A stretch of 64,000 nucleotides of DNA from IMG/VR virus record IMGVR_UViG_3300032240_001991, positions 124,001-188,000 of that record; one strand, given 5' to 3'. The notes under the pieces are model-generated. The model had not been told where the DNA came from and made no database searches. It was given only the letters and a program-made list of their open reading frames with translations. The translations under genes and the position numbers were made by a program. This document shows positions 1 to 64,000 of the stretch, piece after piece (position 1 is the first letter of the stretch; the number at the start of each line of letters is the position of its first letter).

Positions 1-59
1 AGGCTGCTAAAAAGAAGACGGCTAAAAAGAAAGCCGCTAAAAAGAAAACCAAAAAATAA
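1..59 (+). CDS. 3' end of a gene with a Lys/Ala-rich histone H1-like tail (partial)
   Basis: Reads ...AAKKKTAKKKAAKKKTKK* from position 3, stop at 57-59, followed by a terminator. Confidence 0.6.
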   Translation, partial: AAKKKTAKKKAAKKKTKK

Positions 60-63
60 CTTT

Positions 64-86
64 AGGGCTCGTTTGGGCCCTTTTTT
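64..86 (+). terminator. Rho-independent terminator
   Basis: AGGGCTC-gttt-GGGCCCT stem then T-run. Confidence 0.75.
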
Positions 87-151
87 GGTTGCATCTTTTG
101 GTAAAACCTGTATAATAATACTTGTGATAAATATTCAAAAGGGTTAGACTT

Positions 152-373
152 ATGAAGTTAGGTGAAATTGTTAACTTTTATCAGACCGCGTCAGACGATG
201 CTCTCTTAGAACATGTTGAACAGAATAACGACACCGGTCTTTCTTCAACAGATGTAGTTAAGATTATTCGTACGGGCAATGATCCCGGTGCATGGAGCGA
301 GCCAATGACTGGAGATCAGTTATCAGAATATCTAGTTCAATTAGTAGGAACTCCAAAGAATGTCCAAAAATAA
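152..373 (+). CDS. small acidic protein, candidate antitoxin
   Basis: 73 aa, acidic, overlaps the start of the RelE/YafQ-like gene. Confidence 0.45.
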   Translation: MKLGEIVNFYQTASDDALLEHVEQNNDTGLSSTDVVKIIRTGNDPGAWSEPMTGDQLSEYLVQLVGTPKNVQK

Positions 374-785
374 AGGCAAACAACAACCTGTTGTTGCGCC
401 TCCTACTGCGGCAAAGGCAGTTTTTAAGATTTGTGATCTTTTTGCTTCAACATTCAAAGAAAAAACTCAAGTTGATAGTTCTTTATTAGAAAAATTTGAA
501 AACTTTAAAAAAACTAAAGAGAATGATCCGTTAGCTAGGTTTGGGGGCAGCGATAGATTATTTGTTTCTGGTGCTCCTTTAAGAAATGCTATACCTGGCG
601 AAAATTTAGGTCATGCTCATTTAACACAAGACCTTAGCGTTGTTTATTCAATATCCGGAAAAAATCCCACTATTGTTAAACTTTACGGAGTATTCACTCA
701 CGCAGAGTTAGGCACTGGCACACCGCCAAAGATTAAAACACAGCAGCAGATGGCTAAGACATTTTCTAACCAAAGATTCACTTAA
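360..785 (+). CDS. RelE/YafQ-like ribonuclease fold protein
   Basis: C-terminal GHAHLTQDLSVVYS...VKLYGVFTHAEL parallels YafQ-family ECHIxxDxLLIY...LxRxGTHSEL. Confidence 0.55.
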   Translation: MSKNKGKQQPVVAPPTAAKAVFKICDLFASTFKEKTQVDSSLLEKFENFKKTKENDPLARFGGSDRLFVSGAPLRNAIPGENLGHAHLTQDLSVVYSISGKNPTIVKLYGVFTHAELGTGTPPKIKTQQQMAKTFSNQRFT

Positions 786-790
786 CAGAA

Positions 791-819
791 TTGACTTCTA
801 CTAAATAGAACTGTATAAT
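791..819 (+). promoter_or_regulatory. sigma70-type promoter of the NAD operon
   Basis: TTGACT-17 nt-TATAAT. Confidence 0.8.
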
Positions 820-828
820 ATTATACAT

Positions 829-870
829 AGAGCAGGGTAGACCAGCTCTTACAACAACAGGAGTAGATCC
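829..870 (+). promoter_or_regulatory. twin GUAGA-loop hairpin leader, copy 1
   Basis: AGAGC-A-GG-GTAGA-CC-A-GCTCT, then GGA-GTAGA-TCC overlapping the SD; repeated at 1928-1974. Confidence 0.75.
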
Positions 871-872
871 AT

Positions 873-1928
873 ATGAAAAATAAATCCCAAGGGTGGACTG
901 ACCGCGGCATTGAACCAAGACAGTACGACTTAGCAGTCGTAATTGGTCGATTCCAACCTTTCCACAATGCCCACGAAAAACTAATTGAACATGCCAAACA
1001 GCATAGTAAAGATGTATTGGTTCTGATTGGTAGTTCGTTTATTGCCCGCAACATTAAGAACCCGTTTACCTATGACGAACGTGTTGCTATGTTGCCAGAT
1101 GATGTAGTAGCTGCGCCAATTGAAGACGAACTTTATAATGACCAGCACTGGGTTGCTCGAGTACAGCAGCAGATTGAAGAAGAGTTGCACAATGTTTATG
1201 GCAATGTCTCTGATCGAACTGTTTGTATTGTTGGGCATGAGAAAGACGACAGTAGCCAATACTTGCGGTGGTTCCCGCAATATGACTTTGTAGAAGTGCC
1301 TAGTTTTGCTACATTAGACAGCACTAAGATCCGAGACATTCTGTTTGGAAGTGAAATGATTCCAGCGGATGTTATGCCTGAGCGTGTACAGGCCTTTATC
1401 AAGGCTTGGTGTATCAGTAACGAAGAGATTTATTTTAATCTCTGCGCCGAGCACAAGTTTATTAAAGACTATAAGCAGATGTGGAGCGCAGCACCATTTC
1501 AGCCTGTGTTTGTTACAACCGATGCTGTAGTTATTTGCCAAGGACACATCCTGCTTATTAAGCGTCGTATGGCGCCAGGTAAGGGTCTGTGGGCATTGCC
1601 CGGCGGATTTCTTGGACCAAATGAAAAAATTGAAGATTCTATGATTCGTGAACTAGAAGAAGAAACTCGTATCCGTGTTAACCGAGACATGCTACTCGCA
1701 TGTACTAAAGGATCACATGTGTTTGACCATCCTCGCCGCAGCGAACGTGGCAGGACAATTACTCATGCTTATCTGGTCGTACTGCAAGAACGAACTCTTC
1801 CTAAAGTGCGCGGATCAGATGATGCTGAGAGGGCGAAGTGGGTCCCGCTTTCTGAGTTTTATGATATGACGGACCAAATGTATGAAGATCATTATTCAAT
1901 CGCCACATACATGATTAATCGAGCCTAA
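873..1928 (+). CDS. nadM: bifunctional NMN adenylyltransferase / Nudix ADP-ribose pyrophosphatase (NadM-Nudix)
   Basis: GRFQPFHNAH (HxGH-type) motif, NPFT, Nudix box GGFLGPNEKIEDSMIRELEEET. Confidence 0.93.
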   Translation: MKNKSQGWTDRGIEPRQYDLAVVIGRFQPFHNAHEKLIEHAKQHSKDVLVLIGSSFIARNIKNPFTYDERVAMLPDDVVAAPIEDELYNDQHWVARVQQQIEEELHNVYGNVSDRTVCIVGHEKDDSSQYLRWFPQYDFVEVPSFATLDSTKIRDILFGSEMIPADVMPERVQAFIKAWCISNEEIYFNLCAEHKFIKDYKQMWSAAPFQPVFVTTDAVVICQGHILLIKRRMAPGKGLWALPGGFLGPNEKIEDSMIRELEEETRIRVNRDMLLACTKGSHVFDHPRRSERGRTITHAYLVVLQERTLPKVRGSDDAERAKWVPLSEFYDMTDQMYEDHYSIATYMINRA

Positions 1929-1974
1929 GTGCAGGGTAGACCAGCACTATTTTTAACAATTAAGGAGTAGATCC
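1928..1974 (+). promoter_or_regulatory. twin GUAGA-loop hairpin leader, copy 2
   Basis: AGTGC-A-GG-GTAGA-CC-A-GCACT (compensatory change relative to copy 1), then GGA-GTAGA-TCC over the SD. Confidence 0.75.
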
Positions 1975-1976
1975 AA

Positions 1977-3350
1977 ATGAATATTATTTTAAACACCGAT
2001 AGTTACAAGACCAGCCACTTTGTTCAGTATCCAGAAGGTACTACCAACGTGTTCTCATACATTGAGTCACGCGGTGGCGAATACGATCATACACTGTTTT
2101 TTGGCCTGCAGGTATTTGTTAAGGAATACCTGCTCAAACCAATTACTATTGCAGACATTGATGAAGCTGAAGAAGTTTATCAACTTCACGGCGTGCCGTT
2201 CAATCGTGCGGGATGGGAGTACATCCTTTATCATCACGATGGGTATCTTCCACTACGGATTAAAGCAGTAAAGGAAGGTACTATTGTGCCAACGCACAAT
2301 GTTTTGGTCACTGTAGAAAATACTGATCCTAACCTGCCATGGTTGACTAGCTATGTAGAAACGGCATTGCTTCGCGCAGTGTGGTATCCTACTACTGTAG
2401 CAACTATTAGCCACAGCATCCGCAAGGTTATTGAAGAACGTCTTAAGATCAGCGCAGACACTACTGATGGATTAGACTTTAAACTGCATGACTTTGGTGC
2501 GCGTGGTGTTAGTAGCTTGGAAAGTGCTGCTCTTGGCGGACTTGCACACCTTGTGAACTTCAAAGGCACTGACAACGTGCCCGCATTGATGTATGCTCGT
2601 AAGTATTATGATGAGCGCATGGCAGGGTTCAGCATTCCAGCAGCAGAGCACAGCACTATCACTAGCTGGGGTCGCGAGCATGAAGTAGATGCTTATGCCA
2701 ATATGCTCAAGCAGTTTGCTAAACCTGGCGCACTGGTAGCAGTGGTCAGCGACAGCTACGATCTTTTTAATGCTGTAGAAAACATCTGGGGAGGAGAACT
2801 GCGTCAGCAAATTATTGACAGCGGCGCAACTGTTGTAATTCGTCCAGACTCGGGTAACCCTACAGACATTGTTGCACATACTGCGGTCTTGTTGGACAAG
2901 AAGTTTGGGCATACATTGACCAAGGATGGACATAAGCTGCTCAACAATGTTCGCATTATCCAAGGCGACGGCATCAACGAGCAGAGTATTAAGGATATCC
3001 TTGCTCGTTTGCAGGTTTTGGGTTATAGTGCAGACAACGTAGCGTTTGGTATGGGCGGTGCCTTGCTCCAGCACATGAATCGAGACACACAGAAGTTTGC
3101 TATGAAGGCTTCTGCTGCTAAGGTTAACGGTGAATGGAGAGACGTTTTCAAAGATCCCGTCACGGACTTTGGCAAGCGTAGCAAGAAGGGTCGGTTGGAT
3201 TTGTTTTACAATCATATGAACAATACCTACTCAACTGCTCGCGAAACTGAAGATCGTGTACACTTCCGCATGCTAGAAACAGTTTACGAGAATGGTCAGC
3301 TGGTTCGCGAACAGACGTTGACAGAGATTCGCGATATCGCTAAACTGTAA
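1977..3350 (+). CDS. nadV: nicotinamide phosphoribosyltransferase (NAMPT)
   Basis: TDSYKTSH, LHDFGARG, IPAAEHS, VSDSYD, IRPDSG, IQGDG, FGMGG motifs. Confidence 0.95.
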   Translation: MNIILNTDSYKTSHFVQYPEGTTNVFSYIESRGGEYDHTLFFGLQVFVKEYLLKPITIADIDEAEEVYQLHGVPFNRAGWEYILYHHDGYLPLRIKAVKEGTIVPTHNVLVTVENTDPNLPWLTSYVETALLRAVWYPTTVATISHSIRKVIEERLKISADTTDGLDFKLHDFGARGVSSLESAALGGLAHLVNFKGTDNVPALMYARKYYDERMAGFSIPAAEHSTITSWGREHEVDAYANMLKQFAKPGALVAVVSDSYDLFNAVENIWGGELRQQIIDSGATVVIRPDSGNPTDIVAHTAVLLDKKFGHTLTKDGHKLLNNVRIIQGDGINEQSIKDILARLQVLGYSADNVAFGMGGALLQHMNRDTQKFAMKASAAKVNGEWRDVFKDPVTDFGKRSKKGRLDLFYNHMNNTYSTARETEDRVHFRMLETVYENGQLVREQTLTEIRDIAKL

Positions 3351-3356
3351 ACAATT

Positions 3357-3392
3357 AAGTCGCATTGCACTATCACAATGCGACTTTCCTTT
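3357..3392 (+). terminator. hairpin/terminator after the NAD operon
   Basis: AAGTCGCATTG / CAATGCGACTT 11-bp inverted repeat then TCCTTT. Confidence 0.6.
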
Positions 3393-3401
3393 GAGGTGGT
3401 T

Positions 3402-3641
3402 ATGAAATTTACATATTCCCCTGTATTAGACCCTGTATTAGATGATATAGTTTGGCAAGATTATCTTTATATGATTGGTAAACGGTGTATGCCAGACGCG
3501 GCATATGCAGCAATGCAGGAAAAATACCCCGGCGATTACACGCTTCAGCAAAGATATGATAGCGAGAAGGGCGGATACTATTACACTATGGAATGGGGGA
3601 ACGAAGCAAGCAAAACTATGTGGTTATTGAAATTTTCATGA
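3402..3641 (+). CDS. small phage protein, L-x-[WF]-S C-terminal family
   Basis: GAGG SD before ATG 3402; ends MWLLKFS. Confidence 0.7.
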   Translation: MKFTYSPVLDPVLDDIVWQDYLYMIGKRCMPDAAYAAMQEKYPGDYTLQQRYDSEKGGYYYTMEWGNEASKTMWLLKFS

Positions 3642-3868
3642 CAGACCTTTTTAAAGATTGGAAAGAAAAACGATTTGTTGTTAATAGAGATAGCTTAATT
3701 GAAGAAGGCTATGAATTCTTTGTAGTATTGACTGATTTTTCATTTTGGATAAAGAATTCTGATAAGTTAACAGCGTGGTGCGATCGTAACCAATGTAAAT
3801 GGACAGGAATGGTAATAAGTATCCCCAACGAAACAACTATGTCATTGTTTATATTGAGTTGGTCATAA
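3638..3868 (+). CDS. small phage protein, L-x-[WF]-S C-terminal family
   Basis: ATGA overlap with the previous gene; central WC; ends LFILSWS. Confidence 0.7.
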   Translation: MTDLFKDWKEKRFVVNRDSLIEEGYEFFVVLTDFSFWIKNSDKLTAWCDRNQCKWTGMVISIPNETTMSLFILSWS

Positions 3869-3910
3869 TTTGTAATAAATCTTTAATCAAACGGCTATTA
3901 AATATGACGT

Positions 3911-4711
3911 ATGGAAAACAACAAATACAGAACTATTTTTATCAGCGACGTTCATCTTGGTTCCAAAGCCTGCAAAGCAGATTTACTTTGTGACTTTTTA
4001 AAACAAAATACTGCTGATACTTTATATCTAGTAGGCGATATCATCGACGGATGGAGACTAAGTCGCAAATTCTATTGGCCACAAAGTCATAGCAATGTTA
4101 TACGCCGTATACTAACCGCTAGCAAACGCGGAACTAAAGTTATCTATGTAATTGGAAATCACGACGAAGTTATACGCAGTGCACTCCCTTTTGCTCGAGC
4201 ATTTGGTAATATAGAGCTTACAAATCTGCATAAACATCAAGGAGTTGACGGTAAAACTTATCTGGTTATACACGGCGATTTATTTGATACTGTACTACAA
4301 ACAAGATTAAAATTTCTATACCATATTGGTGACTTCTTTTATGATCTGTTGGTCACAATCAATTCTGTTTTAGCTAAAATACGTGCTAAACTTCGCAAGC
4401 CTTATTGGAGTTTGAGTGCATATCTTAAACGCCGTACTAAAGAAGCTGTAAGCTACCTAAATAATTTTGAAGAACTGATTGTAGAATATTGCCACAATAA
4501 AAAAGCAGATGGCATCATTTGTGGACATATACATCACGCAGATATTAAACGGGTTAAAGATATTGTTTATATGAACGACGGCGACTGGGTTGAAAGTTGC
4601 ACAGCGTTAGTTGAACATCACGACGGCCGATGGGAAATTATTGATTGGATTAAGGAAACCTACGATGTGGTTGCTGATAATAATAGCGATAAACATTCAC
4701 AATCCCTATGA
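3911..4711 (+). CDS. PlcP/LpxH-like metallophosphoesterase (UDP-2,3-diacylglucosamine hydrolase family)
   Basis: SDVHLG, GDIIDGW, GNHDE, HGD, CGHIH, NDGDWVESC motifs. Confidence 0.88.
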   Translation: MENNKYRTIFISDVHLGSKACKADLLCDFLKQNTADTLYLVGDIIDGWRLSRKFYWPQSHSNVIRRILTASKRGTKVIYVIGNHDEVIRSALPFARAFGNIELTNLHKHQGVDGKTYLVIHGDLFDTVLQTRLKFLYHIGDFFYDLLVTINSVLAKIRAKLRKPYWSLSAYLKRRTKEAVSYLNNFEELIVEYCHNKKADGIICGHIHHADIKRVKDIVYMNDGDWVESCTALVEHHDGRWEIIDWIKETYDVVADNNSDKHSQSL

Positions 4712-4835
4712 TCAACCTGGTAAAGTTACAATTGAATTTCCAACACAGGAATCATGCGAGAAAGCAAAATCTACAATTAGAAGTTCACTAAAATTTAAAA
4801 ATTTCACAGTGACATCGCAATGCGTAAAATCCTAA
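4665..4835 (+). CDS. small secreted/membrane hypothetical protein
   Basis: AGGA SD, hydrophobic N-terminus, two Cys. Confidence 0.55.
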   Translation: MWLLIIIAINIHNPYDQPGKVTIEFPTQESCEKAKSTIRSSLKFKNFTVTSQCVKS

Positions 4836-5815
4836 TCATCACTGATAATTTGAAGGACCAAATAAATGGTGTTGTTACTACGTTTAAAAATATTGAAGCG
4901 TATGCTTCTATTGACCATTATTCTTTTGTTTATCTTGATCCCGGGCAGTTTAATTATATTAACTGTCCTGGCTACCCAGAAGTCAAACTTAGTTTCCCGT
5001 ATAAAATTGGTAAAAAGATTAAGGAGATCGATCCGGATTATATCCACATCGCTACAGAAGGGCCTTTGGGGTTCGCTGCTCGATGCTGGCTAGATAAGAA
5101 TAGATGGAAATATAATACAAGTTATCATACAAAATTCCCAGATTTCTTAAAACAGATATATGGTATTCCTAAATCAATTACTTACAATTATGTTCGTTGG
5201 TTTCATAAACATAGCGGAAAGGTTTTAACTACTACTCAAACGATGGTTAATGATCTTAGAGAAAACGGATTTCAAGATAATATTATTCCGTGGACAAGGG
5301 GAGTAGATCGTAAAGTTTTTAAAAGTTCTTTAAGGTTAAAAAATAATAAAACCGTACTACTAAGTGTAGGTCGCATTAGCAAAGAAAAAGGATTAGATGA
5401 TTTCTGCGAACTAAACTATCCTAATTCTGTAAAAATTATAGTTGGAGACGGTCCATACCGTAAAGATCTTGAAGAAAGATATCCTAACATACAATTTGTA
5501 GGAATTAAGCGGGGATTAGAATTATCTGAGTACTACGCACAGGCCGATGTATTTGTTTTTACAAGTCGCACAGATACGTTCGGCATAGTCATCATAGAAA
5601 GTCTAGCATGCGGCACTCCTGTTGCAGCATATTCTGTTCCGGGACCAATCGATATATTAGAAAATGGTATAACTGGATATATGGGAAATAATCTAGTAGA
5701 TTCAATAACTCGTTGCTTAGAGTTAGATAGAAAACAAGTAGAAATTAACAGCAATAAATGGTCTTGGAAAAATTGTTGGGAAATCTTTAGAGATAACCTA
5801 GTAAACAAAAATTAA
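4820..5815 (+). CDS. GT4 glycosyltransferase (Agt-like)
   Basis: QINGVV, HIATEGPLG, SYHTKFP, VGRISKEK, DTFGIVIIES. Confidence 0.9.
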   Translation: MRKILIITDNLKDQINGVVTTFKNIEAYASIDHYSFVYLDPGQFNYINCPGYPEVKLSFPYKIGKKIKEIDPDYIHIATEGPLGFAARCWLDKNRWKYNTSYHTKFPDFLKQIYGIPKSITYNYVRWFHKHSGKVLTTTQTMVNDLRENGFQDNIIPWTRGVDRKVFKSSLRLKNNKTVLLSVGRISKEKGLDDFCELNYPNSVKIIVGDGPYRKDLEERYPNIQFVGIKRGLELSEYYAQADVFVFTSRTDTFGIVIIESLACGTPVAAYSVPGPIDILENGITGYMGNNLVDSITRCLELDRKQVEINSNKWSWKNCWEIFRDNLVNKN

Positions 5816-5901
5816 AATCGGGCACAATATAGGGTGTCACTGGAGCCGTAACCAGACTTTGTAATCATTCCTTAACTAAATATTTTTCTAGGAATACTAC
5901 A

Positions 5902-6057
5902 ATGAAGCAAAAAAATCTTGTAAAAAAAATGTATCAGGCGTGTTTAGATCACAATGTTGACCTACAACGAGAATTGCGATTGAAAGAGTACGCTAAAATT
6001 TTCAAAAGAAAAGAATCAGGAAAACATTTTAACTCCAAATGGACCGTTCTTAGATAA
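5902..6057 (+). CDS. small basic hypothetical protein (51 aa, not in the ORF track)
   Basis: AGGA SD and TAAATA box upstream; MKQKNLVKKMYQAC...KWTVLR*. Confidence 0.55.
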   Translation: MKQKNLVKKMYQACLDHNVDLQRELRLKEYAKIFKRKESGKHFNSKWTVLR

Positions 6058-6072
6058 TTGGTAAAATCAGCG

Positions 6073-6101
6073 TTGACCTTAAACTATCTGTAAAGTATAA
6101 T
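6073..6101 (+). promoter_or_regulatory. sigma70-type promoter
   Basis: TTGACC-17-TATAAT followed by AAGGAGG SD. Confidence 0.75.
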
Positions 6102-6124
6102 ACATATACTTAAAAGGAGGATTT

Positions 6125-6457
6125 ATGTCAATTAATAATGCTGAAATTGTATTGCACGAAATGAACCATTACTGCATGAAATCTACCGGAGAACCTCAGG
6201 TTTGGACAGGAAAGAATGCCACCTATCATTGGACTCGCGGTAAGACTACTGATGACGGAATTGTTAACGGAGTTGTGCGAAAGCTAGCTGGGGTTAACGC
6301 TAATGGAGATAAAATCTGGGTAGTTGCAGGGTCTTTCAAGATCACTAGTAACGGAGAAATTCTTCGTTTTACTGGACTTCCTAAGGTTGCACAAAAGATG
6401 ATTGAAGTCGTTGTGCGCTCAGGGTTTAAATCTTTGGAAACTGCAGAGCTCGTTTAA
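6125..6457 (+). CDS. hypothetical phage protein
   Basis: strong SD and promoter; 110 aa. Confidence 0.75.
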   Translation: MSINNAEIVLHEMNHYCMKSTGEPQVWTGKNATYHWTRGKTTDDGIVNGVVRKLAGVNANGDKIWVVAGSFKITSNGEILRFTGLPKVAQKMIEVVVRSGFKSLETAELV

Positions 6458-6458
6458 T

Positions 6459-6848
6459 ATGACTATGCACCTAGTACACCCTGCCCTTACGACTACAGGT
6501 AAGAAAAAGGGTAAGAAAAAATGGGCGTCCGCTGAGCATAAACGCAAGGCTGAATTAGCCCGTGCAGCTCGTGAAGCTATGTTGAAAGAATACAACATTA
6601 AACCCACTAAGAAACGTCGTGATGATTTTACGGTAATAGATCATCGTCCTAAATATGACCATCCTCGATATGTTGATCATAACGAGATTGCTAGTTTAAA
6701 TACCACTTGGGAACCCTGTCTTAAGAAACAACCGTTGCGTTATACAGGAACCCTTATTAAAGGTATTGCTACTATGCATAAGTCAAATGCAGTTCCGGTT
6801 ATTAACGAAGAAGAGATGGTCTCTATCAGTCAAATGAGGAGAGGATAG
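6459..6848 (+). CDS. conserved T4-like phage hypothetical protein
   Basis: YTGTLIKGIATMHKSNAVPV motif recalled from aquatic myoviruses. Confidence 0.7.
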   Translation: MTMHLVHPALTTTGKKKGKKKWASAEHKRKAELARAAREAMLKEYNIKPTKKRRDDFTVIDHRPKYDHPRYVDHNEIASLNTTWEPCLKKQPLRYTGTLIKGIATMHKSNAVPVINEEEMVSISQMRRG

Positions 6849-6876
6849 TGCGCAATCTAACACAAGGAAATGTAAA

Positions 6877-7386
6877 ATGATTACAGTTAAAGAGTTTATG
6901 GAAGCAGTAGATTATCGCATCACTGAAGGCACTGAATACATGTGGGAATGCTGGGGATCTGATACATTTGTATTAGATAGCTACGATAGCAATGTAAACG
7001 GATATAATATCAGCATTATATTTGACACTAGAACACAAATTGTCTATCAGGCCGCTGCATACGATTACAAACGAAATCGTGCTTATCGTTTGATGAATCC
7101 ATTGTATGAAGAAGATTATAGGAAAGAAGCATTATCTAGGAAGGTAAATGCCAACGAGGCCCTCGAGGATCTTAATTTTATTGATCTAGAGGAAGACGAT
7201 GACTTCCTTAGAAAGGCTACAGCAATTGCAAAAGGCTTAGACTATGATGCAAGAATTTCTATTACTTTAGATCTAAGTGATAATACTATTTTTCAGTTAA
7301 TGAAGATGGCACATGATCAAGACGTGACACTTAATCATCTTGTAGAAGAAGTTCTTCGAGCTGAAATGGATAAGTTAGAAGAGTAA
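6877..7386 (+). CDS. hypothetical protein, possible C-terminal ribbon-helix-helix
   Basis: SD AAGGA; C-terminus ITLDLSD...AHDQDVTLNHLVEEVLR. Confidence 0.7.
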   Translation: MITVKEFMEAVDYRITEGTEYMWECWGSDTFVLDSYDSNVNGYNISIIFDTRTQIVYQAAAYDYKRNRAYRLMNPLYEEDYRKEALSRKVNANEALEDLNFIDLEEDDDFLRKATAIAKGLDYDARISITLDLSDNTIFQLMKMAHDQDVTLNHLVEEVLRAEMDKLEE

Positions 7387-7416
7387 TTACGGAAAGATTT
7401 CCTGGTAAATATAGAC

Positions 7417-8658
7417 ATGAATAACACTCTGACTAATAAATTTGTTGCATTTTTAACGCTTTTAAGTGGACTGAGCATTTCAGCAGTGGCCGTATATTAT
7501 TCAGTATCAGGTCTTACTGCTATTTTTGCTGCGGCGGTTATTCCCATCATTATTATGGGTATAGCTCTAGAAATTGGAAAACTTGTAGCTACAGTTTGGC
7601 TGAAGCAGAATTGGAATGTTGCTCCTTGGAGTATCAAGATTCTTTTAACTTTAGCAGTGGTGGTACTGATGCTAATTACCAGCATGGGTATCTTTGGCTT
7701 TTTAAGCAAAGCACACAGCGACCAAAGTCTAGTTAGCGGCGATGTTGCTGCTCGCATCGCAGTTTATGACGAAAAAATTAAAGTAGAAAAAGAAACAGTT
7801 GAAACTGATCGCAAGGCTCTACGCCAAATGGATGATGCTGTTGATCAATTAATGAGTCGTTCTACTACAGAAAACGGTGCAGATAAAGCAGTAGCACTAC
7901 GCCGTAGTCAACATAAAGAACGAGTTCGTTTGTTGGCAGAGATTAATGATTCTCAAAAAACCATTTCTAAGTTAAATGAAGAACGTGCTCCAATTGCTGC
8001 AGAATCTCGCAAGGTAGAAGCAGAAGTTGGCCCTATCAAATATATTGCTGCTTTTTTCTACGGTAACACCGATCAGGCTATTCTTGAACGTGCAGTTACT
8101 TGGGTAATCATCACATTGATTTTAGTGTTTGATCCACTAGCAGTAATTCTATTACTTGCAAGCCAGCATAGTTTCCAAAAGATGCGAGAAAAGGTAGAGG
8201 AAGAACCCGGAAAGGAAGAAGAGCTTCCTGTAAAAGAAGATTCACCTAAACCTAACGAAGATGACAAGATGAATCCTGTTGATCTTTGGAATACCATGAT
8301 CAAAGCCGTTGAAGTTGAATCGGCTGAAAATAAACCTGCTGCTGTTGAGCTGCCTCCAAAGCCTCACGTTTGGAAGACAACGGTATATCATCCACCTAGT
8401 GCTGATGAACAAAAAGGTACTACATCTTCTTCTTATGTTCAAAACGAAGAACAAGAAGAAAGTGGAAACTGGAAAAATCTCAATAAAGTTATTAGCGAAA
8501 AAGAGTATCTTACAGAAGCTGAAAAAAATATTGAAGAAATGATTAAACGAGTTCGTTCAGGCGTACTGCCGTTTTATAAAGTCCCACACGAAATTAAAGA
8601 AGAAGTAAAGAAAGGCTTAGATAGTGACAGCAAAAATAACACTAATAACCCCGCCTGA
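7417..8658 (+). CDS. membrane protein with coiled coil (conserved in large phages)
   Basis: three N-terminal TM segments, coiled coil, EVGPIKY...VFDPLAV TM. Confidence 0.8.
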   Translation: MNNTLTNKFVAFLTLLSGLSISAVAVYYSVSGLTAIFAAAVIPIIIMGIALEIGKLVATVWLKQNWNVAPWSIKILLTLAVVVLMLITSMGIFGFLSKAHSDQSLVSGDVAARIAVYDEKIKVEKETVETDRKALRQMDDAVDQLMSRSTTENGADKAVALRRSQHKERVRLLAEINDSQKTISKLNEERAPIAAESRKVEAEVGPIKYIAAFFYGNTDQAILERAVTWVIITLILVFDPLAVILLLASQHSFQKMREKVEEEPGKEEELPVKEDSPKPNEDDKMNPVDLWNTMIKAVEVESAENKPAAVELPPKPHVWKTTVYHPPSADEQKGTTSSSYVQNEEQEESGNWKNLNKVISEKEYLTEAEKNIEEMIKRVRSGVLPFYKVPHEIKEEVKKGLDSDSKNNTNNPA

Positions 8659-9013
8659 TATTTTTCAAAACGATCAAGAAAGTGTTTTATTTTTTGATCT
8701 TTCTAGTGAAGAACAAGATTCTGTTATCCAATGGTTAACAAAGAATGATTTGACTATTAACATATATTTTTATCAAGGGGAAGTTAACATTCCTTGGTTG
8801 CTACATTCTTTATCTTGTTCAACCTACAAATATGTTAACATTGACAATATGTCAGCAGTAACTAGTCACATGTCTAGTTATATATTGGCAAAAAATAATG
8901 TTTTTTATAGTACAAAAGATGTTAATATATCTGAACTATACAGTTACATTAATAATAACCGTGTTACTGATGCGGTTGATTTTTTAAAGAAGGTGTTCAG
9001 TGTCAGCCGATAA
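8624..9013 (+). CDS. hypothetical protein
   Basis: overlaps both neighbours, operon-like. Confidence 0.65.
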   Translation: MTAKITLITPPDIFQNDQESVLFFDLSSEEQDSVIQWLTKNDLTINIYFYQGEVNIPWLLHSLSCSTYKYVNIDNMSAVTSHMSSYILAKNNVFYSTKDVNISELYSYINNNRVTDAVDFLKKVFSVSR

Positions 9014-10235
9014 ACATACTTGCGACTTCTGCGGAAAAGAAAAACAAGACGTAGAAAAACTGATTGTTGGAGATACTTCAGCAATCTGCAATGATTGCGT
9101 TGACTTGTGTATTTCTATACTCAACGAAGACAAAATAAAGAAATTTCCCGTTGAAGATAACAAAGAAATCTTTAATCCTACTAAAATTAAAGAATATCTT
9201 GACCAATATGTTGTAGGGCAAGAGCAGGCTAAAATTGCATTGAGCGTTGCGGTTTGTCAGCATTTTAAAAGAACGTTTAAACCAAATAAACACATTGAGC
9301 TTGATAAAACCAATGTGCTTATTTTAGGACCTACTGGATGCGGTAAGACCATGCTAGCTCGTAAGTTAGCAGAATATCTAGAGGTTCCCTTTGCTATCTG
9401 TGATGCTACTGGACTAACAGAAGCCGGATACGTTGGTGATGACGTCGAAACAATCCTTGCTCGATTGATTTCAGTAGCTAACGGTGATATTGAAAAAGCA
9501 CAGCACGGAATCATCTATATTGACGAAATTGACAAACTAAGCAAGAAAGGTGAGAATGTTAGTACCACTCGAGATATTGGTGGAGAAGGTGTACAGCAAT
9601 CATTATTGAAGATGATTGAAGGTGCTGTTGTACGTGTTCCTGCTACTGATAAGCGGAAGCATCCTCGTGGAGAAATGCTTGAAATTGATACTAGTGGTAT
9701 ACTTTTTATCTGCGGCGGAGCATTTGTTGGTTTAGAAAAAATTATTGAGCGTCGTAATGATCCAAATACTTCTATTGGATTTAGTGCTACCATACAGTCT
9801 AAGACAGAAACTGCAATTAACTATCATAGTGTAACTACTAAGGATTTAATTAACTTTGGTTTGATTCCAGAGTTTGTTGGTCGTTTTGGACTTATAACCA
9901 GTGTTGAAGAATTGTCTACTAAAGACCTGGTTAAAATCCTTAAAGAGCCAAAAAATAGTCTGCTTGCCCAATACAAATATCTTTTTGAAATTGATGGAGT
10001 TGATTTAATTTTTGAAGATGAAGCATTGAGTAAAATTGCAGACGAAGCTAAGAAGCTTAAGACCAATGCAAGAGGATTAAAAAATATTTTAGAAAAGATT
10101 CTTTTACCATATCAGTTTGAATCTGTGGACCTTGTTAGTAGGGGCCTCGATAAAATTATGATAAGTAAAGAAGCTGTAGCAGGAAAGCCTGCAGAGCTTA
10201 TTTTTAGGAAAACCAAAACAGAAAAAAGCCTATGA
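9000..10235 (+). CDS. clpX: ATP-dependent Clp protease ATPase subunit ClpX
   Basis: CDFC..ICNDC zinc finger, [20 protein letters not shown] and IGF loops. Confidence 0.96.
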
Positions 10236-10438
10236 AAGTAATAGTAAAAGACGGAAATATTAATTTAGCCTTAAAGAAATTTAAGAAGAAGGTAGAAGAA
10301 AGCGGTCGTTTGGTAGAAGTACTTGATCGGCAGTATTACGAAAAGCCAACTTCTGAACGTAAGCGAAGAGCCGCAGCTGCCAAAGCACGTTGGAAGAGAA
10401 AGCAAAAAGAGCTAATGTCACCAAGAGCAAGCTATTGA
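10232..10438 (+). CDS. rpsU: 30S ribosomal protein S21 (phage-encoded)
   Basis: [11 protein letters not shown]...[11 protein letters not shown]. Confidence 0.9.
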
Positions 10439-10441
10439 TTC

Positions 10442-10969
10442 ATGAACATTCAACGAGTCTGTGAATCAAAGATCGTTCGTTTTTTTCATGAACGCTGTTC
10501 TTATCAAGAAAAGGTAAAATTTTTTAGAGAAGACAGAGACTTGCTTCAGAAAAAAGCAGAATGGCAGGCAAGGGTTGATTTCTATGAAGACATTAAAGCC
10601 AAAGCAGTTTTTTTAAGAGAAAACCTTGCAAGGGCATCAAGAAGAGAAAACCCGCAACCTATAGAAATTGATGTAGATTATCTTCTTTTAATTGGTGTCA
10701 AGCAAAAATGGGTTTGCAATTATACTGGAGTTCCTTTAGAATTTATTCGAGGAACACAGATTTGGCAGGGTAAACATTGCAATCCGCATAGTTGCACCAT
10801 AGATAGGATTGATAGCAGCAAAGGTTATGTACCCGGAAACGTTCAATTATTAATTTGGAAAGTCAATTCACTCAAACAAGACTTTTCTCAGTTGGAATTA
10901 TTTGAAATTTCAAGTAAAATAGTAGAACGTTTTAAGACAACGGGTACCTATGAAACGCACGAATATTAA
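10442..10969 (+). CDS. HNH-type (His-Me finger) endonuclease-like protein
   Basis: CNYTG...TIDRIDSSKGYVPGNVQ...VNSLK. Confidence 0.7.
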   Translation: MNIQRVCESKIVRFFHERCSYQEKVKFFREDRDLLQKKAEWQARVDFYEDIKAKAVFLRENLARASRRENPQPIEIDVDYLLLIGVKQKWVCNYTGVPLEFIRGTQIWQGKHCNPHSCTIDRIDSSKGYVPGNVQLLIWKVNSLKQDFSQLELFEISSKIVERFKTTGTYETHEY

Positions 10970-11807
10970 AGATGGATTTGGCGGGGAAGTTCTTTTTACT
11001 AAATTTATCGCTAGTGATCTAGAGACATCTCGACGATTGTTGAATAGTCTTGATCTTAGTTATGAAGATGGTTACTCTGTAACGCCAGAAGAACATACTA
11101 CTCACTCTAAACGTGTTGATCTAATTATTCGAGATCAATCTGGAGAAACTGTTCTAGTAGTAGAAAGTCAAGATGCATCTGGTTGGCTTGATAGCGTACA
11201 TGCTAGTAAGATTACTTATTACATGTACGATAAACAATGCGATGACGGTGTATTGATATGTGAAGATGCCGACGAGCATATCAAAGGTTTTGTTAAGTGG
11301 CTTAACGAGAATACTCCGTTACGCATCACTCTAATCAGTGTAGTAATTTTTGAGCATGAAGGGCAGAAGCATTGTGAATTTATTCCGTTAATTCGCCCTA
11401 GCAATCTTGATGATAAAAAGATTGTTCGTAAAGCCGCATCTACTTCTGAAACTGATCAGAATAAAGCTGATCATCTACAGCAGATTTTTAGTGACAACAT
11501 TGGATTGTTTACTAATGTTACTAGCAGGTATGTTAGTAAAAATAACGTAGGCAATTCTGGTATGAACGTAGGTATCTCGCCGTATAATACTGAAGGGTAC
11601 TTTGTTGATATTTGGCATGCAGGTAAAGCTGATACTGAGTCCTTTAAGAAAGGATTTTCAGAGCTATGCAAGAAGCATGACTTTGAAGCTAAGTTTCAGA
11701 AATCTCGTGCTTATGTGAATGGTGAAAAAGTACTACGTACTGCGGATGCAATTAATGCATTTAATATTTTTGTAAAGGCTTTGGAAAATAAGGAATTGGT
11801 GGCTTAA
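10950..11807 (+). CDS. PD-(D/E)xK nuclease-fold protein (DUF4268-like)
   Basis: RVDLII...VVESQ...LDSVHASKITYY. Confidence 0.55.
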   Translation: MKRTNIKDGFGGEVLFTKFIASDLETSRRLLNSLDLSYEDGYSVTPEEHTTHSKRVDLIIRDQSGETVLVVESQDASGWLDSVHASKITYYMYDKQCDDGVLICEDADEHIKGFVKWLNENTPLRITLISVVIFEHEGQKHCEFIPLIRPSNLDDKKIVRKAASTSETDQNKADHLQQIFSDNIGLFTNVTSRYVSKNNVGNSGMNVGISPYNTEGYFVDIWHAGKADTESFKKGFSELCKKHDFEAKFQKSRAYVNGEKVLRTADAINAFNIFVKALENKELVA

Positions 11808-11808
11808 C

Positions 11809-12342
11809 ATGGCAAAACATTTAATGGTTGATATGGAAACAATGGCAGTATCTCCTGATGCTGTTATTTTATCGTTAGGTGCAGTACACTTTGATCCGTT
11901 TGGTAACGGCGTTGGTGATACCTTGTACTTCAAACTAAACCTAGATGACCAAGATGCCCTTAAACGATCAATTGATCCTAATACTCTAAACTGGTGGTCA
12001 AAACAAGATCCAGTTATTATGGAAGAAGCATTTAGTTCTGACAACCGCATTGCTGTTGCTGATGCAGTAGATCAGTTCCATAAGTTTGCTTGGGGGTGCA
12101 ATTGTTTTTGGTCTCATGGCGCTACGTTTGACTTGGTTATTATTGAAAATCTTTATAACCAACTTAATCGTACTCCTCCTTGGAACTTTTGGCAATTGCG
12201 TGACACTCGAACAATTTTTGATCTAGGTCACGATCCGGATATGCCTAAGAACAGTAAGCATGATGCTTTGCAGGATGCTATTAGGCAGGCAGTAGGAGTA
12301 CAGAATGTTTATGCTAAACTAGGAATCAAACCTAAGCGATGA
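11809..12342 (+). CDS. DEDDh 3'-5' exoribonuclease (Rv2179c/DUF5051-like)
   Basis: MVDMET, HGATFD, RDTRT, HDALQDA. Confidence 0.88.
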   Translation: MAKHLMVDMETMAVSPDAVILSLGAVHFDPFGNGVGDTLYFKLNLDDQDALKRSIDPNTLNWWSKQDPVIMEEAFSSDNRIAVADAVDQFHKFAWGCNCFWSHGATFDLVIIENLYNQLNRTPPWNFWQLRDTRTIFDLGHDPDMPKNSKHDALQDAIRQAVGVQNVYAKLGIKPKR

Positions 12343-13088
12343 AGATAGATAAACTGTATTTTGTAGGATTAATGGACCTAGGTGATCATTTTGTTCATGC
12401 TGGAATCATTAACTATTTTGCCGATCGTTGTAATCAGTTGCACGTTCCGGTTAAACATCATAACTACGAAACAGTTTGTATGCTATTTCAAGAACATCCT
12501 AATGTTGTAGTTGTAGCGTTACATCCGCATGAGGAAGACGAGTATATTGCACAGCATAAAATGTCACGCATTTGCAATGGGTGGAACATGATGTTTGCTA
12601 ATATAGGCGGACACTCTGCTGCTTTACTTTGGGATGAACAAGTTTATACATATTACGAAGTTCCGTTTAGTTTTAGGTATAACAATTTTCGTTTACCCAG
12701 AAATATTACAGGTTCACAAGAACTATATGATAGACTTTATAAAGGTCGTCCGTATGTTTTGATACATCGTCGTACTGGACATATGCCAAATGGTATACCT
12801 ATAGATATTGAAAATTTTCGTATATCAGCAGGTTTACCGCAAGAAGTAGACATTATTGAAATTGAACCAAGTATCACTAGTAACCTGTTACATTATGTAA
12901 AGTTAATTGAAAATGCCAGTGAAATACACTGTGTAAACAGTAGTTTCTTTTGTTTGGTTGACAGTATTTTTAATAGAACGTATGCTCAGTTATTCTTCCA
13001 CGATGTAAGGGCATCTTCATTAATCCGAGTAAATTCTGATTATAATCGACATCGTTGGCGCATCATTAATTACGGTACAAGAGTTTAA
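12339..13088 (+). CDS. glycosyltransferase-like hypothetical protein
   Basis: LGDH near the N-terminus, ENASEIHCVNSSF. Confidence 0.5.
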   Translation: MKIDKLYFVGLMDLGDHFVHAGIINYFADRCNQLHVPVKHHNYETVCMLFQEHPNVVVVALHPHEEDEYIAQHKMSRICNGWNMMFANIGGHSAALLWDEQVYTYYEVPFSFRYNNFRLPRNITGSQELYDRLYKGRPYVLIHRRTGHMPNGIPIDIENFRISAGLPQEVDIIEIEPSITSNLLHYVKLIENASEIHCVNSSFFCLVDSIFNRTYAQLFFHDVRASSLIRVNSDYNRHRWRIINYGTRV

Positions 13089-13095
13089 AAAATAG

Positions 13096-13124
13096 TTGAC
13101 AGCTTGATAAAACTATTATATACT
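13096..13124 (+). promoter_or_regulatory. sigma70-type promoter
   Basis: TTGACA-17-TATACT. Confidence 0.8.
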
Positions 13125-13144
13125 ATTTGCATAGTTTGAAATTA

Positions 13145-13246
13145 AGGATAGGTTCAGCAAACTTCAATAATACTGAAGGACGGAGTTTACTCTGTCAAGG
13201 TGAGTTTCGATTTCTCACCCAAATCAAAAAGTAGGAAACTATCCTG
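13145..13246 (+). ncRNA. structured RNA 1 upstream of the TROVE-like gene (multi-arm, T-loop-like)
   Basis: closing stem AGGATAG/CTATCCT, GTTCAGCAA motif, three internal hairpins including GGTGAG-TTTCGATTT-CTCACC. Confidence 0.6.
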
Positions 13247-13259
13247 TTTTTAATTTTTT

Positions 13260-13320
13260 AGGTTAAGTTCCGCAATTAAACAAGGTTTGTCTGCTAGGAC
13301 GTTAAACTAGTTTTAACCTG
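13260..13320 (+). ncRNA. structured RNA 2, shorter paralogue
   Basis: closing stem AGGTTAA/TTAACCT, GTTCCGCAA motif, ends CCTG like copy 1. Confidence 0.55.
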
Positions 13321-13334
13321 TAAGGAGATTCAAG

Positions 13335-14735
13335 ATGAATATGTTTGTAGAAGCAGTCAAAGAAGTACAAATTGAAACTCGTACCGCAAACGGTATGAAG
13401 ACTTTTGACTCCAGCAAGAACAGTCTTGTTGACTTGTTCTTCTCAATTGGCGCTAGCCGTGGTAAGGACCTCAGTGCTGAGTTCCATCGTGCGCTAGCTG
13501 AAGATGAAACGCTAGCACTTCGCTTGCTCATGTGGGCTCGCGATGTTCGTGGTGGGGCAGGTGAGCGCGATGTTGTTCGCACTATCTTGCTCAGTCTTGA
13601 GAAGAAGGATCCGGATGTGTTGGTGCGAGTACTTCCGCATCTTGCAGAGTTTGGTCGCTGGGACGATCTGTTGATTTTTGAAAAGAACGCTGAGATTCGT
13701 ACTCAGGCCTACTCACTTATCGATGCAGCACTTAAAGCTGGTAACGGCTTGTGTGCTAAGTGGATGCCTCGTAAGGGCGAACAGGCTGCTCGTTTGCGTG
13801 TAGGTCTAGGCATGAGTCCTAAGACCTATCGTAAGACTCTGGTTAATTTGACCAAGGTTGTTGAGCAGAATATGTGCGCTAAAAACTGGACTAACATTAA
13901 CTACAACCATGTTCCAAGCTTGGCTGCTAGCCGTTACCAGAAGGCGTTTAAGAAGCACGATCCTGAGGGCTATGAAGAATATGCTTCTAAGCTTGGAAAG
14001 GGCGAGGCTAAGATTAACGCTGGTGCAGTATATCCATATGATATCATCAAGGCACACAATGCCGGTGGTGATAGCAAGGTTGTTACTGCGCAATGGGAAG
14101 CATTGCCTAACTACGTTGGCGATGAGTTAATCTTGCCGATGGTAGACGTGTCGGGCTCTATGAGTTCTCCAGTTGGCGGCAACAAGAACTTGACTTGCAT
14201 GGATGTTTCGGTTAGCTTGGGCTTGTACCTTGCTGATAAGAATACTGGTCCGTTTAAGGACATGTTCTTAACTTTCTCAACTACTCCCGAGCTGCAAGTT
14301 CTTAAGGGTAACCTCATTAAGAAAATTGCACAGCTTCAGAAGGCAGAGTGGGGAATGAGCACTAATCTTAATGAGGCATTTAAGTTAATTCTTGATTATG
14401 CCGTTAAGGGCAAAGTTGCACCTGAGGACATGCCTAAGTATGTGCTGATCTTGTCGGACATGGAGTTTAACCAGTGCGCTGAATTCAACGACTCTGCTAT
14501 GCAGATGATTGAGCGTAAGTATGATAAGGCTGGTTACGAAATTCCAAAGATTGTGTTTTGGAATCTGAATGCGAGAGCAGGGAATGTTCCGGTTAAGCAC
14601 AATGACAAAGGCGTTGCTCTAGTCTCAGGCTTTAGCCCGGCGATTATGACTTCGATCTTGGCTGCAGAGGACTTTACTCCGTCAGCAGTAATGTTGAAGA
14701 CTTTAAATAGTCCACGTTACGCAGTAATTGCGTAA
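13335..14735 (+). CDS. TROVE/Ro60-related DUF2828 protein with C-terminal vWA domain
   Basis: RDVRGGAGER, GRWDD, AKWMPR, vWA MIDAS DVSGSM, ILSDMEF, VFWN, SGFSP. Confidence 0.85.
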   Translation: MNMFVEAVKEVQIETRTANGMKTFDSSKNSLVDLFFSIGASRGKDLSAEFHRALAEDETLALRLLMWARDVRGGAGERDVVRTILLSLEKKDPDVLVRVLPHLAEFGRWDDLLIFEKNAEIRTQAYSLIDAALKAGNGLCAKWMPRKGEQAARLRVGLGMSPKTYRKTLVNLTKVVEQNMCAKNWTNINYNHVPSLAASRYQKAFKKHDPEGYEEYASKLGKGEAKINAGAVYPYDIIKAHNAGGDSKVVTAQWEALPNYVGDELILPMVDVSGSMSSPVGGNKNLTCMDVSVSLGLYLADKNTGPFKDMFLTFSTTPELQVLKGNLIKKIAQLQKAEWGMSTNLNEAFKLILDYAVKGKVAPEDMPKYVLILSDMEFNQCAEFNDSAMQMIERKYDKAGYEIPKIVFWNLNARAGNVPVKHNDKGVALVSGFSPAIMTSILAAEDFTPSAVMLKTLNSPRYAVIA

Positions 14736-14738
14736 AAC

Positions 14739-14768
14739 AAGAAAGGCCCTTAATTGGGCCTTTCTTTT
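14739..14768. terminator. bidirectional terminator
   Basis: AAGAAAGGCCC-ttaatt-GGGCCTTTCTT between convergent genes. Confidence 0.8.
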
Positions 14769-15192
14769 ATTTAAACCAGCCTATTTTTTCTCCAGCTTCT
14801 TTACGCCTCTTCCACTCTTCTAAACTGCCTGGATAACGGATTGCCCAAATCATCCAGAATGCCATGAATAAACTTACACCCAAAACTAATTTCCAATTAT
14901 GAGTAGTGAGCCAAAGTATAACCAAACTAATGTCCATGCAAATAAACATTATCCATTTGGCTTTACTGGGATAAACTCGTTTATCTCCCCAATTACGCAA
15001 AAACGGCCCAAACAGTTTATGGTTCAATAACCAATCGTGCCATTTCTTTGAACTTTTAGCAAAGCAGTAAGCAGCAACGATAGTTGGAGTACTCCAAGGA
15101 ATCCCGGGTGTAACTATTCCAATATACGCAATACCTAAGCAAATGAAGCCAGCTGCCAGCCACAATGCCTTTTTAATTTTTTCCATATTCAC
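14767..15192 (-). CDS. YbaN/DUF454 family membrane protein
   Basis: GIVTPGIP.....AAYCFAKSS.KWHDWLLNHKLFGP. Confidence 0.85.
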   Translation of the reverse strand: MNMEKIKKALWLAAGFICLGIAYIGIVTPGIPWSTPTIVAAYCFAKSSKKWHDWLLNHKLFGPFLRNWGDKRVYPSKAKWIMFICMDISLVILWLTTHNWKLVLGVSLFMAFWMIWAIRYPGSLEEWKRRKEAGEKIGWFK

Positions 15193-15222
15193 TCCAAGAG
15201 TTATTAAAATGGTATTTATTGG

Positions 15223-15251
15223 TTGACTTTTACCAAGAGATATTTTATAAT
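15223..15251 (+). promoter_or_regulatory. sigma70-type promoter
   Basis: TTGACT-17-TATAAT. Confidence 0.75.
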
Positions 15252-15282
15252 TCTTTCACGTTCAATAACTTATGAGGTTTAT

Positions 15283-15549
15283 GTGAAAATCTTCTCATTT
15301 ATCAAATGGATTTGGAAACAGGTTAGCATTTACCAAAAGATTTGGTTGTTAGGACTAATGGTGTTTATCTATGGGCTAGTAACTCATCAGTCAACGCAAT
15401 TTCTTGCAATCATATGGTATTCTTTGATGGGATCGTTCTTTGCTTCTAGCATCTTCCACATCATTAAATATTCGTACCGTTCCTTTATTAGGGAACAGCA
15501 GGATTTAATGGAAACCCTTCGTAATTCAGATAGTAAAGGTAAGGTATGA
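15283..15549 (+). CDS. small membrane protein
   Basis: GAGG SD before GTG 15283; two TM segments. Confidence 0.65.
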   Translation: MKIFSFIKWIWKQVSIYQKIWLLGLMVFIYGLVTHQSTQFLAIIWYSLMGSFFASSIFHIIKYSYRSFIREQQDLMETLRNSDSKGKV

Positions 15550-15977
15550 AAAAGTTTATTTTGTTTTTGTTTTTGTTTCTGTCATTGTACTCAGTAAGCG
15601 CACTGGCCCAAGAATGGGAACTTATGGGTAAAACTGATGCAATGACTTGGGAATACTTGAAAGGCAGTCTTTTGCTTAAGAAAGACCAAACTGGAGAGGT
15701 ATTTTGGACTGTACAGTTTAGGATTCATCCTAATGTTGCTAATCCTACTATTGAGTTTAAGAGGTTAGCAGTTAGTTTACGAGATTGTCTTCGTGGCGAG
15801 GGCAAGCTACTTTTTATCAATACCGAAGACACTGTAGATGGTAAGGTAGAATTTCTAGTTGGTGGCGGTACTGCTGCTAGTAATATTGCAGAGTCAATCT
15901 GTATAGCTGGCAAGATTTATATGGATAAATTGGATAAGCTAGATAAACACGACGAGACACCTAAGTATAAACTATGA
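15546..15977 (+). CDS. secreted hypothetical protein
   Basis: signal peptide ending ALA; two Cys. Confidence 0.7.
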   Translation: MKKFILFLFLFLSLYSVSALAQEWELMGKTDAMTWEYLKGSLLLKKDQTGEVFWTVQFRIHPNVANPTIEFKRLAVSLRDCLRGEGKLLFINTEDTVDGKVEFLVGGGTAASNIAESICIAGKIYMDKLDKLDKHDETPKYKL

Positions 15978-16792
15978 AGATCGCATTAGTAAGTGATTTG
16001 CACCTTGAGATGGGTTATCTAGAATTACCTGGTAACGCAGATGTACTCATCTTGGGTGGTGATATTGCTGAAGCGAGAAATGTTTCAAAGCACCATCATA
16101 GCACTAAGCTAGCGTCTGACAAACCCAATGATGAATTTTATTGTTCAGAGTTCTTTCGTTGGGAGTGTGCTAAGTATGAAAAAGTTTTCTATGTGATGGG
16201 CAATCACGAGCATTATCGTGGCAAATTCCATGAGACTCGTGATACACTAGCCTATATTATGCCTGATAACGTTACTATTTTAGAAAACGAAGTAGTTGAG
16301 TATAATGGTGTAATGTTTATGGGTGCTACTCTTTGGACTGATCTTAATAAGGGAGATCCTCTGACCTCTTGGGAAGTCAGACAGAAAATGACCGATTATC
16401 ATGTAATTACACATCGTAACGAGGCAAAAGGAATCTATCATAAATTAAATCCAGAATATACTAAAGCGATACACCACGAAACGCTTAGGTATTTTCAAAA
16501 AACTCTAGATGAGAATAAGGACAAGCCCTTTGTAATTGTGACCCATCATGCTCCTAGTCGGCAAAGTATTCACGAATACTATAAGAATGACTATCAAATG
16601 AATGGCGGGTATGTTAGTGACTTAGATGACTTTATTCTTCAACATCCTAACATCAAAGTATGGACGCACGGTCATGTGCATAATACTTTTGATTACATGA
16701 TAGGTGATACTCGTGTGTTATGTAATCCTCGTGGTTACGTTCCTTACGAAGAAGGCAATGGGTTTAATCCTGACCTTACATTTGAGATCTAA
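15974..16792 (+). CDS. calcineurin-like metallophosphoesterase
   Basis: SDLH, GGD, GNHE, THHAP, HGHVH, NPRGY. Confidence 0.9.
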   Translation: MKIALVSDLHLEMGYLELPGNADVLILGGDIAEARNVSKHHHSTKLASDKPNDEFYCSEFFRWECAKYEKVFYVMGNHEHYRGKFHETRDTLAYIMPDNVTILENEVVEYNGVMFMGATLWTDLNKGDPLTSWEVRQKMTDYHVITHRNEAKGIYHKLNPEYTKAIHHETLRYFQKTLDENKDKPFVIVTHHAPSRQSIHEYYKNDYQMNGGYVSDLDDFILQHPNIKVWTHGHVHNTFDYMIGDTRVLCNPRGYVPYEEGNGFNPDLTFEI

Positions 16793-16999
16793 ATGACTGA
16801 AGTAAAGTTTGGTAGAGAATACTATCATTTACTAGCAGATATGGAACGCTGGTGTACACAGCACATAGGAAAGGGCATGTGGGGCGATTTAAATCGCATG
16901 CCCGAGTGTGTGTGGTCTATAAGTTCAGTCCTTGGGGGTTCTAAATTTTATTTTAGAGACCCCAAGAACGCAACTATGTTTACATTAAAATGGTCATAA
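16793..16999 (+). CDS. small phage protein, L-x-[WF]-S C-terminal family
   Basis: WC...FYFRDPKNATMFTLKWS. Confidence 0.7.
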   Translation: MTEVKFGREYYHLLADMERWCTQHIGKGMWGDLNRMPECVWSISSVLGGSKFYFRDPKNATMFTLKWS

Positions 17000-17003
17000 T
17001 AAT

Positions 17004-17032
17004 TTGACAATAATGGCATTCAAGTGTACACT
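17004..17032 (+). promoter_or_regulatory. sigma70-type promoter
   Basis: TTGACA-17-TACACT. Confidence 0.65.
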
Positions 17033-17060
17033 AGGCAGATAGCCAACAAAAGGAAAAACT

Positions 17061-17276
17061 ATGGCCAAACGATTACTAGCAGAGCAAGTTGAATATGTAT
17101 GTGCACAGGGTAATCTAACCCGCGCAAAAAAAGTTCATATGAGTTTAAAACGGTCTGGAACTGCTACCAAAGAACAAATTGAACTCAGTGAAGTTAATCT
17201 AACTAAGCTTAAAGAAAAATTAGAAATTGCCGGTGCTGCTCTTAAAAGTATAGGACTAAACAAATCTTCAATATAA
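17061..17276 (+). CDS. hypothetical protein
   Basis: AAGGA SD, 71 aa. Confidence 0.65.
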   Translation: MAKRLLAEQVEYVCAQGNLTRAKKVHMSLKRSGTATKEQIELSEVNLTKLKEKLEIAGAALKSIGLNKSSI

Positions 17277-17280
17277 TGCT

Positions 17281-17505
17281 ATGAACGTTGATATTGAAGA
17301 AGACTGCCTGCATATAGTAGTACTTGACGATTCTGTTAGGTCAATACAGGGGTTAATACCTTGGCTAACTAAAAGATTTGGTCCGCCAATTGACTATGGA
17401 CTTGCCAAGCAGGATATGTCCGCACGATGGTTTTTTAGATACAGAACTCTTTTCTTTAGAAATAAGAATGATTACTTAATCTTTTTAATGAAATTTTCCT
17501 CATGA
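17281..17505 (+). CDS. small phage protein, L-x-[WF]-S C-terminal family
   Basis: WL..RFG...FFRNKNDYLIFLMKFS. Confidence 0.7.
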   Translation: MNVDIEEDCLHIVVLDDSVRSIQGLIPWLTKRFGPPIDYGLAKQDMSARWFFRYRTLFFRNKNDYLIFLMKFSS

Positions 17506-17654
17506 AAAATAAAATTGTAGATATTAAGCCTTACCAAAAAAAGCGTCTATTAGAAAAGTTAGCAAAAGAAAAAACCATTATAGTTTTTCCCAAACTTCAT
17601 CTTGTGGTCAAAGACGGGAAGCCGCAATGGGTTCCAAAACCATTTGACAAATAG
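17502..17654 (+). CDS. small basic hypothetical protein (50 aa, not in the ORF track)
   Basis: ATGA overlap with the previous gene; MKNKIVDIKPYQKK...PKPFDK*. Confidence 0.5.
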   Translation: MKNKIVDIKPYQKKRLLEKLAKEKTIIVFPKLHLVVKDGKPQWVPKPFDK

Positions 17655-17677
17655 TTAAATCTAGCTATAATAAATAC
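17644..17677 (+). promoter_or_regulatory. sigma70-type promoter overlapping a TAAATA late box
   Basis: TTGACA-16-TATAAT running into TAAATA. Confidence 0.6.
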
Positions 17678-17739
17678 TTACGTAAACGACCTAATGGCGT
17701 TTACGGGTTTGATTCATCTTACTTTATAAGGAGAATTTT

Positions 17740-18183
17740 ATGAATCAGTTAGTTCGCATTGATACAAATACGTTGAAAGCCCTTAACCGGGCATTTGTTG
17801 GGTTTGATCATTTTTTCTCTAACTTTGAGGAAAGATTCGCTAATCAAATTAATAGTAACTACCCGCCTTACAATCTTTTGAAGCGTGATATGGATACTTA
17901 CGAGATCCAGATCGCAGTTACAGGGTTTGATCCAAGCGAAGTATCTGTTGAGGTAGATCAGAATAATCTGATCGTCAAGGGTGAAATCCAGCGTGATGAA
18001 GAAGTTGAGGTTGAATATCTTCATCGTGGACTCGCTGGCCGCAATTTCACTAAGGTGATTCCTTTGGCAGAGCACATTGAAGTTGGGGATGCAACGATTA
18101 AGAATGGTGTTTTGAGCATTACGCTTAATCGTGTGCTTCCAGAGGCGCTAAAGCCTCGCATTTTGAAGATTAAAGCTCTTTAA
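17740..18183 (+). CDS. small heat-shock protein Hsp20 (IbpA-like)
   Basis: VGFD, NYPPYN, IAVTGF, YLHRGLA.RNF, NGVLSI. Confidence 0.95.
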   Translation: MNQLVRIDTNTLKALNRAFVGFDHFFSNFEERFANQINSNYPPYNLLKRDMDTYEIQIAVTGFDPSEVSVEVDQNNLIVKGEIQRDEEVEVEYLHRGLAGRNFTKVIPLAEHIEVGDATIKNGVLSITLNRVLPEALKPRILKIKAL

Positions 18184-18188
18184 TCACC

Positions 18189-18221
18189 GGGGGTGGGCGG
18201 GTTCCCCGCTCACCCTTTTTT
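18189..18221 (+). terminator. Rho-independent terminator
   Basis: GGGTGGGCGGG/CCCGCTCACCC stem plus T-run. Confidence 0.85.
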
Positions 18222-18240
18222 ATAATACACGAGGTAACAA

Positions 18241-18543
18241 ATGTCTGACGCTGAAGTAGTAAACAAGGAAACAACCAAGAGTAGAATTAAGGAACCTAAG
18301 AAATTTAAGGTTGTAATACTTAATGATGACTTTACTCCTATGGATTTCGTCATCGCTGTTCTTGTAACTATTTTTAAGCATCCTGAAGCGGATGCTCATC
18401 GCCTTACCCTACAAATCCATAATGAAGGTGCTGCTGTAGCAGGGATTTATAGTCACGAAATCGCAGAACAAAAGGGATTGGAAACTACAAACATTGCACG
18501 GGACAATGGTCATCCTTTACAAATTAAAATAGAGGCAGAGTGA
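18241..18543 (+). CDS. clpS: ATP-dependent Clp protease adaptor ClpS
   Basis: KVVILNDDFTPMDFV, IHNEG, EIAEQK, GHPL. Confidence 0.93.
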   Translation: MSDAEVVNKETTKSRIKEPKKFKVVILNDDFTPMDFVIAVLVTIFKHPEADAHRLTLQIHNEGAAVAGIYSHEIAEQKGLETTNIARDNGHPLQIKIEAE

Positions 18544-19082
18544 TGAGTCTGAAAGATCTGACTAAGGATAGTCATACTGCCGCAGAAAAAACTAAGTTTA
18601 TGAAAGCGGTATTTAAAAACCAAATGCCTGCTGAAATATGGACTGATTGGCTTTATCAAAAAAGCCTTTTCTATAATGCTATTGAGAGTTGTGCAGATTC
18701 AGCAGGATTGCTAATAGGAATGTCTGATCTAAAAAGAACTTTTGCTCTTTTAAGTGACTATCGTTCAATGTTTGACACATATACTAGACCTAGTTATAGA
18801 AAAACAACTCTCAATTATTACCAATACATTATGAATCTTTATCCAGATAGAGACCGCATAATGGCTCATTTATATGTTTGGCATATGGGCGACCTACACG
18901 GTGGACAAATGATCAAGAAGATTGTTGCTGGTAGTCATCGCAGTTTAGAGTTTGATCGTAGAGACACTCTTATTACCCTTGTTAGACAGCAACTAGACGA
19001 TAGTATGGCAGCAGAAGCGAATATCGCTTTTGATTGGGCTATACAGCTAATGAACGAATATGACACAGAACTTGGTACTTGA
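18543..19082 (+). CDS. heme oxygenase (biliverdin-producing)
   Basis: TKDSHTAAE proximal His; AHLYVWHMGDLHGGQMIK. Confidence 0.88.
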   Translation: MSLKDLTKDSHTAAEKTKFMKAVFKNQMPAEIWTDWLYQKSLFYNAIESCADSAGLLIGMSDLKRTFALLSDYRSMFDTYTRPSYRKTTLNYYQYIMNLYPDRDRIMAHLYVWHMGDLHGGQMIKKIVAGSHRSLEFDRRDTLITLVRQQLDDSMAAEANIAFDWAIQLMNEYDTELGT

Positions 19083-19749
19083 TAAAACAATTGAGCTGTC
19101 CCATAGTCTCCTAAGGAGATTAGATGTTGCCGGAACGCTTATCCCTAATAATGATTCTGAGTTCATGGATGAAGCTTCGCTTCCTTGGAAAGATTACGTT
19201 TATGCTAGCAACGCATTTCGTAGAGCTCATGTTAATATAGTTGATGCTCGAGAAAGCAGAAATATATGGATGATGCATTGTTGTGTTTTCCCACATATTA
19301 ACGACCCAAGTCCTATTTTTGGTCTAGATGTTATTGCCGGTCCTAGTCGTATAAGCGGAGCGTTCCACGATTTCTCAAAAACAGTAGCCTCAAATCATTA
19401 TATGATGAATTGGTTTACAGAACAAGTTTCTCAGCTTACATGGAAAAAGCCAAGAGAATTACCAGACTGGGCATTAGAAATTTTTAGTCCTTCGATAGTA
19501 GCCGTAGGAGCTGTAAACACAGAAGCAGAGATTCTACAACTTATTAATCTATTTGAACAAAATTTAGACTATTATATTAACAACGTAGGATCTTCAAAAG
19601 ATCTAGGTAAAGACTTTACTAGTGAACAAAATCGCTATTGTCATTATCAAAAGAAAAATCCACATAATGCTCGATTCATGCAGCTATTAGGTCTTAGCGA
19701 ACAAGAAGCGACCAATTACGTGGATTACGTAATGTTTCCTGAAATTTAA
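19060..19749 (+). CDS. ferredoxin-dependent bilin reductase (PcyX/PcyA family)
   Basis: FRRAH, MHCCVFP, PIFGLDVI, AFHDFS, RELPDW..IFS, QNRYC..QKKNPH. Confidence 0.85.
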   Translation: MTQNLVLDKTIELSHSLLRRLDVAGTLIPNNDSEFMDEASLPWKDYVYASNAFRRAHVNIVDARESRNIWMMHCCVFPHINDPSPIFGLDVIAGPSRISGAFHDFSKTVASNHYMMNWFTEQVSQLTWKKPRELPDWALEIFSPSIVAVGAVNTEAEILQLINLFEQNLDYYINNVGSSKDLGKDFTSEQNRYCHYQKKNPHNARFMQLLGLSEQEATNYVDYVMFPEI

Positions 19750-19967
19750 CTATAGGTTTCGATAGTTTCAATAGTGTGAGGGTTACGTCCTTCTTTATGG
19801 CTTTGACTTTCTACTAAACGACCATCATGGTCGTATCTTTTAGCCATATAGAACGTATTAGTATTCATGAATACTTCAGCTTCCTCTGTACTTTCAAAAA
19901 TGTATTCTCTTGTTTTAAGAATACCCTTTTCCCAGTTATGCACCTTTACCTTGTGACGCTTTTTCAT
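19746..19967 (-). CDS. hypothetical protein
   Basis: GGAG SD, last gene of the minus-strand operon. Confidence 0.6.
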   Translation of the reverse strand: MKKRHKVKVHNWEKGILKTREYIFESTEEAEVFMNTNTFYMAKRYDHDGRLVESQSHKEGRNPHTIETIETYS

Positions 19968-19968
19968 T

Positions 19969-21030
19969 TTACTCTCCGCTAAAATACTTTACCCAGATAG
20001 ACTGAGTTTTGTTTGTATACTTATCTAAATTTCTTTGATTAAGGTATACGTTTAGCTGAGGGAACTTGTAGGCAAGATAAATCTTTTCTGCGATCTTATC
20101 GCTGTTCGTAGGATCAGTGTTGAATAGCCAAGTTGACCATGGTATTTCTTTAGATCCTATAATAGGAACCCCTTGGCTGATTAAATCTGCAGACACTATG
20201 TTAAACGTTTCTGAAAAATTACATTGTAATCCAACATCCATAGTACTACATATTTCTAAAAATTCTTCTCTAGGCGCCCATTCATGAATTATTAACTGAT
20301 GTCCTGTTTCTTCAAGATGTTGGAATAGAGCTTTTAAATTATTCATAACAGGGTCGCCTTTCATCTCAACTCTGCCCCCGTTAATATGGAATCTTAATTT
20401 CTTGCCTATTTTGTTAGCAAATTTTAAACTAGCAAAAGCCTGTAGAAGATGATTCTTTAATGGACGAACAGCACCAAAGCAGGCTATGTCTACACAGTCT
20501 TTATACTCAAAATTAAAACTTTTAGTCTTATAGCCTTTTGTGTAAAAGTTAGGCATGTATACTACACGTTCGTTAATCTCAAACGCAGACATTTCTTTCT
20601 TAGTTGAAAGATATTCACGAACCTCATTAAGCATTCTAGGAGCATTTACTCCAATGTCTATATTTGGAAAGTCAATGTAGTCACCTAACCAATCCATAGC
20701 CATTCCTTCGCCGGCCATAAACGGCATTTCGCTATGCAGTCTGATGATCCATCTTACGTTAGGGTGTAATTTACTTAATATTGTAAACTTTGAAGGAACA
20801 ACCCATAGTGCTTCTATTATAACGTGAGTTGGTCGATGTTTGTTCACTAGTCTATCAATACAGTTGTTGTCAATTGCAACTTCAATAGCAGAATTAACTC
20901 CTGCTTGTTGTAACATTTCGTGCATAAAGTTTGCAGAATTAAACAGTCCTGTGCTTAATCCAAGCGGACTATGTTTAACAGGGTTATAATCTTCTCTTCT
21001 CTTGAGAATGAATAAGACTTTCTTAGACAT
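19969..21030 (-). CDS. GT-B fold glycosyltransferase-like protein
   Basis: FGAVRPLKN, SETFNIVSAD; likely start MSKKV at 21030. Confidence 0.7.
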   Translation of the reverse strand: MSKKVLFILKRREDYNPVKHSPLGLSTGLFNSANFMHEMLQQAGVNSAIEVAIDNNCIDRLVNKHRPTHVIIEALWVVPSKFTILSKLHPNVRWIIRLHSEMPFMAGEGMAMDWLGDYIDFPNIDIGVNAPRMLNEVREYLSTKKEMSAFEINERVVYMPNFYTKGYKTKSFNFEYKDCVDIACFGAVRPLKNHLLQAFASLKFANKIGKKLRFHINGGRVEMKGDPVMNNLKALFQHLEETGHQLIIHEWAPREEFLEICSTMDVGLQCNFSETFNIVSADLISQGVPIIGSKEIPWSTWLFNTDPTNSDKIAEKIYLAYKFPQLNVYLNQRNLDKYTNKTQSIWVKYFSGE

Positions 21031-21352
21031 GTTTAGGAATATCCACCTTATCGTTTTTACTTGGAACTTTGACACATATAACTTCACAGTCTTCTAAGAA
21101 AACCGGATTAGTTACTTCCCATGGTTCAATCACAAAGATATCGCCAGTATTTAGTTCTTTACCTTGCATGGTCATCTTCCCTCTGACTAAGAGGTTAATT
21201 TCCGTAACTTCAACATGATAATGATCGCCCCACTCCTGACCTGCAGGATGTAATCGATAATTAACTTCAAAGTCTTTAGTGTAATAAGCTGTTGGTTCAA
21301 ACCCACCAACAAACCACCCAGACTTCATATCACCTAATTTAAATATTTTCAT
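21023..21352 (-). CDS. cupin-domain protein
   Basis: GWFVGGF, HYH...E, GDIF. Confidence 0.75.
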   Translation of the reverse strand: MKIFKLGDMKSGWFVGGFEPTAYYTKDFEVNYRLHPAGQEWGDHYHVEVTEINLLVRGKMTMQGKELNTGDIFVIEPWEVTNPVFLEDCEVICVKVPSKNDKVDIPKHV

Positions 21353-22446
21353 AGCTTATACTTGCTCCAATCTATACTTTGAAATCCTTGATTTGTTATT
21401 ACGTTAACACCAATTGCTCTATCTTTATAAGAGTCATATAGTTTATCGTTAATTAACAATCTCTCACCTGCAGATGCGCCCATAATTAACATGTCCCATG
21501 CTAGGCCAAATTGCCTAAGCTGAGACTCCGTAATGTGTCTTGTACTTTCTTTGCGAGCTGTAACAAAAATTATTTTGTGACCTTGGCTATCCCATTCGTT
21601 AATTTTTTCAACAACTCCGGGCAATATTTCAGGTTCTGCATTTTGAGCATCGCTTATAGTATGCATATGCTTAAGTACTGTTCCGTCAATATCTATAAAC
21701 AATGTTTTGGGTTTTTCTGTATCAAATTCCTTAACCTGCCCAATATAGCGAGATACATCTTGAGGAGTACCTAAAGAAATATAGGCGTTATCATTTAAGT
21801 GATAGGCAAGTATATTTTTATCCTTAAGATGGTTAAAAGTTTCGCTTACATAGCACTCTTTCTTTCCTTGCGCTTTGAAATTCTCTAATAGATCTTTGGC
21901 ACTATTAACAAAGTCTTTTCCGTGCTGCCAATAATGAAAACCTATGAGTGCATGATCTGAGATTGCTTGTTTTTCAACTACACGAAGAACGGTATCTCCG
22001 TACAGATCAGCAAAGCTATTTTTAGGATCTTTACTTTTATAAAGAACTAACGCTGCTCTAGGTTTACTTTTTTTTACAAACTTTAAGAAATCTTCGCCGT
22101 TCCAGTTAATAATCTGATCGCAATTATAAACTACTAGTGGATCATTATTGTCTATATATTTTTCAGCAGCTAATACTGTTTCAGCTGCTCCATTAGTTAC
22201 CTTGTCAAGTTTAATTTCAATTGATTCTGGTCTAAGTTTTTTAAGTAAATGGGTAAGCTGTTTATTATGTTCAGCATCGTCAAACGTGCGTGTTATAAAA
22301 ATAAAACGACCAGGCACATTAAAACTGTTAACACTGTATTCTATTAACGTTTTGTTCAATACTTCAATCAACGGCTTTGGAGTAGTGATGCCGTTTTTAA
22401 AGAATCTGGATCCTGCTCCTGCCATTGGAATTATGATATTCAACAT
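21349..22446 (-). CDS. sugar nucleotidyltransferase-like domain fused to a HAD-like domain
   Basis: PMAGAGSRF, PKPLI, NCDQ, LGTP; C-terminal DIDGT, TAR. Confidence 0.8.
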   Translation of the reverse strand: MLNIIIPMAGAGSRFFKNGITTPKPLIEVLNKTLIEYSVNSFNVPGRFIFITRTFDDAEHNKQLTHLLKKLRPESIEIKLDKVTNGAAETVLAAEKYIDNNDPLVVYNCDQIINWNGEDFLKFVKKSKPRAALVLYKSKDPKNSFADLYGDTVLRVVEKQAISDHALIGFHYWQHGKDFVNSAKDLLENFKAQGKKECYVSETFNHLKDKNILAYHLNDNAYISLGTPQDVSRYIGQVKEFDTEKPKTLFIDIDGTVLKHMHTISDAQNAEPEILPGVVEKINEWDSQGHKIIFVTARKESTRHITESQLRQFGLAWDMLIMGASAGERLLINDKLYDSYKDRAIGVNVITNQGFQSIDWSKYKL

Positions 22447-22457
22447 TGTACTGCCTA

Positions 22458-22907
22458 TTATTTCTTGTTTAATTCTTGCTTATATTTTAACACAAAGTCT
22501 GTACAAATACCTTTACAGAAGTCCAAATTATCGTTATGTATTTCAGGCATAACTGCAATGCTATTCTTAATTGGTTGTTTTCCGGGATATGCCCAAAGGT
22601 CACAATGACTGGTAAGAACTACGGTATCATTTTCATGCCAGAAGAAATTAAAATAGTCTGGATCTAACTTACTCATTGCTTCAACGTTTTTGCAATGAAC
22701 CCATAAAGATTGACTCCGTCTTAACAGCCATTCTAATTTTACAGGATATTCAGGGCCATCGTGCCCTAAAAAATAGTTCCCGTCAATCAACCAAAGATCA
22801 ATTTCTACATCATACTTTTTTGATAATGCTTCTTCTATATACTCTGGTCTGTTTTCATATTCTGAATTTGGGCCTTCTAAATTCCCTCTGTGAGCTATTA
22901 GTATCAT
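22458..22907 (-). CDS. glycerophosphodiester phosphodiesterase-like protein
   Basis: IAHRGN, EN, VEID, GHD, HCKN, GICTD. Confidence 0.75.
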   Translation of the reverse strand: MILIAHRGNLEGPNSEYENRPEYIEEALSKKYDVEIDLWLIDGNYFLGHDGPEYPVKLEWLLRRSQSLWVHCKNVEAMSKLDPDYFNFFWHENDTVVLTSHCDLWAYPGKQPIKNSIAVMPEIHNDNLDFCKGICTDFVLKYKQELNKK

Positions 22908-23602
22908 GATTTGTAAACTACTCCTAGTCTAGAAGTAAAAGGCAGCGAAGGGTCGTTGAATAACACCGGCTGTACACCTGTTACTTTAGTAATTCTTTCT
23001 AATACTGGTACGTCATAAACATTTGGAAACATACCTTGAAATAAAATAATATATTTTTCATTTAAAAATGGTAAAAATGATTCAACATCTTTTACTACTT
23101 GTTCTGGAAACTCGCCACCGTCAAGGAAAACATAATCAAGTTTACAATCTGGTCCTAAGGTCTTTCTTAAAATTGTTGCGGTGTCTCGAGGACTCCACCC
23201 AATTTCTGGATAAACGGTATCATGTAATTGAAAATGATCTATTAGGTGTCTAACTGATTGATAGTTAGTAGATTCATGAAACAATGAAGGAAGTGCCCTG
23301 CGATATGATGTGTAACTATTTTGCTGTTCTTCTATGTAAGAATCAATAGTAACTAGCTTCCCATTAGTTTCTTTGAATCCGAGACCTGCTGCAATAGCAC
23401 TAATGCCAAACCCGGTTCCTATTTCTAATCCGCTTTTTAAATTACAAGAAGAAATGATACTCCTTAGTATATCAAATTCAAATTGATTAATTGACCAAGG
23501 AAAATCCTTAGTTGTCAATTTCATTACCTTTGCTAACGGATGAAGGTCATATCGAACTGGGCCGGTGTTTAAATTTAAAATTTCGTTGTAAGGGTGCTGC
23601 AT
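22904..23602 (-). CDS. class I SAM methyltransferase (Methyltransf_24-like)
   Basis: LEIGTGFGIS, DYVFLDG. Confidence 0.75.
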   Translation of the reverse strand: MQHPYNEILNLNTGPVRYDLHPLAKVMKLTTKDFPWSINQFEFDILRSIISSCNLKSGLEIGTGFGISAIAAGLGFKETNGKLVTIDSYIEEQQNSYTSYRRALPSLFHESTNYQSVRHLIDHFQLHDTVYPEIGWSPRDTATILRKTLGPDCKLDYVFLDGGEFPEQVVKDVESFLPFLNEKYIILFQGMFPNVYDVPVLERITKVTGVQPVLFNDPSLPFTSRLGVVYKS

Positions 23603-23638
23603 TAATGCCTCTTAATTTTATCTATTTAATTAATTAAA

Positions 23639-24412
23639 TCACTTACCTAAATGTTTTTTAGTAAACCAATTATACCAATCTATCTCGTCATATAAAGGAT
23701 AGGAAATTCTATCAGTTATTCTTCCATCTATCATAGTAGACGTACCCCACTTAGATACAAAGAGAGAGCTTGAATGTTGTAAAGGATAATTTATATCATT
23801 AGTTCGACTATTTTCTATTTGATGATGTTGATTTACATAACTGTCGTCAACACATCTACTGTTCCAGTCATCTGGAATAGTTTCAATTAATCCTACATCA
23901 TTATGTACAAATCCCCAAGGGTGTGATTCAGCAATTGAAAGACGATTGCGATCGTAGAATAGCCAACATCTTAGTAAGAAGTCTGCATCAGAGCAATAGG
24001 CTCCAAGAAATCTTTCATCCCACCATCCTATTTCACGCAGAACATTTTTTTTCATATAATAAAAACAATCTCCTTTAGGACCCCATATAAGGTCATACTT
24101 GTCTTTATTATTTTCTATAGCATCCTTAACGGCTGGCGGAAGAAAAGTATCATCTTGTACAAAGATGCATTCTTCTTCAGTTTTAAAACATTTTAAATAG
24201 ACGCTATTCCACGATCTTGCCATCCAAGCGTAACAATCAGGATCTGCCAAAGTATTAATTAAAATACCTTTAACGTATTTCTTATTATCTTCATCAACAA
24301 TAACTTCTGGATGATTTGAAAAAATATGTACATCGTACCCAAATCCTCCTAGAGAATTAATCTGTCGATTTAGTGCTCGAGGACGATTAAAGGTTAATAT
24401 CCATGCTTGCAT
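23639..24412 (-). CDS. GT2-like glycosyltransferase
   Basis: TFNRP, QDD, IGWWDERF..AYCSDAD. Confidence 0.7.
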   Translation of the reverse strand: MQAWILTFNRPRALNRQINSLGGFGYDVHIFSNHPEVIVDEDNKKYVKGILINTLADPDCYAWMARSWNSVYLKCFKTEEECIFVQDDTFLPPAVKDAIENNKDKYDLIWGPKGDCFYYMKKNVLREIGWWDERFLGAYCSDADFLLRCWLFYDRNRLSIAESHPWGFVHNDVGLIETIPDDWNSRCVDDSYVNQHHQIENSRTNDINYPLQHSSSLFVSKWGTSTMIDGRITDRISYPLYDEIDWYNWFTKKHLGK

Positions 24413-24423
24413 GTTCTTTCCTT

Positions 24424-25146
24424 TTATTTCTGTACTTGTACCCAGACCCAATTCTCGTGAGTATCATTTGGACCTGTTGGTCTAATGTAAGATTTAAAGT
24501 TACGGAAATTTAATTTATCAATGAGATCGTCCTTAAGGTCATTTACATTAGTAATTGTAACATCACATCCTCCGTTAGTACCGCCTAAATAATAATTATC
24601 GTAATATCCTACAGATTGATGTGTAAGTTTTCTACCATAGCCCATTTGAAAGCATAGATAACCGTTTGGTTTAAGTACTCGATATGCTTCTTCAAAAATA
24701 CCAAATCTAATATCATATACAGGGACATGCTGCAAACAAATGACACTATAAACAACATCATAAGATTCGTTATCTACTGGAAGATTAACTCCGTCAGTCT
24801 CATAGAGATTTGGATTACACCCTGATTCAGATCTTTCACAATAGATCCGTGCATTTAGTAAATTATTTGAAGAAATGTCTACACCGTCTATTCTTTTAAA
24901 ATCGTTTCTGTACTGAACAATAGATCTTCCTAGTCCACAACCAAAATCTAGAGCTACAAGATCGTCTGTTTCTATACCTTTAAATAGATACTTGTAATAA
25001 TCAGGCCAACAATTATGCTCTTGTATGTATCCTACAACTTTATCCGCATTAACGCCCCATTCCCATTGCGTAGCAGCCCAGTTAAAGTAACTTTTTACCC
25101 AGGCTAGATATGTTTTCATATCATTATTCATGTCTTCAAGTTTCAT
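24424..25146 (-). CDS. class I SAM methyltransferase
   Basis: LDFGCGLGR, GVDIS, YDVVYS, RVLKPNG. Confidence 0.85.
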   Translation of the reverse strand: MKLEDMNNDMKTYLAWVKSYFNWAATQWEWGVNADKVVGYIQEHNCWPDYYKYLFKGIETDDLVALDFGCGLGRSIVQYRNDFKRIDGVDISSNNLLNARIYCERSESGCNPNLYETDGVNLPVDNESYDVVYSVICLQHVPVYDIRFGIFEEAYRVLKPNGYLCFQMGYGRKLTHQSVGYYDNYYLGGTNGGCDVTITNVNDLKDDLIDKLNFRNFKSYIRPTGPNDTHENWVWVQVQK

Positions 25147-25154
25147 AATAACCT

Positions 25155-26534
25155 CTAAATGTCGTTGTGATTTTGTAAAAAATAATTTAAATCTTCGGGT
25201 GTGCCAATTCCCCACATCTCTTCAACTCGTTTGACTCTTATTTTCTTTCCGTCTACAATAGCTTCATTGTAAACTGGGCACACATAAAATTCATTGTTAA
25301 CGCGAACGTTCTTTTGAATCATTTGCTCAGCATACTTTACGTAATCGCTGCCGCATTTCCAATAATAGATTCCTACAGTAGCATCGTTACTAATAACTTT
25401 CTTTTCAGCTACTTCTGTTACAAATCCAGTATCGCCAATACTAGCATATGACCACTTTGGGTGATGGGAGTTAAATGTTAAAATACCTCCATCAATGTCG
25501 TCTGCAGAAAATGCATACATACATTCATTACTGTTCCATTTAATATATTGGTCACTGTTAGCAATTAACAAAGGTTCATTATTATTAATAATATCCTTAG
25601 CTAATAAGGTGGTACATGCTGCACCCTCTGTTATTCCATCAAGTTGTATTATATCGCAGTCCGGAGCTATCAAGTTTAATAGATATTTTAAATTATACTT
25701 TTCATAGTGTTCTTTCTGTACTAAAAAGACGTAGTGTGCTTCAATGTTAAGATTGTTTACTACAATTTCAATCATTGGGCGTCCACGTACTTCAATTAAA
25801 GGTTTAGGAAAAGTATATCCTGCATTAGCAAAACGACTTCCAGCACCTGCCATAGGTACTACTATATTCATCTTTTTATTTCGCCAAGGAATCTTCTTAT
25901 GTGAAACTCCGTTCAAAATATCTATCGATTCTTGAATTTTATCATCTGTGAGATCGTCAGTATCTTTGACAGGTACTAGATGTGCTCCGCTATCAAGCGC
26001 ACCTTGTCTGCCTATATGGCTATCTTCAATGATAACAGTGTTTTTAGGTAAAACATTAAGTGCTGTCATGCATTGCCAATACATCTCTGGAAAAGGTTTA
26101 GTACGTTTAACATCTTCGTTACTAACATAATAGTCAACAAATTCTAAAACGCCAATGCTCATTAAAGCTAGCTTGACTGTCTCTCTAATGCTGTTACTAG
26201 CTACCGCTATTTTAATTCCTTGATTTTTGATCTCAGCAAACATAGAGCAGAGTTTTGTATCTAAAGGAAATGCCTTAATAAGATCAAAGGTAGCTGTTTG
26301 TTTATCTTCCCAGATCTGTTGAAAATATTTTCTATCAAGGCCCTTCTTTTCAGAAAGCATTTCTAATTTCTTTGTAGTGTTTAACCCATCGTAAAGACTA
26401 AGATGCTCTTCATGAGATATTACGTACTTTGCATCTATTTTTTTAAGAGCAGAGTTTAATGCGTGGTAATGCAAATCTCTACTTTTGATCAGAACTCCAT
26501 CAAGATCAAAAATAACCAACTTGTTTTGATTCAT
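25155..26534 (-). CDS. HAD phosphatase fused to a sugar nucleotidyltransferase-like domain
   Basis: FDLDGVL, KPFPE, EDS; PMAGAGSRF, NSDQ, NNEFYV. Confidence 0.85.
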   Translation of the reverse strand: MNQNKLVIFDLDGVLIKSRDLHYHALNSALKKIDAKYVISHEEHLSLYDGLNTTKKLEMLSEKKGLDRKYFQQIWEDKQTATFDLIKAFPLDTKLCSMFAEIKNQGIKIAVASNSIRETVKLALMSIGVLEFVDYYVSNEDVKRTKPFPEMYWQCMTALNVLPKNTVIIEDSHIGRQGALDSGAHLVPVKDTDDLTDDKIQESIDILNGVSHKKIPWRNKKMNIVVPMAGAGSRFANAGYTFPKPLIEVRGRPMIEIVVNNLNIEAHYVFLVQKEHYEKYNLKYLLNLIAPDCDIIQLDGITEGAACTTLLAKDIINNNEPLLIANSDQYIKWNSNECMYAFSADDIDGGILTFNSHHPKWSYASIGDTGFVTEVAEKKVISNDATVGIYYWKCGSDYVKYAEQMIQKNVRVNNEFYVCPVYNEAIVDGKKIRVKRVEEMWGIGTPEDLNYFLQNHNDI

Positions 26535-26666
26535 TATCTACCTACAAAATGTTTTTGAATATTTATAAGTTAGCATACTAAGCAGTTTTAAAATTGGAGA
26601 CTGTTAATTTTTTTCTTGCATTATATACGCATATAAATATATAATAGCTATTTAAAGAGAGGCAAC

Positions 26667-27287
26667 ATGAACGAAACTTCTAAATCAATTATTCGAAGAA
26701 TGCATGACATTCGATTTGTAAACAAGTACTTTGTTGGAAAAGGTATTGACATTGGATGTGGACCAGATCCACTATCTAAATTTTCTCAGCAGTTTCCACT
26801 AATGACAGAACTAAAGCCCTGGGACATGCAGGACGGCGATGCTCAAACTATGGACGGGGTCCCCGATGACTCTTACGACTTTGTTCATAACAGTCATTGT
26901 TTAGAACACATGCGAGATCCTTACGAAGCTTTTGACAACTGGATTCGTATTTGTAAGCCTGGTGGCTACATTATTACAACTATTCCAGACGAAGATCTTT
27001 ATGAACAAGGTGTTTGGCCAAGCAACCATAACCCAGATCATAAAACGTCATGGACTATGGTCAAGGATGAAAGTTGGAGTCCAGTTAGTATTAACTTAAT
27101 TGAGTTCTTGTATCAATATAAGAGCAAGATTGAAGTGCTTAAAGCTGAACTTGTTAATACAACTTTTATCTATGATGTTCAGAGATTTGACCAAACATAT
27201 CATCATATCTCAGAATGTGCTATTGAGTTTATTGTTCGTAAACGTCCACAACTTGAAATTGACCGCAAGGGTCGATATCCTTTCTAA
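26667..27287 (+). CDS. class I SAM methyltransferase
   Basis: GIDIGCG, SHCLEH, KPGG. Confidence 0.85.
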   Translation: MNETSKSIIRRMHDIRFVNKYFVGKGIDIGCGPDPLSKFSQQFPLMTELKPWDMQDGDAQTMDGVPDDSYDFVHNSHCLEHMRDPYEAFDNWIRICKPGGYIITTIPDEDLYEQGVWPSNHNPDHKTSWTMVKDESWSPVSINLIEFLYQYKSKIEVLKAELVNTTFIYDVQRFDQTYHHISECAIEFIVRKRPQLEIDRKGRYPF

Positions 27288-28249
27288 TTTAATATAGAAT
27301 AATACGGATCCAATACATCAATAATAGCTGATCGAACAGCGGTTTCATAGTCTAGCTGTTCGATTAGCTTTAAGTATTCTACGCTATTAAAACAGTAATG
27401 ACCGGCAATTGCTACGTTAGTTAGGTCATTGCAATCAATACGCCACTTTTGCCATTTACCGCTGGTAAGCACAGCTTTTTCAAAATCAACTGTATTAATG
27501 CCTTGATCTTTTGCCAGTTGCAAAATTGTTTTAGTTTGTACAACCCCTAACTGAGGAGCAATATTTAAAGCATGTACACCTGCTGTCTTTCTAAGATTTA
27601 TCTGATCTAAAGTAAGATAATCAGCATTATGCTCTTTTAATTTCACTCCAGCGTCGTTAGCAAAGCCAACTAACTGACCAACAATCTCTGTATCAAAAGT
27701 ACCTACTTGCTGATCCTCCATTACTAAGCTACCAGTTTGGGCTACTACAAAATCCATATTTGGAAACTGCTTTGCAAAATTAACATCATCTTGATACTTT
27801 TGTATACCGGCTGCTACCCCTACATTTTCTTCAGTTCCAAACTCAAATCTAATATTAGGGTTAAGACTTAGGCTAAATCCAATAAGTTCTTCTGCAATCT
27901 GATACGGTGTATCGCATCGGCTTGTATCGATATGAATTAAATCAAAACCCTGTTCAACGTCAGCTGCTATTGTTTTTTTAGTAGCTTCTACCGCATCACG
28001 CAGACTCAGTCCTTTTTCTATATCTAAAAAGTAAGGACCGCAATGATCTCTACAAATTCTAAGATAAGGACTACGTAAAGGAAGCACTTGTTCAGCTAAT
28101 TCTTTAGTAGTCATTACATAACCGCTATCGGCATCTATTTGATTACGACTAGCAATGATCATTGTAGGACGTTGTTGATCTCTTGCATAAGTTGCTAAAA
28201 TATCAACAATAAGTTTGCTCATTGGGCCAAAACCTAATTTAAAATTCAT
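27284..28249 (-). CDS. GatZ/KbaZ-like class II tagatose-bisphosphate aldolase/epimerase family protein
   Basis: IASRNQID, RDHCGP, IHID, EFGTEE, KEHNADY, NIAPQLG. Confidence 0.7.
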   Translation of the reverse strand: MNFKLGFGPMSKLIVDILATYARDQQRPTMIIASRNQIDADSGYVMTTKELAEQVLPLRSPYLRICRDHCGPYFLDIEKGLSLRDAVEATKKTIAADVEQGFDLIHIDTSRCDTPYQIAEELIGFSLSLNPNIRFEFGTEENVGVAAGIQKYQDDVNFAKQFPNMDFVVAQTGSLVMEDQQVGTFDTEIVGQLVGFANDAGVKLKEHNADYLTLDQINLRKTAGVHALNIAPQLGVVQTKTILQLAKDQGINTVDFEKAVLTSGKWQKWRIDCNDLTNVAIAGHYCFNSVEYLKLIEQLDYETAVRSAIIDVLDPYYSILN

Positions 28250-28715
28250 AATCGATTCCTATATAATTCATTAGATAAATCGCAGCATCTAAATATGCAC
28301 CTTCTCCGCCTTTACTAGGTGTAACATAATTAGCACTCTTTATTGCTTCAATTCTTGCCTGGTTGGGAGCAATTCCTATAGCCGACTCACGAATAATCTT
28401 TGCATCGTAAACCCCGTCACCCATATAGGCAACCTGATCAAACCCAAAATTCTTTACGAAATCATATCGTTCAGCTTCCTTAACACAATGTAATTCACAC
28501 TTCATATGATCAACAATACGAGATGTTAAAATGTCCCAACCGTGTTTATCTGCACTTATAAAGATTAACTTAACGTGATCTCTTAGCAATTTAACACCGT
28601 CATGGTCGTGTGAACCAAACGCCTTGAAAGGTTTTTGTCCACTAGCATCCCAGTATATACGGCCGTCGTTTAAACACCCATCTACATCGCTAATAAAATA
28701 TTTTACCTGTTTCAT
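28239..28715 (-). CDS. KdsC-like HAD phosphatase
   Basis: SDVDGCLNDG, AYMGDGVYD, GGEGA. Confidence 0.8.
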   Translation of the reverse strand: MKQVKYFISDVDGCLNDGRIYWDASGQKPFKAFGSHDHDGVKLLRDHVKLIFISADKHGWDILTSRIVDHMKCELHCVKEAERYDFVKNFGFDQVAYMGDGVYDAKIIRESAIGIAPNQARIEAIKSANYVTPSKGGEGAYLDAAIYLMNYIGIDYEF

Positions 28716-29698
28716 AGATTGTCTAAGAAAACTTCTTTAAATTTTTTCATTACAACTTCTGGATTATGCTTATCGCTATAACAATCCCAGTTTTGACTAT
28801 CTACAAATTTATGATCCATACCCATTAAAATGTTAAAAAGTTGCTGGGGATCAGCATAGCCAATTAATTTGTTACCAAGTATCTCAATATGGCATCGATC
28901 TTCTACTGTAGTGCATGCTACAATAGGTCTGTTCAACATACTAAATTCGCCGCAACTAAGTCCAAATGTTTCGCCGTGATGTCTAGCATGTAACATTGCA
29001 TTACAAGTTTTAATAAACTGACTTTTACGTTCCATGTCTCCAGTACCAGGGAGAAATATTAATCTAGGATGATTAAAGTTAAGAGAAGTCCAACTCTGAT
29101 CTACATTCATTAGAACTATCCAAAGATTAGGACGCTGTTCTAGAGCTTGTTTAATAGGATTGCCTACCCACGGTATTCCAAAACAATCTTCTCCTCCGTG
29201 GTATCCAAATACAAATGCATCGGCAGGAATGTTTAGCTCTGCCCGTAAATCTGTATCTGTATCTTGAATATTAATCATCCAAGGGACACTATCTTTTTCT
29301 AAACCATATCTTTGTTTACAGAGGTTACTTAGCCAATCAGAAATAAAAGCAAATCTATCCCCATGGTAATGGGTAGTATCATTAATAAACAACATATGAA
29401 CAAGGTTAGGTACAATACGACTTTTAAACTCGCTGTAACACCCTTTCATTAGGTAAAAGGCGTCGACACTTTGTTCTTTAATAATAGTATCTGCTTGATC
29501 GATATTTCCGTGATCGTGTTCAAATACTTCAAATCTCTTACGAAACTTTTCAATTACACCTTCGTCATTCATTGGGTGCCTTGGTATTAATATAATACTT
29601 TTGTTACCAAGAATAGTTTCGTTGTAATGGGCAAAATCGTATAGAGCAACAGTGCTACCCCTGCGTGTCATAAAATTATCTGCAAATGCTATCTTCAT
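28712..29698 (-). CDS. GT-B glycosyltransferase-like protein
   Basis: RGSTVALYD, HARHHGETFGLSCGE. Confidence 0.7.
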   Translation of the reverse strand: MKIAFADNFMTRRGSTVALYDFAHYNETILGNKSIILIPRHPMNDEGVIEKFRKRFEVFEHDHGNIDQADTIIKEQSVDAFYLMKGCYSEFKSRIVPNLVHMLFINDTTHYHGDRFAFISDWLSNLCKQRYGLEKDSVPWMINIQDTDTDLRAELNIPADAFVFGYHGGEDCFGIPWVGNPIKQALEQRPNLWIVLMNVDQSWTSLNFNHPRLIFLPGTGDMERKSQFIKTCNAMLHARHHGETFGLSCGEFSMLNRPIVACTTVEDRCHIEILGNKLIGYADPQQLFNILMGMDHKFVDSQNWDCYSDKHNPEVVMKKFKEVFLDNL

Positions 29699-29700
29699 GT

Positions 29701-30837
29701 TTACTCCAAGAACTGTGTGGTAGGATTGATATTCTTTAATATGTCATTCTTAATTTCATTATTAAAAACACCACACCGTAAAATAACAATTGGGGATTCG
29801 TCATTAGATAGAATCTTAGGATCAGCTACAACTAGATCTGTTCCATACAATCTCTTACCTTGTTTACTCTTATTATTATCTAAAAGACACTCAATGCGAG
29901 ATCTATTCAATCCAAAAGATAAAAGGAACTGACTAAAAATATGAGCTCCAAACAAATATACTTTTTTTTCAGATTTATCTATCTGCTTATTAATCTCTTC
30001 AATTAAATCTAAGTGATGCCTGATGTAGGAGTCAAATAGGTCTTTTATTTCGCTATAAACATTTTTAAATTCTTGTAATTCTATGCCTCGACTAACTCTT
30101 TTAAACGCATAGAAAATACTATGTCCTTTGTCATAGCATTCTTTTTCTACAAGATCAAACCCGCAGCTAGTCATGCACCATTCAACAAATTCTGGCGTGC
30201 ATAGATAAGTATGTTCAAAATGTAAAATATGAGTAAACTTATTATATAGATGATCCTTTGCATCAGGAACTGAAAAACATACCATTGCATCATTAGGAAG
30301 TTCGTGCAATTTTTTAGCAAATTCGAGAGGATCGTAAATGTGTTCGTAAACATGACTATGTACAACAGAATCAATGCCTACAGGATAAACTGTAGAACTA
30401 TCAAAATAGCCTTGCTGTACCTTGGCTTGCAAATCTGGAATAGGAGTAGGATTTGGTTCTAAAATTGTCCAATTTACCTCTGGTACAATCTCGTTGTATA
30501 GTTTACTCAATATACCTGTAGCACCGCCAATTTCAAACACATTTTTTAGATTAAACTTTGAAAGAAATGCAGCAAACGATCTATGATGATTTAGCCAGCT
30601 TCCGCCAGTGGTTCCAGCAGAATGATCTGACTGATAAACAATGTCTAGAGGTAAAACTGGATTCACTTGCAACATTCCGCTACTTTTACTAATGTAAATG
30701 TTTAGATCGCTAACTAGGTCTAAAGAAGTATCTTGATCCGTACATCCCATAAAGACTGGAAAATTCTTAAATGAATATAGTAATTCTAGATCGTTATTAC
30801 CTAATACAATATCTTTATTTCTTTGAATAATGTTCAT
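29701..30837 (-). CDS. SAM methyltransferase resembling sugar C-methyltransferases
   Basis: FEIGGATG, SHVYEH, FEH, C-terminal FGA...DNNKSKQGK. Confidence 0.75.
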   Translation of the reverse strand: MNIIQRNKDIVLGNNDLELLYSFKNFPVFMGCTDQDTSLDLVSDLNIYISKSSGMLQVNPVLPLDIVYQSDHSAGTTGGSWLNHHRSFAAFLSKFNLKNVFEIGGATGILSKLYNEIVPEVNWTILEPNPTPIPDLQAKVQQGYFDSSTVYPVGIDSVVHSHVYEHIYDPLEFAKKLHELPNDAMVCFSVPDAKDHLYNKFTHILHFEHTYLCTPEFVEWCMTSCGFDLVEKECYDKGHSIFYAFKRVSRGIELQEFKNVYSEIKDLFDSYIRHHLDLIEEINKQIDKSEKKVYLFGAHIFSQFLLSFGLNRSRIECLLDNNKSKQGKRLYGTDLVVADPKILSNDESPIVILRCGVFNNEIKNDILKNINPTTQFLE

Positions 30838-30838
30838 T

Positions 30839-32419
30839 TTATTTTGTACCTAATTTAAATTGTAACTGTGATAATGCGATTAGAAATTTATCAAATGGAG
30901 CTTCATGTAATGGACTCATATTGAGATAAATTATAGGAACTAATAACTTAACTTTACTCCAACTTAATCCCTGAGCTATTACCCATTCCTTAAGAATTTC
31001 TTCATATAGGTGATAGTTGTCAACATGCGGTATGTTGATTTCAGCACGGTTATCTTTCTCAATATATTCTAAGTCGTTATCTTTAACCTTTCTATAATTT
31101 AAAATTATTCCGCCTAACATCTTAGCCAGATCGTAATAAATGTCACCATAGATTTTACCAGCAAAGTCTGTCCTCCAGTCTATTGCTGTGAATTTCTTTT
31201 GATTAGGGTCAAAGATTGTATTATCAAAATGAAGATCGCCGTGAATGAATCTCCATTCGTTAGTGGTACATAGCCAGTCCCAGTCAATACTGTCTAAGTA
31301 ACTGTTGATACTTTCTACTTCAACTCCGTTAACACTCTTGCACTCGCTCCAATCAGCATACTTTACTCTGAATTGATCAAGACGTTCGTATGTCTTATTT
31401 TTATAAAATTTTCTACATGTATCAATATTATCAAATGGAACGGAAACTGGAGCATTAACCCATAAATTAGATTCGCACCAGCTTAACATTTCTTTAAATA
31501 ATTCCGGAGTTGCTTGATTATATACAATATCACCTAGAGAATAATCATGCACTAGAAAATTACCTACCGCCTTAATATTACTAGGCATGCAAGACGGATT
31601 TGCTTCTGCCCGTTGCACTCGGCTAATAACATTATCTTTATTTGTAAAATACTTAATAATTTTATTATTGTCGTGATAAAATAATTCGTCAGGTTTTACA
31701 AAGCTATTTTCTACAACCTGAGAATTTAAAGTATACCACTTCTCGTAAGTTCCAAAATCTAGCCACTTACGAACAGTATATGCTTTGAGGTCCATCCCGC
31801 TGAACCCTTGGTAATTTTCTTTAGCATCTCTTTCTTCTAAATAATTTAAAAAGCTGTCGTCTTTATTGTACATTAATCCAATAAATGCATCAACGGCTGT
31901 ATCACTAGTTTTTTTATTATGTAGAGAAACGATGTCGTTACCATCTCTTTCTACCCAGTCGTAATCTTTTGCAATTACGCTGTCAACTGGATACACTCCT
32001 ATCCAGTTATGATCCGTATGATTTTGCCAATTGAATTCAAATAATGTATCGCATGCAACTAATACAAACCTACCTTTTATATGTTCAGTACAATATCGTA
32101 CTGTTGTAGCAGGACCCGTATTACTTTCTGAATAGTTTGGAATATCTACAAAAACAATTTGTTTATCATCATGCACAGAACTTACATAGTCTTTAACCTG
32201 CTGCCCCATATGACCGCATGCAATTACAAACTTTGTTGAGTTTTTAGGAAATTTATCTATAATATGACTAATTAGAGGTTTATCTTTATAAGGTATTAAA
32301 GACTTGTTTACCATTCTAGTAAACTGTCCCATTCTTCTACCGTATCCTGCGGCCAAAATCAAAACTGTTAAATTACTTGTGCTCACTGTCAATTCTGCCA
32401 TGTTGTCTATTTTTGTCAT
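30839..32419 (-). CDS. nucleotidyltransferase fused to an aminoglycoside/choline kinase-like domain
   Basis: ILAAGYGRRM; HGDLHFDN, IDWR, YYDLAK; start codon uncertain. Confidence 0.8.
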   Translation of the reverse strand: MTKIDNMAELTVSTSNLTVLILAAGYGRRMGQFTRMVNKSLIPYKDKPLISHIIDKFPKNSTKFVIACGHMGQQVKDYVSSVHDDKQIVFVDIPNYSESNTGPATTVRYCTEHIKGRFVLVACDTLFEFNWQNHTDHNWIGVYPVDSVIAKDYDWVERDGNDIVSLHNKKTSDTAVDAFIGLMYNKDDSFLNYLEERDAKENYQGFSGMDLKAYTVRKWLDFGTYEKWYTLNSQVVENSFVKPDELFYHDNNKIIKYFTNKDNVISRVQRAEANPSCMPSNIKAVGNFLVHDYSLGDIVYNQATPELFKEMLSWCESNLWVNAPVSVPFDNIDTCRKFYKNKTYERLDQFRVKYADWSECKSVNGVEVESINSYLDSIDWDWLCTTNEWRFIHGDLHFDNTIFDPNQKKFTAIDWRTDFAGKIYGDIYYDLAKMLGGIILNYRKVKDNDLEYIEKDNRAEINIPHVDNYHLYEEILKEWVIAQGLSWSKVKLLVPIIYLNMSPLHEAPFDKFLIALSQLQFKLGTK

Positions 32420-32840
32420 CTTGCAATCTTATTACATCGTCTAGATGACATGTGCTTGCTTCTACATATAATAAATCTGTAGTAGCAACCATTCTATGTA
32501 CTGTACCGGGAGGTGTATCAAATATAACACCTGGCGTAAGTTCAATTACTGTAAGATTGTTTATTATATAATCAATTTCTTCAACGGCGTATCCATTTGA
32601 TAGATATTTTTCGCAATCAAAGAAATCTTTATACGTTAATACTACACCTGTACCAGATAATATCATGATACTTTCGCTTTTAAATTGATGCACTTGTAGA
32701 CTAGTTCTATTTCCTTGTTTTAATAACAATTGCTTCAGAACAAAAGGATAAACGTCGTCACCAGGCTGTATCCATTTTTCCCATCCCCAGGGTTTTAATA
32801 CAACTTTTACTTCTTCAGGGGATTTCAACTTCATTGTCAT
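32373..32840 (-). CDS. mannose-6-phosphate isomerase-like cupin
   Basis: KPWG.E, RTSLQVH..KSE, HRM, DDVIRLQD. Confidence 0.8.
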   Translation of the reverse strand: MTMKLKSPEEVKVVLKPWGWEKWIQPGDDVYPFVLKQLLLKQGNRTSLQVHQFKSESIMILSGTGVVLTYKDFFDCEKYLSNGYAVEEIDYIINNLTVIELTPGVIFDTPPGTVHRMVATTDLLYVEASTCHLDDVIRLQDDKNRQHGRIDSEHK

Positions 32841-33597
32841 TAACGTACCTTTCTCTATGTAAGACGTAATTCTTAACCTGTCCCTGTCTTATAGCATCCC
32901 AAAGATGGTTATAACTTTCCATTTGCTCCATGTCTTTAATATGATTAGCATCATCGGGTCTTGGTTTTAGATATTGATATATACAATTTGGGTTCATTTT
33001 AATGTTGCAATTTGGAACTACTCGACGCGACCATTCAGCATCGTCTTCCATGCCCCACAGTATTTTTTCACTTATAGGATATTTCAACATAATATCTTTT
33101 TTTGCTATCCAATAGTTGCCTTGTAAAATCATATGCTTAACAAAACAATCAATATCATAAGGAATCATTAATGCGTATGGCAAACCAGGCCAAGATAGTA
33201 GTCTCCAGCCGTCACCCCTAGCACCGTTAAATAAAAGGCACTGGTGGTTACAAATATCCCAATCAAACCCAAACTTAAGAAGCTCTTCGTACCATCCCGG
33301 TAAAATTTTAATGTAATCGTGCATGGGTATTACTAAGTCATATTTCGCAGCTTGTATACCTAAATTCTTTTTACGAGTAGTCCATTTTCCTGGTTTTCCG
33401 TGTACCATTATGTGTGTCCATAGTGTCTCGTCAAACGGTATATGGCTAGTATTTTTACGGGTTACAGTAGTTGACTCGCCGCCAACTAATATAACTTCAT
33501 ATTCAGGCATATTTTCTGCTTCAATGCTATCAATAACCTGGTTAACCATTTCGTCGTTAGTTCCACCAGTTACAATAATAAAACTTATTCCAGGCAA
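32815..33597 (-). CDS. GT2-like glycosyltransferase
   Basis: YEVILVGG, KKNLG..AAKYD, HDY, WGMEDD. Confidence 0.7.
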   Translation of the reverse strand: MPGISFIIVTGGTNDEMVNQVIDSIEAENMPEYEVILVGGESTTVTRKNTSHIPFDETLWTHIMVHGKPGKWTTRKKNLGIQAAKYDLVIPMHDYIKILPGWYEELLKFGFDWDICNHQCLLFNGARGDGWRLLSWPGLPYALMIPYDIDCFVKHMILQGNYWIAKKDIMLKYPISEKILWGMEDDAEWSRRVVPNCNIKMNPNCIYQYLKPRPDDANHIKDMEQMESYNHLWDAIRQGQVKNYVLHRERYVNDNEVEIP

Positions 33598-34451
33598 GAT
33601 AATAGCTCCTTAGCAGATTTTGTAGCACCTTCTATTATATATTTTTTATATTTTTCTTGATTTTCTAAAATAGTTTTTGGAAAATAGTCATCTAACATTA
33701 CTGGTTCAAATCTATGGTTGGGCCCAATAGATGTTTTATTTTCTGCTATTAATGATTCAACATCAATAGAGTCTGCTTTCCACTCTAACTCACTATGTGC
33801 AAAACTTCTATATTTGTTTGCAACATCTTTAGAATCACCTAAGCTACTAAAATGCCAGCCGGCATGTTGCAGACACTTTTCTTGGTTGTCGCTGTATACT
33901 GTTGGTCGATTGGCCCAACATGTTCCGTATATTTCTCTAATATAAGAAAAGTTAGGAAAAGACACTGCTCTTTCTACGGTCATTCCTTGCGTCTGCACTT
34001 GATAGATTAAAGGAGTAGTCCACATATAATTAAATCGATAATTAAACATGGGCATACGGAATCCCCAAAAATTATGTTCAAAATCGTTTTTTAATTCTTC
34101 AATTGCACTAGGACGTATAAATTCATCTATATCCCCAAGAAGTATTATATCTTGATTATCAACATTTGTTAATCCGTTAACAAGGCAATTTCTCTGATGT
34201 CGTTCGTTGTGCCAGCAATTACCGTCAATAACTCCTGGCATATCTTCTACCTTGACATGTATGATTTTATCAAGCCATGGCTTAAAACGTTCAAGATTAT
34301 CTAAAAAAATAAATTCTTTAGGTCTTCCACTATGGGTAGTATTTGCTTCTGATATAACAAAATAATCTACTAGATTCCAAAGTTCCCTTAATCTAATTTC
34401 TAAAAGATCAAGTTCATTGTAGAAACTAAAACAATCATAAACTTTATTCAT
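33585..34451 (-). CDS. GT17-family (GnT-III-like) glycosyltransferase
   Basis: YDCFSFYNELDLLEIR, E..QR, DIDE, GWHFS. Confidence 0.85.
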   Translation of the reverse strand: MNKVYDCFSFYNELDLLEIRLRELWNLVDYFVISEANTTHSGRPKEFIFLDNLERFKPWLDKIIHVKVEDMPGVIDGNCWHNERHQRNCLVNGLTNVDNQDIILLGDIDEFIRPSAIEELKNDFEHNFWGFRMPMFNYRFNYMWTTPLIYQVQTQGMTVERAVSFPNFSYIREIYGTCWANRPTVYSDNQEKCLQHAGWHFSSLGDSKDVANKYRSFAHSELEWKADSIDVESLIAENKTSIGPNHRFEPVMLDDYFPKTILENQEKYKKYIIEGATKSAKELLSCLE

Positions 34452-34454
34452 GAG

Positions 34455-35396
34455 TTACCATATAAAATTGTTTTTATAATACTTAACGATCTGTTTAAGT
34501 TCTGCGTCAAAATTTGCCTTTGGAGTCCAACCTAATTTCTTTAACTTAGTATCATCAACAGCATATCGAACATCTTGTCCAGGACGCTTTACAGAAAGAT
34601 CTAAATGATGATCTCCTTTTAATCCCATAAATTTCATAATTTTTTGGGCCACTACAATATTTTGATCTTCATAGTTTCCGCTAATGTTATAAATTTCATT
34701 TTTAACACCTGCCTTAATAATAGCAATTATAGCATTAGCGGTGTCGCTGGCATGTAACCAAGTACGACGAGGGGTACCCAAATCATGCAAAGGAGCCGGC
34801 TTATCTAAGCTCAAGCACTTAATTGTATGTGGGATAAACTTTTCAGTATATTGTCCAATTCCGTAGTTATTAGTTGGACGTACAATTACATAAGGAATTT
34901 TATAAGTTCTTGCCCAAGCAGTTACCAGCATATCTGCTGCGGCCTTTGTTGCTGAATAAGGATTACTAGGCTTAAGAAGGTCTTGCTCAGTATGTGCCCC
35001 TTCAGACAAATCACCGTAGACTTCGTCTGTAGAGAAATGTAACAAGGTAGGCATGTAAAACTTGTACTTGTTTTGAATTAATTTTAACAAATGATGTACA
35101 CCGTCGATATTGCTACGAACAAACACATCACTGGACGCAATTGAATTATCAACGTGTGTTTCTGCTGCGGTGTTTATGATGTAATCACATTCGTATAATT
35201 CAACAAGATCGTTAATATCCTTATGTTCAAAGGTAAAAGTTGGATATTGTTTTAAATGATCTAATAAATTCCAGTTGGCCGCATACGTTCCTTTGTCAAT
35301 GCCTCGAACGTACCATCCGTTATCTAAACAGGCTTTAGTTACATGGTATCCCATGAACCCTAAACAGCCAGTAACATAAACAACTTTTTTACTCAT
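34455..35396 (-). CDS. NDP-glucose 4,6-dehydratase (RmlB/RfbB-like)
   Basis: TGCLGFMG, AAETHVDNS, STDEVYG, NPYSATK, RPGQD.RY. Confidence 0.9.
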   Translation of the reverse strand: MSKKVVYVTGCLGFMGYHVTKACLDNGWYVRGIDKGTYAANWNLLDHLKQYPTFTFEHKDINDLVELYECDYIINTAAETHVDNSIASSDVFVRSNIDGVHHLLKLIQNKYKFYMPTLLHFSTDEVYGDLSEGAHTEQDLLKPSNPYSATKAAADMLVTAWARTYKIPYVIVRPTNNYGIGQYTEKFIPHTIKCLSLDKPAPLHDLGTPRRTWLHASDTANAIIAIIKAGVKNEIYNISGNYEDQNIVVAQKIMKFMGLKGDHHLDLSVKRPGQDVRYAVDDTKLKKLGWTPKANFDAELKQIVKYYKNNFIW

Positions 35397-36205
35397 TTAT
35401 AATCCTTAAGACCTTTGTCTAAACCTTCTAAATCTAAATTTAATGTAGCTAAAAGACTTCCATCACCTGTATAATCTAACCCTCTGTTATTACTAATAAA
35501 AATTTGAGTTTTTAGGTTATGGTATCTTTTAAATCTTTCTAGTATATCTACAAGGTCGTGTTTATCTTGATAAACACAATTCATGTCCTTGTATCTGGGT
35601 TGATTATTTATATAGTACTTTAATACCTGAAAGAAATCTCTGCAACTAACATAGTCAAGGTATTTGTTTTCAACTTCTATAGTTTCTTGAAGTTGACATC
35701 TTTTTAGTAATCTAAAATCTGGCTCATCAGGCGTAAAACAACCAAATAATCTGAGATTGTAAAAATTATCTTTTTCTAAAACAAATCTGCTGATGACATT
35801 TTTACTAAACGCATAACTTCTTTCTGGGTACCTGTTTAAAATGTCTGACTCGCGAGCCATGCGAACATGTCTTGATGAATCAAATTCTGCTCCTGACGCA
35901 ACGTTAATAAATTTACCAAACAGATGACTGTTATTATAAAAATTTAAAAAAACTGTAAGGTTATTTCTCACGTCATCGTAAATGATATCATTTACTGTAA
36001 GCTTGCCGCCGGCTGTAGCACAGTTAATTACAACCTCAGGATTTATTGTAGTTAACCATGCCACAACCGCAGCGTTATCTCTAAGATCTAATTCTTTTCG
36101 TATAACTGGATATACATCATACCCTTCTTCTATTAAAGAGTTGGTAATATATTTTCCTAATGTTCCGGTTGACCCTAATACTGCTACTTTTTTCATATTA
36201 TGCAA
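35393..36205 (-). CDS. NAD-dependent epimerase/reductase (SDR)
   Basis: GSTGTLG, SGAEF, YAFSK, RLFG. Confidence 0.8.
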   Translation of the reverse strand: MHNMKKVAVLGSTGTLGKYITNSLIEEGYDVYPVIRKELDLRDNAAVVAWLTTINPEVVINCATAGGKLTVNDIIYDDVRNNLTVFLNFYNNSHLFGKFINVASGAEFDSSRHVRMARESDILNRYPERSYAFSKNVISRFVLEKDNFYNLRLFGCFTPDEPDFRLLKRCQLQETIEVENKYLDYVSCRDFFQVLKYYINNQPRYKDMNCVYQDKHDLVDILERFKRYHNLKTQIFISNNRGLDYTGDGSLLATLNLDLEGLDKGLKDYK

Positions 36206-37232
36206 AGTGTGATTGTTCGCCGCTCTGTCTCTGAGATAGTTCTTGTGCTACTTCAATTATAAGGCTTTCTTGTCCTGCAACTGCTTTTCTTTTACCCAAC
36301 TCAAAGAAAATATCTCTTGGATCAACTCCATAGTCTTTAGCAGCCGCAGAGACTGGTTTTGAAAAACCTGAAAATACTCCGCTTAATCCACTAACTACAG
36401 ATACCGGTGAAATATAAGGTGCAACCGGATTGAATTCTTTTTCTACAAGATCTGCAAGGTCAAGTAACTTGTATAAGTCAATTCCTGTATTCCATCCTAG
36501 TCGTTCAAATACAGCAACCATTACTTCAAGTTGAGTATTTCCTGCACCAGCTCCAAATCCTCTTACTGTTCCGTCAATCATTGTTGCACCCGCACGTACC
36601 GCAGCTATAGAATTAGCTACAGCTAGACCTAAGTTATTATGTCCGTGGAACCCTACACTAATCTTTAAATTGTTAACCAATGCAGAAATACGCTCTGTAA
36701 CATCTTCGGGAATATAGTTTCCCGAAGAATCCATAATGATTACAGTTTCTGCTCCGTAAGATTCCATTTTTTGTGCTTCTTCTATTAACTGAGTTACCGG
36801 AGCCATATGACTCATCATTAACACTCCGTATACAGTTCTATTTGCTTTACGGATATATTCAATGTGACGTTTAGTAATGTCTGCTTCAGTTACATGACTA
36901 GCAACACGGAATACATCAACACCTAAGTCAATCGCTCTGATTAAATCTTGTTTAATAGTACAAAACCCTGGAATTAAATGAATACCTAATTTAGAATTTT
37001 TAAGATTTTCTCGACTCGTAGTTAATATTTCTTCGTCACTGATTGCTGCTTGCCCAACTAACAAGGAAGATGCGCCTAGCCCGTTTCCGTGTCCTACTTC
37101 AACGATAGGAATTCCTGCAGCATCTGCTGCTTGACAATAAACGGCAAAATTTTCTTTAGTTAGCTGATGTCGAACTGCGTGATTACCATCTCTTAATGTT
37201 GGGTCACTGATTAAAATATTTGTCATGCTCAC
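36198..37232 (-). CDS. dmpG: 4-hydroxy-2-oxovalerate aldolase
   Basis: DPTLRDGNH, EVGHGNGLG, GFHGHNNLG, GAGAGN, GQE. Confidence 0.92.
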   Translation of the reverse strand: MSMTNILISDPTLRDGNHAVRHQLTKENFAVYCQAADAAGIPIVEVGHGNGLGASSLLVGQAAISDEEILTTSRENLKNSKLGIHLIPGFCTIKQDLIRAIDLGVDVFRVASHVTEADITKRHIEYIRKANRTVYGVLMMSHMAPVTQLIEEAQKMESYGAETVIIMDSSGNYIPEDVTERISALVNNLKISVGFHGHNNLGLAVANSIAAVRAGATMIDGTVRGFGAGAGNTQLEVMVAVFERLGWNTGIDLYKLLDLADLVEKEFNPVAPYISPVSVVSGLSGVFSGFSKPVSAAAKDYGVDPRDIFFELGKRKAVAGQESLIIEVAQELSQRQSGEQSHFA

Positions 37233-38101
37233 TCCTTATTGGTTTGCAATTTTTCTAGAACTGCAATAGCAGCACAATTGATTATATCTAAGTTTCCTGC
37301 ATATTGAGGAAGATAGTCGCCCGCTCCTAAAACTTTAACAGTTAGCATGACTACTCCTTCTCTAATCACCGGAGGAACTACAATCTGATATCCAGGCACA
37401 TACTTACGTACACTTTCTACCATGTCTTCAACAGAGTTCTTAATTTCTGTTAAATTAGGATTCTTAATCTTAGCGTATATAGTAGTGATCATATCAATAG
37501 GAGGAGTTGCAGGATTTAGAATTAAAATTGCTTTAGCTGCTTTAGCCCCTGAAAAAGATTTAATAGCGGACTGTGTCGTTTCAACATACTCATCGAGATT
37601 TTGACGAGTAGCAGGTCCTGCACTTAAAGATGCAATGTTTGAAGAGACTTCAATATAGTCGATATCTTTATGAACTCTACTAAGAGCAAACGCAATTGGA
37701 ATACTGGTCTGCCCTCCACAAGTTATCATATTAATATTTCGAGCTGTTGTGGAAGACCAGTTGTCATTTGAAATTGCAGGTACGCAAAAATTACCAAGTT
37801 TAGCCGGAGTTAGGTCAATAATTGTTTTACCTAAATCTTTACAAATCTGCCAATGATGCGGGTGAGCTTGAGCTGACGTACAATCAACTACTACGTCGAT
37901 AGATTCCGAGTCACTTATAACCGCACCAATTCCTTTATCAGAAATCTTAACCCCTAGTTCTTTAGCCCTACGCATGCCGTTAGAATCAAGTGTTCTTCCG
38001 GCAAATACCGTACAAGTAAGATATTCAGACCTCATTATCTTAATTAAAAGGTCTGTTCCAATGTTACCTGATCCTATGATCGCGATTCGTAACTTGCTCA
38101 T
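37229..38101 (-). CDS. dmpF: acetaldehyde dehydrogenase (acylating)
   Basis: IGSGNIGTDL, DLTPA, NMITCGGQ, SAGPATR, YAGNLDI. Confidence 0.93.
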   Translation of the reverse strand: MSKLRIAIIGSGNIGTDLLIKIMRSEYLTCTVFAGRTLDSNGMRRAKELGVKISDKGIGAVISDSESIDVVVDCTSAQAHPHHWQICKDLGKTIIDLTPAKLGNFCVPAISNDNWSSTTARNINMITCGGQTSIPIAFALSRVHKDIDYIEVSSNIASLSAGPATRQNLDEYVETTQSAIKSFSGAKAAKAILILNPATPPIDMITTIYAKIKNPNLTEIKNSVEDMVESVRKYVPGYQIVVPPVIREGVVMLTVKVLGAGDYLPQYAGNLDIINCAAIAVLEKLQTNKE

Positions 38102-39933
38102 ATAGCATCCTTAGCCTGTCCTTGTGTCCTGCTGTTGACACCGATGACCATTGCCTCTTTCAACACATCTCTAGGAATAAGAGGTGAAAGGTCTTCTAAT
38201 GGAGACGAAACTAACGATCCATCATCTCGCATCTGCATGCCTAGCTTTGGAGAGAACAGTTGCTTTGGATGCATGAATACTTCGCAAATAACTGGTCCTG
38301 TTGCATTTTGAACCTCAGGAAGAAACTTATCGCAATCTTCCCAAGTTCTAATTTGATACGAAGGAATATCAAACGCAGCAGCTATCTTACTAAAGTCTGG
38401 GCATGATACTCCGTTTGATTTGTCAACACCTACTCGATTGTTTTTAAACAATGCATTTTGAGTATGCTTGATCATTAAGTATCCATCGTTGTTAAAAATA
38501 AACAACTTGATAGGAAGTTTATGATGTACCATAGTTTGCAATTCCTGCAGATTCATCATCATGCCGCCATCGCAGTTTAAACACATGACTTCACCGTTAC
38601 CTACTGCAACGCTTGCTCCAATTGCACCAGGAAGTCCGTAACCCATCTCTCCTAGTCCAGTTGACGTCATTAGACGCTGGCCAGTCTTTAATGAAAGTAC
38701 CTGATGTCCTGATAGCAGTGCAGTTCCCATGTCTGTCACCACAATTTGATCAGGCTTAAAGTATTCGTTGAGCTTCTTCATAAACGGATAAGAGTTAATG
38801 AATCCGTCCTTATCTTCGTGTTCTGCATCAACCCAAGGAAACTTTTTAAGGTACCCGCTGCAAGTATTAATCCATTCAAGATTTAATGGTAACTCAACAT
38901 CTTTTAGCTTCTCAGTTAATTGATCAATAAACACGCCAGCATCGCAAACAACTGCTTCGTTAATACGAGGTTTAAGTTTAGTAGCTTCGACCGGATCAAT
39001 GTCTACAACGTCAATTACCGCTTCTCGAGCAAGTTCAGTTAAGTTATAACCAATTTGAGGAATTGCTAGTCTTGTACCGATAGCAAGAACATAATCACTG
39101 TTTTGCAATACAAAATTAGCACACCGTTGTCCGTATACACCTGCACGCCCGTAAACTAACGGATGATCAGAATCAATAATGTCTATACCTGCCCATGAAA
39201 CAAGCGCAGGATATCCTAAACGATTTAGAAATCCAGGAAGCTTATAATGCGCCTCTGCTAGTCTAATACCATGCCCTAACCAAAGTACAGGACGCTTAGA
39301 TTTCATTAATGATTCAACAACTGAATCAACCTGCGTCTTTAACTGTTCAGTAACATAGTCTTTGTTTGGAGGAGGAACATAATGGCTGCAATTCTTTTCT
39401 TCAACAAAGCTGCTTTGAATGTCCATTGGAATTTCAATCCAAACTGGGCCGGGTCGTTGATCTAAAGTAATATGTGCAGCCTTTTCAAGTTCATAAACTG
39501 TCTTTTCTGGACTAATAACGCGATTAGCATATTTGGTCATCTTCTTGACCATATCAACAGAATCAAATCCCTGAACTCCCCACATCCTATTTGGACTGTA
39601 GGGCAATGTATGCTTAGAATTCTCGTTACCTGCAATTACGATACCAGGAATAGAATCTGCCCATGCAGACAATACACCAGTTACACCGTTACTAGAGCCT
39701 CCTCCAGTTGTCATCAACGCCGCGGCCAATTTTCCACTAGTTCGATAATATGTTTGCATAGCCATTGCTGCGGCCTGTTCATGATGCACACAAATAATCT
39801 CTGTGTATCCTCGCTTGGCTATAGCTTCAAACAAATGAACATTACCTGCACCAATGATGCCAAAGGCGTGTTTGATTTCTAACCGTTCTAGTGTTTCTGC
39901 TACTAGATCGGCAACTTTAACTTTTTCTGTCAT
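38098..39933 (-). CDS. thiamine-diphosphate-dependent carboligase (acetolactate synthase/YerE-like)
   Basis: HHEQAA, RPGPVW, MGYGLPGA, DGG..MNLQEL, NNDGY. Confidence 0.88.
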   Translation of the reverse strand: MTEKVKVADLVAETLERLEIKHAFGIIGAGNVHLFEAIAKRGYTEIICVHHEQAAAMAMQTYYRTSGKLAAALMTTGGGSSNGVTGVLSAWADSIPGIVIAGNENSKHTLPYSPNRMWGVQGFDSVDMVKKMTKYANRVISPEKTVYELEKAAHITLDQRPGPVWIEIPMDIQSSFVEEKNCSHYVPPPNKDYVTEQLKTQVDSVVESLMKSKRPVLWLGHGIRLAEAHYKLPGFLNRLGYPALVSWAGIDIIDSDHPLVYGRAGVYGQRCANFVLQNSDYVLAIGTRLAIPQIGYNLTELAREAVIDVVDIDPVEATKLKPRINEAVVCDAGVFIDQLTEKLKDVELPLNLEWINTCSGYLKKFPWVDAEHEDKDGFINSYPFMKKLNEYFKPDQIVVTDMGTALLSGHQVLSLKTGQRLMTSTGLGEMGYGLPGAIGASVAVGNGEVMCLNCDGGMMMNLQELQTMVHHKLPIKLFIFNNDGYLMIKHTQNALFKNNRVGVDKSNGVSCPDFSKIAAAFDIPSYQIRTWEDCDKFLPEVQNATGPVICEVFMHPKQLFSPKLGMQMRDDGSLVSSPLEDLSPLIPRDVLKEAMVIGVNSRTQGQAKDAI

Positions 39934-39937
39934 GTGT

Positions 39938-41257
39938 TTATCCTATAAATTTTGACATAAATTCGTCAACTTTTTCACCAATATAAGAAATTTGTTCTGG
40001 GGTGATTACTGGACTAGTTCCATGGAAAAAAGTATTTTTCATCACAAATGTAGACACTGGGTAATCCAGCTTGGCTTTGAGAGGATCCATTAAGTGACTA
40101 TATGCTGGTTGTAACATTATGTTACCTGCAAAATATGGCCGTGTCTGAATTAAATTATCTTCAAGAAAATTAACCAACTGGCTTCGGTTGAACGGAGCAT
40201 CCTTACGTATAGTAAGCGGAAAGGCAAACCAGCTGACATCCGCTTTATCTCGCGGGCGCGGCAGATGGAAAAATTCTTCGTACTTACTATAAATGTTGAA
40301 TAACAAATTGTAGTTACGCTGCCTCAGTTGATGTATAGTTGCTAACTTATCTATCTGAGCTAATCCAATCGCTCCTTGCAACTCAATTGGCTTAAGATTG
40401 TACCCAATTTCGTCATAAACATACTTGTGATCAAAGATTTCACCAGGCATAGTTGGAATCCATTCCTTAAACCGTTCCTTACATGTTCCGCATTTTAACT
40501 TATTGGCCTTTGGGCCAGCGCAATAACATCCACGACCCCATTCACGGAAACTGCGAAGAATGTCTTCTGTGTTCTTATCGTTGCATGCTACAAATCCACC
40601 TTCGCCCATAGTCATATGATGAGCAGGATAAAAACTACAAGATGCCATTTCTCCAAAACTTCCTAGCGGTTTACCGTCGTAGGTTGTTCCTAGTCCGTCA
40701 CAGCAGTCTTCAAGAAGCACAAGGTTATACTTCTTAACTAGGTCCATGACCTGATCCATGTTAGGACAATTTGCTAGCACATGGGCAAATGTAATGACCT
40801 TAACATCATGCTGCTTAATTAGTTCCTCTGCACGGGTAAGATCTAAGTTTAAAGTGTCAATTTCTATATCTACAAATACTGGCTCAAATCCTACCTGTAA
40901 CATAGGATTAAGTGTTGTAGGGAATCCTGCAATAGGTGTTAGTACCTTTGTACCTTTTGGAAAATGGTGCCCTCGTTTGCTGGTCAATGCGCTCATCATA
41001 ATTAGATTTGCGCTGCTTCCGCTATTAGTAAGAACTCCGTATTCTTTTCCAAACTGTTCTGGAAATTTCTTCTCAAATCTAAGACACCGGTCTCCCATCA
41101 CGAGCCATCCGTTGAGCAATACTTCAACAGCGTCTACGTATTCGTCTGCGCTAAAATAAGGACCTGCATAATTTACAAAGTCTTTGCCCGCTGTCCATTG
41201 CTGTGCAGCTTGCTTGTTTTCAATATATTGTTTAATTTGGTTTAAGATTTCTTTCAT
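39938..41257 (-). CDS. rfbH: NDP-4-keto-6-deoxyglucose 3-dehydrase E1 (DdhC/RfbH)
   Basis: NSGSSAN; SFYPAHHMTMGEGG with His in place of the PLP Lys; Cys cluster GCYC...CGTC; DHKY; start MKEIL. Confidence 0.9.
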   Translation of the reverse strand: MKEILNQIKQYIENKQAAQQWTAGKDFVNYAGPYFSADEYVDAVEVLLNGWLVMGDRCLRFEKKFPEQFGKEYGVLTNSGSSANLIMMSALTSKRGHHFPKGTKVLTPIAGFPTTLNPMLQVGFEPVFVDIEIDTLNLDLTRAEELIKQHDVKVITFAHVLANCPNMDQVMDLVKKYNLVLLEDCCDGLGTTYDGKPLGSFGEMASCSFYPAHHMTMGEGGFVACNDKNTEDILRSFREWGRGCYCAGPKANKLKCGTCKERFKEWIPTMPGEIFDHKYVYDEIGYNLKPIELQGAIGLAQIDKLATIHQLRQRNYNLLFNIYSKYEEFFHLPRPRDKADVSWFAFPLTIRKDAPFNRSQLVNFLEDNLIQTRPYFAGNIMLQPAYSHLMDPLKAKLDYPVSTFVMKNTFFHGTSPVITPEQISYIGEKVDEFMSKFIG

Positions 41258-41913
41258 TAGAGTACTATCTGTTGCATGTAATGTTGGGCCAAGTGTATGC
41301 GATGTGGCAAAGAAGTGCCCGGCCAATGTATTAATAGATCGCCCGGTTTCCAATTTCCATCAACGCCTAATTTATCGAGCTGCTTTTCTGGTTCAGCACA
41401 TTCCTGATAAAGTTGATAATTATAGGCATTAATTTCTCGTTGAGGAACAATTTTAATAAGGGCTTTATTATCTTCTAAAGTGTCAATAATAACTTGCTGT
41501 TCCATCCACCCATGATCTTTGTACTCTGGTTGTTTACTCATGATCATTTTAATGTAGTACTTTCCTTCAGGACTATTACGGATCAAGAAACTATCTGCAT
41601 TGATTCCATTACAATCAGTTGAAATAACAAAGTGATAATTGTTATCAGCTTTGGTTTCTAAACCAACTGTCATGTTCGTAACAAGCGTGTCACACCCGGT
41701 CCACCAAAACCAGTCTATCTCTGGATAGGCTTCCATCATATCGTTGATAAACCAAATTTTTTCAAAACCTAAACCTACACCGTAAAATTGATCTGTCTTA
41801 CAGGCATATCCGTACCCTCTTCGTTCGGCATAAAGTACTTTATTTCTATTCCATGTAAGATCAGCAAGGGGCTGAAAGTTGGGTGTATGTAAGCTAACTA
41901 TTGCAAAATCCAT
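41257..41913 (-). CDS. GT34/MNN10-like glycosyltransferase
   Basis: K..YA...GY, WFWWTGCD, GINA, EQ, GDLLIHWPG. Confidence 0.75.
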   Translation of the reverse strand: MDFAIVSLHTPNFQPLADLTWNRNKVLYAERRGYGYACKTDQFYGVGLGFEKIWFINDMMEAYPEIDWFWWTGCDTLVTNMTVGLETKADNNYHFVISTDCNGINADSFLIRNSPEGKYYIKMIMSKQPEYKDHGWMEQQVIIDTLEDNKALIKIVPQREINAYNYQLYQECAEPEKQLDKLGVDGNWKPGDLLIHWPGTSLPHRIHLAQHYMQQIVL

Positions 41914-42070
41914 ATTGTATCCTGAGTAAAATTATAGTTATATTTAATTGCTACTCTTGTTTCAAGAATAATTTATGATCTTAATACTACACTCAATCTT
42001 GTCAAATTGCAAGTCTTTGAGATCTTAAAGTTCTACGATCATAAATTTAGTTTACTACATAACCTAGGTC

Positions 42071-42078
42071 TATAAATA
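42071..42078 (+). promoter_or_regulatory. T4-type late promoter box TATAAATA (example of a recurring element)
   Basis: exact T4 late consensus 5 nt before ATG 42084; TAAATA recurs before many genes. Confidence 0.7.
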
Positions 42079-42083
42079 CCTCT

Positions 42084-42920
42084 ATGAAAATATACGATTG
42101 TTTTACTTTTTATAACGAGTACGATCTACTAGAAATAAGACTAGAAGAATTGTGGAATACAGTTGATTATTTTGTAATTGGAGAAGCTTCTACTACTTTT
42201 AGAGGGAACCCAAAAAGATTCAACCTAGAAGACAATTGGAGTAGATTTGAAAAATATGCTAGTAAAATTCGATATGTAAGAATAACAGACATGCCAACCG
42301 GGGACAGCAATTGGGCAAGAGAATTCCATCAAAGAGCTGCTCTTGGACGAGGATTGTTTGATATGCAACCTGATGATTTAATTATTGTTAGTGATTGCGA
42401 CGAAATACCTCGAGCAACTGCTGTAGAATATGTCAAAAATGGTCTTGGTGACCACGATCGATATATCATGGCTGTTCCAATTTTTTATTTTAAATTGAAT
42501 AATATAATGACGCATCCGTTGTCTCGACAAATTAATATTAAAATAACAAGAGGAAGAGCATTTACAGATGCTCATCGAGAAAGAGACAGTTGGAATTATA
42601 TTCCAGGAACGATTGAAATTGAACACGGCGGTTGGCACTTTTGTTACTTTGGGGATACTGAATTTGCCCGCACCAAAATACAAAGTTTTTCACATAGCGA
42701 AACAGATGTACCTTGGATAGTAGATAACCTAGATGTAGAAGGCATGGTTGCGGCAGGAAAAGGAATTGGGTGGGATAAAGGAGCAGAAAGATTTGAGCGT
42801 GTTCAAGTTGACGAATACTTCCCAAAGAGTATAACATCCAATATCAACAAATATAAAAACGCCATTGCAGAAGGCGCTACAAGAACAGTTTACGATTTTT
42901 ATCCCAAAGGAAGCAAATAA
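42084..42920 (+). CDS. GT17-family glycosyltransferase
   Basis: YDCFTFYNE, SDCDEIP, GGWHF. Confidence 0.85.
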   Translation: MKIYDCFTFYNEYDLLEIRLEELWNTVDYFVIGEASTTFRGNPKRFNLEDNWSRFEKYASKIRYVRITDMPTGDSNWAREFHQRAALGRGLFDMQPDDLIIVSDCDEIPRATAVEYVKNGLGDHDRYIMAVPIFYFKLNNIMTHPLSRQINIKITRGRAFTDAHRERDSWNYIPGTIEIEHGGWHFCYFGDTEFARTKIQSFSHSETDVPWIVDNLDVEGMVAAGKGIGWDKGAERFERVQVDEYFPKSITSNINKYKNAIAEGATRTVYDFYPKGSK

Positions 42921-43633
42921 TGAGCGATGTAACCTTTTTCCTTACTAGTTGTAAGAGACATGATTTATTAAAGATTTGTTTAGAAAGTTTTGAAGAGTAC
43001 AACACTTATCCAATTGATAGAGCTATTATTATCGAAGATAGTCCGCAAGACATTAGCTGGTGCAAGGATATCCTTAAAAGTATACCTAATGTAGAATTAT
43101 TAAACACAGGCGGCAGACAAGGGCAACTACGCAACATTGACCGATGTTATGCTATGATAGATACTCCTTACGTGTTTCATTGCGAAGATGATTTTCAATT
43201 TACACAAAGTGGGTTTATTGAAGGTAGTAAAACGATTTTGGAAGCTGAACCAACGTGTGTTAATGTATGGTTGCATCCATACGATGCATGTCCAGCTGAG
43301 CACACTTACAAAGAAAAGTTAGAAGTTAACGGAGTAGAATACTACGGGGTTCTTAGCTTAGTTGAGGGAGAAGGGGGGTTGGGATTTACATTCCAACCTA
43401 GCTTACATCGAATAGCAGACTGGAGTCGATGGGGCAACTACAATAGCTTAATAGATCGTATTGCACCTTGGTGTAATAAATTTGATGGTGGACAAGTAGA
43501 GCGCAATATTGCTAGAAATTTTATTATGGAAGGCTATCATTCACGTATCCTTTCTCATCCTGGTAAAATTGGATATTTTGTAAGCACAGGGCATACTAGA
43601 CATGTACCGTTACCTACGCAAGGAGAAATGTAA
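42920..43633 (+). CDS. GT2-like glycosyltransferase
   Basis: TSCKRHDLL, FHCEDD. Confidence 0.7.
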   Translation: MSDVTFFLTSCKRHDLLKICLESFEEYNTYPIDRAIIIEDSPQDISWCKDILKSIPNVELLNTGGRQGQLRNIDRCYAMIDTPYVFHCEDDFQFTQSGFIEGSKTILEAEPTCVNVWLHPYDACPAEHTYKEKLEVNGVEYYGVLSLVEGEGGLGFTFQPSLHRIADWSRWGNYNSLIDRIAPWCNKFDGGQVERNIARNFIMEGYHSRILSHPGKIGYFVSTGHTRHVPLPTQGEM

Positions 43634-44493
43634 TGGCTGGCCGAATTTTTGATTGTTTTCCTTTTTATAATGAATTTGATATTTTAGAAATAAGATTAGA
43701 AGAACTATGGGATACCGTAGACTATTTTGTAATCTCAGAAGCAAATACTACACATCAAAGCAATCCTAAAAACTTTTACCTTAAAGACAATTGGAGTCGT
43801 TTTGAAAAGTATGCCAGTAAAATACGGCATGTTATGGTAGAGGATATGCCTAAGCATTCAGACACCTGGGTAAATGAACGTTTCCAACGGCATGCAATTG
43901 CTAGAGGGCTAACTGATCTTCAGCCAGATGACATCGTGTGTGTTAGCGACTGCGACGAAGTGCCACGCGCAGCGGCACTAGCTGCTATAAGAGACGACAA
44001 TAATGACTATGATCGCTACATCTTAGCAATTCCTCTGCATTACTTTCGATTGAATTACGTAATGACGACTCCTGTGTTCAAACAGAATAACATTATAGTT
44101 ACTAGAGGTAGGGTTTTCACCAATCCTCAAGACGAACGCGCTATTACTTTTAGTACAGGTAATTTACCAATGCATTTTGCTAACGACCAAATTTGTGTCA
44201 TCGAACACGGCGGATGGCATTGGACTTATTTTGGCGATACTGAACACGCAAAAAATAAGATCAGAAACTTTGCGCATGCAGAAACTAATGTACCATGGAT
44301 AATGGACAATCTAGATGTAGACGGAATTGTTAAAGGAAAATACGGTATAGGTTGGGATAAGGGCAATGAACGTTTCGAATATGTTACACTAGACGATTAC
44401 TATCCGCAGTACATCTTAGATAATTTAGAGAAGTATAAGCATATGATAGTAGACGATGCTACTCAATCTGTTTACGACTTTTATCCGGAATAA
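43633..44493 (+). CDS. GT17-family glycosyltransferase
   Basis: FDCFPFYNE, SDCDEVP, GGWHW; close paralogue of 42084. Confidence 0.85.
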   Translation: MAGRIFDCFPFYNEFDILEIRLEELWDTVDYFVISEANTTHQSNPKNFYLKDNWSRFEKYASKIRHVMVEDMPKHSDTWVNERFQRHAIARGLTDLQPDDIVCVSDCDEVPRAAALAAIRDDNNDYDRYILAIPLHYFRLNYVMTTPVFKQNNIIVTRGRVFTNPQDERAITFSTGNLPMHFANDQICVIEHGGWHWTYFGDTEHAKNKIRNFAHAETNVPWIMDNLDVDGIVKGKYGIGWDKGNERFEYVTLDDYYPQYILDNLEKYKHMIVDDATQSVYDFYPE

Positions 44494-44495
44494 TT

Positions 44496-45275
44496 ATGCC
44501 ATCATTTACACATTCCGGCAGTACCGGTGATACATTTAGTAGTTTAGCAGTAGTTAAATGCTTGGGTGGCGGCGACTTTTATCTAAGACTAAATTTTATG
44601 GATAAAGTTGCTCAGCTGATTGGCTGGGGTGGAGCAGGACGACATAGCGGTCGTATGACTCAACAAGACTTTGACTTTTTAGTTCCATTAATGGAAAAGC
44701 AAAGTTATCTAACAAAGTTTGATATCTGGCAAGGTGAACAAGTAGACTACGAACTAGAGAAAGCAGTATTTCATCATAATATCCCTGCATGGCCACGCAA
44801 CTTTGCTAATCAATACGCTACAGCACTAGATTTAGATTTAGAAAAACATTTTAGAACTTTACAAATTGATCCGTATGTTGAAGTAGACAATCCAATATCT
44901 ATACCTGGAAGACCTATTTGTATTTCTAGAAACCAATTCTATCACGAAGGTGAAGAAAATGTTGCTGAAGTTCCTGAGTGGGTTAACTGGATAGAACGTA
45001 ACTTATTAGATCAGGCATTCTTTGTAGGATTACCCGAGGACCGCGATTGGTTTGAAAATACTATGAAAGTTAAGGTACACTATGTTCCAACTAGTGATGC
45101 ACTTGAGCTAGCAAGATTAATTGCAGGATCTAAGATGATGATTGCTAATCAAAGCATGCCGGGCACACTTGCATTGGGAATTGGAACCACATTATGGATT
45201 GAGACTAGAAAAAATACTCCGTTGGATAACAACGAGATTCTTTATCCTTATCGTTCCAACGTGACGTATTTTTAA
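44496..45275 (+). CDS. GT9-like (GT-B) hypothetical protein
   Basis: HSGSTGD, LELARLIAGS...ANQS. Confidence 0.55.
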   Translation: MPSFTHSGSTGDTFSSLAVVKCLGGGDFYLRLNFMDKVAQLIGWGGAGRHSGRMTQQDFDFLVPLMEKQSYLTKFDIWQGEQVDYELEKAVFHHNIPAWPRNFANQYATALDLDLEKHFRTLQIDPYVEVDNPISIPGRPICISRNQFYHEGEENVAEVPEWVNWIERNLLDQAFFVGLPEDRDWFENTMKVKVHYVPTSDALELARLIAGSKMMIANQSMPGTLALGIGTTLWIETRKNTPLDNNEILYPYRSNVTYF

Positions 45276-45323
45276 TATAAAAATTCATCAATGGTGTTTA
45301 TTTGACCAATAAATACCAACATT

Positions 45324-46052
45324 ATGTCAAAACCTAATATTCTTATACCTATGGCAGGATTAGGATCCAGATTCCTGATGAAGGGATTTAGTATCCCAAA
45401 ACCCTTGATTGATATCAATGGTACTCCTATGATTATTAAAGCCATTAGGAGCCTTGGGATAGAAAATGCAACTTACCTATTTGTAATATCAAAAAATGCT
45501 TATACTGAACATATTAAAAAAGAAATATCGGATTCAGTAAATTCTCAATTTATAGAAATTGACTATTTGACAGAAGGCCCTGCTTGTTCAGCTCTTCTTT
45601 TTGAATCACAGATTGATAATGACCAAGAACTTATTGTTGCTAATTGCGATCAGATTATGGAATGGAACGCAGAATCATTTTTGCTTAATGTTCGGCAATA
45701 TGACGGTGCAGTTGTTACATATCATGAAACTACCGATAAAAATAGCTATGCTAGAATTGATGATAGAGGATATGTAGTTAGTATTAAAGAAAAACAGGTA
45801 ATAAGCAACATATCATTAAATGGTGTCCACTATTGGAAAAAAGGTCGCTATTTCGTAGAAAGTGTTAAAAAAATGATTGAGATGGACGATCGAGCACCCA
45901 ACGGCGAATTTTACGTAGGCCCTACTTACAACTACATGATACAAGAAGGTAAAAAGGTAGGAATTTATCATATCCCAAATCAGATGCATCATGCCGTGGG
46001 TGTTCCCGAAGATCTTCAAAAGTATATTAATCACGAGAGAAATAAAAAATGA
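45324..46052 (+). CDS. sugar nucleotidyltransferase-like protein
   Basis: PMAGLGSRF, PKPLI, NCDQ, NGEFYV. Confidence 0.8.
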   Translation: MSKPNILIPMAGLGSRFLMKGFSIPKPLIDINGTPMIIKAIRSLGIENATYLFVISKNAYTEHIKKEISDSVNSQFIEIDYLTEGPACSALLFESQIDNDQELIVANCDQIMEWNAESFLLNVRQYDGAVVTYHETTDKNSYARIDDRGYVVSIKEKQVISNISLNGVHYWKKGRYFVESVKKMIEMDDRAPNGEFYVGPTYNYMIQEGKKVGIYHIPNQMHHAVGVPEDLQKYINHERNKK

Positions 46053-47242
46053 AATTTTTTAGAGATAGATCAGAGATAAAAACTGATCAATATTTTATTG
46101 CTACTTTTCAAATGTCAAGCTCTAAATCACTTAAAGCAGCTGCATGGGATTTAGCTATAGGACAAAGTGTAGGAAATCCTCATGTGAGAAATCGCTGGGA
46201 AAATGATGAGTTGTTTGAAAAGCATAGTTGTATTATTTTAGGTGATGAAAACTATTTAGAAACACTTAAAGCGGGTCTAGTGGAAATTGCGTATCCTGTA
46301 GAAAATACTGATTGGGACACTGACGGTATTTCTCATTTGCTTTGCCAGGTTATGGGAGGTCATGTTGATATTGACATTATTACTAGTTGTCGTTTAGTTA
46401 AACTTGAACTTCCTAGTACTGTTACAAACCATTTCTTTGGCCCTAAATACGGATTTTCTGGAATACGTAAATTAACTGGACAATATAATAAACCACTGTT
46501 TGGCGCAATCATTAAACCTAAAACTGGAATGAGGCCCGAAGTTTTACTAGAAATGGTTAAAGAATTAGTAGACGGCGGTGTTGATTTTATTAAAGAGGAC
46601 GAAATTATGAGTAGTCCTTCTTTTTGTCCATTATATCGTAGAGTAGACTTAATTTCAAATTATCTAGCAAAACAGAGTCGTAAGATCGTATTCTGTCATA
46701 CTATTAATTGCGATCCTCATATACTTATGGATCGTGTAAAAATAATACATCAGCTAGGCGGAACAGGTGTGCATATTAATGTATGGAGCGGATTAGGTTC
46801 TTATAATAGTATTAGAAAATTAGACTTACCTTTATTCCTACATTTTCAAAAGAGTGGTGATAGAACATTTACTGACGCCAGTCATAGATTTAGCATCGCA
46901 TGGCCAGTTATCTGCCAGTTAGCTACACTTATGGGTGTAGACACAATTCAAGCAGGTATGATTGGAGGGTACAGCAACGACGACGAAGTTGAACTAAGGC
47001 AGTCATTGGAAATTTTAAGGAAAGGAAATACCGTTCCTGCATTAAGTTGCGGAATGCATCCTGGGCTAGTTAACCATGTGTCTGATCTTGTTGGTGTAGA
47101 TTTTATGGCCAATGTTGGCGGAGCTGTTCACGGACACCCTGGCGGAACTATTGCAGGGGCACGCGCAATGAGACAGGCAATTGACAAAACTTTTGAATCA
47201 GAGTATCACGAAGCAATTAACAAATGGGGACTAATAAAATGA
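46049..47242 (+). CDS. RuBisCO-like protein (form IV-type)
   Basis: GPKYG..GIR, IIKPKTG, GGVDFIKEDE, SCGMHPG, GGAVHGHPGG..AGARAMRQA. Confidence 0.9.
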   Translation: MKFFRDRSEIKTDQYFIATFQMSSSKSLKAAAWDLAIGQSVGNPHVRNRWENDELFEKHSCIILGDENYLETLKAGLVEIAYPVENTDWDTDGISHLLCQVMGGHVDIDIITSCRLVKLELPSTVTNHFFGPKYGFSGIRKLTGQYNKPLFGAIIKPKTGMRPEVLLEMVKELVDGGVDFIKEDEIMSSPSFCPLYRRVDLISNYLAKQSRKIVFCHTINCDPHILMDRVKIIHQLGGTGVHINVWSGLGSYNSIRKLDLPLFLHFQKSGDRTFTDASHRFSIAWPVICQLATLMGVDTIQAGMIGGYSNDDEVELRQSLEILRKGNTVPALSCGMHPGLVNHVSDLVGVDFMANVGGAVHGHPGGTIAGARAMRQAIDKTFESEYHEAINKWGLIK

Positions 47243-47922
47243 ATCGTATAGAAGACTTACCTTTTAAATTTAATTTTAGAGGAGACTCGCCAACCATTTA
47301 TCAAATGGATGTTAACCAGATGAAATGGAGAGAGGACCTATCCTTTGAAATAAGATTTCACGACGAGAGGGATGATCGAGATTTTCCTTTTCAATGGCCT
47401 GCAAATCCTACAGCTGAAGTTACCGAATGTAACCGATCTGCATTATTAACCAAATTTCTTAAAGTTCGAGATAATGCTAAAGCAATTTTAGAAATAGGTA
47501 TTTGTAGAAATGCAGGAGATTCTTTTACCCATGTTTTTTTAAAGAATAAAAAGCCTGAAACTATATACGTAGGTATTGATTTAGATGATAAAAGTTTTCT
47601 AAATGATCAAAGTAAAAACATACATACAATTCGAGGAACTAGTTCAAGTGTTTTAAAAAACATGAGAACTTGTTACGACCTAGGTATTAAAGAATTTGAT
47701 TTTATTTTTATTGATGGGTGGCATAGCGTAAATCAGGTTTTAATTGATTGGGAATATACTCGTTGGCTATCTAAAGACGGAATAGTTGGATTTCATGACA
47801 CTTCTATGCATCCCGGTCCTCAAAGATTTGTAGCAGCATTAAATCATAATAAATGGAATGTTGAACAAAACGCCTGTTACGAAGATTTTGGAATTGGGTT
47901 TGCTTGGAAAAAATCTAATTAA
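47239..47922 (+). CDS. class I SAM methyltransferase (Methyltransf_24-like)
   Basis: ILEIG, FIDGWHS, GFHDT. Confidence 0.8.
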   Translation: MNRIEDLPFKFNFRGDSPTIYQMDVNQMKWREDLSFEIRFHDERDDRDFPFQWPANPTAEVTECNRSALLTKFLKVRDNAKAILEIGICRNAGDSFTHVFLKNKKPETIYVGIDLDDKSFLNDQSKNIHTIRGTSSSVLKNMRTCYDLGIKEFDFIFIDGWHSVNQVLIDWEYTRWLSKDGIVGFHDTSMHPGPQRFVAALNHNKWNVEQNACYEDFGIGFAWKKSN

Positions 47923-47930
47923 ATAAAAGA

Positions 47931-48671
47931 ATGAAAACTGCAATGCTACTTTCTGGAATGCCAAGATTTAGTGTAGAATTTGATTCTACACTAGAGTATC
48001 TCGTAAACAGCGATATTGATGTTTATATTGCATTTTGGAAAGAGAACTCTATTAAAGATCCAAAAGTTTCTCCTAATTGGCAGGAAGTAGAAACTGAACA
48101 AGACGTCCGTGATCTAATGGAACCTTATCTGCCAGAAAGATATAAAATTAAGCACGTTGAATTGGTAGATCCTTTTGATTTTTGGGCTACCCCTCAAGAC
48201 TACACTCCAATGAATAGTAGTCCCTTTAATACATGGCAGCAATATAATATTTTAAAAATCTGCGATCAACGTCGTAAAGAAAGTGGTATTATATATGACC
48301 TAGTGATACGAGGTCGGCCCGATGTAGGTATTGACCATTATCTTGATTTATCTTTGATTTTAGATATTTTAAAAAAGAACCCAACAACAATTATTACTCC
48401 GGATAATTATAGATGCGGATATCCTCCAGAGGGATTTTGTGATCAGTTTGCTATTGGATTGCCTCTCACTATGACTACGTATTGCGAAGCTGTATACTAT
48501 TACGATGAATTGTATAATCAAGGAATTTTTTATAATCCTGAATGTTTATTACAATCAGTACTTGATAGGCATGGAATTATATATCCTAAAGCTAGCTTTG
48601 AAGTTAAAAGAGGCGGATACTGGCAACCTATAGAACACGGAAGATGGGCTGAATTAAAAATAAAAAGGTAA
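47931..48671 (+). CDS. putative glycosyltransferase-like protein, SGxPR family
   Basis: MKTAMLLSGMPRF...YDLVIRGRPD...DQFAIG...PE. Confidence 0.6.
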   Translation: MKTAMLLSGMPRFSVEFDSTLEYLVNSDIDVYIAFWKENSIKDPKVSPNWQEVETEQDVRDLMEPYLPERYKIKHVELVDPFDFWATPQDYTPMNSSPFNTWQQYNILKICDQRRKESGIIYDLVIRGRPDVGIDHYLDLSLILDILKKNPTTIITPDNYRCGYPPEGFCDQFAIGLPLTMTTYCEAVYYYDELYNQGIFYNPECLLQSVLDRHGIIYPKASFEVKRGGYWQPIEHGRWAELKIKR

Positions 48672-48680
48672 AAATAAAAA

Positions 48681-49493
48681 ATGAAAACTGCAATGATACT
48701 TTCGGGATTTCCTCGATTTAATGAATACTTTGATCTTAATTTTCAAAGTTTGCTAAACAGCGACTTTGAGTGGTACATAGTTTTATGGAAGGGCGACTAT
48801 TCTAATGACGTTAAAATTCCAGCTAACTGGTCAGCTGTTAGAGATGAGCAAGATGCCCGAGATCTTTTAGAACCAAATTTTCCTGCTAACCATAAAATAA
48901 AACATTTAGAATTAGTAGATATAGAAACTTGCCCTCCTATGCCAAGAGAAAAGTATGAAAATGTCTGCTACCATCCTATATCTGCGGTATGGGGACAACA
49001 TGTGTTATTAAAAAAATGTGGTGAAGCTTTAGAAAGATCTGATACAGAATACGATCTAGTTATAAGAACAAGAAGCGATATTGGCATCGATAAAACTTTA
49101 AATCTAGAGATGGTAGTAAAATATTTAAAAGATTACTCAAATGTGTTATTGACCCCCGACACTCATAGATACGGCCATTGGTGGAATCCAGATGCTCCGT
49201 TTCCTTTCTGTGATCAATTTGCGATGGGACTTTACAACGTTATGTTAAAATATTGTAAACAGGTAGACCTTTACGAAAGTTTATACGACAAAGGAGTTCC
49301 GTATGGCCCAGAAATGATGGCGGCGTCGGCTATGCGAGAATATGGATTTGCATGGCCGTATACCGGATTTAATTTAATGAGAAATCACGAATGGTGGGAC
49401 GACGGACTTCGTGTTGACGATGCCAGGTACGCTCCTTTTGGTAAATGGGCTGAAACAACAGTTAAAAGATTAGTTGACAACGAAGATAAATAA
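48681..49493 (+). CDS. putative glycosyltransferase-like protein, SGxPR family
   Basis: tandem paralogue: SGFPRF, YDLVIRTRSD, DQFAMG. Confidence 0.6.
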   Translation: MKTAMILSGFPRFNEYFDLNFQSLLNSDFEWYIVLWKGDYSNDVKIPANWSAVRDEQDARDLLEPNFPANHKIKHLELVDIETCPPMPREKYENVCYHPISAVWGQHVLLKKCGEALERSDTEYDLVIRTRSDIGIDKTLNLEMVVKYLKDYSNVLLTPDTHRYGHWWNPDAPFPFCDQFAMGLYNVMLKYCKQVDLYESLYDKGVPYGPEMMAASAMREYGFAWPYTGFNLMRNHEWWDDGLRVDDARYAPFGKWAETTVKRLVDNEDK

Positions 49494-49502
49494 ACATATA
49501 AT
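49474..49502 (+). promoter_or_regulatory. perfect consensus sigma70 promoter for the tRNA region
   Basis: TTGACA-17-TATAAT. Confidence 0.85.
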
Positions 49503-49534
49503 ACAACCATACTTAAGGAGTATTAGATTACATC

Positions 49535-49666
49535 ATGTCTAAGTCGTATAAACAACATTATTGCACACCAGCCAAGATGGGCATGCCCACCTTTTGGTTT
49601 GCAATTAATAGTCTGTCGTATGATCGCGGACAGGAACCTAAGGGGTCTACTAAGCGGGAAAGTTAA
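49535..49666 (+). CDS. putative attenuator leader peptide (43 aa, not in the ORF track)
   Basis: MSKSYKQHYCTPAKMGMPTFWFAINSLSYDRGQEPKGSTKRES*; AAGGAG 14 nt upstream; lies between promoter and terminator. Confidence 0.6.
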   Translation: MSKSYKQHYCTPAKMGMPTFWFAINSLSYDRGQEPKGSTKRES

Positions 49667-49693
49667 TTAACATAACATACCCAAAAAGCTTTT

Positions 49694-49732
49694 AAGACCC
49701 TAGGATTAAAAACCCTGGGGTTTTTTGTTTTT
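49694..49732 (+). terminator. attenuator-type intrinsic terminator
   Basis: AAGACCCTAGG/CCTGGGGTTTT stem plus T-rich tail; 5' arm also complementary to 49637-49648. Confidence 0.75.
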
Positions 49733-49734
49733 AA

Positions 49735-49846
49735 CAGTGTGAAAATGAGGTAACGAGGACCTCGCGGTGCACTATAAACATGCCGCAAACGGGCGGAACC
49801 GGGGAATAAAATCTGTGGTGAAAACACAGAGAGTCAGAACCGACAG
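49735..49846 (+). ncRNA. unidentified structured RNA
   Basis: GC-rich non-coding segment with hairpins GAGGT/ACCTC, GCGGTG/TGCCGC, TCTGTG/CACAGA. Confidence 0.4.
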
Positions 49847-49874
49847 TTAATAAATATAGGAACAGGAAATTAAA

Positions 49875-50189
49875 ATGCCAGCAACATACACTTGGTCTGT
49901 AATAAAAATAGAAGCAAACCGTGATTACAACGGATATGAAAATGTAGTAAGAAGTGTTAACTGGATGTTAATAGCAGACTTAGACGGAAATAAAAAACCC
50001 CTTGCAGGACAAACAATATTAAGTGATCCGTCAGATCCTTTTATTGAATTTTCGTTATTAACCGAGCAAGATGTGTTAAATTGGGTATTTCAGACAATAG
50101 GGCCAGATAAAAAAAATAAATTAGAAACAATGTTGTCTGAATCTATAGTAGCTTCTCCTACGATAAATCTTCCTCTTCCTTGGATTTAA
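49875..50189 (+). CDS. conserved phage hypothetical protein
   Basis: TYTWSV...FIEFSLLTEQDVLNWV...LPW, a pattern often seen near tail-fibre genes. Confidence 0.7.
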   Translation: MPATYTWSVIKIEANRDYNGYENVVRSVNWMLIADLDGNKKPLAGQTILSDPSDPFIEFSLLTEQDVLNWVFQTIGPDKKNKLETMLSESIVASPTINLPLPWI

Positions 50190-50194
50190 TTTTT

Positions 50195-50278
50195 GGGTAG
50201 CGAGTAGCATTGGCGACTACAGCTGATTGTAAATCAGCCGCTTTGGCATACGGGGTTCGACTCCCTGGCTACCCACCA
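50195..50278 (+). tRNA. tRNA-Tyr(GTA)
   Basis: GGGTAGC/GCTACCC acceptor, GCTGA-TTGTAAA-TCAGC, long variable arm, TTCGA, CCA. Confidence 0.9.
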
Positions 50279-50363
50279 GTCACGTGAACTGTGATGTGTA
50301 ACACAGTATAATCAAACACGGCAGGATTGGCAATGACCTGCTAAAATAAGCATGCTAGATGGT

Positions 50364-50438
50364 AGACATATGGTGTAACGGTAGCACGCACCCAATTTTT
50401 GGGCGCGCCGAGGTGAAGGTTCAACTCCTTCTATGTCG
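50364..50438 (+). ncRNA. tRNA-like element or degenerate tRNA
   Basis: GACATA/TATGTC acceptor, D-arm GTGT..GCAC, T-arm GAAGG-TTCAACT-CCTTC, abnormal anticodon arm, no CCA. Confidence 0.6.
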
Positions 50439-50473
50439 TGCGGATAACCATCAAATAAAAAACCGCACTTTTT
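50438..50473 (+). terminator. putative terminator
   Basis: GTGCGG/CCGCAC stem with a large loop then TTTTT. Confidence 0.5.
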
Positions 50474-50493
50474 AAAAAATAAATATAGAAATT

Positions 50494-51600
50494 ATGATAC
50501 TATTATCTAACGTTAAAATTACTAATATTCCACTTTATCCTTCTCCTAATAGACATTTACTTCGAGGTAAACTTTTTACTAATCCAGACAGAATGGATAT
50601 TTGGAAATATACGTTAGCAAGTTACGTTCCTTTAATGCCCCTCATAAGCAAAGTTATACTTTATATTGATCTAGCCACAACTGAATATGCAGGTCAGGAG
50701 CCCTTATTAGAGACTTATATAAGATCATTATTTCCAGAAGATAAATTGATTCTTCGCTGGTATAGAAACAACAGTACCGCAGATTGGCGTAGATCGTGTG
50801 AAGAAGATGTTTTTCCAATAGACGATGACTTAATCTTCAATCTAACAAACGATGATCATGTTTTTATTGATAAAAATTTAGATATCTTAAATGCGACTAT
50901 AAACCATTTGACTAGGTGTGAAGATCCTTATGCGCAAATTATCTATAGCCATTGGCCAGAAGTTATACGACACGCAGCTAATAACGGATTTCAAATTTCA
51001 GAAGATTTAACATGTGTTTATGGCAGGTTTCGTTCTATTGAAAGTTTTGATATAGTTAAAAAAGAAAGATGGCGACACTACTGGTTTGACCATGACTTTG
51101 GAGAGGCTAATAATGTTTTTCGACCAGATGAACATTTATGTGTTGCCGGAACTTTGCCACATGGTTCAACAGTTTTTTTTCCAATACGTGAATTGTCTAG
51201 GCACTTTGACGGATACGAATATGCTGGTGCTTTTATGAATTTAGCACCTCCATTAGATATTCCTCAAGGTTTCTTTGAAAAAAATATCAAAATAGCATAC
51301 GGCTATTCTGATCTTAAAGAAGGTTATACCAATATAAATCCATCATATCCTTACTTTAAAGCATCTACTGGAATTGGAATGGATTATAGATTTTCTTTAG
51401 AAGATATTCCTGCTGCATGGTTTGATAGAATTAGCGAAATAAGTATAAACCCTAACGCCGACTTAGAATATTTAAAAAAGTGTCGTGATCAACTTTATTA
51501 CGATATGGCGTGCGCCGATGCGCGAGGTCCGCATGTACAAGCAGTGACACATCCTTTCCCAAAAGAAATATTTAAAAATCAATTTTTATCAAAACAATAG
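50494..51600 (+). CDS. hypothetical protein (possible GT-A fold)
   Basis: 368 aa ORF, NDDH motif, TAAATA box upstream. Confidence 0.7.
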   Translation: MILLSNVKITNIPLYPSPNRHLLRGKLFTNPDRMDIWKYTLASYVPLMPLISKVILYIDLATTEYAGQEPLLETYIRSLFPEDKLILRWYRNNSTADWRRSCEEDVFPIDDDLIFNLTNDDHVFIDKNLDILNATINHLTRCEDPYAQIIYSHWPEVIRHAANNGFQISEDLTCVYGRFRSIESFDIVKKERWRHYWFDHDFGEANNVFRPDEHLCVAGTLPHGSTVFFPIRELSRHFDGYEYAGAFMNLAPPLDIPQGFFEKNIKIAYGYSDLKEGYTNINPSYPYFKASTGIGMDYRFSLEDIPAAWFDRISEISINPNADLEYLKKCRDQLYYDMACADARGPHVQAVTHPFPKEIFKNQFLSKQ

Positions 51601-51605
51601 TTTAT

Positions 51606-51681
<76 letters not shown>

Positions 51682-51685
51682 ATTT

Positions 51686-51759
51686 GCCCAATTAGCTCAA
51701 AAGTAGAGCGCACGACTGATAATCGTAAGACGGAGGAGCGTTACCTCCATTGGGCACCA
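51686..51759 (+). tRNA. tRNA-Ile(GAT)
   Basis: ACGA-CTGATAA-TCGT, atypical T-loop AGCGTTA, CCA. Confidence 0.85.
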
Positions 51760-51765
51760 ATTTAT

Positions 51766-51840
51766 GGGTCTGTAACTCAGAGGCAGAGTAGCCGCCTCTT
51801 AAGCGGTAAGTCGAGATTTCAAAATTCTCCAGACCCACCA
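51766..51840 (+). tRNA. tRNA-Lys(CTT)
   Basis: GCCGC-CTCTTAA-GCGGT, CCA. Confidence 0.9.
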
Positions 51841-51843
51841 ATT

Positions 51844-52575
51844 TTACCAATTGCCAAAATTACCAATACCTATGTTGTAGTTAAATTGACTATCTGGTGT
51901 TTGAATGTTGTTTTTTAATAAGTGCCATCCTAGCATACTTTCAGCGGTAATAGGGATTCCTTCTAGAGTATATTGATCAATGTAATCAAACACACTAGCA
52001 TATTTGCTCATTGTATGGCTTTCGCCAATAGCAAAATTATCGTTCACCGGATTTAAAGTTTGTCCTATGGGTACAAATCCTAATCTGCCATTTGACGGCA
52101 TAATTAAAGATTCCATAGACTGTTGCTGTAGCCATTCTTTTGCTCGATCTAAATAAATGTCTCGATCAATGGTACCGTCGGCTCTGCTGCGTATTACTAA
52201 ATCATATGCTCCAAAGATAGATTCGTATTTTTCTCTTATTTGATTTACAGATTTAATTCCATTATACATGGTCCAAACATTCTTTGGATTAGCAATGTCC
52301 ATTACATGATAGCATTTGTTACTATCAAACACTGGCATATTGACTATATCTAGGCTAGCTATAAAATGATTGTTTGGTAAACAGGATACTAACATTTGAT
52401 ATAGAGTTGATCGATCATTATTCCATTTTGGAGAAATTCTATTGTCGTGCTGGTGACTAGAACTCCATAAATAGAAGAACCAATCTACCTGATTATAATT
52501 TTTTAAATGACCTATTAAAGAATTAAAATTTTCTGTAAATCGAGGAAGTCCAGAAACTATGATTGCAACTTTCAT
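51844..52575 (-). CDS. putative glycosyltransferase-like protein, SGxPR family
   Basis: MKVAIIVSGLPRF, YDLVIRSRAD, NDNFAIG. Confidence 0.6.
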   Translation of the reverse strand: MKVAIIVSGLPRFTENFNSLIGHLKNYNQVDWFFYLWSSSHQHDNRISPKWNNDRSTLYQMLVSCLPNNHFIASLDIVNMPVFDSNKCYHVMDIANPKNVWTMYNGIKSVNQIREKYESIFGAYDLVIRSRADGTIDRDIYLDRAKEWLQQQSMESLIMPSNGRLGFVPIGQTLNPVNDNFAIGESHTMSKYASVFDYIDQYTLEGIPITAESMLGWHLLKNNIQTPDSQFNYNIGIGNFGNW

Positions 52576-53107
52576 GAATCTATTTAATGGCTATACAAAT
52601 AGTGTTGTAAAAAAATTCCAAGATAAGTTTGTTCAACCTATGGACTTACATTTTGATCCCAGTTTATTATTAGCAGAATATCTTAGAAGTAGACACATAG
52701 ATAATGTACCAGACTATTACGATACTTGGGAAGCGTATAATCAAGGATTCCATAATCATCATATCGAGTATAATGCTCCTTACCTACAAGTAGTTTGCAA
52801 ATTATTACAGCCTAAATTGAAATTTAATTATGTTTTATACAGAACTATTCCTCCCCGTACAACCCTATCATGGCACACAGACCAAGATTGTGCCACATGG
52901 TCGTATCATATTCCTCTTATGACCAATTCAGGGTGTTACTTTGCTACCGAAGTAAGCAATTACTCTTTAAGAAATTGTGGACAAATGTATAAAGTAAACA
53001 CACAAATTTTACATACGTTTTTTAATGCTGGGAATGAACCCAGAGTTCACTTGCATTTTATCTATGATTTACAAGGTAGATACACTAGCGGGAAATTTCG
53101 TAGATAA
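52559..53107 (+). CDS. 2OG-Fe(II)/aspartyl-asparaginyl beta-hydroxylase-like protein
   Basis: WHTD, HIPLMTN, HTFFNAG..PRVHL; start codon uncertain. Confidence 0.7.
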   Translation: MIATFMNLFNGYTNSVVKKFQDKFVQPMDLHFDPSLLLAEYLRSRHIDNVPDYYDTWEAYNQGFHNHHIEYNAPYLQVVCKLLQPKLKFNYVLYRTIPPRTTLSWHTDQDCATWSYHIPLMTNSGCYFATEVSNYSLRNCGQMYKVNTQILHTFFNAGNEPRVHLHFIYDLQGRYTSGKFRR

Positions 53108-53110
53108 TTT

Positions 53111-53184
53111 GCTCTCATAGTATAAAGGTATTACACCGCTTTGGTAAAGCGGAAACACAGGATCGATACCTGTTGAGAGCACCA
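53111..53184 (+). tRNA. tRNA-Thr(GGT)
   Basis: CCGCT-TTGGTAA-AGCGG, T-loop ATCGATA, CCA. Confidence 0.88.
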
Positions 53185-53193
53185 AACATCAAT

Positions 53194-53269
53194 GGTGACA
53201 GTAGATCAATGGTAGATCCCCGGATTGTGATTCCGGTCGTTGTGGGTTCAAATCCCATCTGTCACCCCA
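53194..53269 (+). tRNA. tRNA-His(GTG)
   Basis: encoded G-1, CCGGA-TTGTGAT-TCCGG, CCA. Confidence 0.92.
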
Positions 53270-53277
53270 AAAATAAA

Positions 53278-53353
53278 GCCCTTGTAGTGAAATGGATTAT
53301 CACGCTACTCTACGAAAGTTGTATTCTAGGTTCAAATCCTAGCAAGGGCGCCA
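53278..53353 (+). tRNA. tRNA-Arg(ACG)
   Basis: loop CTACGAA, TTCAAAT T-loop, GCCA end. Confidence 0.88.
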
Positions 53354-53359
53354 AATAAC

Positions 53360-53388
53360 TTGACATAGTAATTTATTGGTGCTATATT
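53360..53388 (+). promoter_or_regulatory. sigma70-type promoter for tRNA-Ser
   Basis: TTGACA-17-TATATT. Confidence 0.65.
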
Positions 53389-53412
53389 CATTTGTATAAT
53401 TATAAGATTAAC

Positions 53413-53502
53413 GGAAGCGTGGTCGAGAGGTTTATGGCTCTAGTCTTGAAAACTAGCGAAGGTTAATGCCTTCCGTAGGTTCAAATCCTACCGCTTCCGC
53501 CA
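53413..53502 (+). tRNA. tRNA-Ser(TGA)
   Basis: CTAGT-CTTGAAA-ACTAG, long variable arm, GCCA. Confidence 0.93.
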
Positions 53503-53548
53503 TAATTTTATTTTATCTTAAAAATAAAAGGTATTAAATACTCTTATT

Positions 53549-53914
53549 ATGAACCTGTTAATACTACTGTTTATGTTACAACTCAAGCATTATTATGCTG
53601 ATTTTGTAATACAAACTTACGAACAAACTATCAAAAAAGGTATCTACGGAAACAAATGTGGTATTAGCCATAGCTTTGATCACATTTGGTATTCCTGGGT
53701 TGTGTTGTTGATCTATAGTCTATTTTTTCACGTTAGTTACTGGATTGTTTTAATACTTCCTTTAATTGAAGGAATTATACATTACCACATTGATTACTGT
53801 AAAGTACACTATGGAACAAAGGATATGAAGAATCCGTTGTTCTGGAATCAATTTGGGCTGGATCAATTAGGCCATCAATTAACCTACATAGGTATGGTTT
53901 GGTATCTATTATAA
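53549..53914 (+). CDS. DUF3307-like membrane protein
   Basis: KHYYADF, HYHIDYCK, FW..FGLDQ..H. Confidence 0.8.
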   Translation: MNLLILLFMLQLKHYYADFVIQTYEQTIKKGIYGNKCGISHSFDHIWYSWVVLLIYSLFFHVSYWIVLILPLIEGIIHYHIDYCKVHYGTKDMKNPLFWNQFGLDQLGHQLTYIGMVWYLL

Positions 53915-53976
53915 CCCAAGAGATCTTGCTATAAAATATCATTAAATATTGGTGATACGGGGAGAGTATCACTGAT

Positions 53977-54456
53977 ATGAAAAAGGTATTAACTTTACTT
54001 CTAGTCTCATTGCCACTTAGTGCAATGTCCGCAGAACTTATATACGAGTTCAAAGATCCTGCCTTTAACGGTATAGGATGGAGCAGCCACGCTCTAACGA
54101 TTGAGAGTATTGAAAAAAGTCGCCGTGATTCTATCAAGGCAGAAAAACAGGCAGAGATAGATAAGCTAGCAGCAGAAGCAGCTAATACTCCGTTAAACAG
54201 ATTTATGGCTTTATTTCAAAGTCAAGTTTACGCACAATTAGCTACACAACTATCAAACAATTTATTTAAAAATAACTGTAACGCTAGTGATGGAACTGCT
54301 ATTCCAGGTTGTGTAAATCCAGTAACCGGTACGTTTCAACTTGATGGCAACACAGTGACTTGGCTCAAAGGTGTTGATAGTGTTACATTAACTGTAGTTG
54401 ATAGTAACGGTACTATTACTAAGATTGAAGTACCAATTGCTAGTTTTGCCTTTTAA
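53977..54456 (+). CDS. csgF: curli assembly protein CsgF-like
   Basis: signal peptide then ELIYEFKDPAFNG; adjacent to csgG. Confidence 0.75.
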   Translation: MKKVLTLLLVSLPLSAMSAELIYEFKDPAFNGIGWSSHALTIESIEKSRRDSIKAEKQAEIDKLAAEAANTPLNRFMALFQSQVYAQLATQLSNNLFKNNCNASDGTAIPGCVNPVTGTFQLDGNTVTWLKGVDSVTLTVVDSNGTITKIEVPIASFAF

Positions 54457-54459
54457 CTT

Positions 54460-55290
54460 ATGAATATACTACAAAAAATATTAATAGTTATCATGGCTGT
54501 AGGACTAACTGCATGTAATACCTTTAGGCCTTTGCAGAACCCTAACCACGGAAGCCAGGCTCGACCAGTAAGTGTAGCCGCTAAGGCATTTAGTAAGGTA
54601 CCAGCTCCAGCTGGTCCTCCAGTGATAGTAGCCGTATACGGATTTAAAGATTTAACTGGACAAAGAAAAAGCAGTAGCACAGTTAGCAGTTTTAGTACCG
54701 CAGTAACACAAGGTGCTGATGCTTACCTAGTTAAGACCATGATGGATGTTGGAAACAGTCAATGGTTTACTGTAGTTGAGCGTGTAGGTTTAGATAATTT
54801 ATTAAAAGAACGTCAAATGATCAAGCAGACACGCGAAATCTACGAAGGTGATAAAGCGCGTATGCTACCGCCTATGAGCCTCGCTGGTGTAATAGTAGAA
54901 GGTGGAATCGTTGATTATAACAGTAATATCTTAACAGGTGGCACAGGTGCACGTATGTTAGGTATTGGACCTTACACCAAGTACAGCCAAGACGTTGTAG
55001 TAATTAATTTACGATTAGTTAGCGTAAGTAACGGTGAAGTATTACTAAGCGTAACTATCGAAAAGAACTTATTGAGTACTAACGATAGTATCACTGCATT
55101 AAAGTTCTTTAATCAAAGCACAGAAGCTTTTGAATTTGATTCTGGACAGGCTTATAACGAGCCTGCCAATTATGCATTAAGATCTGCAATTGAACAAGGA
55201 GTTGTAGAGCTTATAAAACAAGGTGAGAAAAAAGGTTTGTGGAAATACAAATCAAAAGATAGTCCAATAACAGGAGAGGTTAAGAAATGA
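54460..55290 (+). CDS. csgG: curli secretion channel CsgG-like lipoprotein
   Basis: lipobox LTAC, VAVYGFKDLTGQRK, STAVTQG, WFTVVER.GL.NLLKERQ. Confidence 0.9.
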   Translation: MNILQKILIVIMAVGLTACNTFRPLQNPNHGSQARPVSVAAKAFSKVPAPAGPPVIVAVYGFKDLTGQRKSSSTVSSFSTAVTQGADAYLVKTMMDVGNSQWFTVVERVGLDNLLKERQMIKQTREIYEGDKARMLPPMSLAGVIVEGGIVDYNSNILTGGTGARMLGIGPYTKYSQDVVVINLRLVSVSNGEVLLSVTIEKNLLSTNDSITALKFFNQSTEAFEFDSGQAYNEPANYALRSAIEQGVVELIKQGEKKGLWKYKSKDSPITGEVKK

Positions 55291-56078
55291 GACAGTATAT
55301 CGCAGCAGCACTGATGATTGCTAGCCTGCCAGCGTTAGCAGATGTTACTCCAGTAACTCCGCCTGCAGCACCAACGATTCCCGTAACTGCTACGGTCAGT
55401 CCAAATGCTACAGCAGCTTTAGCTGAAGGTTCAACAAACAGTGTTTTTATTAATCAGTCAGGCGAAAATCCTAATGTTAATATTGAACAGACCGGTGCAG
55501 GTAACAAATTAGGAACTCAGGGTTCCCCAGTACTACTAAATGGTCGTGATCAAGTAGTCATTACTAAACAGGTTGGTAGCAACAACTCAGTTGCGCTATC
55601 TGTAACAAATGACACCACTGGTAACAATGTAGGTGCTACTACCGTAATTCAACAGATTGGAAACATGAACACTGTTGATGCAGCATGTGGCAACGGTACA
55701 ACCAGCGGCGGAGTTGGTCTAACCAACTGCCGTAACGCTAACTTAAACTGGAAATTTACAGGAAATTCAAACAGCCTGCAATTTCGCGGAACAGGTAATA
55801 ATGTTGATAGTGCCATTACAGTAAGTGGTAGCAGTAACAGCTTTGGTATTGATGCAGTTGGAAATAATCACAGCGAAACACTTATGGTTAGCGGTGATCA
55901 AAACTCCTTTAACATCAGTCAGAAGAGCACAGGTGCTGCAGGAAGCAGTGTATTGTTTGATCTAACAGGTACAGCTAACTCTGTAACTGTCAGCCAAGGC
56001 GGCAGTGTTGACAACGTGCTAAATGTTAGAAGCACAGCCAACACCGGCGTATGGAATATCAAACAAGGAAATCAATGA
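55287..56078 (+). CDS. curlin-repeat protein (CsgA/B-like)
   Basis: signal peptide, repeated Q.G..N and G.SN motifs. Confidence 0.75.
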   Translation: MRQYIAAALMIASLPALADVTPVTPPAAPTIPVTATVSPNATAALAEGSTNSVFINQSGENPNVNIEQTGAGNKLGTQGSPVLLNGRDQVVITKQVGSNNSVALSVTNDTTGNNVGATTVIQQIGNMNTVDAACGNGTTSGGVGLTNCRNANLNWKFTGNSNSLQFRGTGNNVDSAITVSGSSNSFGIDAVGNNHSETLMVSGDQNSFNISQKSTGAAGSSVLFDLTGTANSVTVSQGGSVDNVLNVRSTANTGVWNIKQGNQ

Positions 56079-57151
56079 AGTGGATAGCAGCAATTGCTAT
56101 TCTTTTTTCAGTATCGGCTCAAGCAAGTATTGGGTCAATAACTGATCTAAATGGTGCTGCCACGATTAAACGTGGCAGTGCTATTTTTACTGCTGCCAAA
56201 GGTGCAGCAATAGAACAAAATGATCGCGTTGAAACTAAAAACGGTAAAGTAAAAATTACCTTCAACGACGATACTACTGTAAGCGTAGCAGAGCATAGCA
56301 GCTTAATAATAGACGACTTTGTTTATGATCCTAAGTCTGGGGCCGGCAAATTAGGTCTTAAAGCAGCTGGCGGAACTGTTAGATATGTCAGTGGCGCTAT
56401 AGCTCACAAAAATCCAAACGCGGTTAATATTACTACACCAACTGCTGCTATTGCTGTTCGAGGAACAGACTTCGTAATGAGCGTAAATGAGATTGGTAGT
56501 AGTATGGTTATTCTTATGCCTAGCTGCGAGAATGGAGGATTAGGCGAAGTATGCACTAGCGGAGCAATTGATGTTGAAAGTGGTCCTAATACTGTTAGCA
56601 TGAATCGTCCTTATCAGGCAACGCTAGTAGAGTCAACTGGACAACCTCCAACTCCACCTATTACTGTAAATTTATTTGCTACACCTGTAGGAAATAATCT
56701 TCAAATAAGCCCACCAAAAACTGAATCAGGTCAGAACGTAGTTGCTGCCGCAAGAGCTGCTGCACAAGCATCTGGTGTTACAAAAAATAGCAATACTAAA
56801 GATCCTTCCCCCGAACAACAAGCTGTAGCAACTGCTGCTCCTGTAACTCCCACAGCAGAAGTACAAACAAATACCAAGGTGCAAACAACTGCACAACAAG
56901 AGATTGTGGTAACAGCGACTAAATCTAATAAGGATCCCTACCTATTAATAAAATGGGGAGATTCTGCGCAAACACAGCAGATTGGTTGGATATATGAAAG
57001 TATTAGTCCTAGCGGATTACATTACGAAAATGTTGATCTGCCAACTGATACTAATATTACTATCTGGGTTAGCCAAGACGGTGAAGGACACGGATATGCG
57101 TTTAGTCCATCGCCACAGGGAAGAATCAACATTATTCAAAGGTCAAACTAA
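56075..57151 (+). CDS. FecR-domain secreted protein
   Basis: signal peptide, F.DDT, IDDFVYDP, TPTAAIAVRGTDF. Confidence 0.85.
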   Translation: MKWIAAIAILFSVSAQASIGSITDLNGAATIKRGSAIFTAAKGAAIEQNDRVETKNGKVKITFNDDTTVSVAEHSSLIIDDFVYDPKSGAGKLGLKAAGGTVRYVSGAIAHKNPNAVNITTPTAAIAVRGTDFVMSVNEIGSSMVILMPSCENGGLGEVCTSGAIDVESGPNTVSMNRPYQATLVESTGQPPTPPITVNLFATPVGNNLQISPPKTESGQNVVAAARAAAQASGVTKNSNTKDPSPEQQAVATAAPVTPTAEVQTNTKVQTTAQQEIVVTATKSNKDPYLLIKWGDSAQTQQIGWIYESISPSGLHYENVDLPTDTNITIWVSQDGEGHGYAFSPSPQGRINIIQRSN

Positions 57152-57810
57152 TGAAAACTTTAATTTTTTTTATTTTTTTATTTTTTTGCTCTTATAGCTG
57201 GGCAGACGTTAATTCTATTAATGTTAACCAAACCGCTGGAAATAATAACTTAGTTACTATTAAGCAAAGTACAAAAAATAGTGCCAGTTCAAATTCAATA
57301 GACATAACACTACAAGGAGATTCAAATAATCTCAATATTTCTCAAAGTGATATGAACGTTAACGATAACGGAGGTCATGTTGCTGTACTTGATGTGCAAG
57401 GTAATTCTAATAACATAACTGTACAACAAAACAATCGTGGCGGATCAAATAGTGGTCATTCTACTGATAACACAGTAACAGGCAACGGTAATCAAGTGTC
57501 AATTACACAATCAGGAAATTTAGAAAAAAGTTTAGTTGAAAATATTCTTGGTGACAATAATATTACATCGGTTGAACAACATGGCGCAGGAATACATTAT
57601 GCTGATATCACATTAACTGGGAACGGCCACTCTGTAACTGTGTCTCAAAGAGACGAAGGAACACATAACGCTACCATCAACTTAACTAATGTAGGAGGAT
57701 CTAGTACAGCAACCTTAGTACAGACTGGAAATACTCCTCAAACTATAAGTATAGAACAACAATGTGCAAATTTATCAGGTTGTTCAGTAAACGTAACTCA
57801 GAGTCATTAA
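57151..57810 (+). CDS. curlin-repeat protein (CsgA/B-like)
   Basis: signal peptide, G..N...I.Q repeats. Confidence 0.75.
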   Translation: MKTLIFFIFLFFCSYSWADVNSINVNQTAGNNNLVTIKQSTKNSASSNSIDITLQGDSNNLNISQSDMNVNDNGGHVAVLDVQGNSNNITVQQNNRGGSNSGHSTDNTVTGNGNQVSITQSGNLEKSLVENILGDNNITSVEQHGAGIHYADITLTGNGHSVTVSQRDEGTHNATINLTNVGGSSTATLVQTGNTPQTISIEQQCANLSGCSVNVTQSH

Positions 57811-57811
57811 C

Positions 57812-59854
57812 ATGAAGAAAATATTACTTAATCCGTGGTGGTCACTTTTAACATTAGTAGCCATTGTGCTGGTTAGAATTTGGGATCCTAGTTTTGTTGA
57901 AAGCGTAAGATTAAGATATTTTGATCAATTAGTTACAAGTCGTCCTACTACAGAAATTCCGGTCAATGTTGTAAATGTAGACGAAGCTGCATTAGACAAA
58001 TATGGTCAATGGCCGTTTAGTAGAGATGTGTATGCTGATATAATTAAGGAGCTTTACGCTAGGAACGCAGGTCTAGTAGTTTTTAACGTACTGATGCCCG
58101 AGGCCGATCGTTTTAAGCAAGATGCCGTCCTCAGCAAAACCATGCAGGAATATCCTGTGGTACTACCCACACTAGGCAACAATAAGCAGAAAAATACTAG
58201 CGTAATAGCTCCAGCTACTGTAATAGGCGCTGATCCAAAAGGATTAGTTGCAGAATATCCTGGATTGATCGCTAATGTTCCTGAACTAGAACAGGCTGCT
58301 GTGGGTGTAGGAGTGGTTAATACTTTTCCTGAAATTGACGGCGTTGTTCGTCGTACTCCGTTAGTAATTTATAGTCAAGAGCATTTGAGACCAAGCCTTG
58401 CCCTAGAGGTGTTGCGTGTAGCAGCAGGGGATGCGGCTTTTCAAATCAAGCTAGACGAGAACGGCGTTAATGCTTTACGTATTCCTCAATTTGGTAAAAT
58501 AACCACAGACAATATAAGTAGAGTCTGGATTGATTGGAGTCAACGCCCAAAGAGTTATAGTCTCGCTAATCTTCCTAAAGATTTTAATAAACAGATTGTT
58601 ATAGTGGGTGCCAGTGCGGCAGGTATTGCTAATCCTGTAGCGACTAGTCGAGGTGAAATTTGGCCTCAAGATTTACAAGCATCAGTTATTGGAACTATGC
58701 TAGCCGGTTCTACCATTCAACGACCTGCATACGCTGACGCTTTAGAATTAGGCGTTCTAATTACGGCTGGCATTATATTAATTGTATTAGCAAGGTGGTT
58801 ATATGTAGGTATTGTGGCTACAGTAATTTTTGCTGTTGGCGGTGTATTAGGTAGTATGTATGTTTATCAACACTATCTATTTTTATTTGATGCTACTACT
58901 TTTACCGCAGGCATAATCTTAATTGCATTACACGCTTACATGGTAAAATTTCTAGATGAGTTTTTTCAGAAGCAAATGATTAGAAAACAATTCCAAAGTT
59001 ATCTAAGTCCAGACCTAGTCGCTAAACTAATTAAAGATCCAAGCCTACTAAGATTAGGTGGTGAAGAAAAAGAATTGAGTATTATGTTTACTGATGTTCG
59101 TGGGTTTACTGCAATTAGCGAACACTACGGTAAGAATGTACAAGGGCTAACGTCTATTATGAATCGCTATATGACTGCAATGACTAAAAGAATACTAGAG
59201 AATGACGGAACTCTAGACAAATATATTGGCGATGCTCAAATGGCATTTTGGAACGCTCCGCTTGATGAATCTAAGCACTGCAAAGATGCTGTTAAAAGTG
59301 CCTTAGATATGTTAGGAGACCTAGAGAAATTTAACAAGGAAGTTGAACTAGAAGGTGTTCCTCCTTTTGGTATGGGTATTGGAATTAATACCGGTGTAGT
59401 TGTAGTAGGTAATATGGGGTCTGAACAAAGGTTTGATTATACCTGCTTAGGTGACGCAGTAAATCTTGCTAGTAGACTTGAAGGACAAAGCAAAAACTAC
59501 GGTGTCCTAATTGTATTAGGCCCGGTTACTGCTGATCGTGTTAAAGACGAATACCAAGTTATAGAACTTGATTGCATTGCAGTCAAAGGAAAAACACAGG
59601 GTGTAAACATATTTACTGTGTTAGGTCCAATAGGTTGCGTAAGTCAAGAAGATGTAGACTTGCATAATCAAATGCTGTCTTATTATAGGGCAACAGATTT
59701 TAATACTGCAATAATATTATGTAATTCGTTAAAAGGAAAACTTAACGGATTAATGGATCAGTATTACGACATGTGGATGCAACGTTGCGAAGATATGAAG
59801 TGGACTACCTTATCAGAAGACTGGGACGGAGTATATCGAGCTACTTCAAAATAA
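57812..59854 (+). CDS. CHASE2-domain class III adenylate/guanylate cyclase
   Basis: GQWPFSR CHASE2, TM helices, FTDVRGFT, DKYIGDA, GDAVNLASRLE. Confidence 0.93.
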   Translation: MKKILLNPWWSLLTLVAIVLVRIWDPSFVESVRLRYFDQLVTSRPTTEIPVNVVNVDEAALDKYGQWPFSRDVYADIIKELYARNAGLVVFNVLMPEADRFKQDAVLSKTMQEYPVVLPTLGNNKQKNTSVIAPATVIGADPKGLVAEYPGLIANVPELEQAAVGVGVVNTFPEIDGVVRRTPLVIYSQEHLRPSLALEVLRVAAGDAAFQIKLDENGVNALRIPQFGKITTDNISRVWIDWSQRPKSYSLANLPKDFNKQIVIVGASAAGIANPVATSRGEIWPQDLQASVIGTMLAGSTIQRPAYADALELGVLITAGIILIVLARWLYVGIVATVIFAVGGVLGSMYVYQHYLFLFDATTFTAGIILIALHAYMVKFLDEFFQKQMIRKQFQSYLSPDLVAKLIKDPSLLRLGGEEKELSIMFTDVRGFTAISEHYGKNVQGLTSIMNRYMTAMTKRILENDGTLDKYIGDAQMAFWNAPLDESKHCKDAVKSALDMLGDLEKFNKEVELEGVPPFGMGIGINTGVVVVGNMGSEQRFDYTCLGDAVNLASRLEGQSKNYGVLIVLGPVTADRVKDEYQVIELDCIAVKGKTQGVNIFTVLGPIGCVSQEDVDLHNQMLSYYRATDFNTAIILCNSLKGKLNGLMDQYYDMWMQRCEDMKWTTLSEDWDGVYRATSK

Positions 59855-59855
59855 A

Positions 59856-60152
59856 TTACTTATTATCTTCTCGGTTAATGCGCATTTCAGCTTGAATACG
59901 TTCTTTCTCAATGCGTTCGCCTCGCAATTGCAAAGCTGTTTCTACTTTTTGATTAAGTCTTATCATATCGTTATCTAGCATACGAATACGATCAATAAGA
60001 GCAATAAGTGTTCCCATAGCTTGATCAACAACAGGAGCAATTTCGCTAGTAGCCCAGGTCCAGACATAATAAACAAAGTATCCCATACCGCCTGCTGCAA
60101 TAATAGGAAATCCGTATTGATTAATTGCTTTTACTAAAGATGTTCCGTCCAT
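59856..60152 (-). CDS. small membrane/coiled-coil protein
   Basis: YGFPIIAA TM; LIDRIRMLDND. Confidence 0.7.
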   Translation of the reverse strand: MDGTSLVKAINQYGFPIIAAGGMGYFVYYVWTWATSEIAPVVDQAMGTLIALIDRIRMLDNDMIRLNQKVETALQLRGERIEKERIQAEMRINREDNK

Positions 60153-60157
60153 TTTAA

Positions 60158-60436
60158 TTAATCCTTACGTTGGTCTGCTTGATCTGCTCGAGCAATACGA
60201 TTAAAATCTGGCTGTAACCCTAATGCATGACTAACCTTTACATCAATACGATGTAGATCATTATTCATTGTATCTACTCGAGTATCTAACCCTTTAATAA
60301 TATTACCCATGCTGCTAACACTAGACGTTACTCCGGCTAGAATAAATTTAAGAGTAAGGAATACAAAATAGCCTGCTGCTAGAGCCGCAGCAATTGGAAA
60401 CCCAACATCAGTTACTATACTTAAAAATTCATCCAT
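60158..60436 (-). CDS. small membrane/coiled-coil protein, paralogue of 59856
   Basis: VGFPIAAA TM; LDTRVDTMNND. Confidence 0.7.
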   Translation of the reverse strand: MDEFLSIVTDVGFPIAAALAAGYFVFLTLKFILAGVTSSVSSMGNIIKGLDTRVDTMNNDLHRIDVKVSHALGLQPDFNRIARADQADQRKD

Positions 60437-60565
60437 TTTTTATTTCCTCTAAATATTTACCAAGGTTTGAAAGGTTTAAAAATTGGTATAAAATAGATTG
60501 CAATTTAAATTGAAATAAATTAAACTTGGTATATATTCATAAATATTTACAAATAGGAAACATTT

Positions 60566-61153
60566 ATGAGCATGTTAGACATTTTCAAAAAAGATAAAGT
60601 TGCAGAACAGGTTAAAAAAGTAGAAACCGTAATTGAAAAAGACGTCAAGAAAGCAGAAAACTTTGTTCAGACGGAAGTTAAGAAAGTAGAAAACTTTGTT
60701 CAAGCTGAAGTTAAAAAAGCAGAAACTGAAGTTAAGAAGGTAGAAATGGTAGTTAAAGAAGCTGTGTTAGACTTTGAAAAATTGCTTAGTGAAGCAGAAG
60801 TAATTGCTGAGAAAGCGATGAAAGACGTTCACATGGCTAGAGCACTTTACGAAAAAGCATTAACCCGTGCATCAACTGCTGCACAAAAAGTAAAGGAAGT
60901 GGCAGAAGCACATGCCAAGTATGCACAAGAACAGGCAGACAAAGCACTACTTCGAGTTGAACGTGCTAGTAAAATGGCACTAACTGTTAGTGGTGGCATT
61001 CCTGAAATTCCAAAGTTAAATTCTGAGGATATTGTATATTCACCTACTCCTGCGGTTGAGTCCTCTGCTCCGCAGCCGGCAACTGTACCAGTTAGTACAC
61101 AAACACCAATGGTACTAAAACTCGATAATTCTACACTTACTATTAAAGCATAG
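60566..61153 (+). CDS. amphipathic helical repeat protein
   Basis: VKK(A/V)ENFVQ(T/A)E 11-aa repeats, Ala-rich helix. Confidence 0.7.
   Translation: MSMLDIFKKDKVAEQVKKVETVIEKDVKKAENFVQTEVKKVENFVQAEVKKAETEVKKVEMVVKEAVLDFEKLLSEAEVIAEKAMKDVHMARALYEKALTRASTAAQKVKEVAEAHAKYAQEQADKALLRVERASKMALTVSGGIPEIPKLNSEDIVYSPTPAVESSAPQPATVPVSTQTPMVLKLDNSTLTIKA
60644..60745 (+). repeat. 33-nt coding tandem repeat
   Basis: gt.aagaaag.agaaaactttgttca twice plus partial copies. Confidence 0.65.
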
Positions 61154-61177
61154 CATTATCAATTACTAAATATCGAT

Positions 61178-61699
61178 ATGAAGAGATTACTAGTTTCTGT
61201 TGTATTGTCCTTAATTCTAGTTAGTTGTGGAAAACCTCCTCCGCCACCTGCTGCTACTGTAGATTTAACCGTTCCCTATTCTAGTGCAGACGACGCAGCC
61301 GTTGCTATGCTGCAAATTGCTATGAGTGAAACTAAATCTAGTGATTACGAATACGGCGGATTTGTTGTCGTTAACGGTGACAAGTATTATGCATCTCTTC
61401 CGGTAACAGATAAAGATACAGATAGAGTTGATTACATTGCAAAAGTTCCGGCAGACTATAAAATTGTAGCAATTTATCATACTCACCCTAAGGGATTTAA
61501 ATCTGAACAGTATTCAGGTGTTGATGTACAGACTTCTAAAAATTTACAAGTTAACAGCTATCTTGGTGTAATAGCTGACAGATCTATTAGAATCTTTATT
61601 CCCGGATTTACATCAACCTTTGCTGACGACCCTGCCGCTAATGGGGGCGTTGGACTTGGTTCTTACGGAACGATCATAGCCTCATATATTAAGAAATGA
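61178..61699 (+). CDS. lipoprotein with a JAB/DUF4329-like domain
   Basis: lipobox LVSC; EYGG, YHTHP, S..D. Confidence 0.7.
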   Translation: MKRLLVSVVLSLILVSCGKPPPPPAATVDLTVPYSSADDAAVAMLQIAMSETKSSDYEYGGFVVVNGDKYYASLPVTDKDTDRVDYIAKVPADYKIVAIYHTHPKGFKSEQYSGVDVQTSKNLQVNSYLGVIADRSIRIFIPGFTSTFADDPAANGGVGLGSYGTIIASYIKK

Positions 61700-62172
61700 C
61701 CAGGACTGAAAAGAAGGTGGCGGCCTTCGCTGGAGTTTTAACAGTAGTTGGTTATTTCTTACCGCTTCACCTTTATCTTACTCCTAAAAAAGATTTAGGT
61801 TACGCTCTAGGATGGGCCGGAGCTATTATGATGACTTTACTATTTTTATATAGCATTAAGAAACGTGCAACTTGGGGATGGTTAGAGCGTACACCAATAC
61901 TAAGAAAATGGTTTGATATACATATGCTTTTTGGTATTTTTGGACCAATTAGCATTCTATATCATTGTGGTTACCAATTAGGAGCAACCAACAGCAATAT
62001 GGCCCTTTGGTCTATGATTATAGTTGCAATAAGCGGATTTATAGGCAGATTCCTTTATCATCGAACAGGCTGGGAAATTCTATTTAAGTGGTGGCACATA
62101 GTGCATTTACCTTTTGTAGGGATGCTAGTTTTAACAGCAATCATACATATTTTCTCAACATTCTATTATTAA
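61696..62172 (+). CDS. inner-membrane protein with His-bearing TM helices (porin-cytochrome cluster type)
   Basis: GYALGWAG..MM.LLFLYS.KKR, WFDIHMLFGIFGP..ILYH, WWHIVHLP. Confidence 0.7.
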   Translation: MTRTEKKVAAFAGVLTVVGYFLPLHLYLTPKKDLGYALGWAGAIMMTLLFLYSIKKRATWGWLERTPILRKWFDIHMLFGIFGPISILYHCGYQLGATNSNMALWSMIIVAISGFIGRFLYHRTGWEILFKWWHIVHLPFVGMLVLTAIIHIFSTFYY

Positions 62173-62225
62173 TGTACATATATTATCCTATAAATAGATA
62201 AAAATCTGTCTATAGAGGGAATATT

Positions 62226-64000
62226 GTGACGCCACAGGCTGTAATAGATTCTACAAATTTTAATGATCTATTTGATGATTTAAATTTTACATCTACTCTG
62301 AACAGCCTATTGGATAGTGATCTTGGTGTTCAAGATACGCTTAATAAATTAAAAACTCAAAAAGTATTACCTAAAGAAAATCTTAATTCTTTATTAGAAG
62401 AAAATAAAGTTATAACAGATAAAACAGTATTTGTTACAAAAAAACCGCAAAAGAAAAGTAAGACTTTATCTAGGTCAATTGCAGTTATATTAGGGTTAAC
62501 ATCTTACGCCGGATATTTTAATTTTAATAATACAGAGCTAGTATCTATACCTGTACCTACTCCAGCAGAACAAAAAAAAACTAATCAAATACCTTTTAAG
62601 TTTACTAAACCAATTGTAGAAAATACTCGTACAACAACTCATATTGGTCCTAAAGATATTACTTCTATAGAAACAACAGATAATACTCCAGAACTAGTTC
62701 AGCCTACGGTCCAAGAAACTCAAGAAGATCAACAACCAAAAATTTTTTTAGATACTCGAGATCCTCAAATATTAATAGACGAAGCTAGAGCATTATTAAT
62801 TAGTGGACCTGAAAATTACGAACAAGCAATAACCAATTTACGAAGTGTTATTTTAAGTCAACCGTTAAAAAGTGATTACGCAAAAACTGCACACGAAATG
62901 TTAGGATACGCCTACGAAAAATCAAAAAAGTGGGATAAAGCAATGGGAGAGTATTCTAAGTATCTTGCACTTTATCCAGAAGATAACGAAGATAGAACTA
63001 GAGTCAAACAAAGACTAATGGCGCTAGAAATTTTTAAAACTCCTGAAGGGTTTGATATTAATAAAAGCGCAATAAAACAAAAACCAAGAGAAGGCGATAA
63101 ACAGGAACTAAGTGGTTCAATTTCAGAGTATCTTTACTCAGATTCAAACTCAGATGAATTGAAATTCCTGCAATGGAACAATAAACAGATTAATTCGATT
63201 ACTGGAATTAATCTATTATATCAATGGCAACATAATCAATATTCTCTTACATCTAAAATAAGATTAACAGAAGTAAGAGATTTAACCGGTAAGAAAGGAA
63301 ATAGGAATAATTTAGGATTAGCTTATGTTGATTTTGACGATTCTTGGAAAGAGTATAATATAAGAGCAGGAAGACAATCTCCCGAAGCAGGTGCAATAAG
63401 TAAATTTGATGGTCTTTCTACAACAATTTCTTTAAACGATAAAATTAAAATTAAAGCTGCTGCTGGATCCCCTTACGTTGGCCCAGGAAACAACACAAAT
63501 AGAAAATTTATAGGAACAGAAATATCATACGAACGAGGACCATCTTTAACTCTAGGTGGATATTTAAATAGAGGAACTGCAGATGGATTTTTAGAACGAA
63601 TGGCAATTGGCACCGAAGTATGGTATCATAAAGGAGCAAATACAGGAATTCTAAGAACTGAATACGATACCTTATACCACTCATGGAATTCTATAACTTT
63701 TCAAGGAAGTACAGGAGTTAAAGGATATCGTTTATTTGGTGTTTATGAAAAAAGAAGAAGCCCAATGCCATTTGGAGACGTTGGATTAGGAATAGGATTA
63801 TTAAGTCCTGATAAACAGGTATATAATTCAGTAGGAAGTTTGGTCAGTGAATCAGGATTAAGTTCTTCAGAGATCTATCATTACATTTCTGATACAACCC
63901 CAACTGCTTCAGCTTTGGTATTAGGTATTAGTAAGCCTTTAAATGAAGATTGGACCGCTACTTTTAATTGGCAGAAAACAAATTTATCAACTACACCAGG
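62226..64000 (+). CDS. large TPR plus beta-barrel porin-like protein (partial, not in the ORF track)
   Basis: open from GTG 62226; AHEMLGYAYEK...EYSKYLALYPE...RVKQRL TPR; SGSISEYLY, AGRQS...KFDG, EYDTLY. Confidence 0.65.
   Translation, partial: MTPQAVIDSTNFNDLFDDLNFTSTLNSLLDSDLGVQDTLNKLKTQKVLPKENLNSLLEENKVITDKTVFVTKKPQKKSKTLSRSIAVILGLTSYAGYFNFNNTELVSIPVPTPAEQKKTNQIPFKFTKPIVENTRTTTHIGPKDITSIETTDNTPELVQPTVQETQEDQQPKIFLDTRDPQILIDEARALLISGPENYEQAITNLRSVILSQPLKSDYAKTAHEMLGYAYEKSKKWDKAMGEYSKYLALYPEDNEDRTRVKQRLMALEIFKTPEGFDINKSAIKQKPREGDKQELSGSISEYLYSDSNSDELKFLQWNNKQINSITGINLLYQWQHNQYSLTSKIRLTEVRDLTGKKGNRNNLGLAYVDFDDSWKEYNIRAGRQSPEAGAISKFDGLSTTISLNDKIKIKAAAGSPYVGPGNNTNRKFIGTEISYERGPSLTLGGYLNRGTADGFLERMAIGTEVWYHKGANTGILRTEYDTLYHSWNSITFQGSTGVKGYRLFGVYEKRRSPMPFGDVGLGIGLLSPDKQVYNSVGSLVSESGLSSSEIYHYISDTTPTASALVLGISKPLNEDWTATFNWQKTNLSTTP

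What the first reader, a model, noticed from the sequence alone, without database searches (positions are those of the whole stretch)
13096..14735. TROVE/DUF2828-vWA gene co-transcribed with two related structured RNAs, one tRNA-like
Seen: between the promoter and the gene lie two elements sharing a 7-bp closing stem with different but paired sequences (AGGATAG/CTATCCT and AGGTTAA/TTAACCT), then GTTC(A/C)GCAA, and a CCTG end. Element 1 encloses three hairpins (CTTCA/TGAAG, GACGGAG/CTCTGTC, GGTGAG/CTCACC), the last with a TTCGATT T-loop-like sequence. Known: Ro60/Rsr TROVE-vWA proteins bind Y RNAs encoded beside them, and YrlA RNAs mimic tRNA. Inference: a divergent Ro60/Y-RNA-like ribonucleoprotein for RNA repair or as a nuclease decoy, or autoregulatory binding sites.
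Basis: partly seen in the sequence, partly recalled or inferred. Interest (0 to 1): 0.8.

Follow-up and report, generated by a model that had tools for sequence, protein, structure and literature searches.

The report
Phage Ro60-like protein with Y-like RNAs
A jumbo phage gene for a ring-shaped Ro60-like RNA-binding protein is preceded by two members of a large RNA family that is not in Rfam 15 or the papers I could search, travels with this protein across very different phages, and often mimics parts of tRNA.

Summary
Window 13145-13246 (E1) and 13260-13320 (E2) share one module. It is a 7-bp closing stem (consensus AGGWUNN/NNAWCCU), a 3-nt linker, CAGCAA (CCGCAA in E2), and a G after the 3' strand.

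The same module occurs in 1-7 tandem copies beside 82 of 87 DUF2828 genes examined, at 35-87% protein identity. These come from hosts as different as Mycobacterium, Listeria, Campylobacter, Vibrio, Salmonella and a cyanobacterium. It also occurs inside phage tRNA arrays. There are 109 different stem sequences.

The protein shows no sequence match to TROVE. Its model (pLDDT 94.7) nevertheless matches only Ro60 structures over its full length (Xenopus Ro60, Z 21.5).

The variable inserts include YrlA-type tRNA mimics, whole tRNA-like bodies, anticodon-loop mimics and the conserved E1 type. E2 belongs to a subclass that abuts the ribosome-binding site, so it is probably a translational operator.

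Neither Rfam 15 nor the searchable literature describes these RNAs. A preprint shows that the likely Felixounavirus orthologue counters the ppl defence.

RNA expression, protein binding and function are untested. My verdict is a divergent Ro60/Y-RNA-like system: a new variant of a known kind.

The parts
13096..13124 (+). Sigma-70-type promoter, TTGACA-17 nt-TATACT (11 of 12 matches). The predicted start lies about 13131, roughly 14 nt before E1.
   Evidence: The Listeria phage AG20 locus has the same layout: promoter, elements, then gene.
13145..13246 (+). Element E1 (102 nt). It has a closing stem 13145-13151/13239-13245, linker GTT, and CAGCAA at 13155-13160. Hairpins lie at 13162-13178, 13179-13196 and 13199-13219; the third is T-loop-like (GGUGAG-UUUCGAUUU-CUCACC). 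A conserved A-rich tail with AAAAAGUAG occupies 13220-13238, and the terminal G is 13246.
   Evidence: Fold z = -4.6. Eight relatives share the closing stem, hairpin 3 and tail; pairs in the closing stem and in hairpin 3 are kept through changes on both sides. Hairpin 2 has an unrelated sequence in each relative but folds as a hairpin there in most of them when folded singly.
13247..13259 (+). U/A-rich spacer (UUUUUAAUUUUUU) between E1 and E2. It may be a processing site or a partial termination site.
   Evidence: Across the family, U is favoured just before the 5' A and UU just after the 3' G, and tandem copies are about 9-13 nt apart. Function is inferred.
13260..13320 (+). Element E2 (61 nt). 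It has a closing stem 13260-13266/13313-13319, linker GTT, the variant core CCGCAA at 13270-13275 and a poorly structured interior. The terminal G at 13320 lies 2 nt before the Shine-Dalgarno sequence. It is a candidate translational operator.
   Evidence: Covariance model R1 gives E 4.6e-7. In the subclass next to the Shine-Dalgarno sequence, 15 of 41 elements carry the CCGCA core against 6 of 149 elsewhere, p 2e-7.
13323..13327 (+). Shine-Dalgarno sequence AGGAG, 7 nt before the ATG at 13335.
13335..14735 (+). Gene for a 466-aa Ro60-like protein (Pfam DUF2828 + DUF7788, phrog_850). The model shows a helical-repeat ring closed by a vWA domain with an intact MIDAS motif (D271, S273, S275, T343, D375).
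14739..14766 (+). Intrinsic terminator: an 11-bp stem, 6 of them G-C, followed by a U-rich stretch.

Best explanation
E1 and E2 belong to a large family of phage non-coding RNAs that are partners of a divergent, Ro60-fold protein (DUF2828/DUF7788). The arrangement parallels Y RNAs and Ro60.

Shown here:
- All members share one module: a 7-bp closing stem (AGGWUNN / NNAWCCU), a 3-nt linker (NUW), CAGCAA, an A-rich 3' strand, and G(UU).
- The stem is maintained by compensatory changes.
- The module is found, on the same strand, next to DUF2828 genes or inside tRNA arrays of DUF2828-encoding phages.
- The protein has the Ro60 ring + vWA fold.

Inferred:
- The promoter at 13096 transcribes E1, E2 and the gene together.
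- The protein binds the conserved module.
- E1-type and other long elements are released as stable RNAs. Cutting would occur in the U/A-rich spacers or, in tRNA arrays, through tRNA processing.
- The variable inserts are effector modules that engage tRNA-directed host factors such as nucleases, exoribonucleases or modification enzymes. The inserts include permuted and unpermuted tRNA mimics, anticodon-stem-loop mimics and the E1 type with a T-loop-like hairpin.
- E2 is a short copy with a variant core (CCGCAA) ending 2 nt before the Shine-Dalgarno sequence. It would act as an operator: surplus protein binds it and blocks ribosome entry, setting the protein level against the RNA level.

The biological role is most likely protection of the phage's RNA or tRNA economy against host defence. 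A preprint shows that the likely Felixounavirus orthologue counters the ppl defence system.
For: **Module and covariation**
- Non-circular register test: 194 hits against 1-8 in the controls.
- 230 unique elements with 109 distinct stems.
- 99.4% of stem cells are paired, with 99 double changes against 27 in shuffles. Partners slid by 1-3 columns pair only 31-47%.

**Association with the gene**
- 82 of 87 loci have at least one element within 1.2 kb; 222 of 284 elements lie within 1 kb of the gene.
- The motif is present beside homologues of only 35-52% identity: phages of Mycobacterium, Listeria, Campylobacter, Vibrio and Salmonella, and a cyanophage.
- Inverse test: of 63 pattern matches with a 3' partner, 24 have the gene in the locus, all on the same strand. 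Only 1 of 67 partner-less matches does.
- Elements without a nearby gene lie in tRNA arrays in 28 of 31 loci, against 1 of 31 control loci.
- Three of five such contigs carry the gene elsewhere.
- GAP32 keeps its copies in a tRNA island about 200 kb from the gene.
- T4 and T5 have neither the gene nor the RNA.

**Protein fold**
- Model pLDDT 94.7.
- The top five PDB hits are all Ro60 proteins, E 9e-9 to 2e-5. VIA-align Z is 21.5 / 16.8 / 15.2 / 14.1 / 12.2, against at most 9.9 for vWA-only hits.
- The MIDAS residues are invariant.

**tRNA mimicry**
- The copy at G000:191626-191739 scores YrlA RF02553 at 49.9 bits, E 1e-9.
- Several insert classes were found.
- 29 of 75 short elements carry an anticodon-loop-like hairpin, against 1.4 +/- 1.2 in shuffles.

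**Operator**
- 41 unique elements end 11-31 nt before the start codon.
- These are enriched for the CCGCA core, p 2e-7.

**Precedents**
- Rsr-YrlA (PMC4201824).
- Thermus phage phiRo60 binds Yrl RNAs encoded upstream of its gene and attenuates host PNPase (PMC12135203).
- Bas63 gp130 counters ppl (10.1101/2024.10.10.617714).
Against: - No direct evidence exists that the RNAs are made, processed or bound. No RNA sequencing run could be listed.
- Bas63 gp130 restored T7 growth on ppl when expressed alone from a plasmid or from T7. At least that activity therefore may not need the phage RNAs, unless host RNAs substitute.
- The binding motif differs from those of known Ro60 partners (GNCGAA, GGUCCGA). 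The analogy therefore rests on fold and gene context, not on a shared RNA site.
- E2's interior is barely structured (z = -0.2).
- The co-location of protein and RNA could partly reflect a shared preference for tRNA islands.
- That Bas63 gp130 is the DUF2828 orthologue is inferred: Bas63 is a Felixounavirus and its gene lies upstream of tRNAs, but I did not align the sequence.
Confidence: 0.7

Rival explanations
1. The elements are purely cis-acting leader structures of the DUF2828 mRNA, such as autoregulatory operators, attenuators or a riboswitch-like leader. On this reading they are not stand-alone RNAs.
For: In most loci they lie between the promoter and the gene. The last copy abuts the Shine-Dalgarno sequence in 41 unique cases. 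Vibrio phage K566 has a 5' half-site in its 5' UTR.
Against: - Copies lie downstream of the gene in the Mycobacterium phage, the Felixounavirus and several IMG/VR loci.
- Other copies sit between tRNA genes, far from the gene: 54 kb away in this genome and about 200 kb away in GAP32.
- Up to 7 tandem copies with elaborate, different inserts are hard to explain as one leader.
Confidence: 0.08
2. The elements are tRNA-derived relics or processing punctuation of phage tRNA arrays. They would be recognised by RNase P/Z/E or another factor and have no specific link to the DUF2828 protein. Gene and RNAs would co-occur only because both favour tRNA islands.
For: Many inserts contain T and D arms. Some score as tRNA in Rfam (L057 9733-9805 at 48 bits). 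Elements are spaced like tRNAs within arrays. The closing stem has the length of an acceptor stem (7 bp).
Against: - The conserved stem+CAGCAA module is not a tRNA feature, and minimal elements of 36-66 nt have no tRNA arms.
- In the window the gene and its two elements lie 36 kb from the nearest tRNA gene.
- The tRNA-rich phage T5, and T4, lack both the gene and the elements.
- Bxz1 has a canonical TROVE gene and a YrlA-like RNA but no such module.
Confidence: 0.1
3. The RNAs are real trans-acting RNAs, but their conserved module is bound by a different partner. That partner could be a host protein (PNPase, Hfq, RNase) or another phage protein. The Ro60-like protein would act on other substrates, for example misfolded or damaged host RNAs.
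For: gp130 works alone against ppl in a T7 or plasmid context. Ro60 proteins also bind misfolded RNAs without Y RNA (PMC12135203 introduction).
Against: Genome-level and strand-level linkage to the DUF2828 gene holds across phages of at least five unrelated host groups. No other gene is consistently linked; the neighbouring genes are conserved only in close relatives.
Confidence: 0.1

Closest known systems
Bacterial Rsr (Ro60) with YrlA/YrlB Y RNAs (Salmonella, M. smegmatis; Rfam RF02553; Chen et al. 2014, PMC4201824)
   Same: - The protein is a ring + vWA, and its RNAs are encoded beside its gene.
- The RNAs are modular: their 5' and 3' ends pair, and a short conserved motif lies on the 5' strand next to the stem.
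- The effector module is a permuted tRNA mimic (T arm, acceptor hairpin, D arm).
- There are several RNAs per locus.
   Different: - The protein is not detectable as TROVE by sequence (11-16% identity in structural alignments).
- The conserved motif is a 7-bp AGGWU stem + NUW + CAGCAA, not GNCGAA.
- No element reaches the YrlA gathering score.
- Inserts also include unpermuted tRNA bodies, anticodon-loop mimics, the E1 type and domains of about 160 and 250 nt.
- Arrays hold up to 7 copies, and copies are interleaved with tRNA genes.
Thermus phage phiLo phiRo60 with Yrl1/Yrl2 (Hu et al. 2025, PMC12135203; PDB 9KOP, 9L5Y)
   Same: - It is a phage-encoded Ro60-fold protein with two candidate partner RNAs directly upstream of its gene.
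- It is the best or second-best structural match to the window protein (Foldseek E 8.7e-9, VIA Z 16.8).
- It is proposed to act against host RNA machinery or defence.
   Different: - phiRo60 is annotated as a TROVE-domain protein.
- Its RNAs were picked by the CGAA motif.
- No comparative support or tRNA mimicry was reported for them.
Bas63 (Felixounavirus) gp130, a Ro60-like counter of the ppl defence (PhageMaP preprint, 10.1101/2024.10.10.617714)
   Same: - It is probably the same protein family. All 252 Felixounavirus-type records carry the DUF2828 gene, and in NJ12 (L003) it lies just upstream of tRNA genes.
- The authors noted the Ro60 fold and guessed that Y RNAs hide among the tRNA genes.
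   Different: - The partner RNAs were not identified. Here they are located between, not among, the annotated tRNAs (L003 3216-3283, 3383-3437, 3750-3818, 3837-3962).
- gp130 alone sufficed against ppl.
Translational operators that mimic a protein's main RNA ligand (ribosomal-protein operators, the E. coli thrS leader, T4 RegA/gp32; from general knowledge)
   Same: E2 is a copy of the protein's presumed RNA ligand. It sits against the ribosome-binding site of the protein's own mRNA, and its core deviates slightly from the consensus.
   Different: Repression has not been shown. In many loci the operator-like copy is the only short element, so it could also be a bona fide partner RNA.

Membership tests
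Ro60 / TROVE protein family (Pfam PF05731 + vWA) | Significant sequence match to the TROVE profile or to solved Ro60 proteins | tested here: not met
   Pfam gives only DUF2828, DUF7788 and a weak VWA_2 match, with no TROVE hit at E <= 0.1. phmmer against the PDB gives nothing at E <= 10. A 65-sequence profile ranks phiRo60, Xenopus Ro60 and human Ro60 first, but at E 0.06-0.6 and only over the MIDAS stretch.
Ro60 / TROVE protein family (Pfam PF05731 + vWA) | Fold: a ring of HEAT-like helical repeats closed by a C-terminal vWA domain | tested here: met
   The model has pLDDT 94.7 and pTM 0.93. The Foldseek top five are all Ro60 structures with full-length alignments. VIA-align gives 1YVR Z 21.5 with 409 of 466 residues aligned, against Z <= 9.9 for vWA-only hits.
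Ro60 / TROVE protein family (Pfam PF05731 + vWA) | MIDAS motif (DxSxS ... T ... D) in the vWA domain | tested here: met
   D271, S273, S275, T343 and D375 are invariant in 65 sequences. The motif aligns to the phiRo60 DVSGSM stretch.
Ro60 / TROVE protein family (Pfam PF05731 + vWA) | Binds Y RNA on the outer surface and single-stranded RNA ends in the central hole | not testable with these tools
   Needs EMSA, CLIP or a structure of the complex.
Y RNA / YrlA (Rfam RF00019, RF02553) | Reaches the Rfam gathering score | tested here: not met
   E1 and E2 have no Y RNA or YrlA hit even at E <= 10. The sibling copy at G000:191641-191750 scores 49.9 bits against a gathering score of 69, and only its T/acceptor/D part aligns.
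Y RNA / YrlA (Rfam RF00019, RF02553) | Conserved Ro60-binding motif (GGUCCGA in animals, GNCGAA(N)G in bacteria) in or beside the terminal stem | tested here: not met
   A different conserved motif, NUW-CAGCAA, follows a 7-bp AGGWU stem. Bxz1, a true TROVE phage, has a YrlA-like RNA but no such module.
Y RNA / YrlA (Rfam RF00019, RF02553) | The 5' and 3' ends pair in a stem that encloses a variable effector module, and the RNA is encoded near the Ro60 gene | tested here: met
Y RNA / YrlA (Rfam RF00019, RF02553) | tRNA-like effector module (T arm, acceptor-like hairpin, D arm) | tested here: inconclusive
   E1 has only a T-loop-like hairpin, which is conserved in its subclass. E2 has none. Complete modules exist in the sibling copy at G000:191626-191739 and in many relatives.
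tRNA | Cloverleaf recognised by ARAGORN or Rfam RF00005 | tested here: not met
   No tRNA call at 13096-13334.
Autoregulatory translational operator | A copy of the protein's RNA ligand placed at its own ribosome-binding site | tested here: met
   E2 ends 2 nt before AGGAG. 41 unique elements in related loci end 11-31 nt before the start codon and are enriched for the variant core.
Autoregulatory translational operator | The protein represses translation of its own mRNA through the site | not testable with these tools
   Needs a reporter assay or toeprinting.

The most novel reading that the evidence does not exclude
The Ro60-like protein and its RNA arrays form an RNA-based counter-defence platform. 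Each RNA uses the same handle (stem + CAGCAA) to dock on the ring and displays a different piece of tRNA: the elbow, a whole body, or the anticodon loop of a particular tRNA (loops read as Thr, Ser, Lys, Tyr, Asn and others). Phages could then titrate or redirect tRNA-targeting host nucleases and other RNA-directed defences, and could swap decoys as modules. A decoy-like operator would keep protein and RNAs in balance.
Probability: 0.25. Interest if true: 0.9.

Novelty: new variant of a known kind. Interest (0 to 1): 0.8.

Why it matters
DUF2828 proteins are among the commoner unexplained phage proteins. The search found 6,572 clusters at 50% identity with E <= 0.001 and 709 deposited phage genomes. 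These include Felix O1-type, Listeria Pecentumvirus (AG20), Campylobacter Fletchervirus, staphylococcal and enterococcal phages and several jumbo phages.

The protein had been recognised as Ro-like, and one likely orthologue counters a defence system. Its RNA partners were unknown. This work gives a precise, searchable RNA signature. It places about 300 candidate partner RNAs, shows that they are modular tRNA mimics tied to phage tRNA islands, and points to a built-in operator.

That makes three questions directly testable:
- how a Ro60-type ring recognises its RNA;
- what phage tRNA islands are for;
- how Ro-like proteins defeat host defence.

It also extends the Ro60/Y RNA partnership to a second, sequence-unrelated protein clade.

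Tried and rejected
- Rfam on the region at E <= 10 gave only noise: miRNA, snoRNA and CRISPR-DR hits at E >= 1.
- Megablast of the locus against deposited phages found nothing.
- phmmer of the protein against PDB sequences found nothing. NCBIfam also found nothing.
- Sequencing runs: only DNA metagenomes hold the locus and no RNA run could be listed.
- RNA-repair context: the phage record has no RtcB and no PF09414 RNA ligase. An RNA ligase sits next to the gene in GAP32, but this is not general.
- The Rv2179c-like 3'-5' exoribonuclease two genes upstream looked like a possible Ro60 partner nuclease. The linkage holds only in 9 of 80 loci, all close relatives, so I rejected it as a family feature.
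- A relaxed motif scan of the whole genome (6 of 7 pairs, degenerate core) gave similar noise on both strands and no convincing fifth copy.
- Model R1, built from short elements, does not pick up E1 in the own genome because the insert is too long. E1's membership rests on the pattern scan and the subclass alignment.
- I considered a ribozyme, a retron ncRNA and CRISPR-like repeats. I rejected them because there is no Rfam signal, no reverse transcriptase or cas gene nearby, and the repeats have variable stems.
Full report
**1. What is there**

The window lies in a 326,658-bp, 38% G+C virus record, at G000:C1:124001-188000. A TTGACA-17-TATACT promoter lies at 13096-13124. Two elements follow, then a Shine-Dalgarno sequence, a 466-codon gene (13335-14735) and a strong terminator at 14739-14766.

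Each has a 7-bp closing stem: AGGATAG/CTATCCT in E1 and AGGTTAA/TTAACCT in E2. GTT follows, then CAGCAA (E1) or CCGCAA (E2), and a G follows the 3' strand.

E1 folds into the closing stem plus three hairpins (-33.1 kcal/mol, z = -4.6, 0 of 200 shuffles as good). E2's interior is barely structured (z = -0.2). Neither ARAGORN nor Rfam, even at E <= 10, recognises anything here.

**2. The protein**

Pfam sees DUF2828 + DUF7788, and PHROGs places it in phrog_850, 'RNA-binding protein'. The family is very large:
- 709 deposited phage genomes, some annotated 'Ro-like RNA binding protein';
- 6,572 clusters at 50% identity with E <= 0.001.

Sequence methods do not connect it to Ro60. There is no TROVE hit and no PDB hit by phmmer. 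A 65-sequence profile ranks Ro60 proteins first, but at E 0.06-0.6 and only over the MIDAS stretch.

The structure prediction is confident (pLDDT 94.7, pTM 0.93). Its only full-length matches in the PDB are the five Ro60 structures:

| Structure | Foldseek E | VIA-align Z |
|---|---|---|
| phiLo phiRo60 (9KOP) | 8.7e-9 | 16.8 |
| Xenopus Ro60 (1YVR) | 1.3e-8 | 21.5 (409 residues aligned) |
| phiLo phiRo60 dimer (9L5Y) | 1.2e-7 | 15.2 |
| D. radiodurans Rsr (2NVO) | 1.8e-7 | 12.2 |
| Human Ro60 (9NEN) | 2e-5 | 14.1 |

The next hits are vWA domains only (E > 0.03, Z <= 9.9). The MIDAS residues D271, S273, S275, T343 and D375 are invariant. The protein therefore has the Ro60 fold without detectable TROVE sequence similarity.

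**3. The RNA motif is a family**

I first saw the same module by eye in two phages. It occurs three times upstream of the 52%-identical gene of Synechococcus phage BUCT-ZZ01 and once downstream of the Felixounavirus NJ12 gene. I then fetched 80 IMG/VR loci with homologues of 53-87% identity.

A test that does not presuppose pairing gave a clean result. Of 916 CAGCA[AT] sites on the gene strand, 194 have the exact Watson-Crick complement of the 7-mer lying 3 nt upstream. That complement is followed by G and lies 12-300 nt downstream. Linkers of 0, 1, 2, 4, 5 or 6 nt, or the opposite strand, give 1-8.

There are 230 unique elements with 109 different 5' stems. The consensus is A-G-G-W-U-N-N, N-U-W, C-A-G-C-A-A, then an A-rich stretch, then N-N-A-W-C-C-U, then G-U-U.

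On a 45-sequence alignment of short members, 99.4% of stem cells pair. There are 99 double-sided changes against 27 +/- 4 in shuffles, and slid partners pair only 31-47%. Because those sequences were selected for pairing, one search is the independent test.

**4. Association with the gene**

- 82 of 87 loci have 1-7 elements within 1.2 kb (mode 2-3). They are arranged in tandem with U/A-rich spacers of about 9-13 nt.
- 222 of 284 elements lie within 1 kb of the gene, mostly upstream and sometimes just downstream.
- The module is also present beside homologues of only 35-43% identity: Mycobacterium phage Krypton555 (three copies downstream), Listeria phage AG20 (three upstream, after a promoter) and Campylobacter phage F375 (two upstream). 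In Vibrio phage K566 a full copy lies 3.7 kb upstream next to a tRNA gene and a 5' half-site lies in the gene's 5' UTR.
- GAP32 has none near the gene. A covariance model of the short elements (R1) and the pattern scan found at least 7 copies in its tRNA island about 200 kb away.
- The window's own genome has two further copies, outside the window, between tRNA genes: G000:191626-191739 and 193424-193480.

The inverse test points the same way. A 14-base 5' pattern gave 130 matches in IMG/VR.
- 63 of them have a proper 3' partner, and 24 of those have a DUF2828 gene in the locus, always on the same strand.
- Only 1 of the 67 partner-less matches has the gene.
- The 'orphan' elements lie in tRNA arrays in 28 of 31 loci, against 1 of 31 control loci.
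- Three of five orphan contigs carry the gene elsewhere.

Controls agree. T5 is tRNA-rich, and T4 carries a few tRNA genes; both have neither the gene nor R1 hits. Bxz1 has a true TROVE gene and a YrlA-like RNA upstream of it, but no such module.

**5. What the inserts are**

- Class A is a permuted tRNA mimic: T arm, acceptor-like hairpin, D arm. The own-genome copy at 191626 matches Rfam YrlA at 49.9 bits (gathering score 69, E 1e-9) in that part only; the outer stems of the YrlA model do not fit. Krypton555, GAP32 and many IMG/VR loci have the same type.
- Class B holds an unpermuted D arm, anticodon arm and T arm. Two of these score as tRNA in Rfam.
- Short elements (36-66 nt): 29 of 75 carry a hairpin of at least 4 bp with a 7-nt loop of the form YU-NNN-R-N. 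That is an anticodon-loop look-alike, and shuffles give 1.4 +/- 1.2. The 'anticodons' read as Thr, Ser, Lys, Tyr, Asn and others.
- Class C is the E1 type. It has variable hairpins, a conserved GGUGAG-UUUCGAUUU-CUCAC hairpin and an AAAAAGUAG tail. Compensatory changes occur in the closing stem and hairpin 3. Hairpin 2 has entirely different sequences in different relatives. Versions of about 160 nt extend this type.
- A class of about 245-280 nt holds a large conserved domain with no Rfam match.

E1 is therefore a real, conserved structured RNA. It is 'tRNA-like' only in one T-loop-like hairpin.

**6. E2 and the ribosome-binding site**

41 unique elements end 11-31 nt before the start codon, and the Shine-Dalgarno sequence starts 1-12 nt after their terminal G. 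Most are short (36-69 nt). They carry the CCGCA core in 15 of 41 cases, against 6 of 149 elsewhere (Fisher p 2e-7).

E2 is one of them: CCGCAA, with AGGAG starting 2 nt after the G. This pattern is what a translational operator that mimics the protein's main ligand would look like. Repression itself is not shown.

**7. Mechanism**

Shown:
- a conserved, covarying RNA module;
- its specific linkage to the gene and to tRNA islands;
- the Ro60 fold;
- tRNA-mimicking inserts;
- a subclass next to the Shine-Dalgarno sequence.

Inferred:
- co-transcription from the 13096 promoter;
- release of the elements as RNAs, by cutting in the spacers or by tRNA processing;
- binding of the module by the protein;
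- effector roles of the inserts towards tRNA-directed host factors;
- autoregulation through E2.

The inference rests on three precedents:
- Rsr-YrlA, where the motif GNCGAA lies near the 5' end and the module is tRNA-like (PMC4201824).
- Thermus phage phiRo60, which binds two RNAs encoded upstream of its gene and attenuates host PNPase (PMC12135203).
- Bas63 gp130, a Felixounavirus protein with Ro60-like structure that counters the ppl defence. Its authors guessed that Y RNAs hide among the downstream tRNA genes (10.1101/2024.10.10.617714).

In the Felixounavirus NJ12 the elements sit between the annotated tRNAs. One caution: gp130 alone rescued T7 on ppl, so that activity may not need the RNAs.

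**8. Novelty**

The Ro-like nature of the protein is already noted in annotations and in one preprint, and Y RNA/Ro60 systems in phages are known. I did not find the following described: the RNA family itself, its binding-module signature, its modular tRNA-part mimicry, its place in tRNA arrays and the operator-like copy.
- There is no Rfam 15 family for it.
- No relevant paper turned up for DUF2828, YrlA + phage, 'Y RNA-like' + phage, or Ro60 + phage.
- The 2014 YrlA survey was limited to TROVE-annotated genomes.

I file it as a new variant of a known kind.

**9. Limits**

- No expression or binding data exist.
- Element counts come from my own pattern scan, which requires 7 of 7 pairs, at most one G-U pair and a fixed 3-nt linker, so they are lower bounds.
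- The IMG/VR loci are partly redundant.
- The virus record is called 36% complete by CheckV, so the absence of RNA-repair genes is weak evidence.
- The orthology of Bas63 gp130 is inferred from taxonomy and gene context, not from an alignment.

Noticed in passing
outside the window: G000:C1:191626-191739 and 193424-193480 (L004 3626-3739 and 5424-5480): These are two further members of the RNA family in the same phage, each lying between tRNA genes with spacers of about 5-18 nt. The first is a YrlA-type tRNA mimic (Rfam YrlA 49.9 bits, below the gathering score). The second is a minimal 57-nt element.
   Followed up: yes
window 11809-12342 (+): This gene encodes an Rv2179c-like 3'-5' exoribonuclease (PF16473, E 9e-36) two genes upstream of the Ro-like gene. 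That is suggestive, because bacterial Ro60 works with 3'-5' exoribonucleases. The linkage is kept only in 9 of 80 related loci, all close relatives.
   Followed up: yes
L054 7876-8304: A GOLLD RNA (RF02032, 196.6 bits) lies inside the tRNA array about 1.7 kb upstream of that phage's DUF2828 gene, among CAGCAA-type elements.
   Followed up: no
L001 about 4070-4330 (Synechococcus phage BUCT-ZZ01): Two tRNA-like genes just downstream of the DUF2828 gene share an identical insert of about 35 nt in the anticodon region. It may be an intron or a mobile insert.
   Followed up: no
L002 13-1278 (Cronobacter phage GAP32): An RNA ligase gene lies directly upstream of the DUF2828 gene, while the partner-type RNAs sit about 200 kb away in the tRNA island (L089).
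   Followed up: partly
L183, L198, L104, L169 (anticodon cta) and L190 (anticodon tta): Phage tRNA arrays that hold orphan elements also carry suppressor-type tRNAs, which hints at stop-codon reassignment in these phages.
   Followed up: no
e.g. L011 9698-9945, L058 5032-5278, L082 9603-9879: A class of elements about 245-280 nt long (stems AGGATGG/AGGATGA) contains a conserved large domain. It has no match at Rfam gathering scores and its nature is unknown.
   Followed up: partly
L061 9444-9695, L074 4648-4901, L042 9196-9450, L045 475-729: These YrlA-type elements have an acceptor-like hairpin extended by a very stable structured insert of about 150 nt (MFE -84 to -105 kcal/mol).
   Followed up: no
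L088 3966-3981 (Vibrio phage K566): The 5' UTR of the DUF2828 gene carries only the 5' half of the module (AGACATT-ATA-CAGCAA) next to the ribosome-binding site. A full copy with the same stem lies 3.7 kb upstream beside a tRNA gene.
   Followed up: no
window 9000-10235, 14767-15192 (-), 15974-16792, 17740-18183: The neighbouring genes encode a ClpX-like AAA+ ATPase with a zinc finger, a DUF454 membrane protein on the opposite strand, a calcineurin-like phosphoesterase and an Hsp20. None is linked to the Ro-like gene beyond close relatives.
   Followed up: partly

What the first reader, a model, noticed from the sequence alone, without database searches (positions are those of the whole stretch)
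34455..41257. Phage operon for a C4-branched 3,6-dideoxy higher sugar, apparently using DmpF/DmpG in reverse
Seen: contiguous DdhC/RfbH (E1 3-dehydrase), TPP carboligase, acylating acetaldehyde dehydrogenase, 4-hydroxy-2-oxovalerate aldolase, SDR reductase and 4,6-dehydratase, flanked by glycosyltransferases. Known: yersiniose A is made by TPP-dependent YerE adding a pyruvate-derived C2 unit to CDP-4-keto-3,6-dideoxyglucose, followed by reduction. Inference: DmpF/DmpG supply 4-hydroxy-2-oxovalerate as donor, giving a four-carbon branch and a C10 erwiniose-like sugar for virion or host-surface glycosylation. No E3 reductase (DdhD) is visible in the window.
Basis: partly seen in the sequence, partly recalled or inferred. 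Interest (0 to 1): 0.72.

Follow-up and report, generated by a model that had tools for sequence, protein, structure and literature searches.

The report
Phage operon for erwiniose-like branched sugar
A jumbo T4-type phage carries a complete-looking gene set for a rare ten-carbon branched deoxysugar. The chemistry was already worked out for a plant-pathogen's cell-surface sugar (erwiniose); what is new is that many uncultured phages carry their own version of it.

Summary
Seven co-directional, overlapping genes (41913 to 34455, minus strand) encode a GT34-like glycosyltransferase, an E1/RfbH 3-dehydrase, a YerE-like ThDP carboligase, DmpF, DmpG, a short SDR and an RmlB-like 4,6-dehydratase.

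In that pathway the aldolase and aldehyde dehydrogenase make 4-hydroxy-2-oxopentanoate as the ThDP donor.

- **Carboligase:** the window enzyme is 68% identical to JanthE (PDB 8RPH) and shares its odd CDG motif.
- **Linkage:** the carboligase, DmpF and DmpG lie within 5 kb of each other in 76 of 80 bacterial and 67 of 70 viral related loci.
- **Aldolase signature:** all 139 linked aldolases carry His/Phe(His) where catabolic BphI has Leu87/Tyr290. These are the two residues that set C4 stereochemistry.
- **Host genome:** a Rak2/GAP32-like jumbo phage with a T4-type capsid protein.
- **Viral differences:** an RmlB-type dehydratase, its own SDR family and no E3 reductase, although the E1 keeps its Fe-S cysteines. 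The cassette is also mosaic: a viral-lineage E1 joined to a carboligase of proteobacterial type.
- **Open points:** the glycan's target and the sugar's nucleotide carrier are unknown.

This is a new viral variant of a known pathway.

The parts
41257..41913 (-). GT34-like glycosyltransferase (218 aa). First gene of the minus-strand operon and candidate transferase for the branched sugar.
   Evidence: Pfam PF05637, 86.6 bits against a cut-off of 23. Its stop overlaps the E1 start as TAATG. Homologues sit next to the cassette in L081 and L082 and in 17 viral loci in all.
39938..41257 (-). E1-type NDP-4-keto-6-deoxyhexose 3-dehydrase (RfbH/DdhC-like, 439 aa), dependent on PMP and a [2Fe-2S] cluster.
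   Evidence: NF011936 scores 446.9 against 423. It scores 341 bits to Yersinia E1 (3BCX), with His220 and Cys193/251/253/261 conserved. It falls in a viral-only E1 clade with 100/99 support.
38098..39933 (-). YerE/JanthE-like ThDP-dependent carboligase (611 aa), the branching enzyme.
   Evidence: 956 bits and about 68% identity over the full length to JanthE (8RPH/8RPI/8RPJ), including the CDG ThDP motif (PMC12188165). It is nested in a proteobacterial clade.
37229..38101 (-). Acylating acetaldehyde dehydrogenase (DmpF/BphJ/ErwJ-like, 290 aa).
   Evidence: TIGR03215 scores 376 against 282. The catalytic Cys in ITCGGQ and the GSGNIGTDL motif are conserved against 7Z3S and 1NVM_B. An ATGA overlap links it to the carboligase stop.
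36198..37226 (-). Class II pyruvate aldolase (DmpG/BphI/ErwI-like, 342 aa from ATG 37226; the open frame reaches GTG 37232).
   Evidence: TIGR03217 scores 386 against 286, with a DmpG_comm domain. Arg17, Asp18, His21, His200 and His202 are conserved against 1NVM. His85 and Phe287 replace DmpG Leu88/Tyr291 (BphI Leu87/Tyr290). AAGGAG lies upstream of the ATG.
35393..36196 (-). Short SDR (267 aa from ATG 36196), candidate side-chain ketoreductase playing the ErwF/YerF role.
   Evidence: Pfam Epimerase and RmlD_sub_bind hits. GSTGTLG, SGA and YxxSK motifs are conserved across a viral-only family of 54 members that usually follows DmpG. The best PDB matches are GDP-fucose synthase and RmlD.
34455..35396 (-). 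RmlB-type NDP-glucose 4,6-dehydratase (313 aa).
   Evidence: TIGR01181 E 1.5e-86 (290 bits, below the 365 cut-off), against only 58 bits to the CDP-glucose dehydratase model. All the best PDB matches are dTDP-glucose 4,6-dehydratases. It is 58-70% identical to viral homologues but only 20-36% to the best SDR-type match in bacterial loci.
33585..34451 (-). GT17-like glycosyltransferase immediately downstream.
   Evidence: PF04724, 88.9 bits. The same position is occupied in L081.
45324..46052 (+). RmlA-like sugar-1-phosphate nucleotidyltransferase (242 aa), the best candidate for supplying the NDP-hexose.
   Evidence: Weak matches to rmlA_long and 4EVW. It is 76% identical to a gene lying beside the cassette in the nearest relative, L081.
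25155..26534 (-). Fusion of a beta-phosphoglucomutase-like HAD domain with a nucleotidyltransferase (459 aa), an alternative supplier of NDP-glucose.
   Evidence: Pfam HAD_2 plus NTP_transferase; TIGR01990/TIGR02009 and rmlA_long.
27284..41913 (-). Fifteen-gene polycistronic unit that contains the cassette, with no gap over 4 nt. Downstream genes are GT17, a weak GT2-like gene, a cupin, an NT+kinase fusion, a TylC3-like C-methyltransferase, an unknown gene, a KdsC-like phosphatase and a GatZ-like gene.
   Evidence: ORF map; Pfam and NCBIfam.
41914..42083 (.). Divergent intergenic region between the two glycan operons.
   Evidence: A sigma-70-like TTGACA-16-TAAGAT on the minus strand at 42005-41978 and TATAAATA at 42071-42078 on the plus strand. 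These are consensus matches only.

Best explanation
The operon is a phage-borne version of the erwiniose-type pathway for an acyl-branched 3,6-dideoxyhexose. The steps below are marked as shown by sequence or as inferred.

1. A phage RmlA-like nucleotidyltransferase makes an NDP-glucose. From the enzyme types this is probably dTDP- or UDP-linked, not CDP-linked (inferred).
2. The RmlB-type dehydratase converts it to NDP-4-keto-6-deoxyglucose (family shown, substrate inferred).
3. The E1 3-dehydrase removes the 3-OH. It has the PMP-site His and all four [2Fe-2S] cysteines (shown). Its electrons must come from a host ferredoxin or flavodoxin reductase system, because no E3 is encoded (absence shown, source inferred).
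4. DmpF reduces acetyl-CoA to acetaldehyde, and DmpG condenses it with pyruvate to 4-hydroxy-2-oxopentanoate. The product is probably the (4R) isomer, because the two stereo-controlling residues are His and Phe instead of Leu and Tyr (residues shown, stereochemistry inferred).
5. The JanthE-like ThDP enzyme decarboxylates that acid and adds the C4 unit to C-4 of the keto sugar (inferred from synteny and from the activities of ErwE and JanthE).
6. The short SDR reduces the side-chain ketone (inferred).
7. The adjacent GT34- or GT17-like transferases install the C10 sugar in a glycan.

The whole 29.5-kb island encodes only soluble proteins, and the contig has no Wzx/Wzy/WecA-like membrane protein. 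The glycan is therefore most likely built in the cytoplasm on a soluble acceptor such as virion proteins. That last point has low confidence.
For: - **Published precedent:** the erwiniose cluster has ErwE, ErwF, ErwJ and ErwI in a row. ErwE uses 4-hydroxy-2-oxopentanoate and rejects pyruvate (PMC9306805).
- **Carboligase:** 68% identical to JanthE, which accepts 4-hydroxy-2-oxovalerate, with the CDG motif conserved.
- **Linkage:** carboligase, DmpF and DmpG lie within 5 kb in 76/80 bacterial and 67/70 viral loci across at least 10 phyla.
- **Aldolase residues:** all 139 linked aldolases keep the catalytic Arg, Asp, His and His-x-His residues. All carry His at BphI-87, and Phe (122) or His (17) at BphI-290, never Leu/Tyr. 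In BphI, Y290F relaxes the stereospecificity and L87N/Y290F inverts it to (4R) (PMC3962088). Erwiniose needs the (R)-acid.
- **E1 signature:** conserved in the window and in 27/27 long viral homologues.
- **Reductase:** the SDR has an intact Rossmann fold and Ser-Tyr-Lys motifs, and a conserved position after DmpG.
- **Operon structure:** overlapping stops and starts indicate translational coupling.
- **Phage identity:** Gp23 capsid protein, 68-71% identical to jumbo phages of the GAP32/CBB group.
- **Soluble proteins only:**
Against: - Nothing here is biochemical. JanthE also accepts pyruvate and other 2-oxo acids, so the donor rests on linkage.
- No E3 or Fer2/FNR-type protein exists in this contig or in five other cassette-bearing viral genomes, four of them 95-100% complete. 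E1 turnover therefore depends on an unidentified host partner.
- The dehydratase is RmlB-type, whereas characterised E1 enzymes use CDP-sugars. The nucleotide is unknown.
- The SDR is not orthologous to the bacterial reductases.
- Direct comparison with ErwE/F/I/J could not be made.
- BphI-type aldolases and ErwE also handle propionaldehyde-derived acids, so the branch could be C5.
- The acceptor of the glycan is unknown.
Confidence: 0.65

Rival explanations
1. Yersiniose-type C2 branch. The ThDP enzyme uses pyruvate directly, giving a 4-C-acetyl group that is then reduced to 1-hydroxyethyl. DmpF and DmpG play an accessory role, for example balancing pyruvate, acetaldehyde and acetyl-CoA.
For: JanthE, the closest characterised enzyme at 68% identity, accepts pyruvate. 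YerE chemistry is the founding example.
Against: DmpF and DmpG are almost never absent next to this carboligase clade (143/150 loci). In Pseudomonas loci L007 and L008 a separate 570-aa YerE-like paralogue sits beside the JanthE-like gene, suggesting distinct donors. The aldolase has a dedicated non-catabolic active-site signature.
Confidence: 0.12
2. Same scheme but a different aldehyde. DmpF reduces propionyl-CoA or another short acyl-CoA, giving 4-hydroxy-2-oxohexanoate and a C5 (or other) branch, that is, a sugar that is not erwiniose.
For: ErwE converted the hexanoate donor better than the pentanoate donor, 76% against 49%. In BphI, replacing the residues that line the aldehyde pocket shifts specificity among acetaldehyde, propionaldehyde and longer aldehydes.
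Against: The position equivalent to BphI Leu89, which limits chain length, stays bulky (Ile87, or Ile/Met in all 139 homologues). Acetyl-CoA is the abundant substrate.
Confidence: 0.1
3. Without E3 the E1 homologue does not complete the 3-deoxygenation. The carboligase then branches NDP-4-keto-6-deoxyhexose, or E1 acts as a ColD-like dehydratase or transaminase, giving a 6-deoxy rather than a 3,6-dideoxy branched sugar.
For: No E3 in six viral genomes. A second viral group carries a short, Cys-less, ColD-like homologue instead.
Against: The window E1 and 27/27 long viral homologues retain all four Fe-S cysteines and His220, which argues for selection on redox function. Only 8/80 bacterial cassettes have E3 within 10 kb, so an in-cluster E3 is commonly dispensable. 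From memory, SpnQ works with general ferredoxin or flavodoxin reductases.
Confidence: 0.1
4. Rival on role. The sugar is fed into the host's own lipid-linked O-antigen or capsule assembly to change the cell surface (superinfection exclusion), or it decorates phage DNA. In neither case is it placed on virion proteins.
For: Erwiniose-type sugars are O-antigen components in bacteria. Phage glycosyltransferases are known to modify host serotype and DNA (reviewed in PMC12619734).
Against: No membrane glycosyltransferase, flippase or polymerase is found in the contig. There is no Tet/JBP match, and the single ThyA-family hit scores like an ordinary thymidylate synthase at 344 bits. None of this is decisive.
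Confidence: 0.3
5. DmpF and DmpG are a catabolic auxiliary metabolic gene pair (the end of the meta-cleavage pathway), unrelated to the sugar genes.
For: Both score above the equivalog cut-offs for the catabolic enzymes.
Against: No hydratase, decarboxylase or dioxygenase neighbours are present. The pair is embedded in a sugar operon by overlapping codons. The stereo-controlling residues differ from DmpG and BphI in all 139 homologues.
Confidence: 0.02

Closest known systems
Erwiniose biosynthetic gene cluster of Pectobacterium atrosepticum SCRI1043 (ErwE/ErwF/ErwJ/ErwI; Steitz et al., Angew Chem 2022, PMC9306805)
   Same: The enzyme set and logic are the same: a YerE-like ThDP carboligase, an NAD(P)H reductase, a BphJ-like acetaldehyde dehydrogenase and a BphI-like pyruvate aldolase, next to genes for a 4-keto-3,6-dideoxyhexose and a glycosyltransferase. 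The aldolase runs in the synthetic direction to make the ThDP donor.
   Different: - It sits in a phage, not a bacterial O-antigen locus.
- The gene order is E1-carboligase-DmpF-DmpG-SDR-dehydratase. Bacterial loci such as L001 (Duganella) instead have a ~1-kb gene between the carboligase and DmpF, matching the consecutive ErwE-F-J-I accessions.
- The 4,6-dehydratase is RmlB-type, not DdhB-type.
- There is no DdhA-type cytidylyltransferase and no E3.
- The reductase belongs to a viral-only SDR family.
JanthE from Janthinobacterium sp. HH01 (PDB 8RPH/8RPI/8RPJ; PMC12188165)
   Same: About 68% identity over 600 residues and the same unusual CDG ThDP-binding motif. In the tree, the window enzyme falls in a clade of Oxalobacteraceae and other Pseudomonadota sequences, the group JanthE's source organism belongs to.
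   Different: JanthE's physiological substrates are unreported. Here, and in 143 related loci, the gene is linked to DmpF and DmpG, which predicts the donor. The window copy is viral.
Yersiniose A pathway (YerE/YerF with DdhA-D, Yersinia pseudotuberculosis)
   Same: E1-dependent 3-deoxygenation followed by ThDP-dependent C-4 branching and side-chain reduction.
   Different: YerE uses pyruvate (C2 branch) and has no linked aldolase or dehydrogenase. That pathway is CDP-based and has a dedicated E3.
DmpFG / BphIJ / HsaFG catabolic aldolase-dehydrogenase complexes
   Same: The fold, metal ligands, catalytic Cys and communication domain are the same, consistent with a channelling heterocomplex.
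   Different: The direction of use is synthetic. Leu87/Tyr290 (BphI numbering) are replaced by His and Phe. There is no meta-cleavage context.
E1-containing glycan clusters in Synechococcus phages (S-B05, S-H68, RN05-S) and megaphage LR756502.1
   Same: These are phage-encoded E1-like dehydrases (about 41% identity) with GT17-like transferases nearby.
   Different: No ThDP carboligase or DmpG homologue is present in any of the 50,697 GenBank phage records searched.

Membership tests
Erwiniose-type acyl-branched sugar gene cluster (Steitz et al. 2022) | YerE-like ThDP-dependent carboligase in the cluster | tested here: met
   956 bits and 68% identity to JanthE. All three TPP domains are present and it falls below all AHAS cut-offs.
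Erwiniose-type acyl-branched sugar gene cluster (Steitz et al. 2022) | BphI/DmpG-type pyruvate aldolase and BphJ/DmpF-type acylating aldehyde dehydrogenase adjacent to the carboligase | tested here: met
   TIGR03217 scores 386 against 286 and TIGR03215 scores 376 against 282. The genes overlap the carboligase gene and each other, and the catalytic residues are intact.
Erwiniose-type acyl-branched sugar gene cluster (Steitz et al. 2022) | NAD(P)H-dependent side-chain reductase (ErwF/YerF equivalent) | tested here: inconclusive
   An intact SDR follows DmpG. It belongs to a viral-only family and has no detectable orthologue in the 80 bacterial loci. Its substrate is untested.
Erwiniose-type acyl-branched sugar gene cluster (Steitz et al. 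2022) | CDP-4-keto-3,6-dideoxyglucose supply genes (DdhA cytidylyltransferase, DdhB CDP-glucose dehydratase, DdhC E1, DdhD E3) | tested here: not met
   Only E1 is present. The dehydratase is RmlB-type (290 bits to the dTDP model against 58 bits to the CDP model). No viral locus has the 257-aa DdhA-type gene found in 61/80 bacterial loci. No E3 is present.
Erwiniose-type acyl-branched sugar gene cluster (Steitz et al. 2022) | Carboligase uses 4-hydroxy-2-oxopentanoate as donor on a 4-keto sugar | not testable with these tools
   Needs an enzyme assay. It is inferred from synteny and from ErwE and JanthE data.
Erwiniose-type acyl-branched sugar gene cluster (Steitz et al. 2022) | Orthology to ErwE/ErwF/ErwI/ErwJ (WP_011093010-13) | not tested
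E1 (DdhC/RfbH) PMP- and [2Fe-2S]-dependent 3-dehydrase | His in place of the PLP lysine (His220), and the Cys193/251/253/261 cluster ligands | tested here: met
   In the alignment to 3BCX, YPAHH and all four Cys are conserved, with a 5-residue insertion before the last Cys. NF011936 is above its cut-off.
E1 (DdhC/RfbH) PMP- and [2Fe-2S]-dependent 3-dehydrase | Dedicated E3 (Fer2 + FNR-like) reductase partner | tested here: not met
   PF00175 and PF00111 are absent from the 326-kb contig, and PF00175 is absent from five other cassette-bearing viral genomes. Controls gave matches in 11-12 of 14 genomes.
JanthE/YerE-like ketone-accepting ThDP lyases | CDG in place of the canonical GDG ThDP motif (the JanthE hallmark) | tested here: met
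   CLNCDGGMMMNLQEL is identical to 8RPH; the motif is described in PMC12188165 and PMC12247030.
Catabolic DmpFG/BphIJ meta-cleavage module | Leu87/Tyr290 (BphI numbering) pocket giving strict (4S) specificity, and a meta-cleavage operon context | tested here: not met
   His85 and Phe287 are found here and in all 139 linked homologues (His; Phe or His). The neighbours are sugar enzymes only.
T4-type (Gp23) jumbo myovirus of the Rak2/GAP32-like group | T4-type major capsid protein, closest to that group | tested here: met
   PF07068 E 1.3e-78 at G000:C1:303624-304610. It is 68-71% identical to Vibrio phage 2.275.O, Phosso, XaC1, GAP32 and CBB. There is no NCLDV capsid match (though its controls were silent).

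The most novel reading that the evidence does not exclude
Uncultured T4-type phages, this jumbo phage among them, have long kept their own pathway for a C10 branched 3,6-dideoxy sugar: a 64-member viral-only carboligase clade and a viral-only E1 clade.

- It runs on a non-CDP nucleotide and borrows host electrons for E1.
- It is used in a fully cytoplasmic, membrane-independent assembly line of about 30 genes that glycosylates virion proteins, a bacteriophage counterpart of giant-virus fibril glycosylation.
- The window's lineage later swapped its carboligase-aldolase module for one of proteobacterial type, which hints at a betaproteobacterial host.
Probability: 0.3. Interest if true: 0.7.

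Novelty: new variant of a known kind. Interest (0 to 1): 0.5.

Why it matters
Higher-carbon branched sugars such as erwiniose, caryophyllose and yersiniose were known only from bacterial envelopes and antibiotics.

- **Phage glycobiology:** the full erwiniose-type module is widespread in uncultured T4-type phages but absent from about 50,000 GenBank phage records. This extends phage glycobiology to very unusual sugars and gives a sequence marker for finding them.
- **JanthE's donor:** the near-universal linkage to DmpF and DmpG predicts the physiological donor of JanthE, which the literature lists as unknown.
- **Aldolase signature:** the invariant His/Phe signature offers a natural template for (4R)-selective pyruvate aldolases, which until now have been obtained only by engineering BphI.
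- **E1 redox partner:** the E3-less, RmlB-coupled viral E1 clade raises a testable question about which redox partner and nucleotide these enzymes use.

Tried and rejected
- **Erw proteins:** direct comparison with ErwE/F/I/J was not possible.
- **Giant-virus contigs:** testing whether the GVMAG-labelled contigs are giant viruses failed because those records are not held. The NCLDV-capsid search of the own genome was negative, but its controls were silent.
- **Other negative or uninformative searches:**
  - The tail-sheath Pfam search was negative and is uninformative.
  - DNA-level search of the operon against phages found only a 137-bp bacterial-like fragment.
  - The sequencing-run search returned only the probable source metagenome and gave no habitat or RNA data.
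- **Literature:** searches found no report linking phages with this aldolase/ThDP module. I could not confirm from the library that PDB 5AHK (second-best hit, 231 bits) is PpYerE; that identification is from memory.
- **Promoters:** the T4 late-promoter consensus TATAAATA is not enriched in the window (5 found against 10 expected), so expression timing cannot be inferred.
- **Alternative reductase:** relaxed Pfam scans of nine unannotated island ORFs found no alternative reductase for E1.
- **Rejected readings:**
  - The catabolic AMG reading.
  - Aldol extension after acetyl branching, because DmpG-type aldolases need the 2-oxo-acid carboxylate (this step rests on established knowledge).
- **CheckV:** its 36% completeness estimate looks unreliable, because the closest capsid relatives have genomes of 349-469 kb.

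Full report
**1. Observation**

The stretch 34455-41913 holds seven minus-strand genes with no intergenic gap over 4 nt. Pfam and NCBIfam give the following identifications:

| Coordinates | Product | Evidence |
|---|---|---|
| 41257-41913 | GT34-like transferase | Pfam PF05637 |
| 39938-41257 | RfbH/E1 | NF011936, 446.9 bits vs cut-off 423 |
| 38098-39933 | three-domain ThDP enzyme | below every acetolactate-synthase cut-off |
| 37229-38101 | DmpF | TIGR03215, 376 vs 282 |
| 36198-37226 | DmpG | TIGR03217, 386 vs 286; DmpG_comm domain |
| 35393-36196 | short SDR | Pfam Epimerase / RmlD_sub_bind |
| 34455-35396 | RmlB-like 4,6-dehydratase | TIGR01181, 290 bits, E 1.5e-86 |

Reading the junctions refines three start codons:
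- E1 starts at ATG 41257, in a TAATG overlap with the GT34 stop.
- DmpG most likely starts at ATG 37226, behind an AAGGAG Shine-Dalgarno sequence.
- The SDR starts at ATG 36196, one base after the DmpG stop.

GT17-like, GT2-like and further GT17-like genes flank the set.

**2. The genome**

The window is bases 124001-188000 of a 326,658-bp single-contig IMG/VR virus record.
- It encodes a T4-type Gp23 major capsid protein (E 1.3e-78).
- The closest relatives of that protein are 349-469-kb jumbo myoviruses: Vibrio phage 2.275.O at 71%, then Sinorhizobium Phosso, Xanthomonas XaC1, Cronobacter GAP32 and Pectobacterium CBB at 68-70%.
- PHROG matches in the window (NAD-salvage genes and a pelagiphage-type adenylate cyclase) agree with a phage origin.

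'Phage' is therefore right. CheckV's 36% completeness estimate is probably too low.

**3. What is already known**

Steitz et al. (Angew Chem 2022, PMC9306805) described the putative erwiniose cluster of Pectobacterium atrosepticum. A YerE-like ThDP enzyme (ErwE) and a reductase (ErwF) lie next to a BphJ-like acetaldehyde dehydrogenase (ErwJ) and a BphI-like pyruvate aldolase (ErwI), beside genes for CDP-4-keto-3,6-dideoxyglucose.

They showed that ErwE uses 4-hydroxy-2-oxopentanoate and rejects pyruvate. The mechanism is therefore published. The viral setting is not.

**4. The carboligase**

- The best solved relative is 8RPH/8RPI/8RPJ (956 bits, about 68% identity over 600 residues). PMC12188165 identifies it as JanthE from Janthinobacterium sp. 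HH01.
- JanthE is a YerE-like enzyme with an unusual CDG ThDP motif. It has a broad donor range that includes pyruvate and 4-hydroxy-2-oxovalerate, and its physiological substrates are unknown.
- The window protein has the same CLNCDGGMMMNLQEL stretch.

**5. Linkage**

Scans with the carboligase returned 80 bacterial loci (57-70% identity) and 71 IMG/VR viral loci (40-74%). The bacterial loci include Oxalobacteraceae, Pseudomonas, Sphingobacteriaceae, Flavobacterium, Leptospira, Verrucomicrobiota and Armatimonadota.

tblastn of the window's proteins against all of them shows DmpF and DmpG within 5 kb of the carboligase in 76/80 bacterial and 67/70 viral loci. Most exceptions are truncated contigs. 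This is strong evidence that the three proteins work together, and it predicts JanthE's natural donor.

Three of four cassette-bearing viral genomes tested for Gp23 (160-183 kb, 99-100% complete) are T4-type phages.

No ThDP-carboligase or DmpG homologue exists in 50,697 GenBank phage records apart from bacterial contaminants. E1- and GT17-like genes do occur in some Synechococcus phages and one megaphage.

**6. The aldolase is a biosynthetic subtype**

Against DmpG (1NVM), the catalytic Arg17, Asp18 and His21 and the metal ligands His200 and His202 are conserved. DmpG Leu88 and Tyr291 (BphI Leu87 and Tyr290) are replaced by His85 and Phe287.

Across 139 cassette-linked homologues, the first position is always His. 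The second is Phe (122) or His (17), never Tyr.

In BphI these two residues bracket C4 of the substrate:
- Wild-type BphI is strictly (4S)-specific.
- Y290F loses stereocontrol.
- L87N/Y290F inverts specificity to (4R) (PMC3962088).

Erwiniose needs the (R)-acid. The natural His/Phe pair is therefore consistent with a (4R)-forming synthetic aldolase. This is an inference and has not been measured.

DmpF keeps its catalytic Cys and its NAD motif.

**7. E1 and the missing E3**

- The window E1 aligns with Yersinia E1 (3BCX, 341 bits). His220 and all four cluster cysteines (193, 251, 253, 261) are present, with a five-residue insertion before the last one.
- All 27 long viral homologues share this signature. 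A second viral group has short, Cys-less, ColD-like proteins instead.
- No Fer2 or FNR-type domain occurs in the 326-kb contig, and no FNR-type domain occurs in five other cassette-bearing viral genomes. The positive controls gave matches.
- A bona fide E3 (Fer2 + FAD_binding_6 + NAD_binding_1) lies within 10 kb in only 8 of 80 bacterial loci.

An in-cluster E3 is therefore commonly dispensable, and a host reductase is the likely electron source. From memory, SpnQ with general ferredoxin or flavodoxin reductases is a precedent.

**8. How the viral version differs**

- **Dehydratase:** it is RmlB-type. All the best PDB matches are dTDP-glucose dehydratases, and it scores 58 bits to the CDP-glucose dehydratase model against 290 bits to the dTDP model.
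- **Nucleotidyltransferase:** bacteria carry a DdhA-like 257-aa nucleotidyltransferase in 61/80 loci, but no viral locus does. Instead, the island holds four RmlA-like nucleotidyltransferase domains. One of them (45324-46052) is 76% identical to a gene beside the cassette in the nearest relative, L081.
- **Reductase:** the SDR belongs to a viral-only family of 54 members with intact GxxGxxG, Ser and YxxxK motifs, usually placed right after DmpG.

The nucleotide carrier is thus probably not CDP. This could not be tested here.

**9. Mosaic origin**

In an IQ-TREE analysis of 52 carboligases:
- The window, L081, L082 and L083 form a small clade (98/94 support). It is nested inside a 100/99-supported clade whose other members are all Pseudomonadota: Rhodocyclaceae, Sphaerotilaceae, Burkholderiaceae, Oxalobacteraceae, Pseudomonas and one MAG labelled Sphingomonadaceae.
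- The other viral sequences (64 in the full 150-sequence FastTree) form a separate viral-only clade.
- Forcing all viral sequences together costs 94.5 log-likelihood units (AU p = 4e-7). The group was named after a first tree had been seen, which weakens the test somewhat.

For E1, by contrast, all viral sequences including the window's form one clade apart from bacteria (100/99).

Identities agree with this picture:

| Protein | vs main viral clade | vs bacteria |
|---|---|---|
| Carboligase | 40-48% | 57-70% |
| E1 | 60-64% | about 40% |

 The window's lineage thus combines a viral E1, dehydratase and SDR backbone with a carboligase (and probably DmpF/G) of proteobacterial type. This hints at, but does not show, a betaproteobacterial host.

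**10. Context and role**

The cassette sits in a 15-gene polycistronic unit (41913 to 27284), inside a roughly 29.5-kb island (19969-49493). The island holds several glycosyltransferases (three GT17-like, one GT34-like, one GT2-like, and weaker GT2- and GT1-like candidates), six SAM methyltransferase-domain proteins, a TylC3-like C-methyltransferase, kinase and phosphatase fusions, a KdsC-like phosphatase and a RuBisCO-like protein.

No real gene of the island has a hydrophobic segment typical of membrane proteins. No ORF in the whole contig has five or more such segments, so there is no Wzx, Wzy or WecA-type partner. There is no Tet/JBP match, and the single ThyA-family hit scores like an ordinary thymidylate synthase.

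I therefore favour cytoplasmic glycosylation of a soluble acceptor, most plausibly virion proteins. Hijacking of host lipid-linked assembly, or DNA glycosylation, is not excluded.

**11. Verdict**

The new elements are:
- the viral setting and its breadth;
- the viral-specific parts (RmlB-type entry, own SDR, no E3);
- the mosaic history;
- the invariant His/Phe aldolase signature;
- the prediction of JanthE's physiological donor.

Nothing here is biochemical. The donor, the nucleotide, the redox partner and the glycan's target all need experiments.

Noticed in passing
window 46049-47242 (+): A RuBisCO-like protein (397 aa). PF00016 E 1.4e-35, and the best NCBIfam matches (type III RuBisCO, OiaX) are far below their cut-offs. 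Its start overlaps the stop of the RmlA-like nucleotidyltransferase. It has no tblastn match in 50,697 GenBank phage records and none in the 151 related loci. It may make an unusual sugar phosphate for the same glycan.
   Followed up: partly
window 27284-32840 (-): The downstream half of the same operon looks like a second sugar pathway. It holds a cupin, a fusion of a nucleotidyltransferase with an APH-like kinase (526 aa), a TylC3-like C-methyltransferase, a 328-aa protein with no family, a KdsC-like phosphatase and a GatZ/KbaZ-like protein.
   Followed up: partly
window 21349-22446, 25155-26534, 30839-32419, 45324-46052: There are four separate sugar-1-phosphate nucleotidyltransferase domains in one island. 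Three are fused to other domains: a HAD phosphatase, a beta-phosphoglucomutase-like HAD and a kinase. Three of the four are paralogous to each other.
   Followed up: partly
window 26535-26666 and 42071-42078: The T4 late-promoter consensus TATAAATA occurs in both orientations in the divergent intergenic region at 26.5 kb, about 26-28 nt before each start codon. It also occurs 5 nt before the ATG at 42084. The motif is not enriched in the window overall.
   Followed up: partly
L090-L097, L100-L110, L112, L147, L148 (viral contigs): A second viral form of the cassette, some on contigs labelled GVMAG (giant-virus bins). DmpG is on the opposite strand, and a short Cys-less ColD-like dehydratase replaces E1. 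In 17 of these aldolases His replaces Phe at the BphI-290 position. Whether these are giant viruses could not be checked because the records are not held.
   Followed up: partly
L007 8208-9920 and 9989-11821; L008 likewise (Pseudomonas spp.): Two ThDP carboligase paralogues lie in tandem: a 570-aa YerE-like gene and a 610-aa JanthE-like gene. They follow ddhD-ddhA-ddhB-ddhC and precede DmpF/DmpG. This suggests that two different branched sugars are made from one precursor.
   Followed up: no
window 57812-59854 (+): A 680-aa protein with four hydrophobic segments, about 39% identical to the adenylate/guanylate cyclase-domain proteins of Methylophilales phage Melnitz and pelagiphage HTVC008M (phrog_35576, E 1e-237).
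   Followed up: no
window 873-3350 (+): An NAD-salvage pair, NadR/NatV-like cytidylyltransferase-Nudix plus nicotinamide phosphoribosyltransferase, as found in KVP40-type and other large phages.
   Followed up: no
G000 whole record: CheckV-style completeness is given as 36% for a 326.7-kb contig, yet the closest capsid relatives have genomes of 349-469 kb. The estimate is probably misleading. The contig has no terminal repeats and so may still be slightly incomplete.
   Followed up: no

What the first reader, a model, noticed from the sequence alone, without database searches (positions are those of the whole stretch)
45324..47922. RuBisCO-like protein embedded in a phage glycan operon
Seen: a 397-aa RLP translationally coupled to a nucleotidyltransferase-like gene upstream and a methyltransferase downstream. 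It keeps KPK and the carbamylation motif DFIKEDE. By eye it has LHFQKS for LHxHRA, DTIQAG for DHIHAG and GGYS where loop-6 Lys normally sits. Known: form IV RLPs perform enolase, isomerase or transcarboxylase chemistry on sugar phosphates. Inference: a biosynthetic RLP making an unusual, possibly branched, sugar phosphate that the neighbour then activates. That would be an unusual role and setting for the fold.
Basis: partly seen in the sequence, partly recalled or inferred. Interest (0 to 1): 0.75.

Follow-up and report, generated by a model that had tools for sequence, protein, structure and literature searches.

The report
Phage RuBisCO-like enzyme in sugar-activation cassette
A jumbo phage carries a non-carboxylating RuBisCO relative that, across hundreds of phage and some bacterial genomes, travels with a sugar-nucleotide-forming enzyme, a small sugar-phosphate-isomerase-like cupin and a mini-phosphodiesterase, which suggests the RuBisCO fold has been put to use building an unusual sugar for a glycan.

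Summary
ORF 46049-47242 encodes a 397-aa RuBisCO-like protein (Pfam 1.4e-35; AF2 model TM 0.9 to type III RuBisCO). It overlaps a nucleotidyltransferase (NT) gene upstream by ATGA, and probably a methyltransferase gene downstream in the same way. The record is a 326-kb phage with a roughly 30-kb glycan island.

The protein belongs to a large monophyletic clade (SH-aLRT 100) that is separate from MtnW and from true RuBisCOs. This is the phage "Form IV-like" group reported by Jaffe et al. 2019, with no function assigned. In 205 members, K175, K177, K201, D203, E204 and the P1 phosphate site are invariant. H294 is always Gln and K334 is always Tyr, so enolisation chemistry is kept and carboxylation is lost.

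What appears to be new is the gene context. In 80 viral loci the clade sits in a cassette of NT, small PMI-like cupin, RLP, methyltransferase and mini-GDPD, usually beside GT-A-like transferases. The NT is present in 76 of 80 loci. The trio persists down to 33% RLP identity, in CPR MAGs and in a Verrucomicrobiae chromosome. In this window the cupin and mini-GDPD lie 24 kb away.

Best reading (about 0.5): a ketose-phosphate epimerase or isomerase feeding a nucleotide-sugar pathway. The reaction is untested, and nothing supports a branched product.

The parts
46049..47242 (+). RuBisCO-like protein (397 aa), a member of the phage 'Form IV-like' clade. It keeps the Mg/carbamate site and the P1 phosphate site; H294 is Gln and K334 is Tyr.
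   Evidence: Pfam 1.4e-35; PDB and NCBIfam scores; AF2 model with pLDDT 95.8 and TMq 0.89-0.90 to type III RuBisCO; residue table; tree.
45324..46052 (+). Sugar-phosphate nucleotidyltransferase-like protein (242 aa, phrog_3980), the ortholog of the cassette NT. Its stop overlaps the RLP start (ATGA).
   Evidence: Homologs are found in 76 of 80 viral loci.
47224..47922 (+). Methyltransf_24 class I SAM methyltransferase. The probable start is ATG 47239, which overlaps the RLP stop.
   Evidence: Orthologs occur in 33 of 80 loci, and some methyltransferase occurs in 54 of 80.
47931..48671 (+). GT-A-like putative glycosyltransferase (phrog_13607; similar to DUF7796 and WavE).
   Evidence: Cluster u246 is present in 30 of the 81 loci clustered (80 viral loci plus the window).
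48681..49493 (+). Paralog of the GT-A-like protein (phrog_13607).
51844..52575 (-). Third paralog of the GT-A-like protein (cluster u246).
42084..44493 (+). Three glycosyltransferase genes (GT17, GT2, GT17) at the head of the same + strand gene string.
44496..45275 (+). 259-aa protein of unknown function, just upstream of the NT.
   Evidence: No Pfam, NCBIfam or PHROG hit. Homologs are found in only 2 viral loci.
21023..21352 (-). Small cupin (109 aa, phrog_24762). In most relatives this partner is encoded between the NT and the RLP; here it is displaced by 24 kb.
   Evidence: tblastn 1.9e-38; alignment A1 with invariant H44, H46, E51; AF2 model and Foldseek hits to mini phosphomannose isomerases and the ManC cupin domain.
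21349..22446 (-). NT-HAD (IIIB phosphatase-like) fusion, a paralog of the cassette NT (35% identity), flanked by the cupin and the mini-GDPD.
22458..22907 (-). Mini-GDPD-like protein (149 aa, phrog_34507). In most relatives this partner is encoded just downstream of the RLP; here it is displaced.
   Evidence: tblastn 1.7e-54; alignment A2 with invariant H6, R7, G8, E18, N19, E35, D37, H49; PDB GDPD 7e0v at 1.5e-4; atlas structure TM 0.79 to GDPD clusters.
22904..23602 (-). Second Methyltransf_24 methyltransferase, adjacent to the displaced mini-GDPD.

Best explanation
The gene encodes an active, non-carboxylating member of the RuBisCO superfamily. It uses the conserved Mg2+/carbamyl-lysine centre to enolise a mono-phosphorylated keto-sugar and re-protonate it, acting as a ketose-phosphate epimerase or isomerase. 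It works in one pathway with three co-inherited partners. The small cupin resembles phosphomannose isomerases and would interconvert ketose and aldose phosphates. The sugar-phosphate nucleotidyltransferase would make the NDP-sugar. The mini-GDPD phosphoesterase has an unclear step: it may trim phosphate, or it may act at the transfer stage. The activated rare sugar would then be O- or C-methylated and transferred by the adjacent GT-A-like transferases into a glycan made during infection. What is shown: the fold; retention of the enolisation and P1-phosphate residues; loss of carboxylation residues; clade separateness; and the conserved gene cassette in a glycan context. What is inferred: the reaction type, the order of steps, the substrate and the destination of the sugar.
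For: 1. Active site. Across 205 family members K175, K177, K201, D203, E204, S379, G381 and G403 are invariant. H294 is always Gln and K334 is always Tyr. The N-domain residues E60, T65, W66 and N123 are replaced by an equally invariant G, N, P, G set. Seventy positions are at least 97% conserved. This is the pattern of a working enzyme with its own chemistry. From established RuBisCO enzymology (my own knowledge), Lys334 mutants still enolise substrate but cannot carboxylate.

2. Phosphate sites. The distal P2 site is variable: position 295 is K, S or R; 327 is Q or H; 298 is D or A. The P1 site is fixed. That fits a monophosphate substrate.

3. Gene linkage in viral loci. The NT is present in 76 of 80 viral loci, mostly within 0-350 bp upstream on the same strand. 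The cupin is in 53 loci and the mini-GDPD in 57. A methyltransferase is in 54. At least one methyltransferase, GT-like gene or 4,6-dehydratase is in 71 of 80.

4. Linkage at depth. It holds at 33-41% RLP identity: RLP-cupin-NT in L095; RLP-cupin-NT-GT2-GT2 in L097; GDPD-RLP-cupin-NT in L100, confirmed by hhalign at 1.5e-36 and 7e-31. It also holds in CPR MAGs and in a 2.28-Mb Verrucomicrobiae chromosome, where only RLP-NT-cupin (no mini-GDPD) sits among ordinary cellular genes.

5. One natural RLP-NT fusion protein exists, P0123.

6. Cupin identity. Its closest structures are the mini phosphomannose isomerases 7zvm and 7zvy and the C-terminal PMI cupin domain of ManC/XanB-type mannose-1-P guanylyltransferases. 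NT plus cupin therefore mimics a split ManC.

7. NT paralogs. Two other NT paralogs in this window are fused to HAD domains, one of them HAD_2-type, the Pfam family that includes beta-phosphoglucomutase. In that paralog a possible mutase domain occupies the position that the RLP occupies beside the cassette NT.

8. Earliest branch. The earliest-branching family member, P0133, has the same active-site signature. It lies in a cellular sugar-catabolic locus next to a cupin-type sugar-phosphate isomerase (PF06560), an FGGY ketose/sugar kinase and a split transketolase. That again places the enzyme on ketose phosphates.
Against: No biochemical data exist for any member of the clade. The cassette has no obvious phosphomutase to turn an aldose-6-P into the aldose-1-P that a sugar-1-P NT would need, so a step is missing or mis-assigned. 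The role of the mini-GDPD is unexplained. The cupin is absent from 27 of 80 loci, so it is not obligatory. In this very genome the cupin and mini-GDPD are not next to the RLP but flank a different NT paralog, which weakens the idea that all four act on one substrate. The RLP-NT fusion was seen on a single 2.5-kb contig. The GDPD-RLP 'fusion' (P0156) lies on a contig where the RLP is split and may be an artefact. The predicted RLP-NT complex gave no answer. The cupin of the catabolic locus L098 is not detectably orthologous to the cassette cupin.
Confidence: 0.5

Rival explanations
1. The RLP acts after the nucleotidyltransferase, on a nucleotide-linked keto-sugar such as an NDP-4-keto-6-deoxyhexose from the frequently neighbouring 4,6-dehydratase. 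It would serve as a Mg-dependent enolase, epimerase or ketoisomerase, with the P1 site binding the diphosphate.
For: NDP-hexose 4,6-dehydratases are present in 25 of 80 loci, and C-methyltransferases typical of NDP-ketosugar tailoring occur nearby. In the single fusion the domain order is RLP then NT, which does not fix the order of reactions. The variable distal pocket could accommodate a bulky group.
Against: To my knowledge, every characterised member of the RuBisCO superfamily acts on small sugar mono- or bis-phosphates in a closed active site. The minimal RLP-NT-cupin unit in the Verrucomicrobiae chromosome has no dehydratase. The catabolic relative P0133 has no NT at all.
Confidence: 0.15
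2. The RLP performs carbon-carbon bond chemistry on a sugar-acid or keto-sugar phosphate, such as decarboxylation, transcarboxylation or a rearrangement, as the apiose-pathway RLPs OiaX and OiaC do. This would give a branched or chain-shortened sugar phosphate that is then activated. It is the first reader's 'branched sugar' version.
For: OiaX is the third-best NCBIfam model (153 bits). The earliest-branching relative sits beside a split transketolase and an FGGY kinase, which recalls apiose/apulose catabolism (from my own memory of Carter et al. 2018, not checked here). The wider island in this window makes other branched or extended sugars, with a ThDP enzyme, an RfbH-like protein and a C-methyltransferase.
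Against: The OiaX score is far below its cut-off of 700. H294 and K334, which in RuBisCO handle the carboxylated intermediate, are both replaced throughout the family. No gene in the cassette makes a sugar acid.
Confidence: 0.12
3. The RLP is a salvage or catabolic enzyme, either methionine-salvage-like (MtnW enolase or the R. rubrum-type 1,3-isomerase with its cupin partner) or another host-metabolism takeover function. On this view its adjacency to glycan genes is incidental.
For: An RLP plus a small cupin recalls the MtnW/MtnD pairing and the R. rubrum RLP/cupin methylsulfurylase pairing (from my own knowledge). The phage encodes many SAM-dependent methyltransferases. P0133 is in a catabolic locus.
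Against: The family is separate from the MtnW clade and falls below all MtnW model cut-offs. No IF-2B-type MtnA/R15P isomerase is present in the 326-kb record. Tight linkage to an NT (76 of 80 loci) and to GT-like genes is not expected for a salvage enzyme. The profile of the cupin alignment matched no solved methionine-salvage cupin at E<=1.
Confidence: 0.08
4. It is a genuine but divergent RuBisCO (form III-like) that fixes CO2 onto RuBP in a nucleotide-salvage pathway.
For: The best NCBIfam model and the best structural matches are type III RuBisCO. K175, K177, K201, D203 and E204 are intact.
Against: The rubisco_III score is 181 bits against a cut-off of 497. H294Q and K334Y are invariant, and E60, T65, W66 and N123 are all replaced. 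No PRK and no IF-2B-type R15P isomerase were found in the record.
Confidence: 0.02

Closest known systems
Phage 'Form IV-like' RuBisCO-like proteins (Jaffe et al. 2019, Mol Biol Evol 36:435; PMC6389311)
   Same: They are divergent RLPs on large phage (myovirus-like) contigs from many environments. They group with Beckwithbacteria (CPR) sequences, lie outside the classical RLP clades, and lack some catalytic residues. My data reproduce this: there is a Beckwithbacteria MAG homolog at 50% identity (L087), the clade is monophyletic, and the gene sits on a phage with a terminase.
   Different: That paper left the function open. Its main text does not mention a nucleotidyltransferase or glycosyl context. 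The invariant Q294/Y334 signature, the NT-cupin-RLP-MT-GDPD cassette and the catabolic early-branching relative are additions from this analysis. I could not compare directly with their sequences.
Type III RuBisCO (e.g. Thermococcus kodakarensis, PDB 3a12/3a13; 8dht)
   Same: It is the closest solved fold (TMq 0.89-0.90) and the best sequence hit (1.8e-38). The KPK motif, carbamyl-Lys, Asp, Glu and the P1 glycine loops are the same.
   Different: Identity is only about 25%. H294Q, K334Y, and the E60, T65, W66 and N123 replacements apply. No AMP-pathway partner genes are present. The NCBIfam score is 181 against a cut-off of 497.
MtnW/YkrW 2,3-diketo-5-methylthiopentyl-1-phosphate enolase (PDB 2oem, 4nas)
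   Same: It is an RLP that uses the same metal centre for enolisation of a keto-sugar monophosphate, and it is of similar length (about 400 aa). TMq is 0.84-0.85.
   Different: It forms a separate clade. Scores of 148 and 118 bits fall below cut-offs of 409 and 513. The residue signature differs: the MtnW clade shows K-V-K-D-E-H-P-L-S at the positions where this family shows K-K-K-D-E-Q-K-Q/H-Y. Its context is salvage, not glycan.
Bifunctional type II PMI-GMP enzymes (ManC/XanB/AlgA-type mannose-1-phosphate guanylyltransferase / mannose-6-phosphate isomerase)
   Same: An N-terminal nucleotidyltransferase plus a C-terminal cupin isomerase act in one NDP-sugar pathway. The cassette's NT and small cupin reproduce this pair as separate genes.
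   Different: The similarity is only structural or very distant (12-20% identity for the cupin). There is no evidence for mannose. An RLP is inserted between the two genes, which has no counterpart in GDP-mannose synthesis.
Apiose-pathway RLPs OiaX/OiaC (3-oxo-isoapionate-4-phosphate decarboxylase / transcarboxylase-hydrolase)
   Same: They are RLPs acting on sugar-derived monophosphates outside sulfur metabolism. OiaX is the third-best NCBIfam model.
   Different: The score is 153 bits against a cut-off of 700. Those enzymes are catabolic and have no NT partner.

Membership tests
RuBisCO large-subunit superfamily | Match to the catalytic-domain model above its curated threshold | tested here: met
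   PF00016 scores 123.4 bits against a cut-off of 30.1, E 1.4e-35.
RuBisCO large-subunit superfamily | N-terminal alpha/beta domain plus C-terminal TIM barrel fold | tested here: met
   AF2 model has pLDDT 95.8. Foldseek gives TMq 0.89-0.90 to type III RuBisCO over the full length.
RuBisCO large-subunit superfamily | Carbamylatable Lys201 with Asp203 and Glu204 as metal ligands, plus K175 and K177 | tested here: met
   K182, D184, E185, K156 and K158 are present in the window protein and invariant in 205 family members. Carbamylation itself is not testable here.
Bona fide RuBisCO (forms I-III) | Complete catalytic set including H294, K334, N123 and E60 | tested here: not met
   The replacements are H294Q, K334Y, N123G, E60G, T65N and W66P.
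Bona fide RuBisCO (forms I-III) | Score above the NCBIfam equivalog thresholds | tested here: not met
   rubisco_III scores 181 against 497; PRK04208 scores 169 against 438; PRK13475 scores 95 against 489.
Bona fide RuBisCO (forms I-III) | RuBP carboxylase activity | not testable with these tools
   This needs an enzyme assay.
MtnW/YkrW DK-MTP-1-P enolase | Score above the equivalog thresholds | tested here: not met
   PRK09549 scores 148 against 409; TIGR03332 scores 118 against 513.
MtnW/YkrW DK-MTP-1-P enolase | Placement inside the MtnW clade | tested here: not met
   The family is a separate group with SH-aLRT 100. The clade holding Fictibacillus MtnW (P0241) lies inside a different 40-row clade.
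MtnW/YkrW DK-MTP-1-P enolase | Methionine-salvage gene context (MtnA, MtnK, MtnX, MtnD and others) | tested here: not met
   No IF-2B/MtnA match in the 326-kb record. The neighbours are NT, methyltransferase and GT genes. The record may be incomplete.
OiaX 3-oxo-isoapionate-4-P decarboxylase | Score above the equivalog threshold | tested here: not met
   153 bits against 700.
Phage 'Form IV-like' RLP clade (Jaffe et al. 2019) | Encoded on phage genomes | tested here: met
   The window lies in an IMG/VR virus record with a large terminase. 184 viral contigs encode relatives.
Phage 'Form IV-like' RLP clade (Jaffe et al. 2019) | Groups with Beckwithbacteria sequences and lies outside the other RLP clades | tested here: met
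   A Beckwithbacteria MAG homolog is 50% identical and has the same neighbours. The family is monophyletic and apart from all other retrieved superfamily members.
Sugar-phosphate nucleotidyltransferase (the neighbour, 45324-46052) | GxG(T/S)R(L/F) signature and NDP-sugar pyrophosphorylase fold-family match | tested here: met
   The motif MAGLGSRF is present. PDB 4evw matches at 3.4e-14 over residues 6-235. RmlA_long and Arch_glmU match at about 1e-11 but far below their cut-offs. Pfam NTP_transf_3 scores 25 against 27.
Sugar-phosphate nucleotidyltransferase (the neighbour, 45324-46052) | Substrate and nucleotide specificity | not testable with these tools
   No equivalog threshold was met.
Cupin-type phosphosugar isomerase (partner, 21023-21352) | Cupin barrel with an HxH...E metal motif; closest structures are PMIs | tested here: met
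   H44, H46 and E51 are invariant. The best Foldseek hits are 7zvm and 7zvy and the ManC C-terminal domains, TM 0.60-0.67. The isomerase activity is inferred only.
GDPD phosphodiesterase (partner, 22458-22907) | HR(G), E-N, E-x-D and H catalytic and metal motifs on a GDPD-like barrel | tested here: inconclusive
   The motifs are invariant. PDB 7e0v matches at 1.5e-4, over the first about 50 residues only. The atlas structure has TM 0.79 to GDPD clusters. The protein is only about 148 aa against about 230 for GDPD, and there was no Pfam hit.

The most novel reading that the evidence does not exclude
The RLP is the committed enzyme of a previously undescribed nucleotide-sugar pathway. That would be the first biosynthetic (anabolic) role for the RuBisCO fold. 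In this reading, a compact mobile cassette (NT, PMI-like cupin, RLP, methyltransferase, mini-GDPD, GT-A-like transferase) turns a central ketose phosphate into a rare, methylated sugar. Aquatic jumbo phages and some CPR bacteria would install that sugar on a glycan, whether on the virion or the infected-cell surface. The cassette would have been recruited from a cellular catabolic RLP-cupin pair.
Probability: 0.4. Interest if true: 0.85.

Novelty: new variant of a known kind. Interest (0 to 1): 0.66.

Why it matters
All characterised RuBisCO-like proteins work in salvage or catabolism: methionine salvage, the MTA-isoprenoid shunt and apiose degradation. A clade that is tied to a nucleotidyltransferase and glycosyltransferases would extend the fold's repertoire to nucleotide-sugar biosynthesis. 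It would also give a function to what Jaffe et al. called an under-appreciated reservoir of RuBisCO diversity; here that is 184 viral contigs in IMG/VR and more than 120 clusters at 90% identity. The invariant H294Q/K334Y signature on an otherwise intact enolisation site makes the chemistry directly testable. The cassette is small enough to express as a unit. It could also reveal a new rare sugar, and show how large phages decorate themselves or their hosts.

Tried and rejected
1. Searches of the INPHARED phage collection by DNA and by protein found nothing. All relatives came from metagenomic collections.

2. Complex prediction for RLP plus NT returned 'no answer' (score 0.00, controls not run). 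It counts neither for nor against binding.

3. I looked for Rosetta-stone fusions.
   - The RLP-NT fusion (P0123) is real as a called gene but was seen on one 2.5-kb contig only.
   - The GDPD-RLP 'fusion' (P0156) sits on a contig where the RLP is split into two ORFs, so I do not rely on it.
   - One GDPD-GT-like fusion was seen in L072.
   - The IF-2B-RuBisCO fusions (P0157, P0162) belong to the full-site AMP-pathway clade, not to this family.

4. I tested whether the cassette cupin matches the cupin in the catabolic locus L098. hhalign gave E 0.11, so no orthology can be claimed.

5. I considered a bisphosphate substrate because the 50%-identity representatives keep K/R295 and H327. The deeper 205-sequence alignment shows position 295 as K, S or R and position 327 as Q or H, so I dropped that idea in favour of a monophosphate.

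6. PRK and IF-2B were sought in the whole 326-kb record and not found.

7. A search of public sequencing runs found only the source metagenome and no RNA run, so expression could not be checked and read laying was not used.

8. Seven full-text literature searches and three papers found no functional assignment and no mention of the NT link.

9. The position of the family relative to the other forms is unresolved. The tree was a quick LG+G4 search on 110 rows, rooted at the midpoint, with only one named reference (MtnW). Forms I and II and the DeepYkrW and Photo clades were not individually labelled.


Full report
**Observation**

The middle one is a 397-aa protein that matches Pfam RuBisCO_large at 1.4e-35. 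Each quoted motif is present in the translation. The HMMER alignment to solved RuBisCOs and my own alignments confirm that they correspond to K175/K177, K201/D203/E204, H294 (Gln), R295 (Lys), H327 (Gln) and K334 (Tyr).

The NT stop and the RLP start share ATGA at 46049-46052. The RLP stop overlaps an in-frame ATG of the methyltransferase ORF at 47239. Both junctions therefore look translationally coupled.

The upstream product carries the nucleotidyltransferase signature MAGLGSRF. It matches an NDP-sugar pyrophosphorylase structure (4evw, 3.4e-14) and phrog_3980 (5e-63). The downstream product is a Methyltransf_24 enzyme.

**The genome**

The window is bases 124001-188000 of a 326,658-bp IMG/VR virus record. 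That record encodes a large terminase and, within the window, eight tRNAs. No record in the INPHARED phage collection resembles it.

The RLP sits in the + strand arm of a roughly 30-kb glycan island.
- The + strand carries GT17, GT2, GT17, an unknown ORF, NT, RLP, MT and two GT-A-like genes.
- The divergent - strand arm (about 20-42 kb) carries an RfbH-type 3-dehydrase, a ThDP enzyme, a DmpG/DmpF pair, 4,6-dehydratases, C- and O-methyltransferases, and three more NT paralogs fused to HAD or kinase domains.

**What family the RLP belongs to**

No curated equivalog model is satisfied: rubisco_III scores 181 against 497, OiaX 153 against 700, and MtnW 148 against 409. An AlphaFold model (pLDDT 95.8) superposes best on type III RuBisCOs (TMq 0.89-0.90, 25% identity), ahead of MtnW (0.85).

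The word-indexed search returned more than 120 clusters at 72-78% identity. IMG/VR holds 184 contigs with a relative. The exhaustive search of 50%-identity representatives gave about 21 full-length family representatives at 32-60% identity, then a drop to unrelated superfamily members at 32% or less.

In a tree of 110 rows the family is one group with SH-aLRT 100. The clade containing a named Fictibacillus MtnW lies elsewhere, and so does the clade with a complete RuBisCO active site, which includes the IF-2B fusions.

This is evidently the phage 'Form IV-like' group that Jaffe et al. (2019) described as about 80 phage sequences plus Beckwithbacteria, with function unclear. I also recover a Beckwithbacteria MAG homolog (L087).

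**Active-site signature**

In 205 non-identical members the pattern is as follows.
- Invariant: K175, K177, K201, D203, E204, S379, G381 and G403.
- H294 is always Gln and K334 is always Tyr.
- E60, T65, W66 and N123 are replaced by an equally invariant G, N, P, G set, within a conserved GQSxGNP loop.
- The distal (P2) phosphate site varies: position 295 is K, S or R; 327 is Q or H; 298 is D or A.
- Seventy positions are at least 97% conserved.

The metal/carbamate enolisation centre and the P1 phosphate cup are therefore under strong selection, while the residues specific to carboxylation are gone.

**Conserved partners**

ORF clustering of 80 viral loci, each with 6 kb of flank on either side, gave these counts.

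| Partner | Loci (of 80) | Note |
|---|---|---|
| Nucleotidyltransferase | 76 | By tblastn; two of the four without it are cut off by a contig end; nearly always just upstream on the same strand |
| Mini-GDPD-like protein, about 148 aa | 57 | No Pfam hit |
| Cupin, about 107 aa | 53 | No Pfam hit |
| Any methyltransferase | 54 | |
| At least one MT, GT-like gene or NDP-hexose 4,6-dehydratase | 71 | |

The usual gene order is NT, cupin, RLP, (MT), GDPD. Where the cupin is missing, a GT-A-like gene often follows the RLP.

The window genome does have the cupin (21023-21352, - strand) and the mini-GDPD (22458-22907, - strand). They lie 24 kb from the RLP, flanking an NT-HAD fusion and next to a second Methyltransf_24 gene. 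The cassette is therefore split here.

The association holds deep in the family.
- RLP-cupin-NT at 33% identity (L095).
- RLP-x-cupin-NT-GT2-GT2 at 34% identity (L097).
- GDPD-RLP-cupin-NT at 41% identity (L100), with the small proteins confirmed by profile comparison.

It also holds outside obvious phages.
- Patescibacteria and Beckwithbacteria MAGs carry NT, GDPD, cupin and RLP among GT2 and MT genes.
- A 2.28-Mb Verrucomicrobiae chromosome carries only RLP-NT-cupin, between ordinary cellular genes.

One natural RLP-NT fusion protein exists (P0123), on a single short contig.

**What the partners are**

- The cupin has invariant H44, H46 and E51. Its model (pLDDT 93) is closest to the roughly 110-aa phosphomannose isomerases of Thermococcus, to KdgF, and to the C-terminal PMI cupin domain of ManC/XanB-type mannose-1-phosphate guanylyltransferases. 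NT plus cupin is therefore architecturally a split ManC-type enzyme.
- The mini-GDPD keeps the HRG, EN, ExD and GHD motifs. It matches a GDPD structure over its first 50 residues or so and GDPD clusters by predicted structure (TM 0.79).
- The recurrent unknown proteins of about 245 aa are GT-A-like, resembling DUF7796 and WavE.
- The NT's weak best models are all sugar-1-phosphate nucleotidyltransferases: RmlA-long, archaeal GlmU, AglF and HddC.

**An informative outlier**

The earliest-branching member, P0133, is 42% identical and has the same K-K-K-D-E-Q-R-H-Y-S-G-G-G signature. It lies in a cellular sugar-utilisation locus containing a GntR regulator, an FGGY kinase (XylB/GntK-like), a split transketolase, a PF06560 cupin-type sugar-phosphate isomerase immediately upstream, a glycoside hydrolase and an ABC sugar transporter. 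There is no NT. This independently puts the enzyme next to a cupin isomerase and among ketose-phosphate enzymes. That cupin, however, is not detectably orthologous to the cassette cupin.

**Mechanism proposed**

What is shown:
- a conserved, evidently functional RuBisCO-fold enzyme that keeps the enolisation centre and one phosphate site but not the carboxylation residues;
- obligate-looking genomic coupling to a sugar-phosphate NT;
- frequent coupling to a PMI-like cupin, a mini-GDPD, methyltransferases and GT-like proteins.

What is inferred: the RLP abstracts the proton alpha to the carbonyl of a ketose monophosphate and re-protonates the enediolate, with the invariant Tyr334 as a plausible second acid/base. 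This would give an epimer or positional isomer. The cupin would interconvert ketose and aldose phosphate. The NT would form the NDP-sugar. Methylation and transfer would follow.

In one HAD-NT paralog in this window, the HAD domain is of the Pfam family that includes beta-phosphoglucomutase, and it sits where the RLP sits beside the cassette NT. This fits the idea that the RLP supplies the NT's substrate.

The weak points are the missing mutase step, the unexplained role of the mini-GDPD, the optional cupin, and the split arrangement in this genome. I put this reading at about 0.5.

**Rivals**

- Action on NDP-ketosugars after the NT (0.15).
- C-C bond chemistry giving a branched or shortened sugar, in the OiaX/OiaC style (0.12).
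- A salvage or catabolic role unrelated to the glycan (0.08).
- True carboxylation (0.02).

Evidence for and against each is given in the rival entries.

**Novelty**

Phage RLPs as a clade are already known (PMC6389311). I did not find the following reported in seven full-text searches and three papers read:
- the invariant Q294/Y334 signature;
- the conserved NT-cupin-RLP-MT-GDPD cassette in glycan contexts;
- its presence in cellular chromosomes;
- the catabolic early-branching relative.

I therefore class the finding as a new variant of a known kind: a known but uncharacterised RLP clade with a probable biosynthetic role that would be new for the fold.

**Limits**

- There are no experimental data.
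- The tree has one named reference and an unresolved backbone.
- The viral loci are biased towards close relatives of the window.
- The fusions are single observations.
- The complex prediction was uninformative.
- No RNA data were found.

Noticed in passing
window 36198-41353 (- strand): A gene string consists of a DmpG-like 4-hydroxy-2-oxovalerate aldolase (36198-37232), a DmpF-like acylating acetaldehyde dehydrogenase (37229-38101; PDB 7z3s 1.7e-79), an acetolactate-synthase-like ThDP enzyme (38098-39933) and an RfbH-type CDP-6-deoxy-4-keto-hexose 3-dehydrase (39938-41353; 447 bits, above the cut-off of 423). It looks like a pathway for a 3,6-dideoxy sugar carrying a two-carbon branch (yersiniose-like, from memory). 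An aldolase/dehydrogenase pair inside a phage glycan island is unusual.
   Followed up: partly
window 21349-22446, 25155-26534, 30839-32419 (- strand): Three further nucleotidyltransferase genes. Two are paralogs of the cassette NT (35-39% identity): one is fused to a HAD-IIIB phosphatase-like domain and one to a HAD_2 domain (the family that includes beta-phosphoglucomutase). The third, fused to an APH-type kinase domain, matches the cassette NT family only weakly. The phage seems to encode several parallel sugar-activation modules.
   Followed up: partly
window 873-3350 (+ strand): There is an NMN adenylyltransferase/Nudix-like gene (phrog_395, cytidyltransferase plus MutT/NUDIX) followed by a nicotinamide phosphoribosyltransferase gene (phrog_448, 1.8e-166). 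Together they form an NAD+ salvage or reconstitution pair of the kind phages use against NAD-depleting defences.
   Followed up: no
window 50195-53502: A cluster of eight tRNA genes (Tyr, Lys-UUU, Phe, Lys-CUU, Thr, His, Arg, Ser) is interspersed with small ORFs directly downstream of the RLP operon.
   Followed up: no
window 27284-30837 (- strand): This stretch holds a GatZ/KbaZ-like (tagatose-bisphosphate aldolase subunit-like) protein, a small HAD-like protein, an unknown 328-aa protein, and an NDP-hexose C-methyltransferase-like protein (Methyltransf_23 plus Methyltransf_14).
   Followed up: no
protein P0198 (database; not in the window): A 583-aa protein fuses an N-terminal TIR domain to an RLP with a K-R-F-D-E-C-R-H-K signature (the carbamyl-Lys is replaced). 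It belongs to a different RLP clade and may be defence-related.
   Followed up: no
L098:855-10453 (NCBI MAG GCA_023488455.1): A cellular catabolic locus contains the earliest-branching family member (P0133) next to a PF06560 cupin isomerase, a split transketolase, an FGGY kinase, a glycoside hydrolase and an ABC sugar transporter. The sugar it degrades is unknown, and identifying it could reveal the family's substrate.
   Followed up: partly
L072:7933-9003: A 356-aa ORF fuses the mini-GDPD domain (residues 2-158) to the GT-A-like u246 domain (143-354). This hints that the mini-GDPD may act at the transfer stage. It is a single observation.
   Followed up: no
L083 (contig of a Pelagibacteraceae single-cell assembly, AG-343-D15): A 6.3-kb contig carries NT-RLP, with its RLP 70% and its NT 75% identical to those of viral loci. 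It may come from a phage infecting that cell and could point to a host for part of the clade.
   Followed up: no
window about 20000 and about 42000: GC skew changes sign at both points, coinciding with the switches of coding strand (+ to about 20 kb, - from 20 to 42 kb, + thereafter).
   Followed up: no
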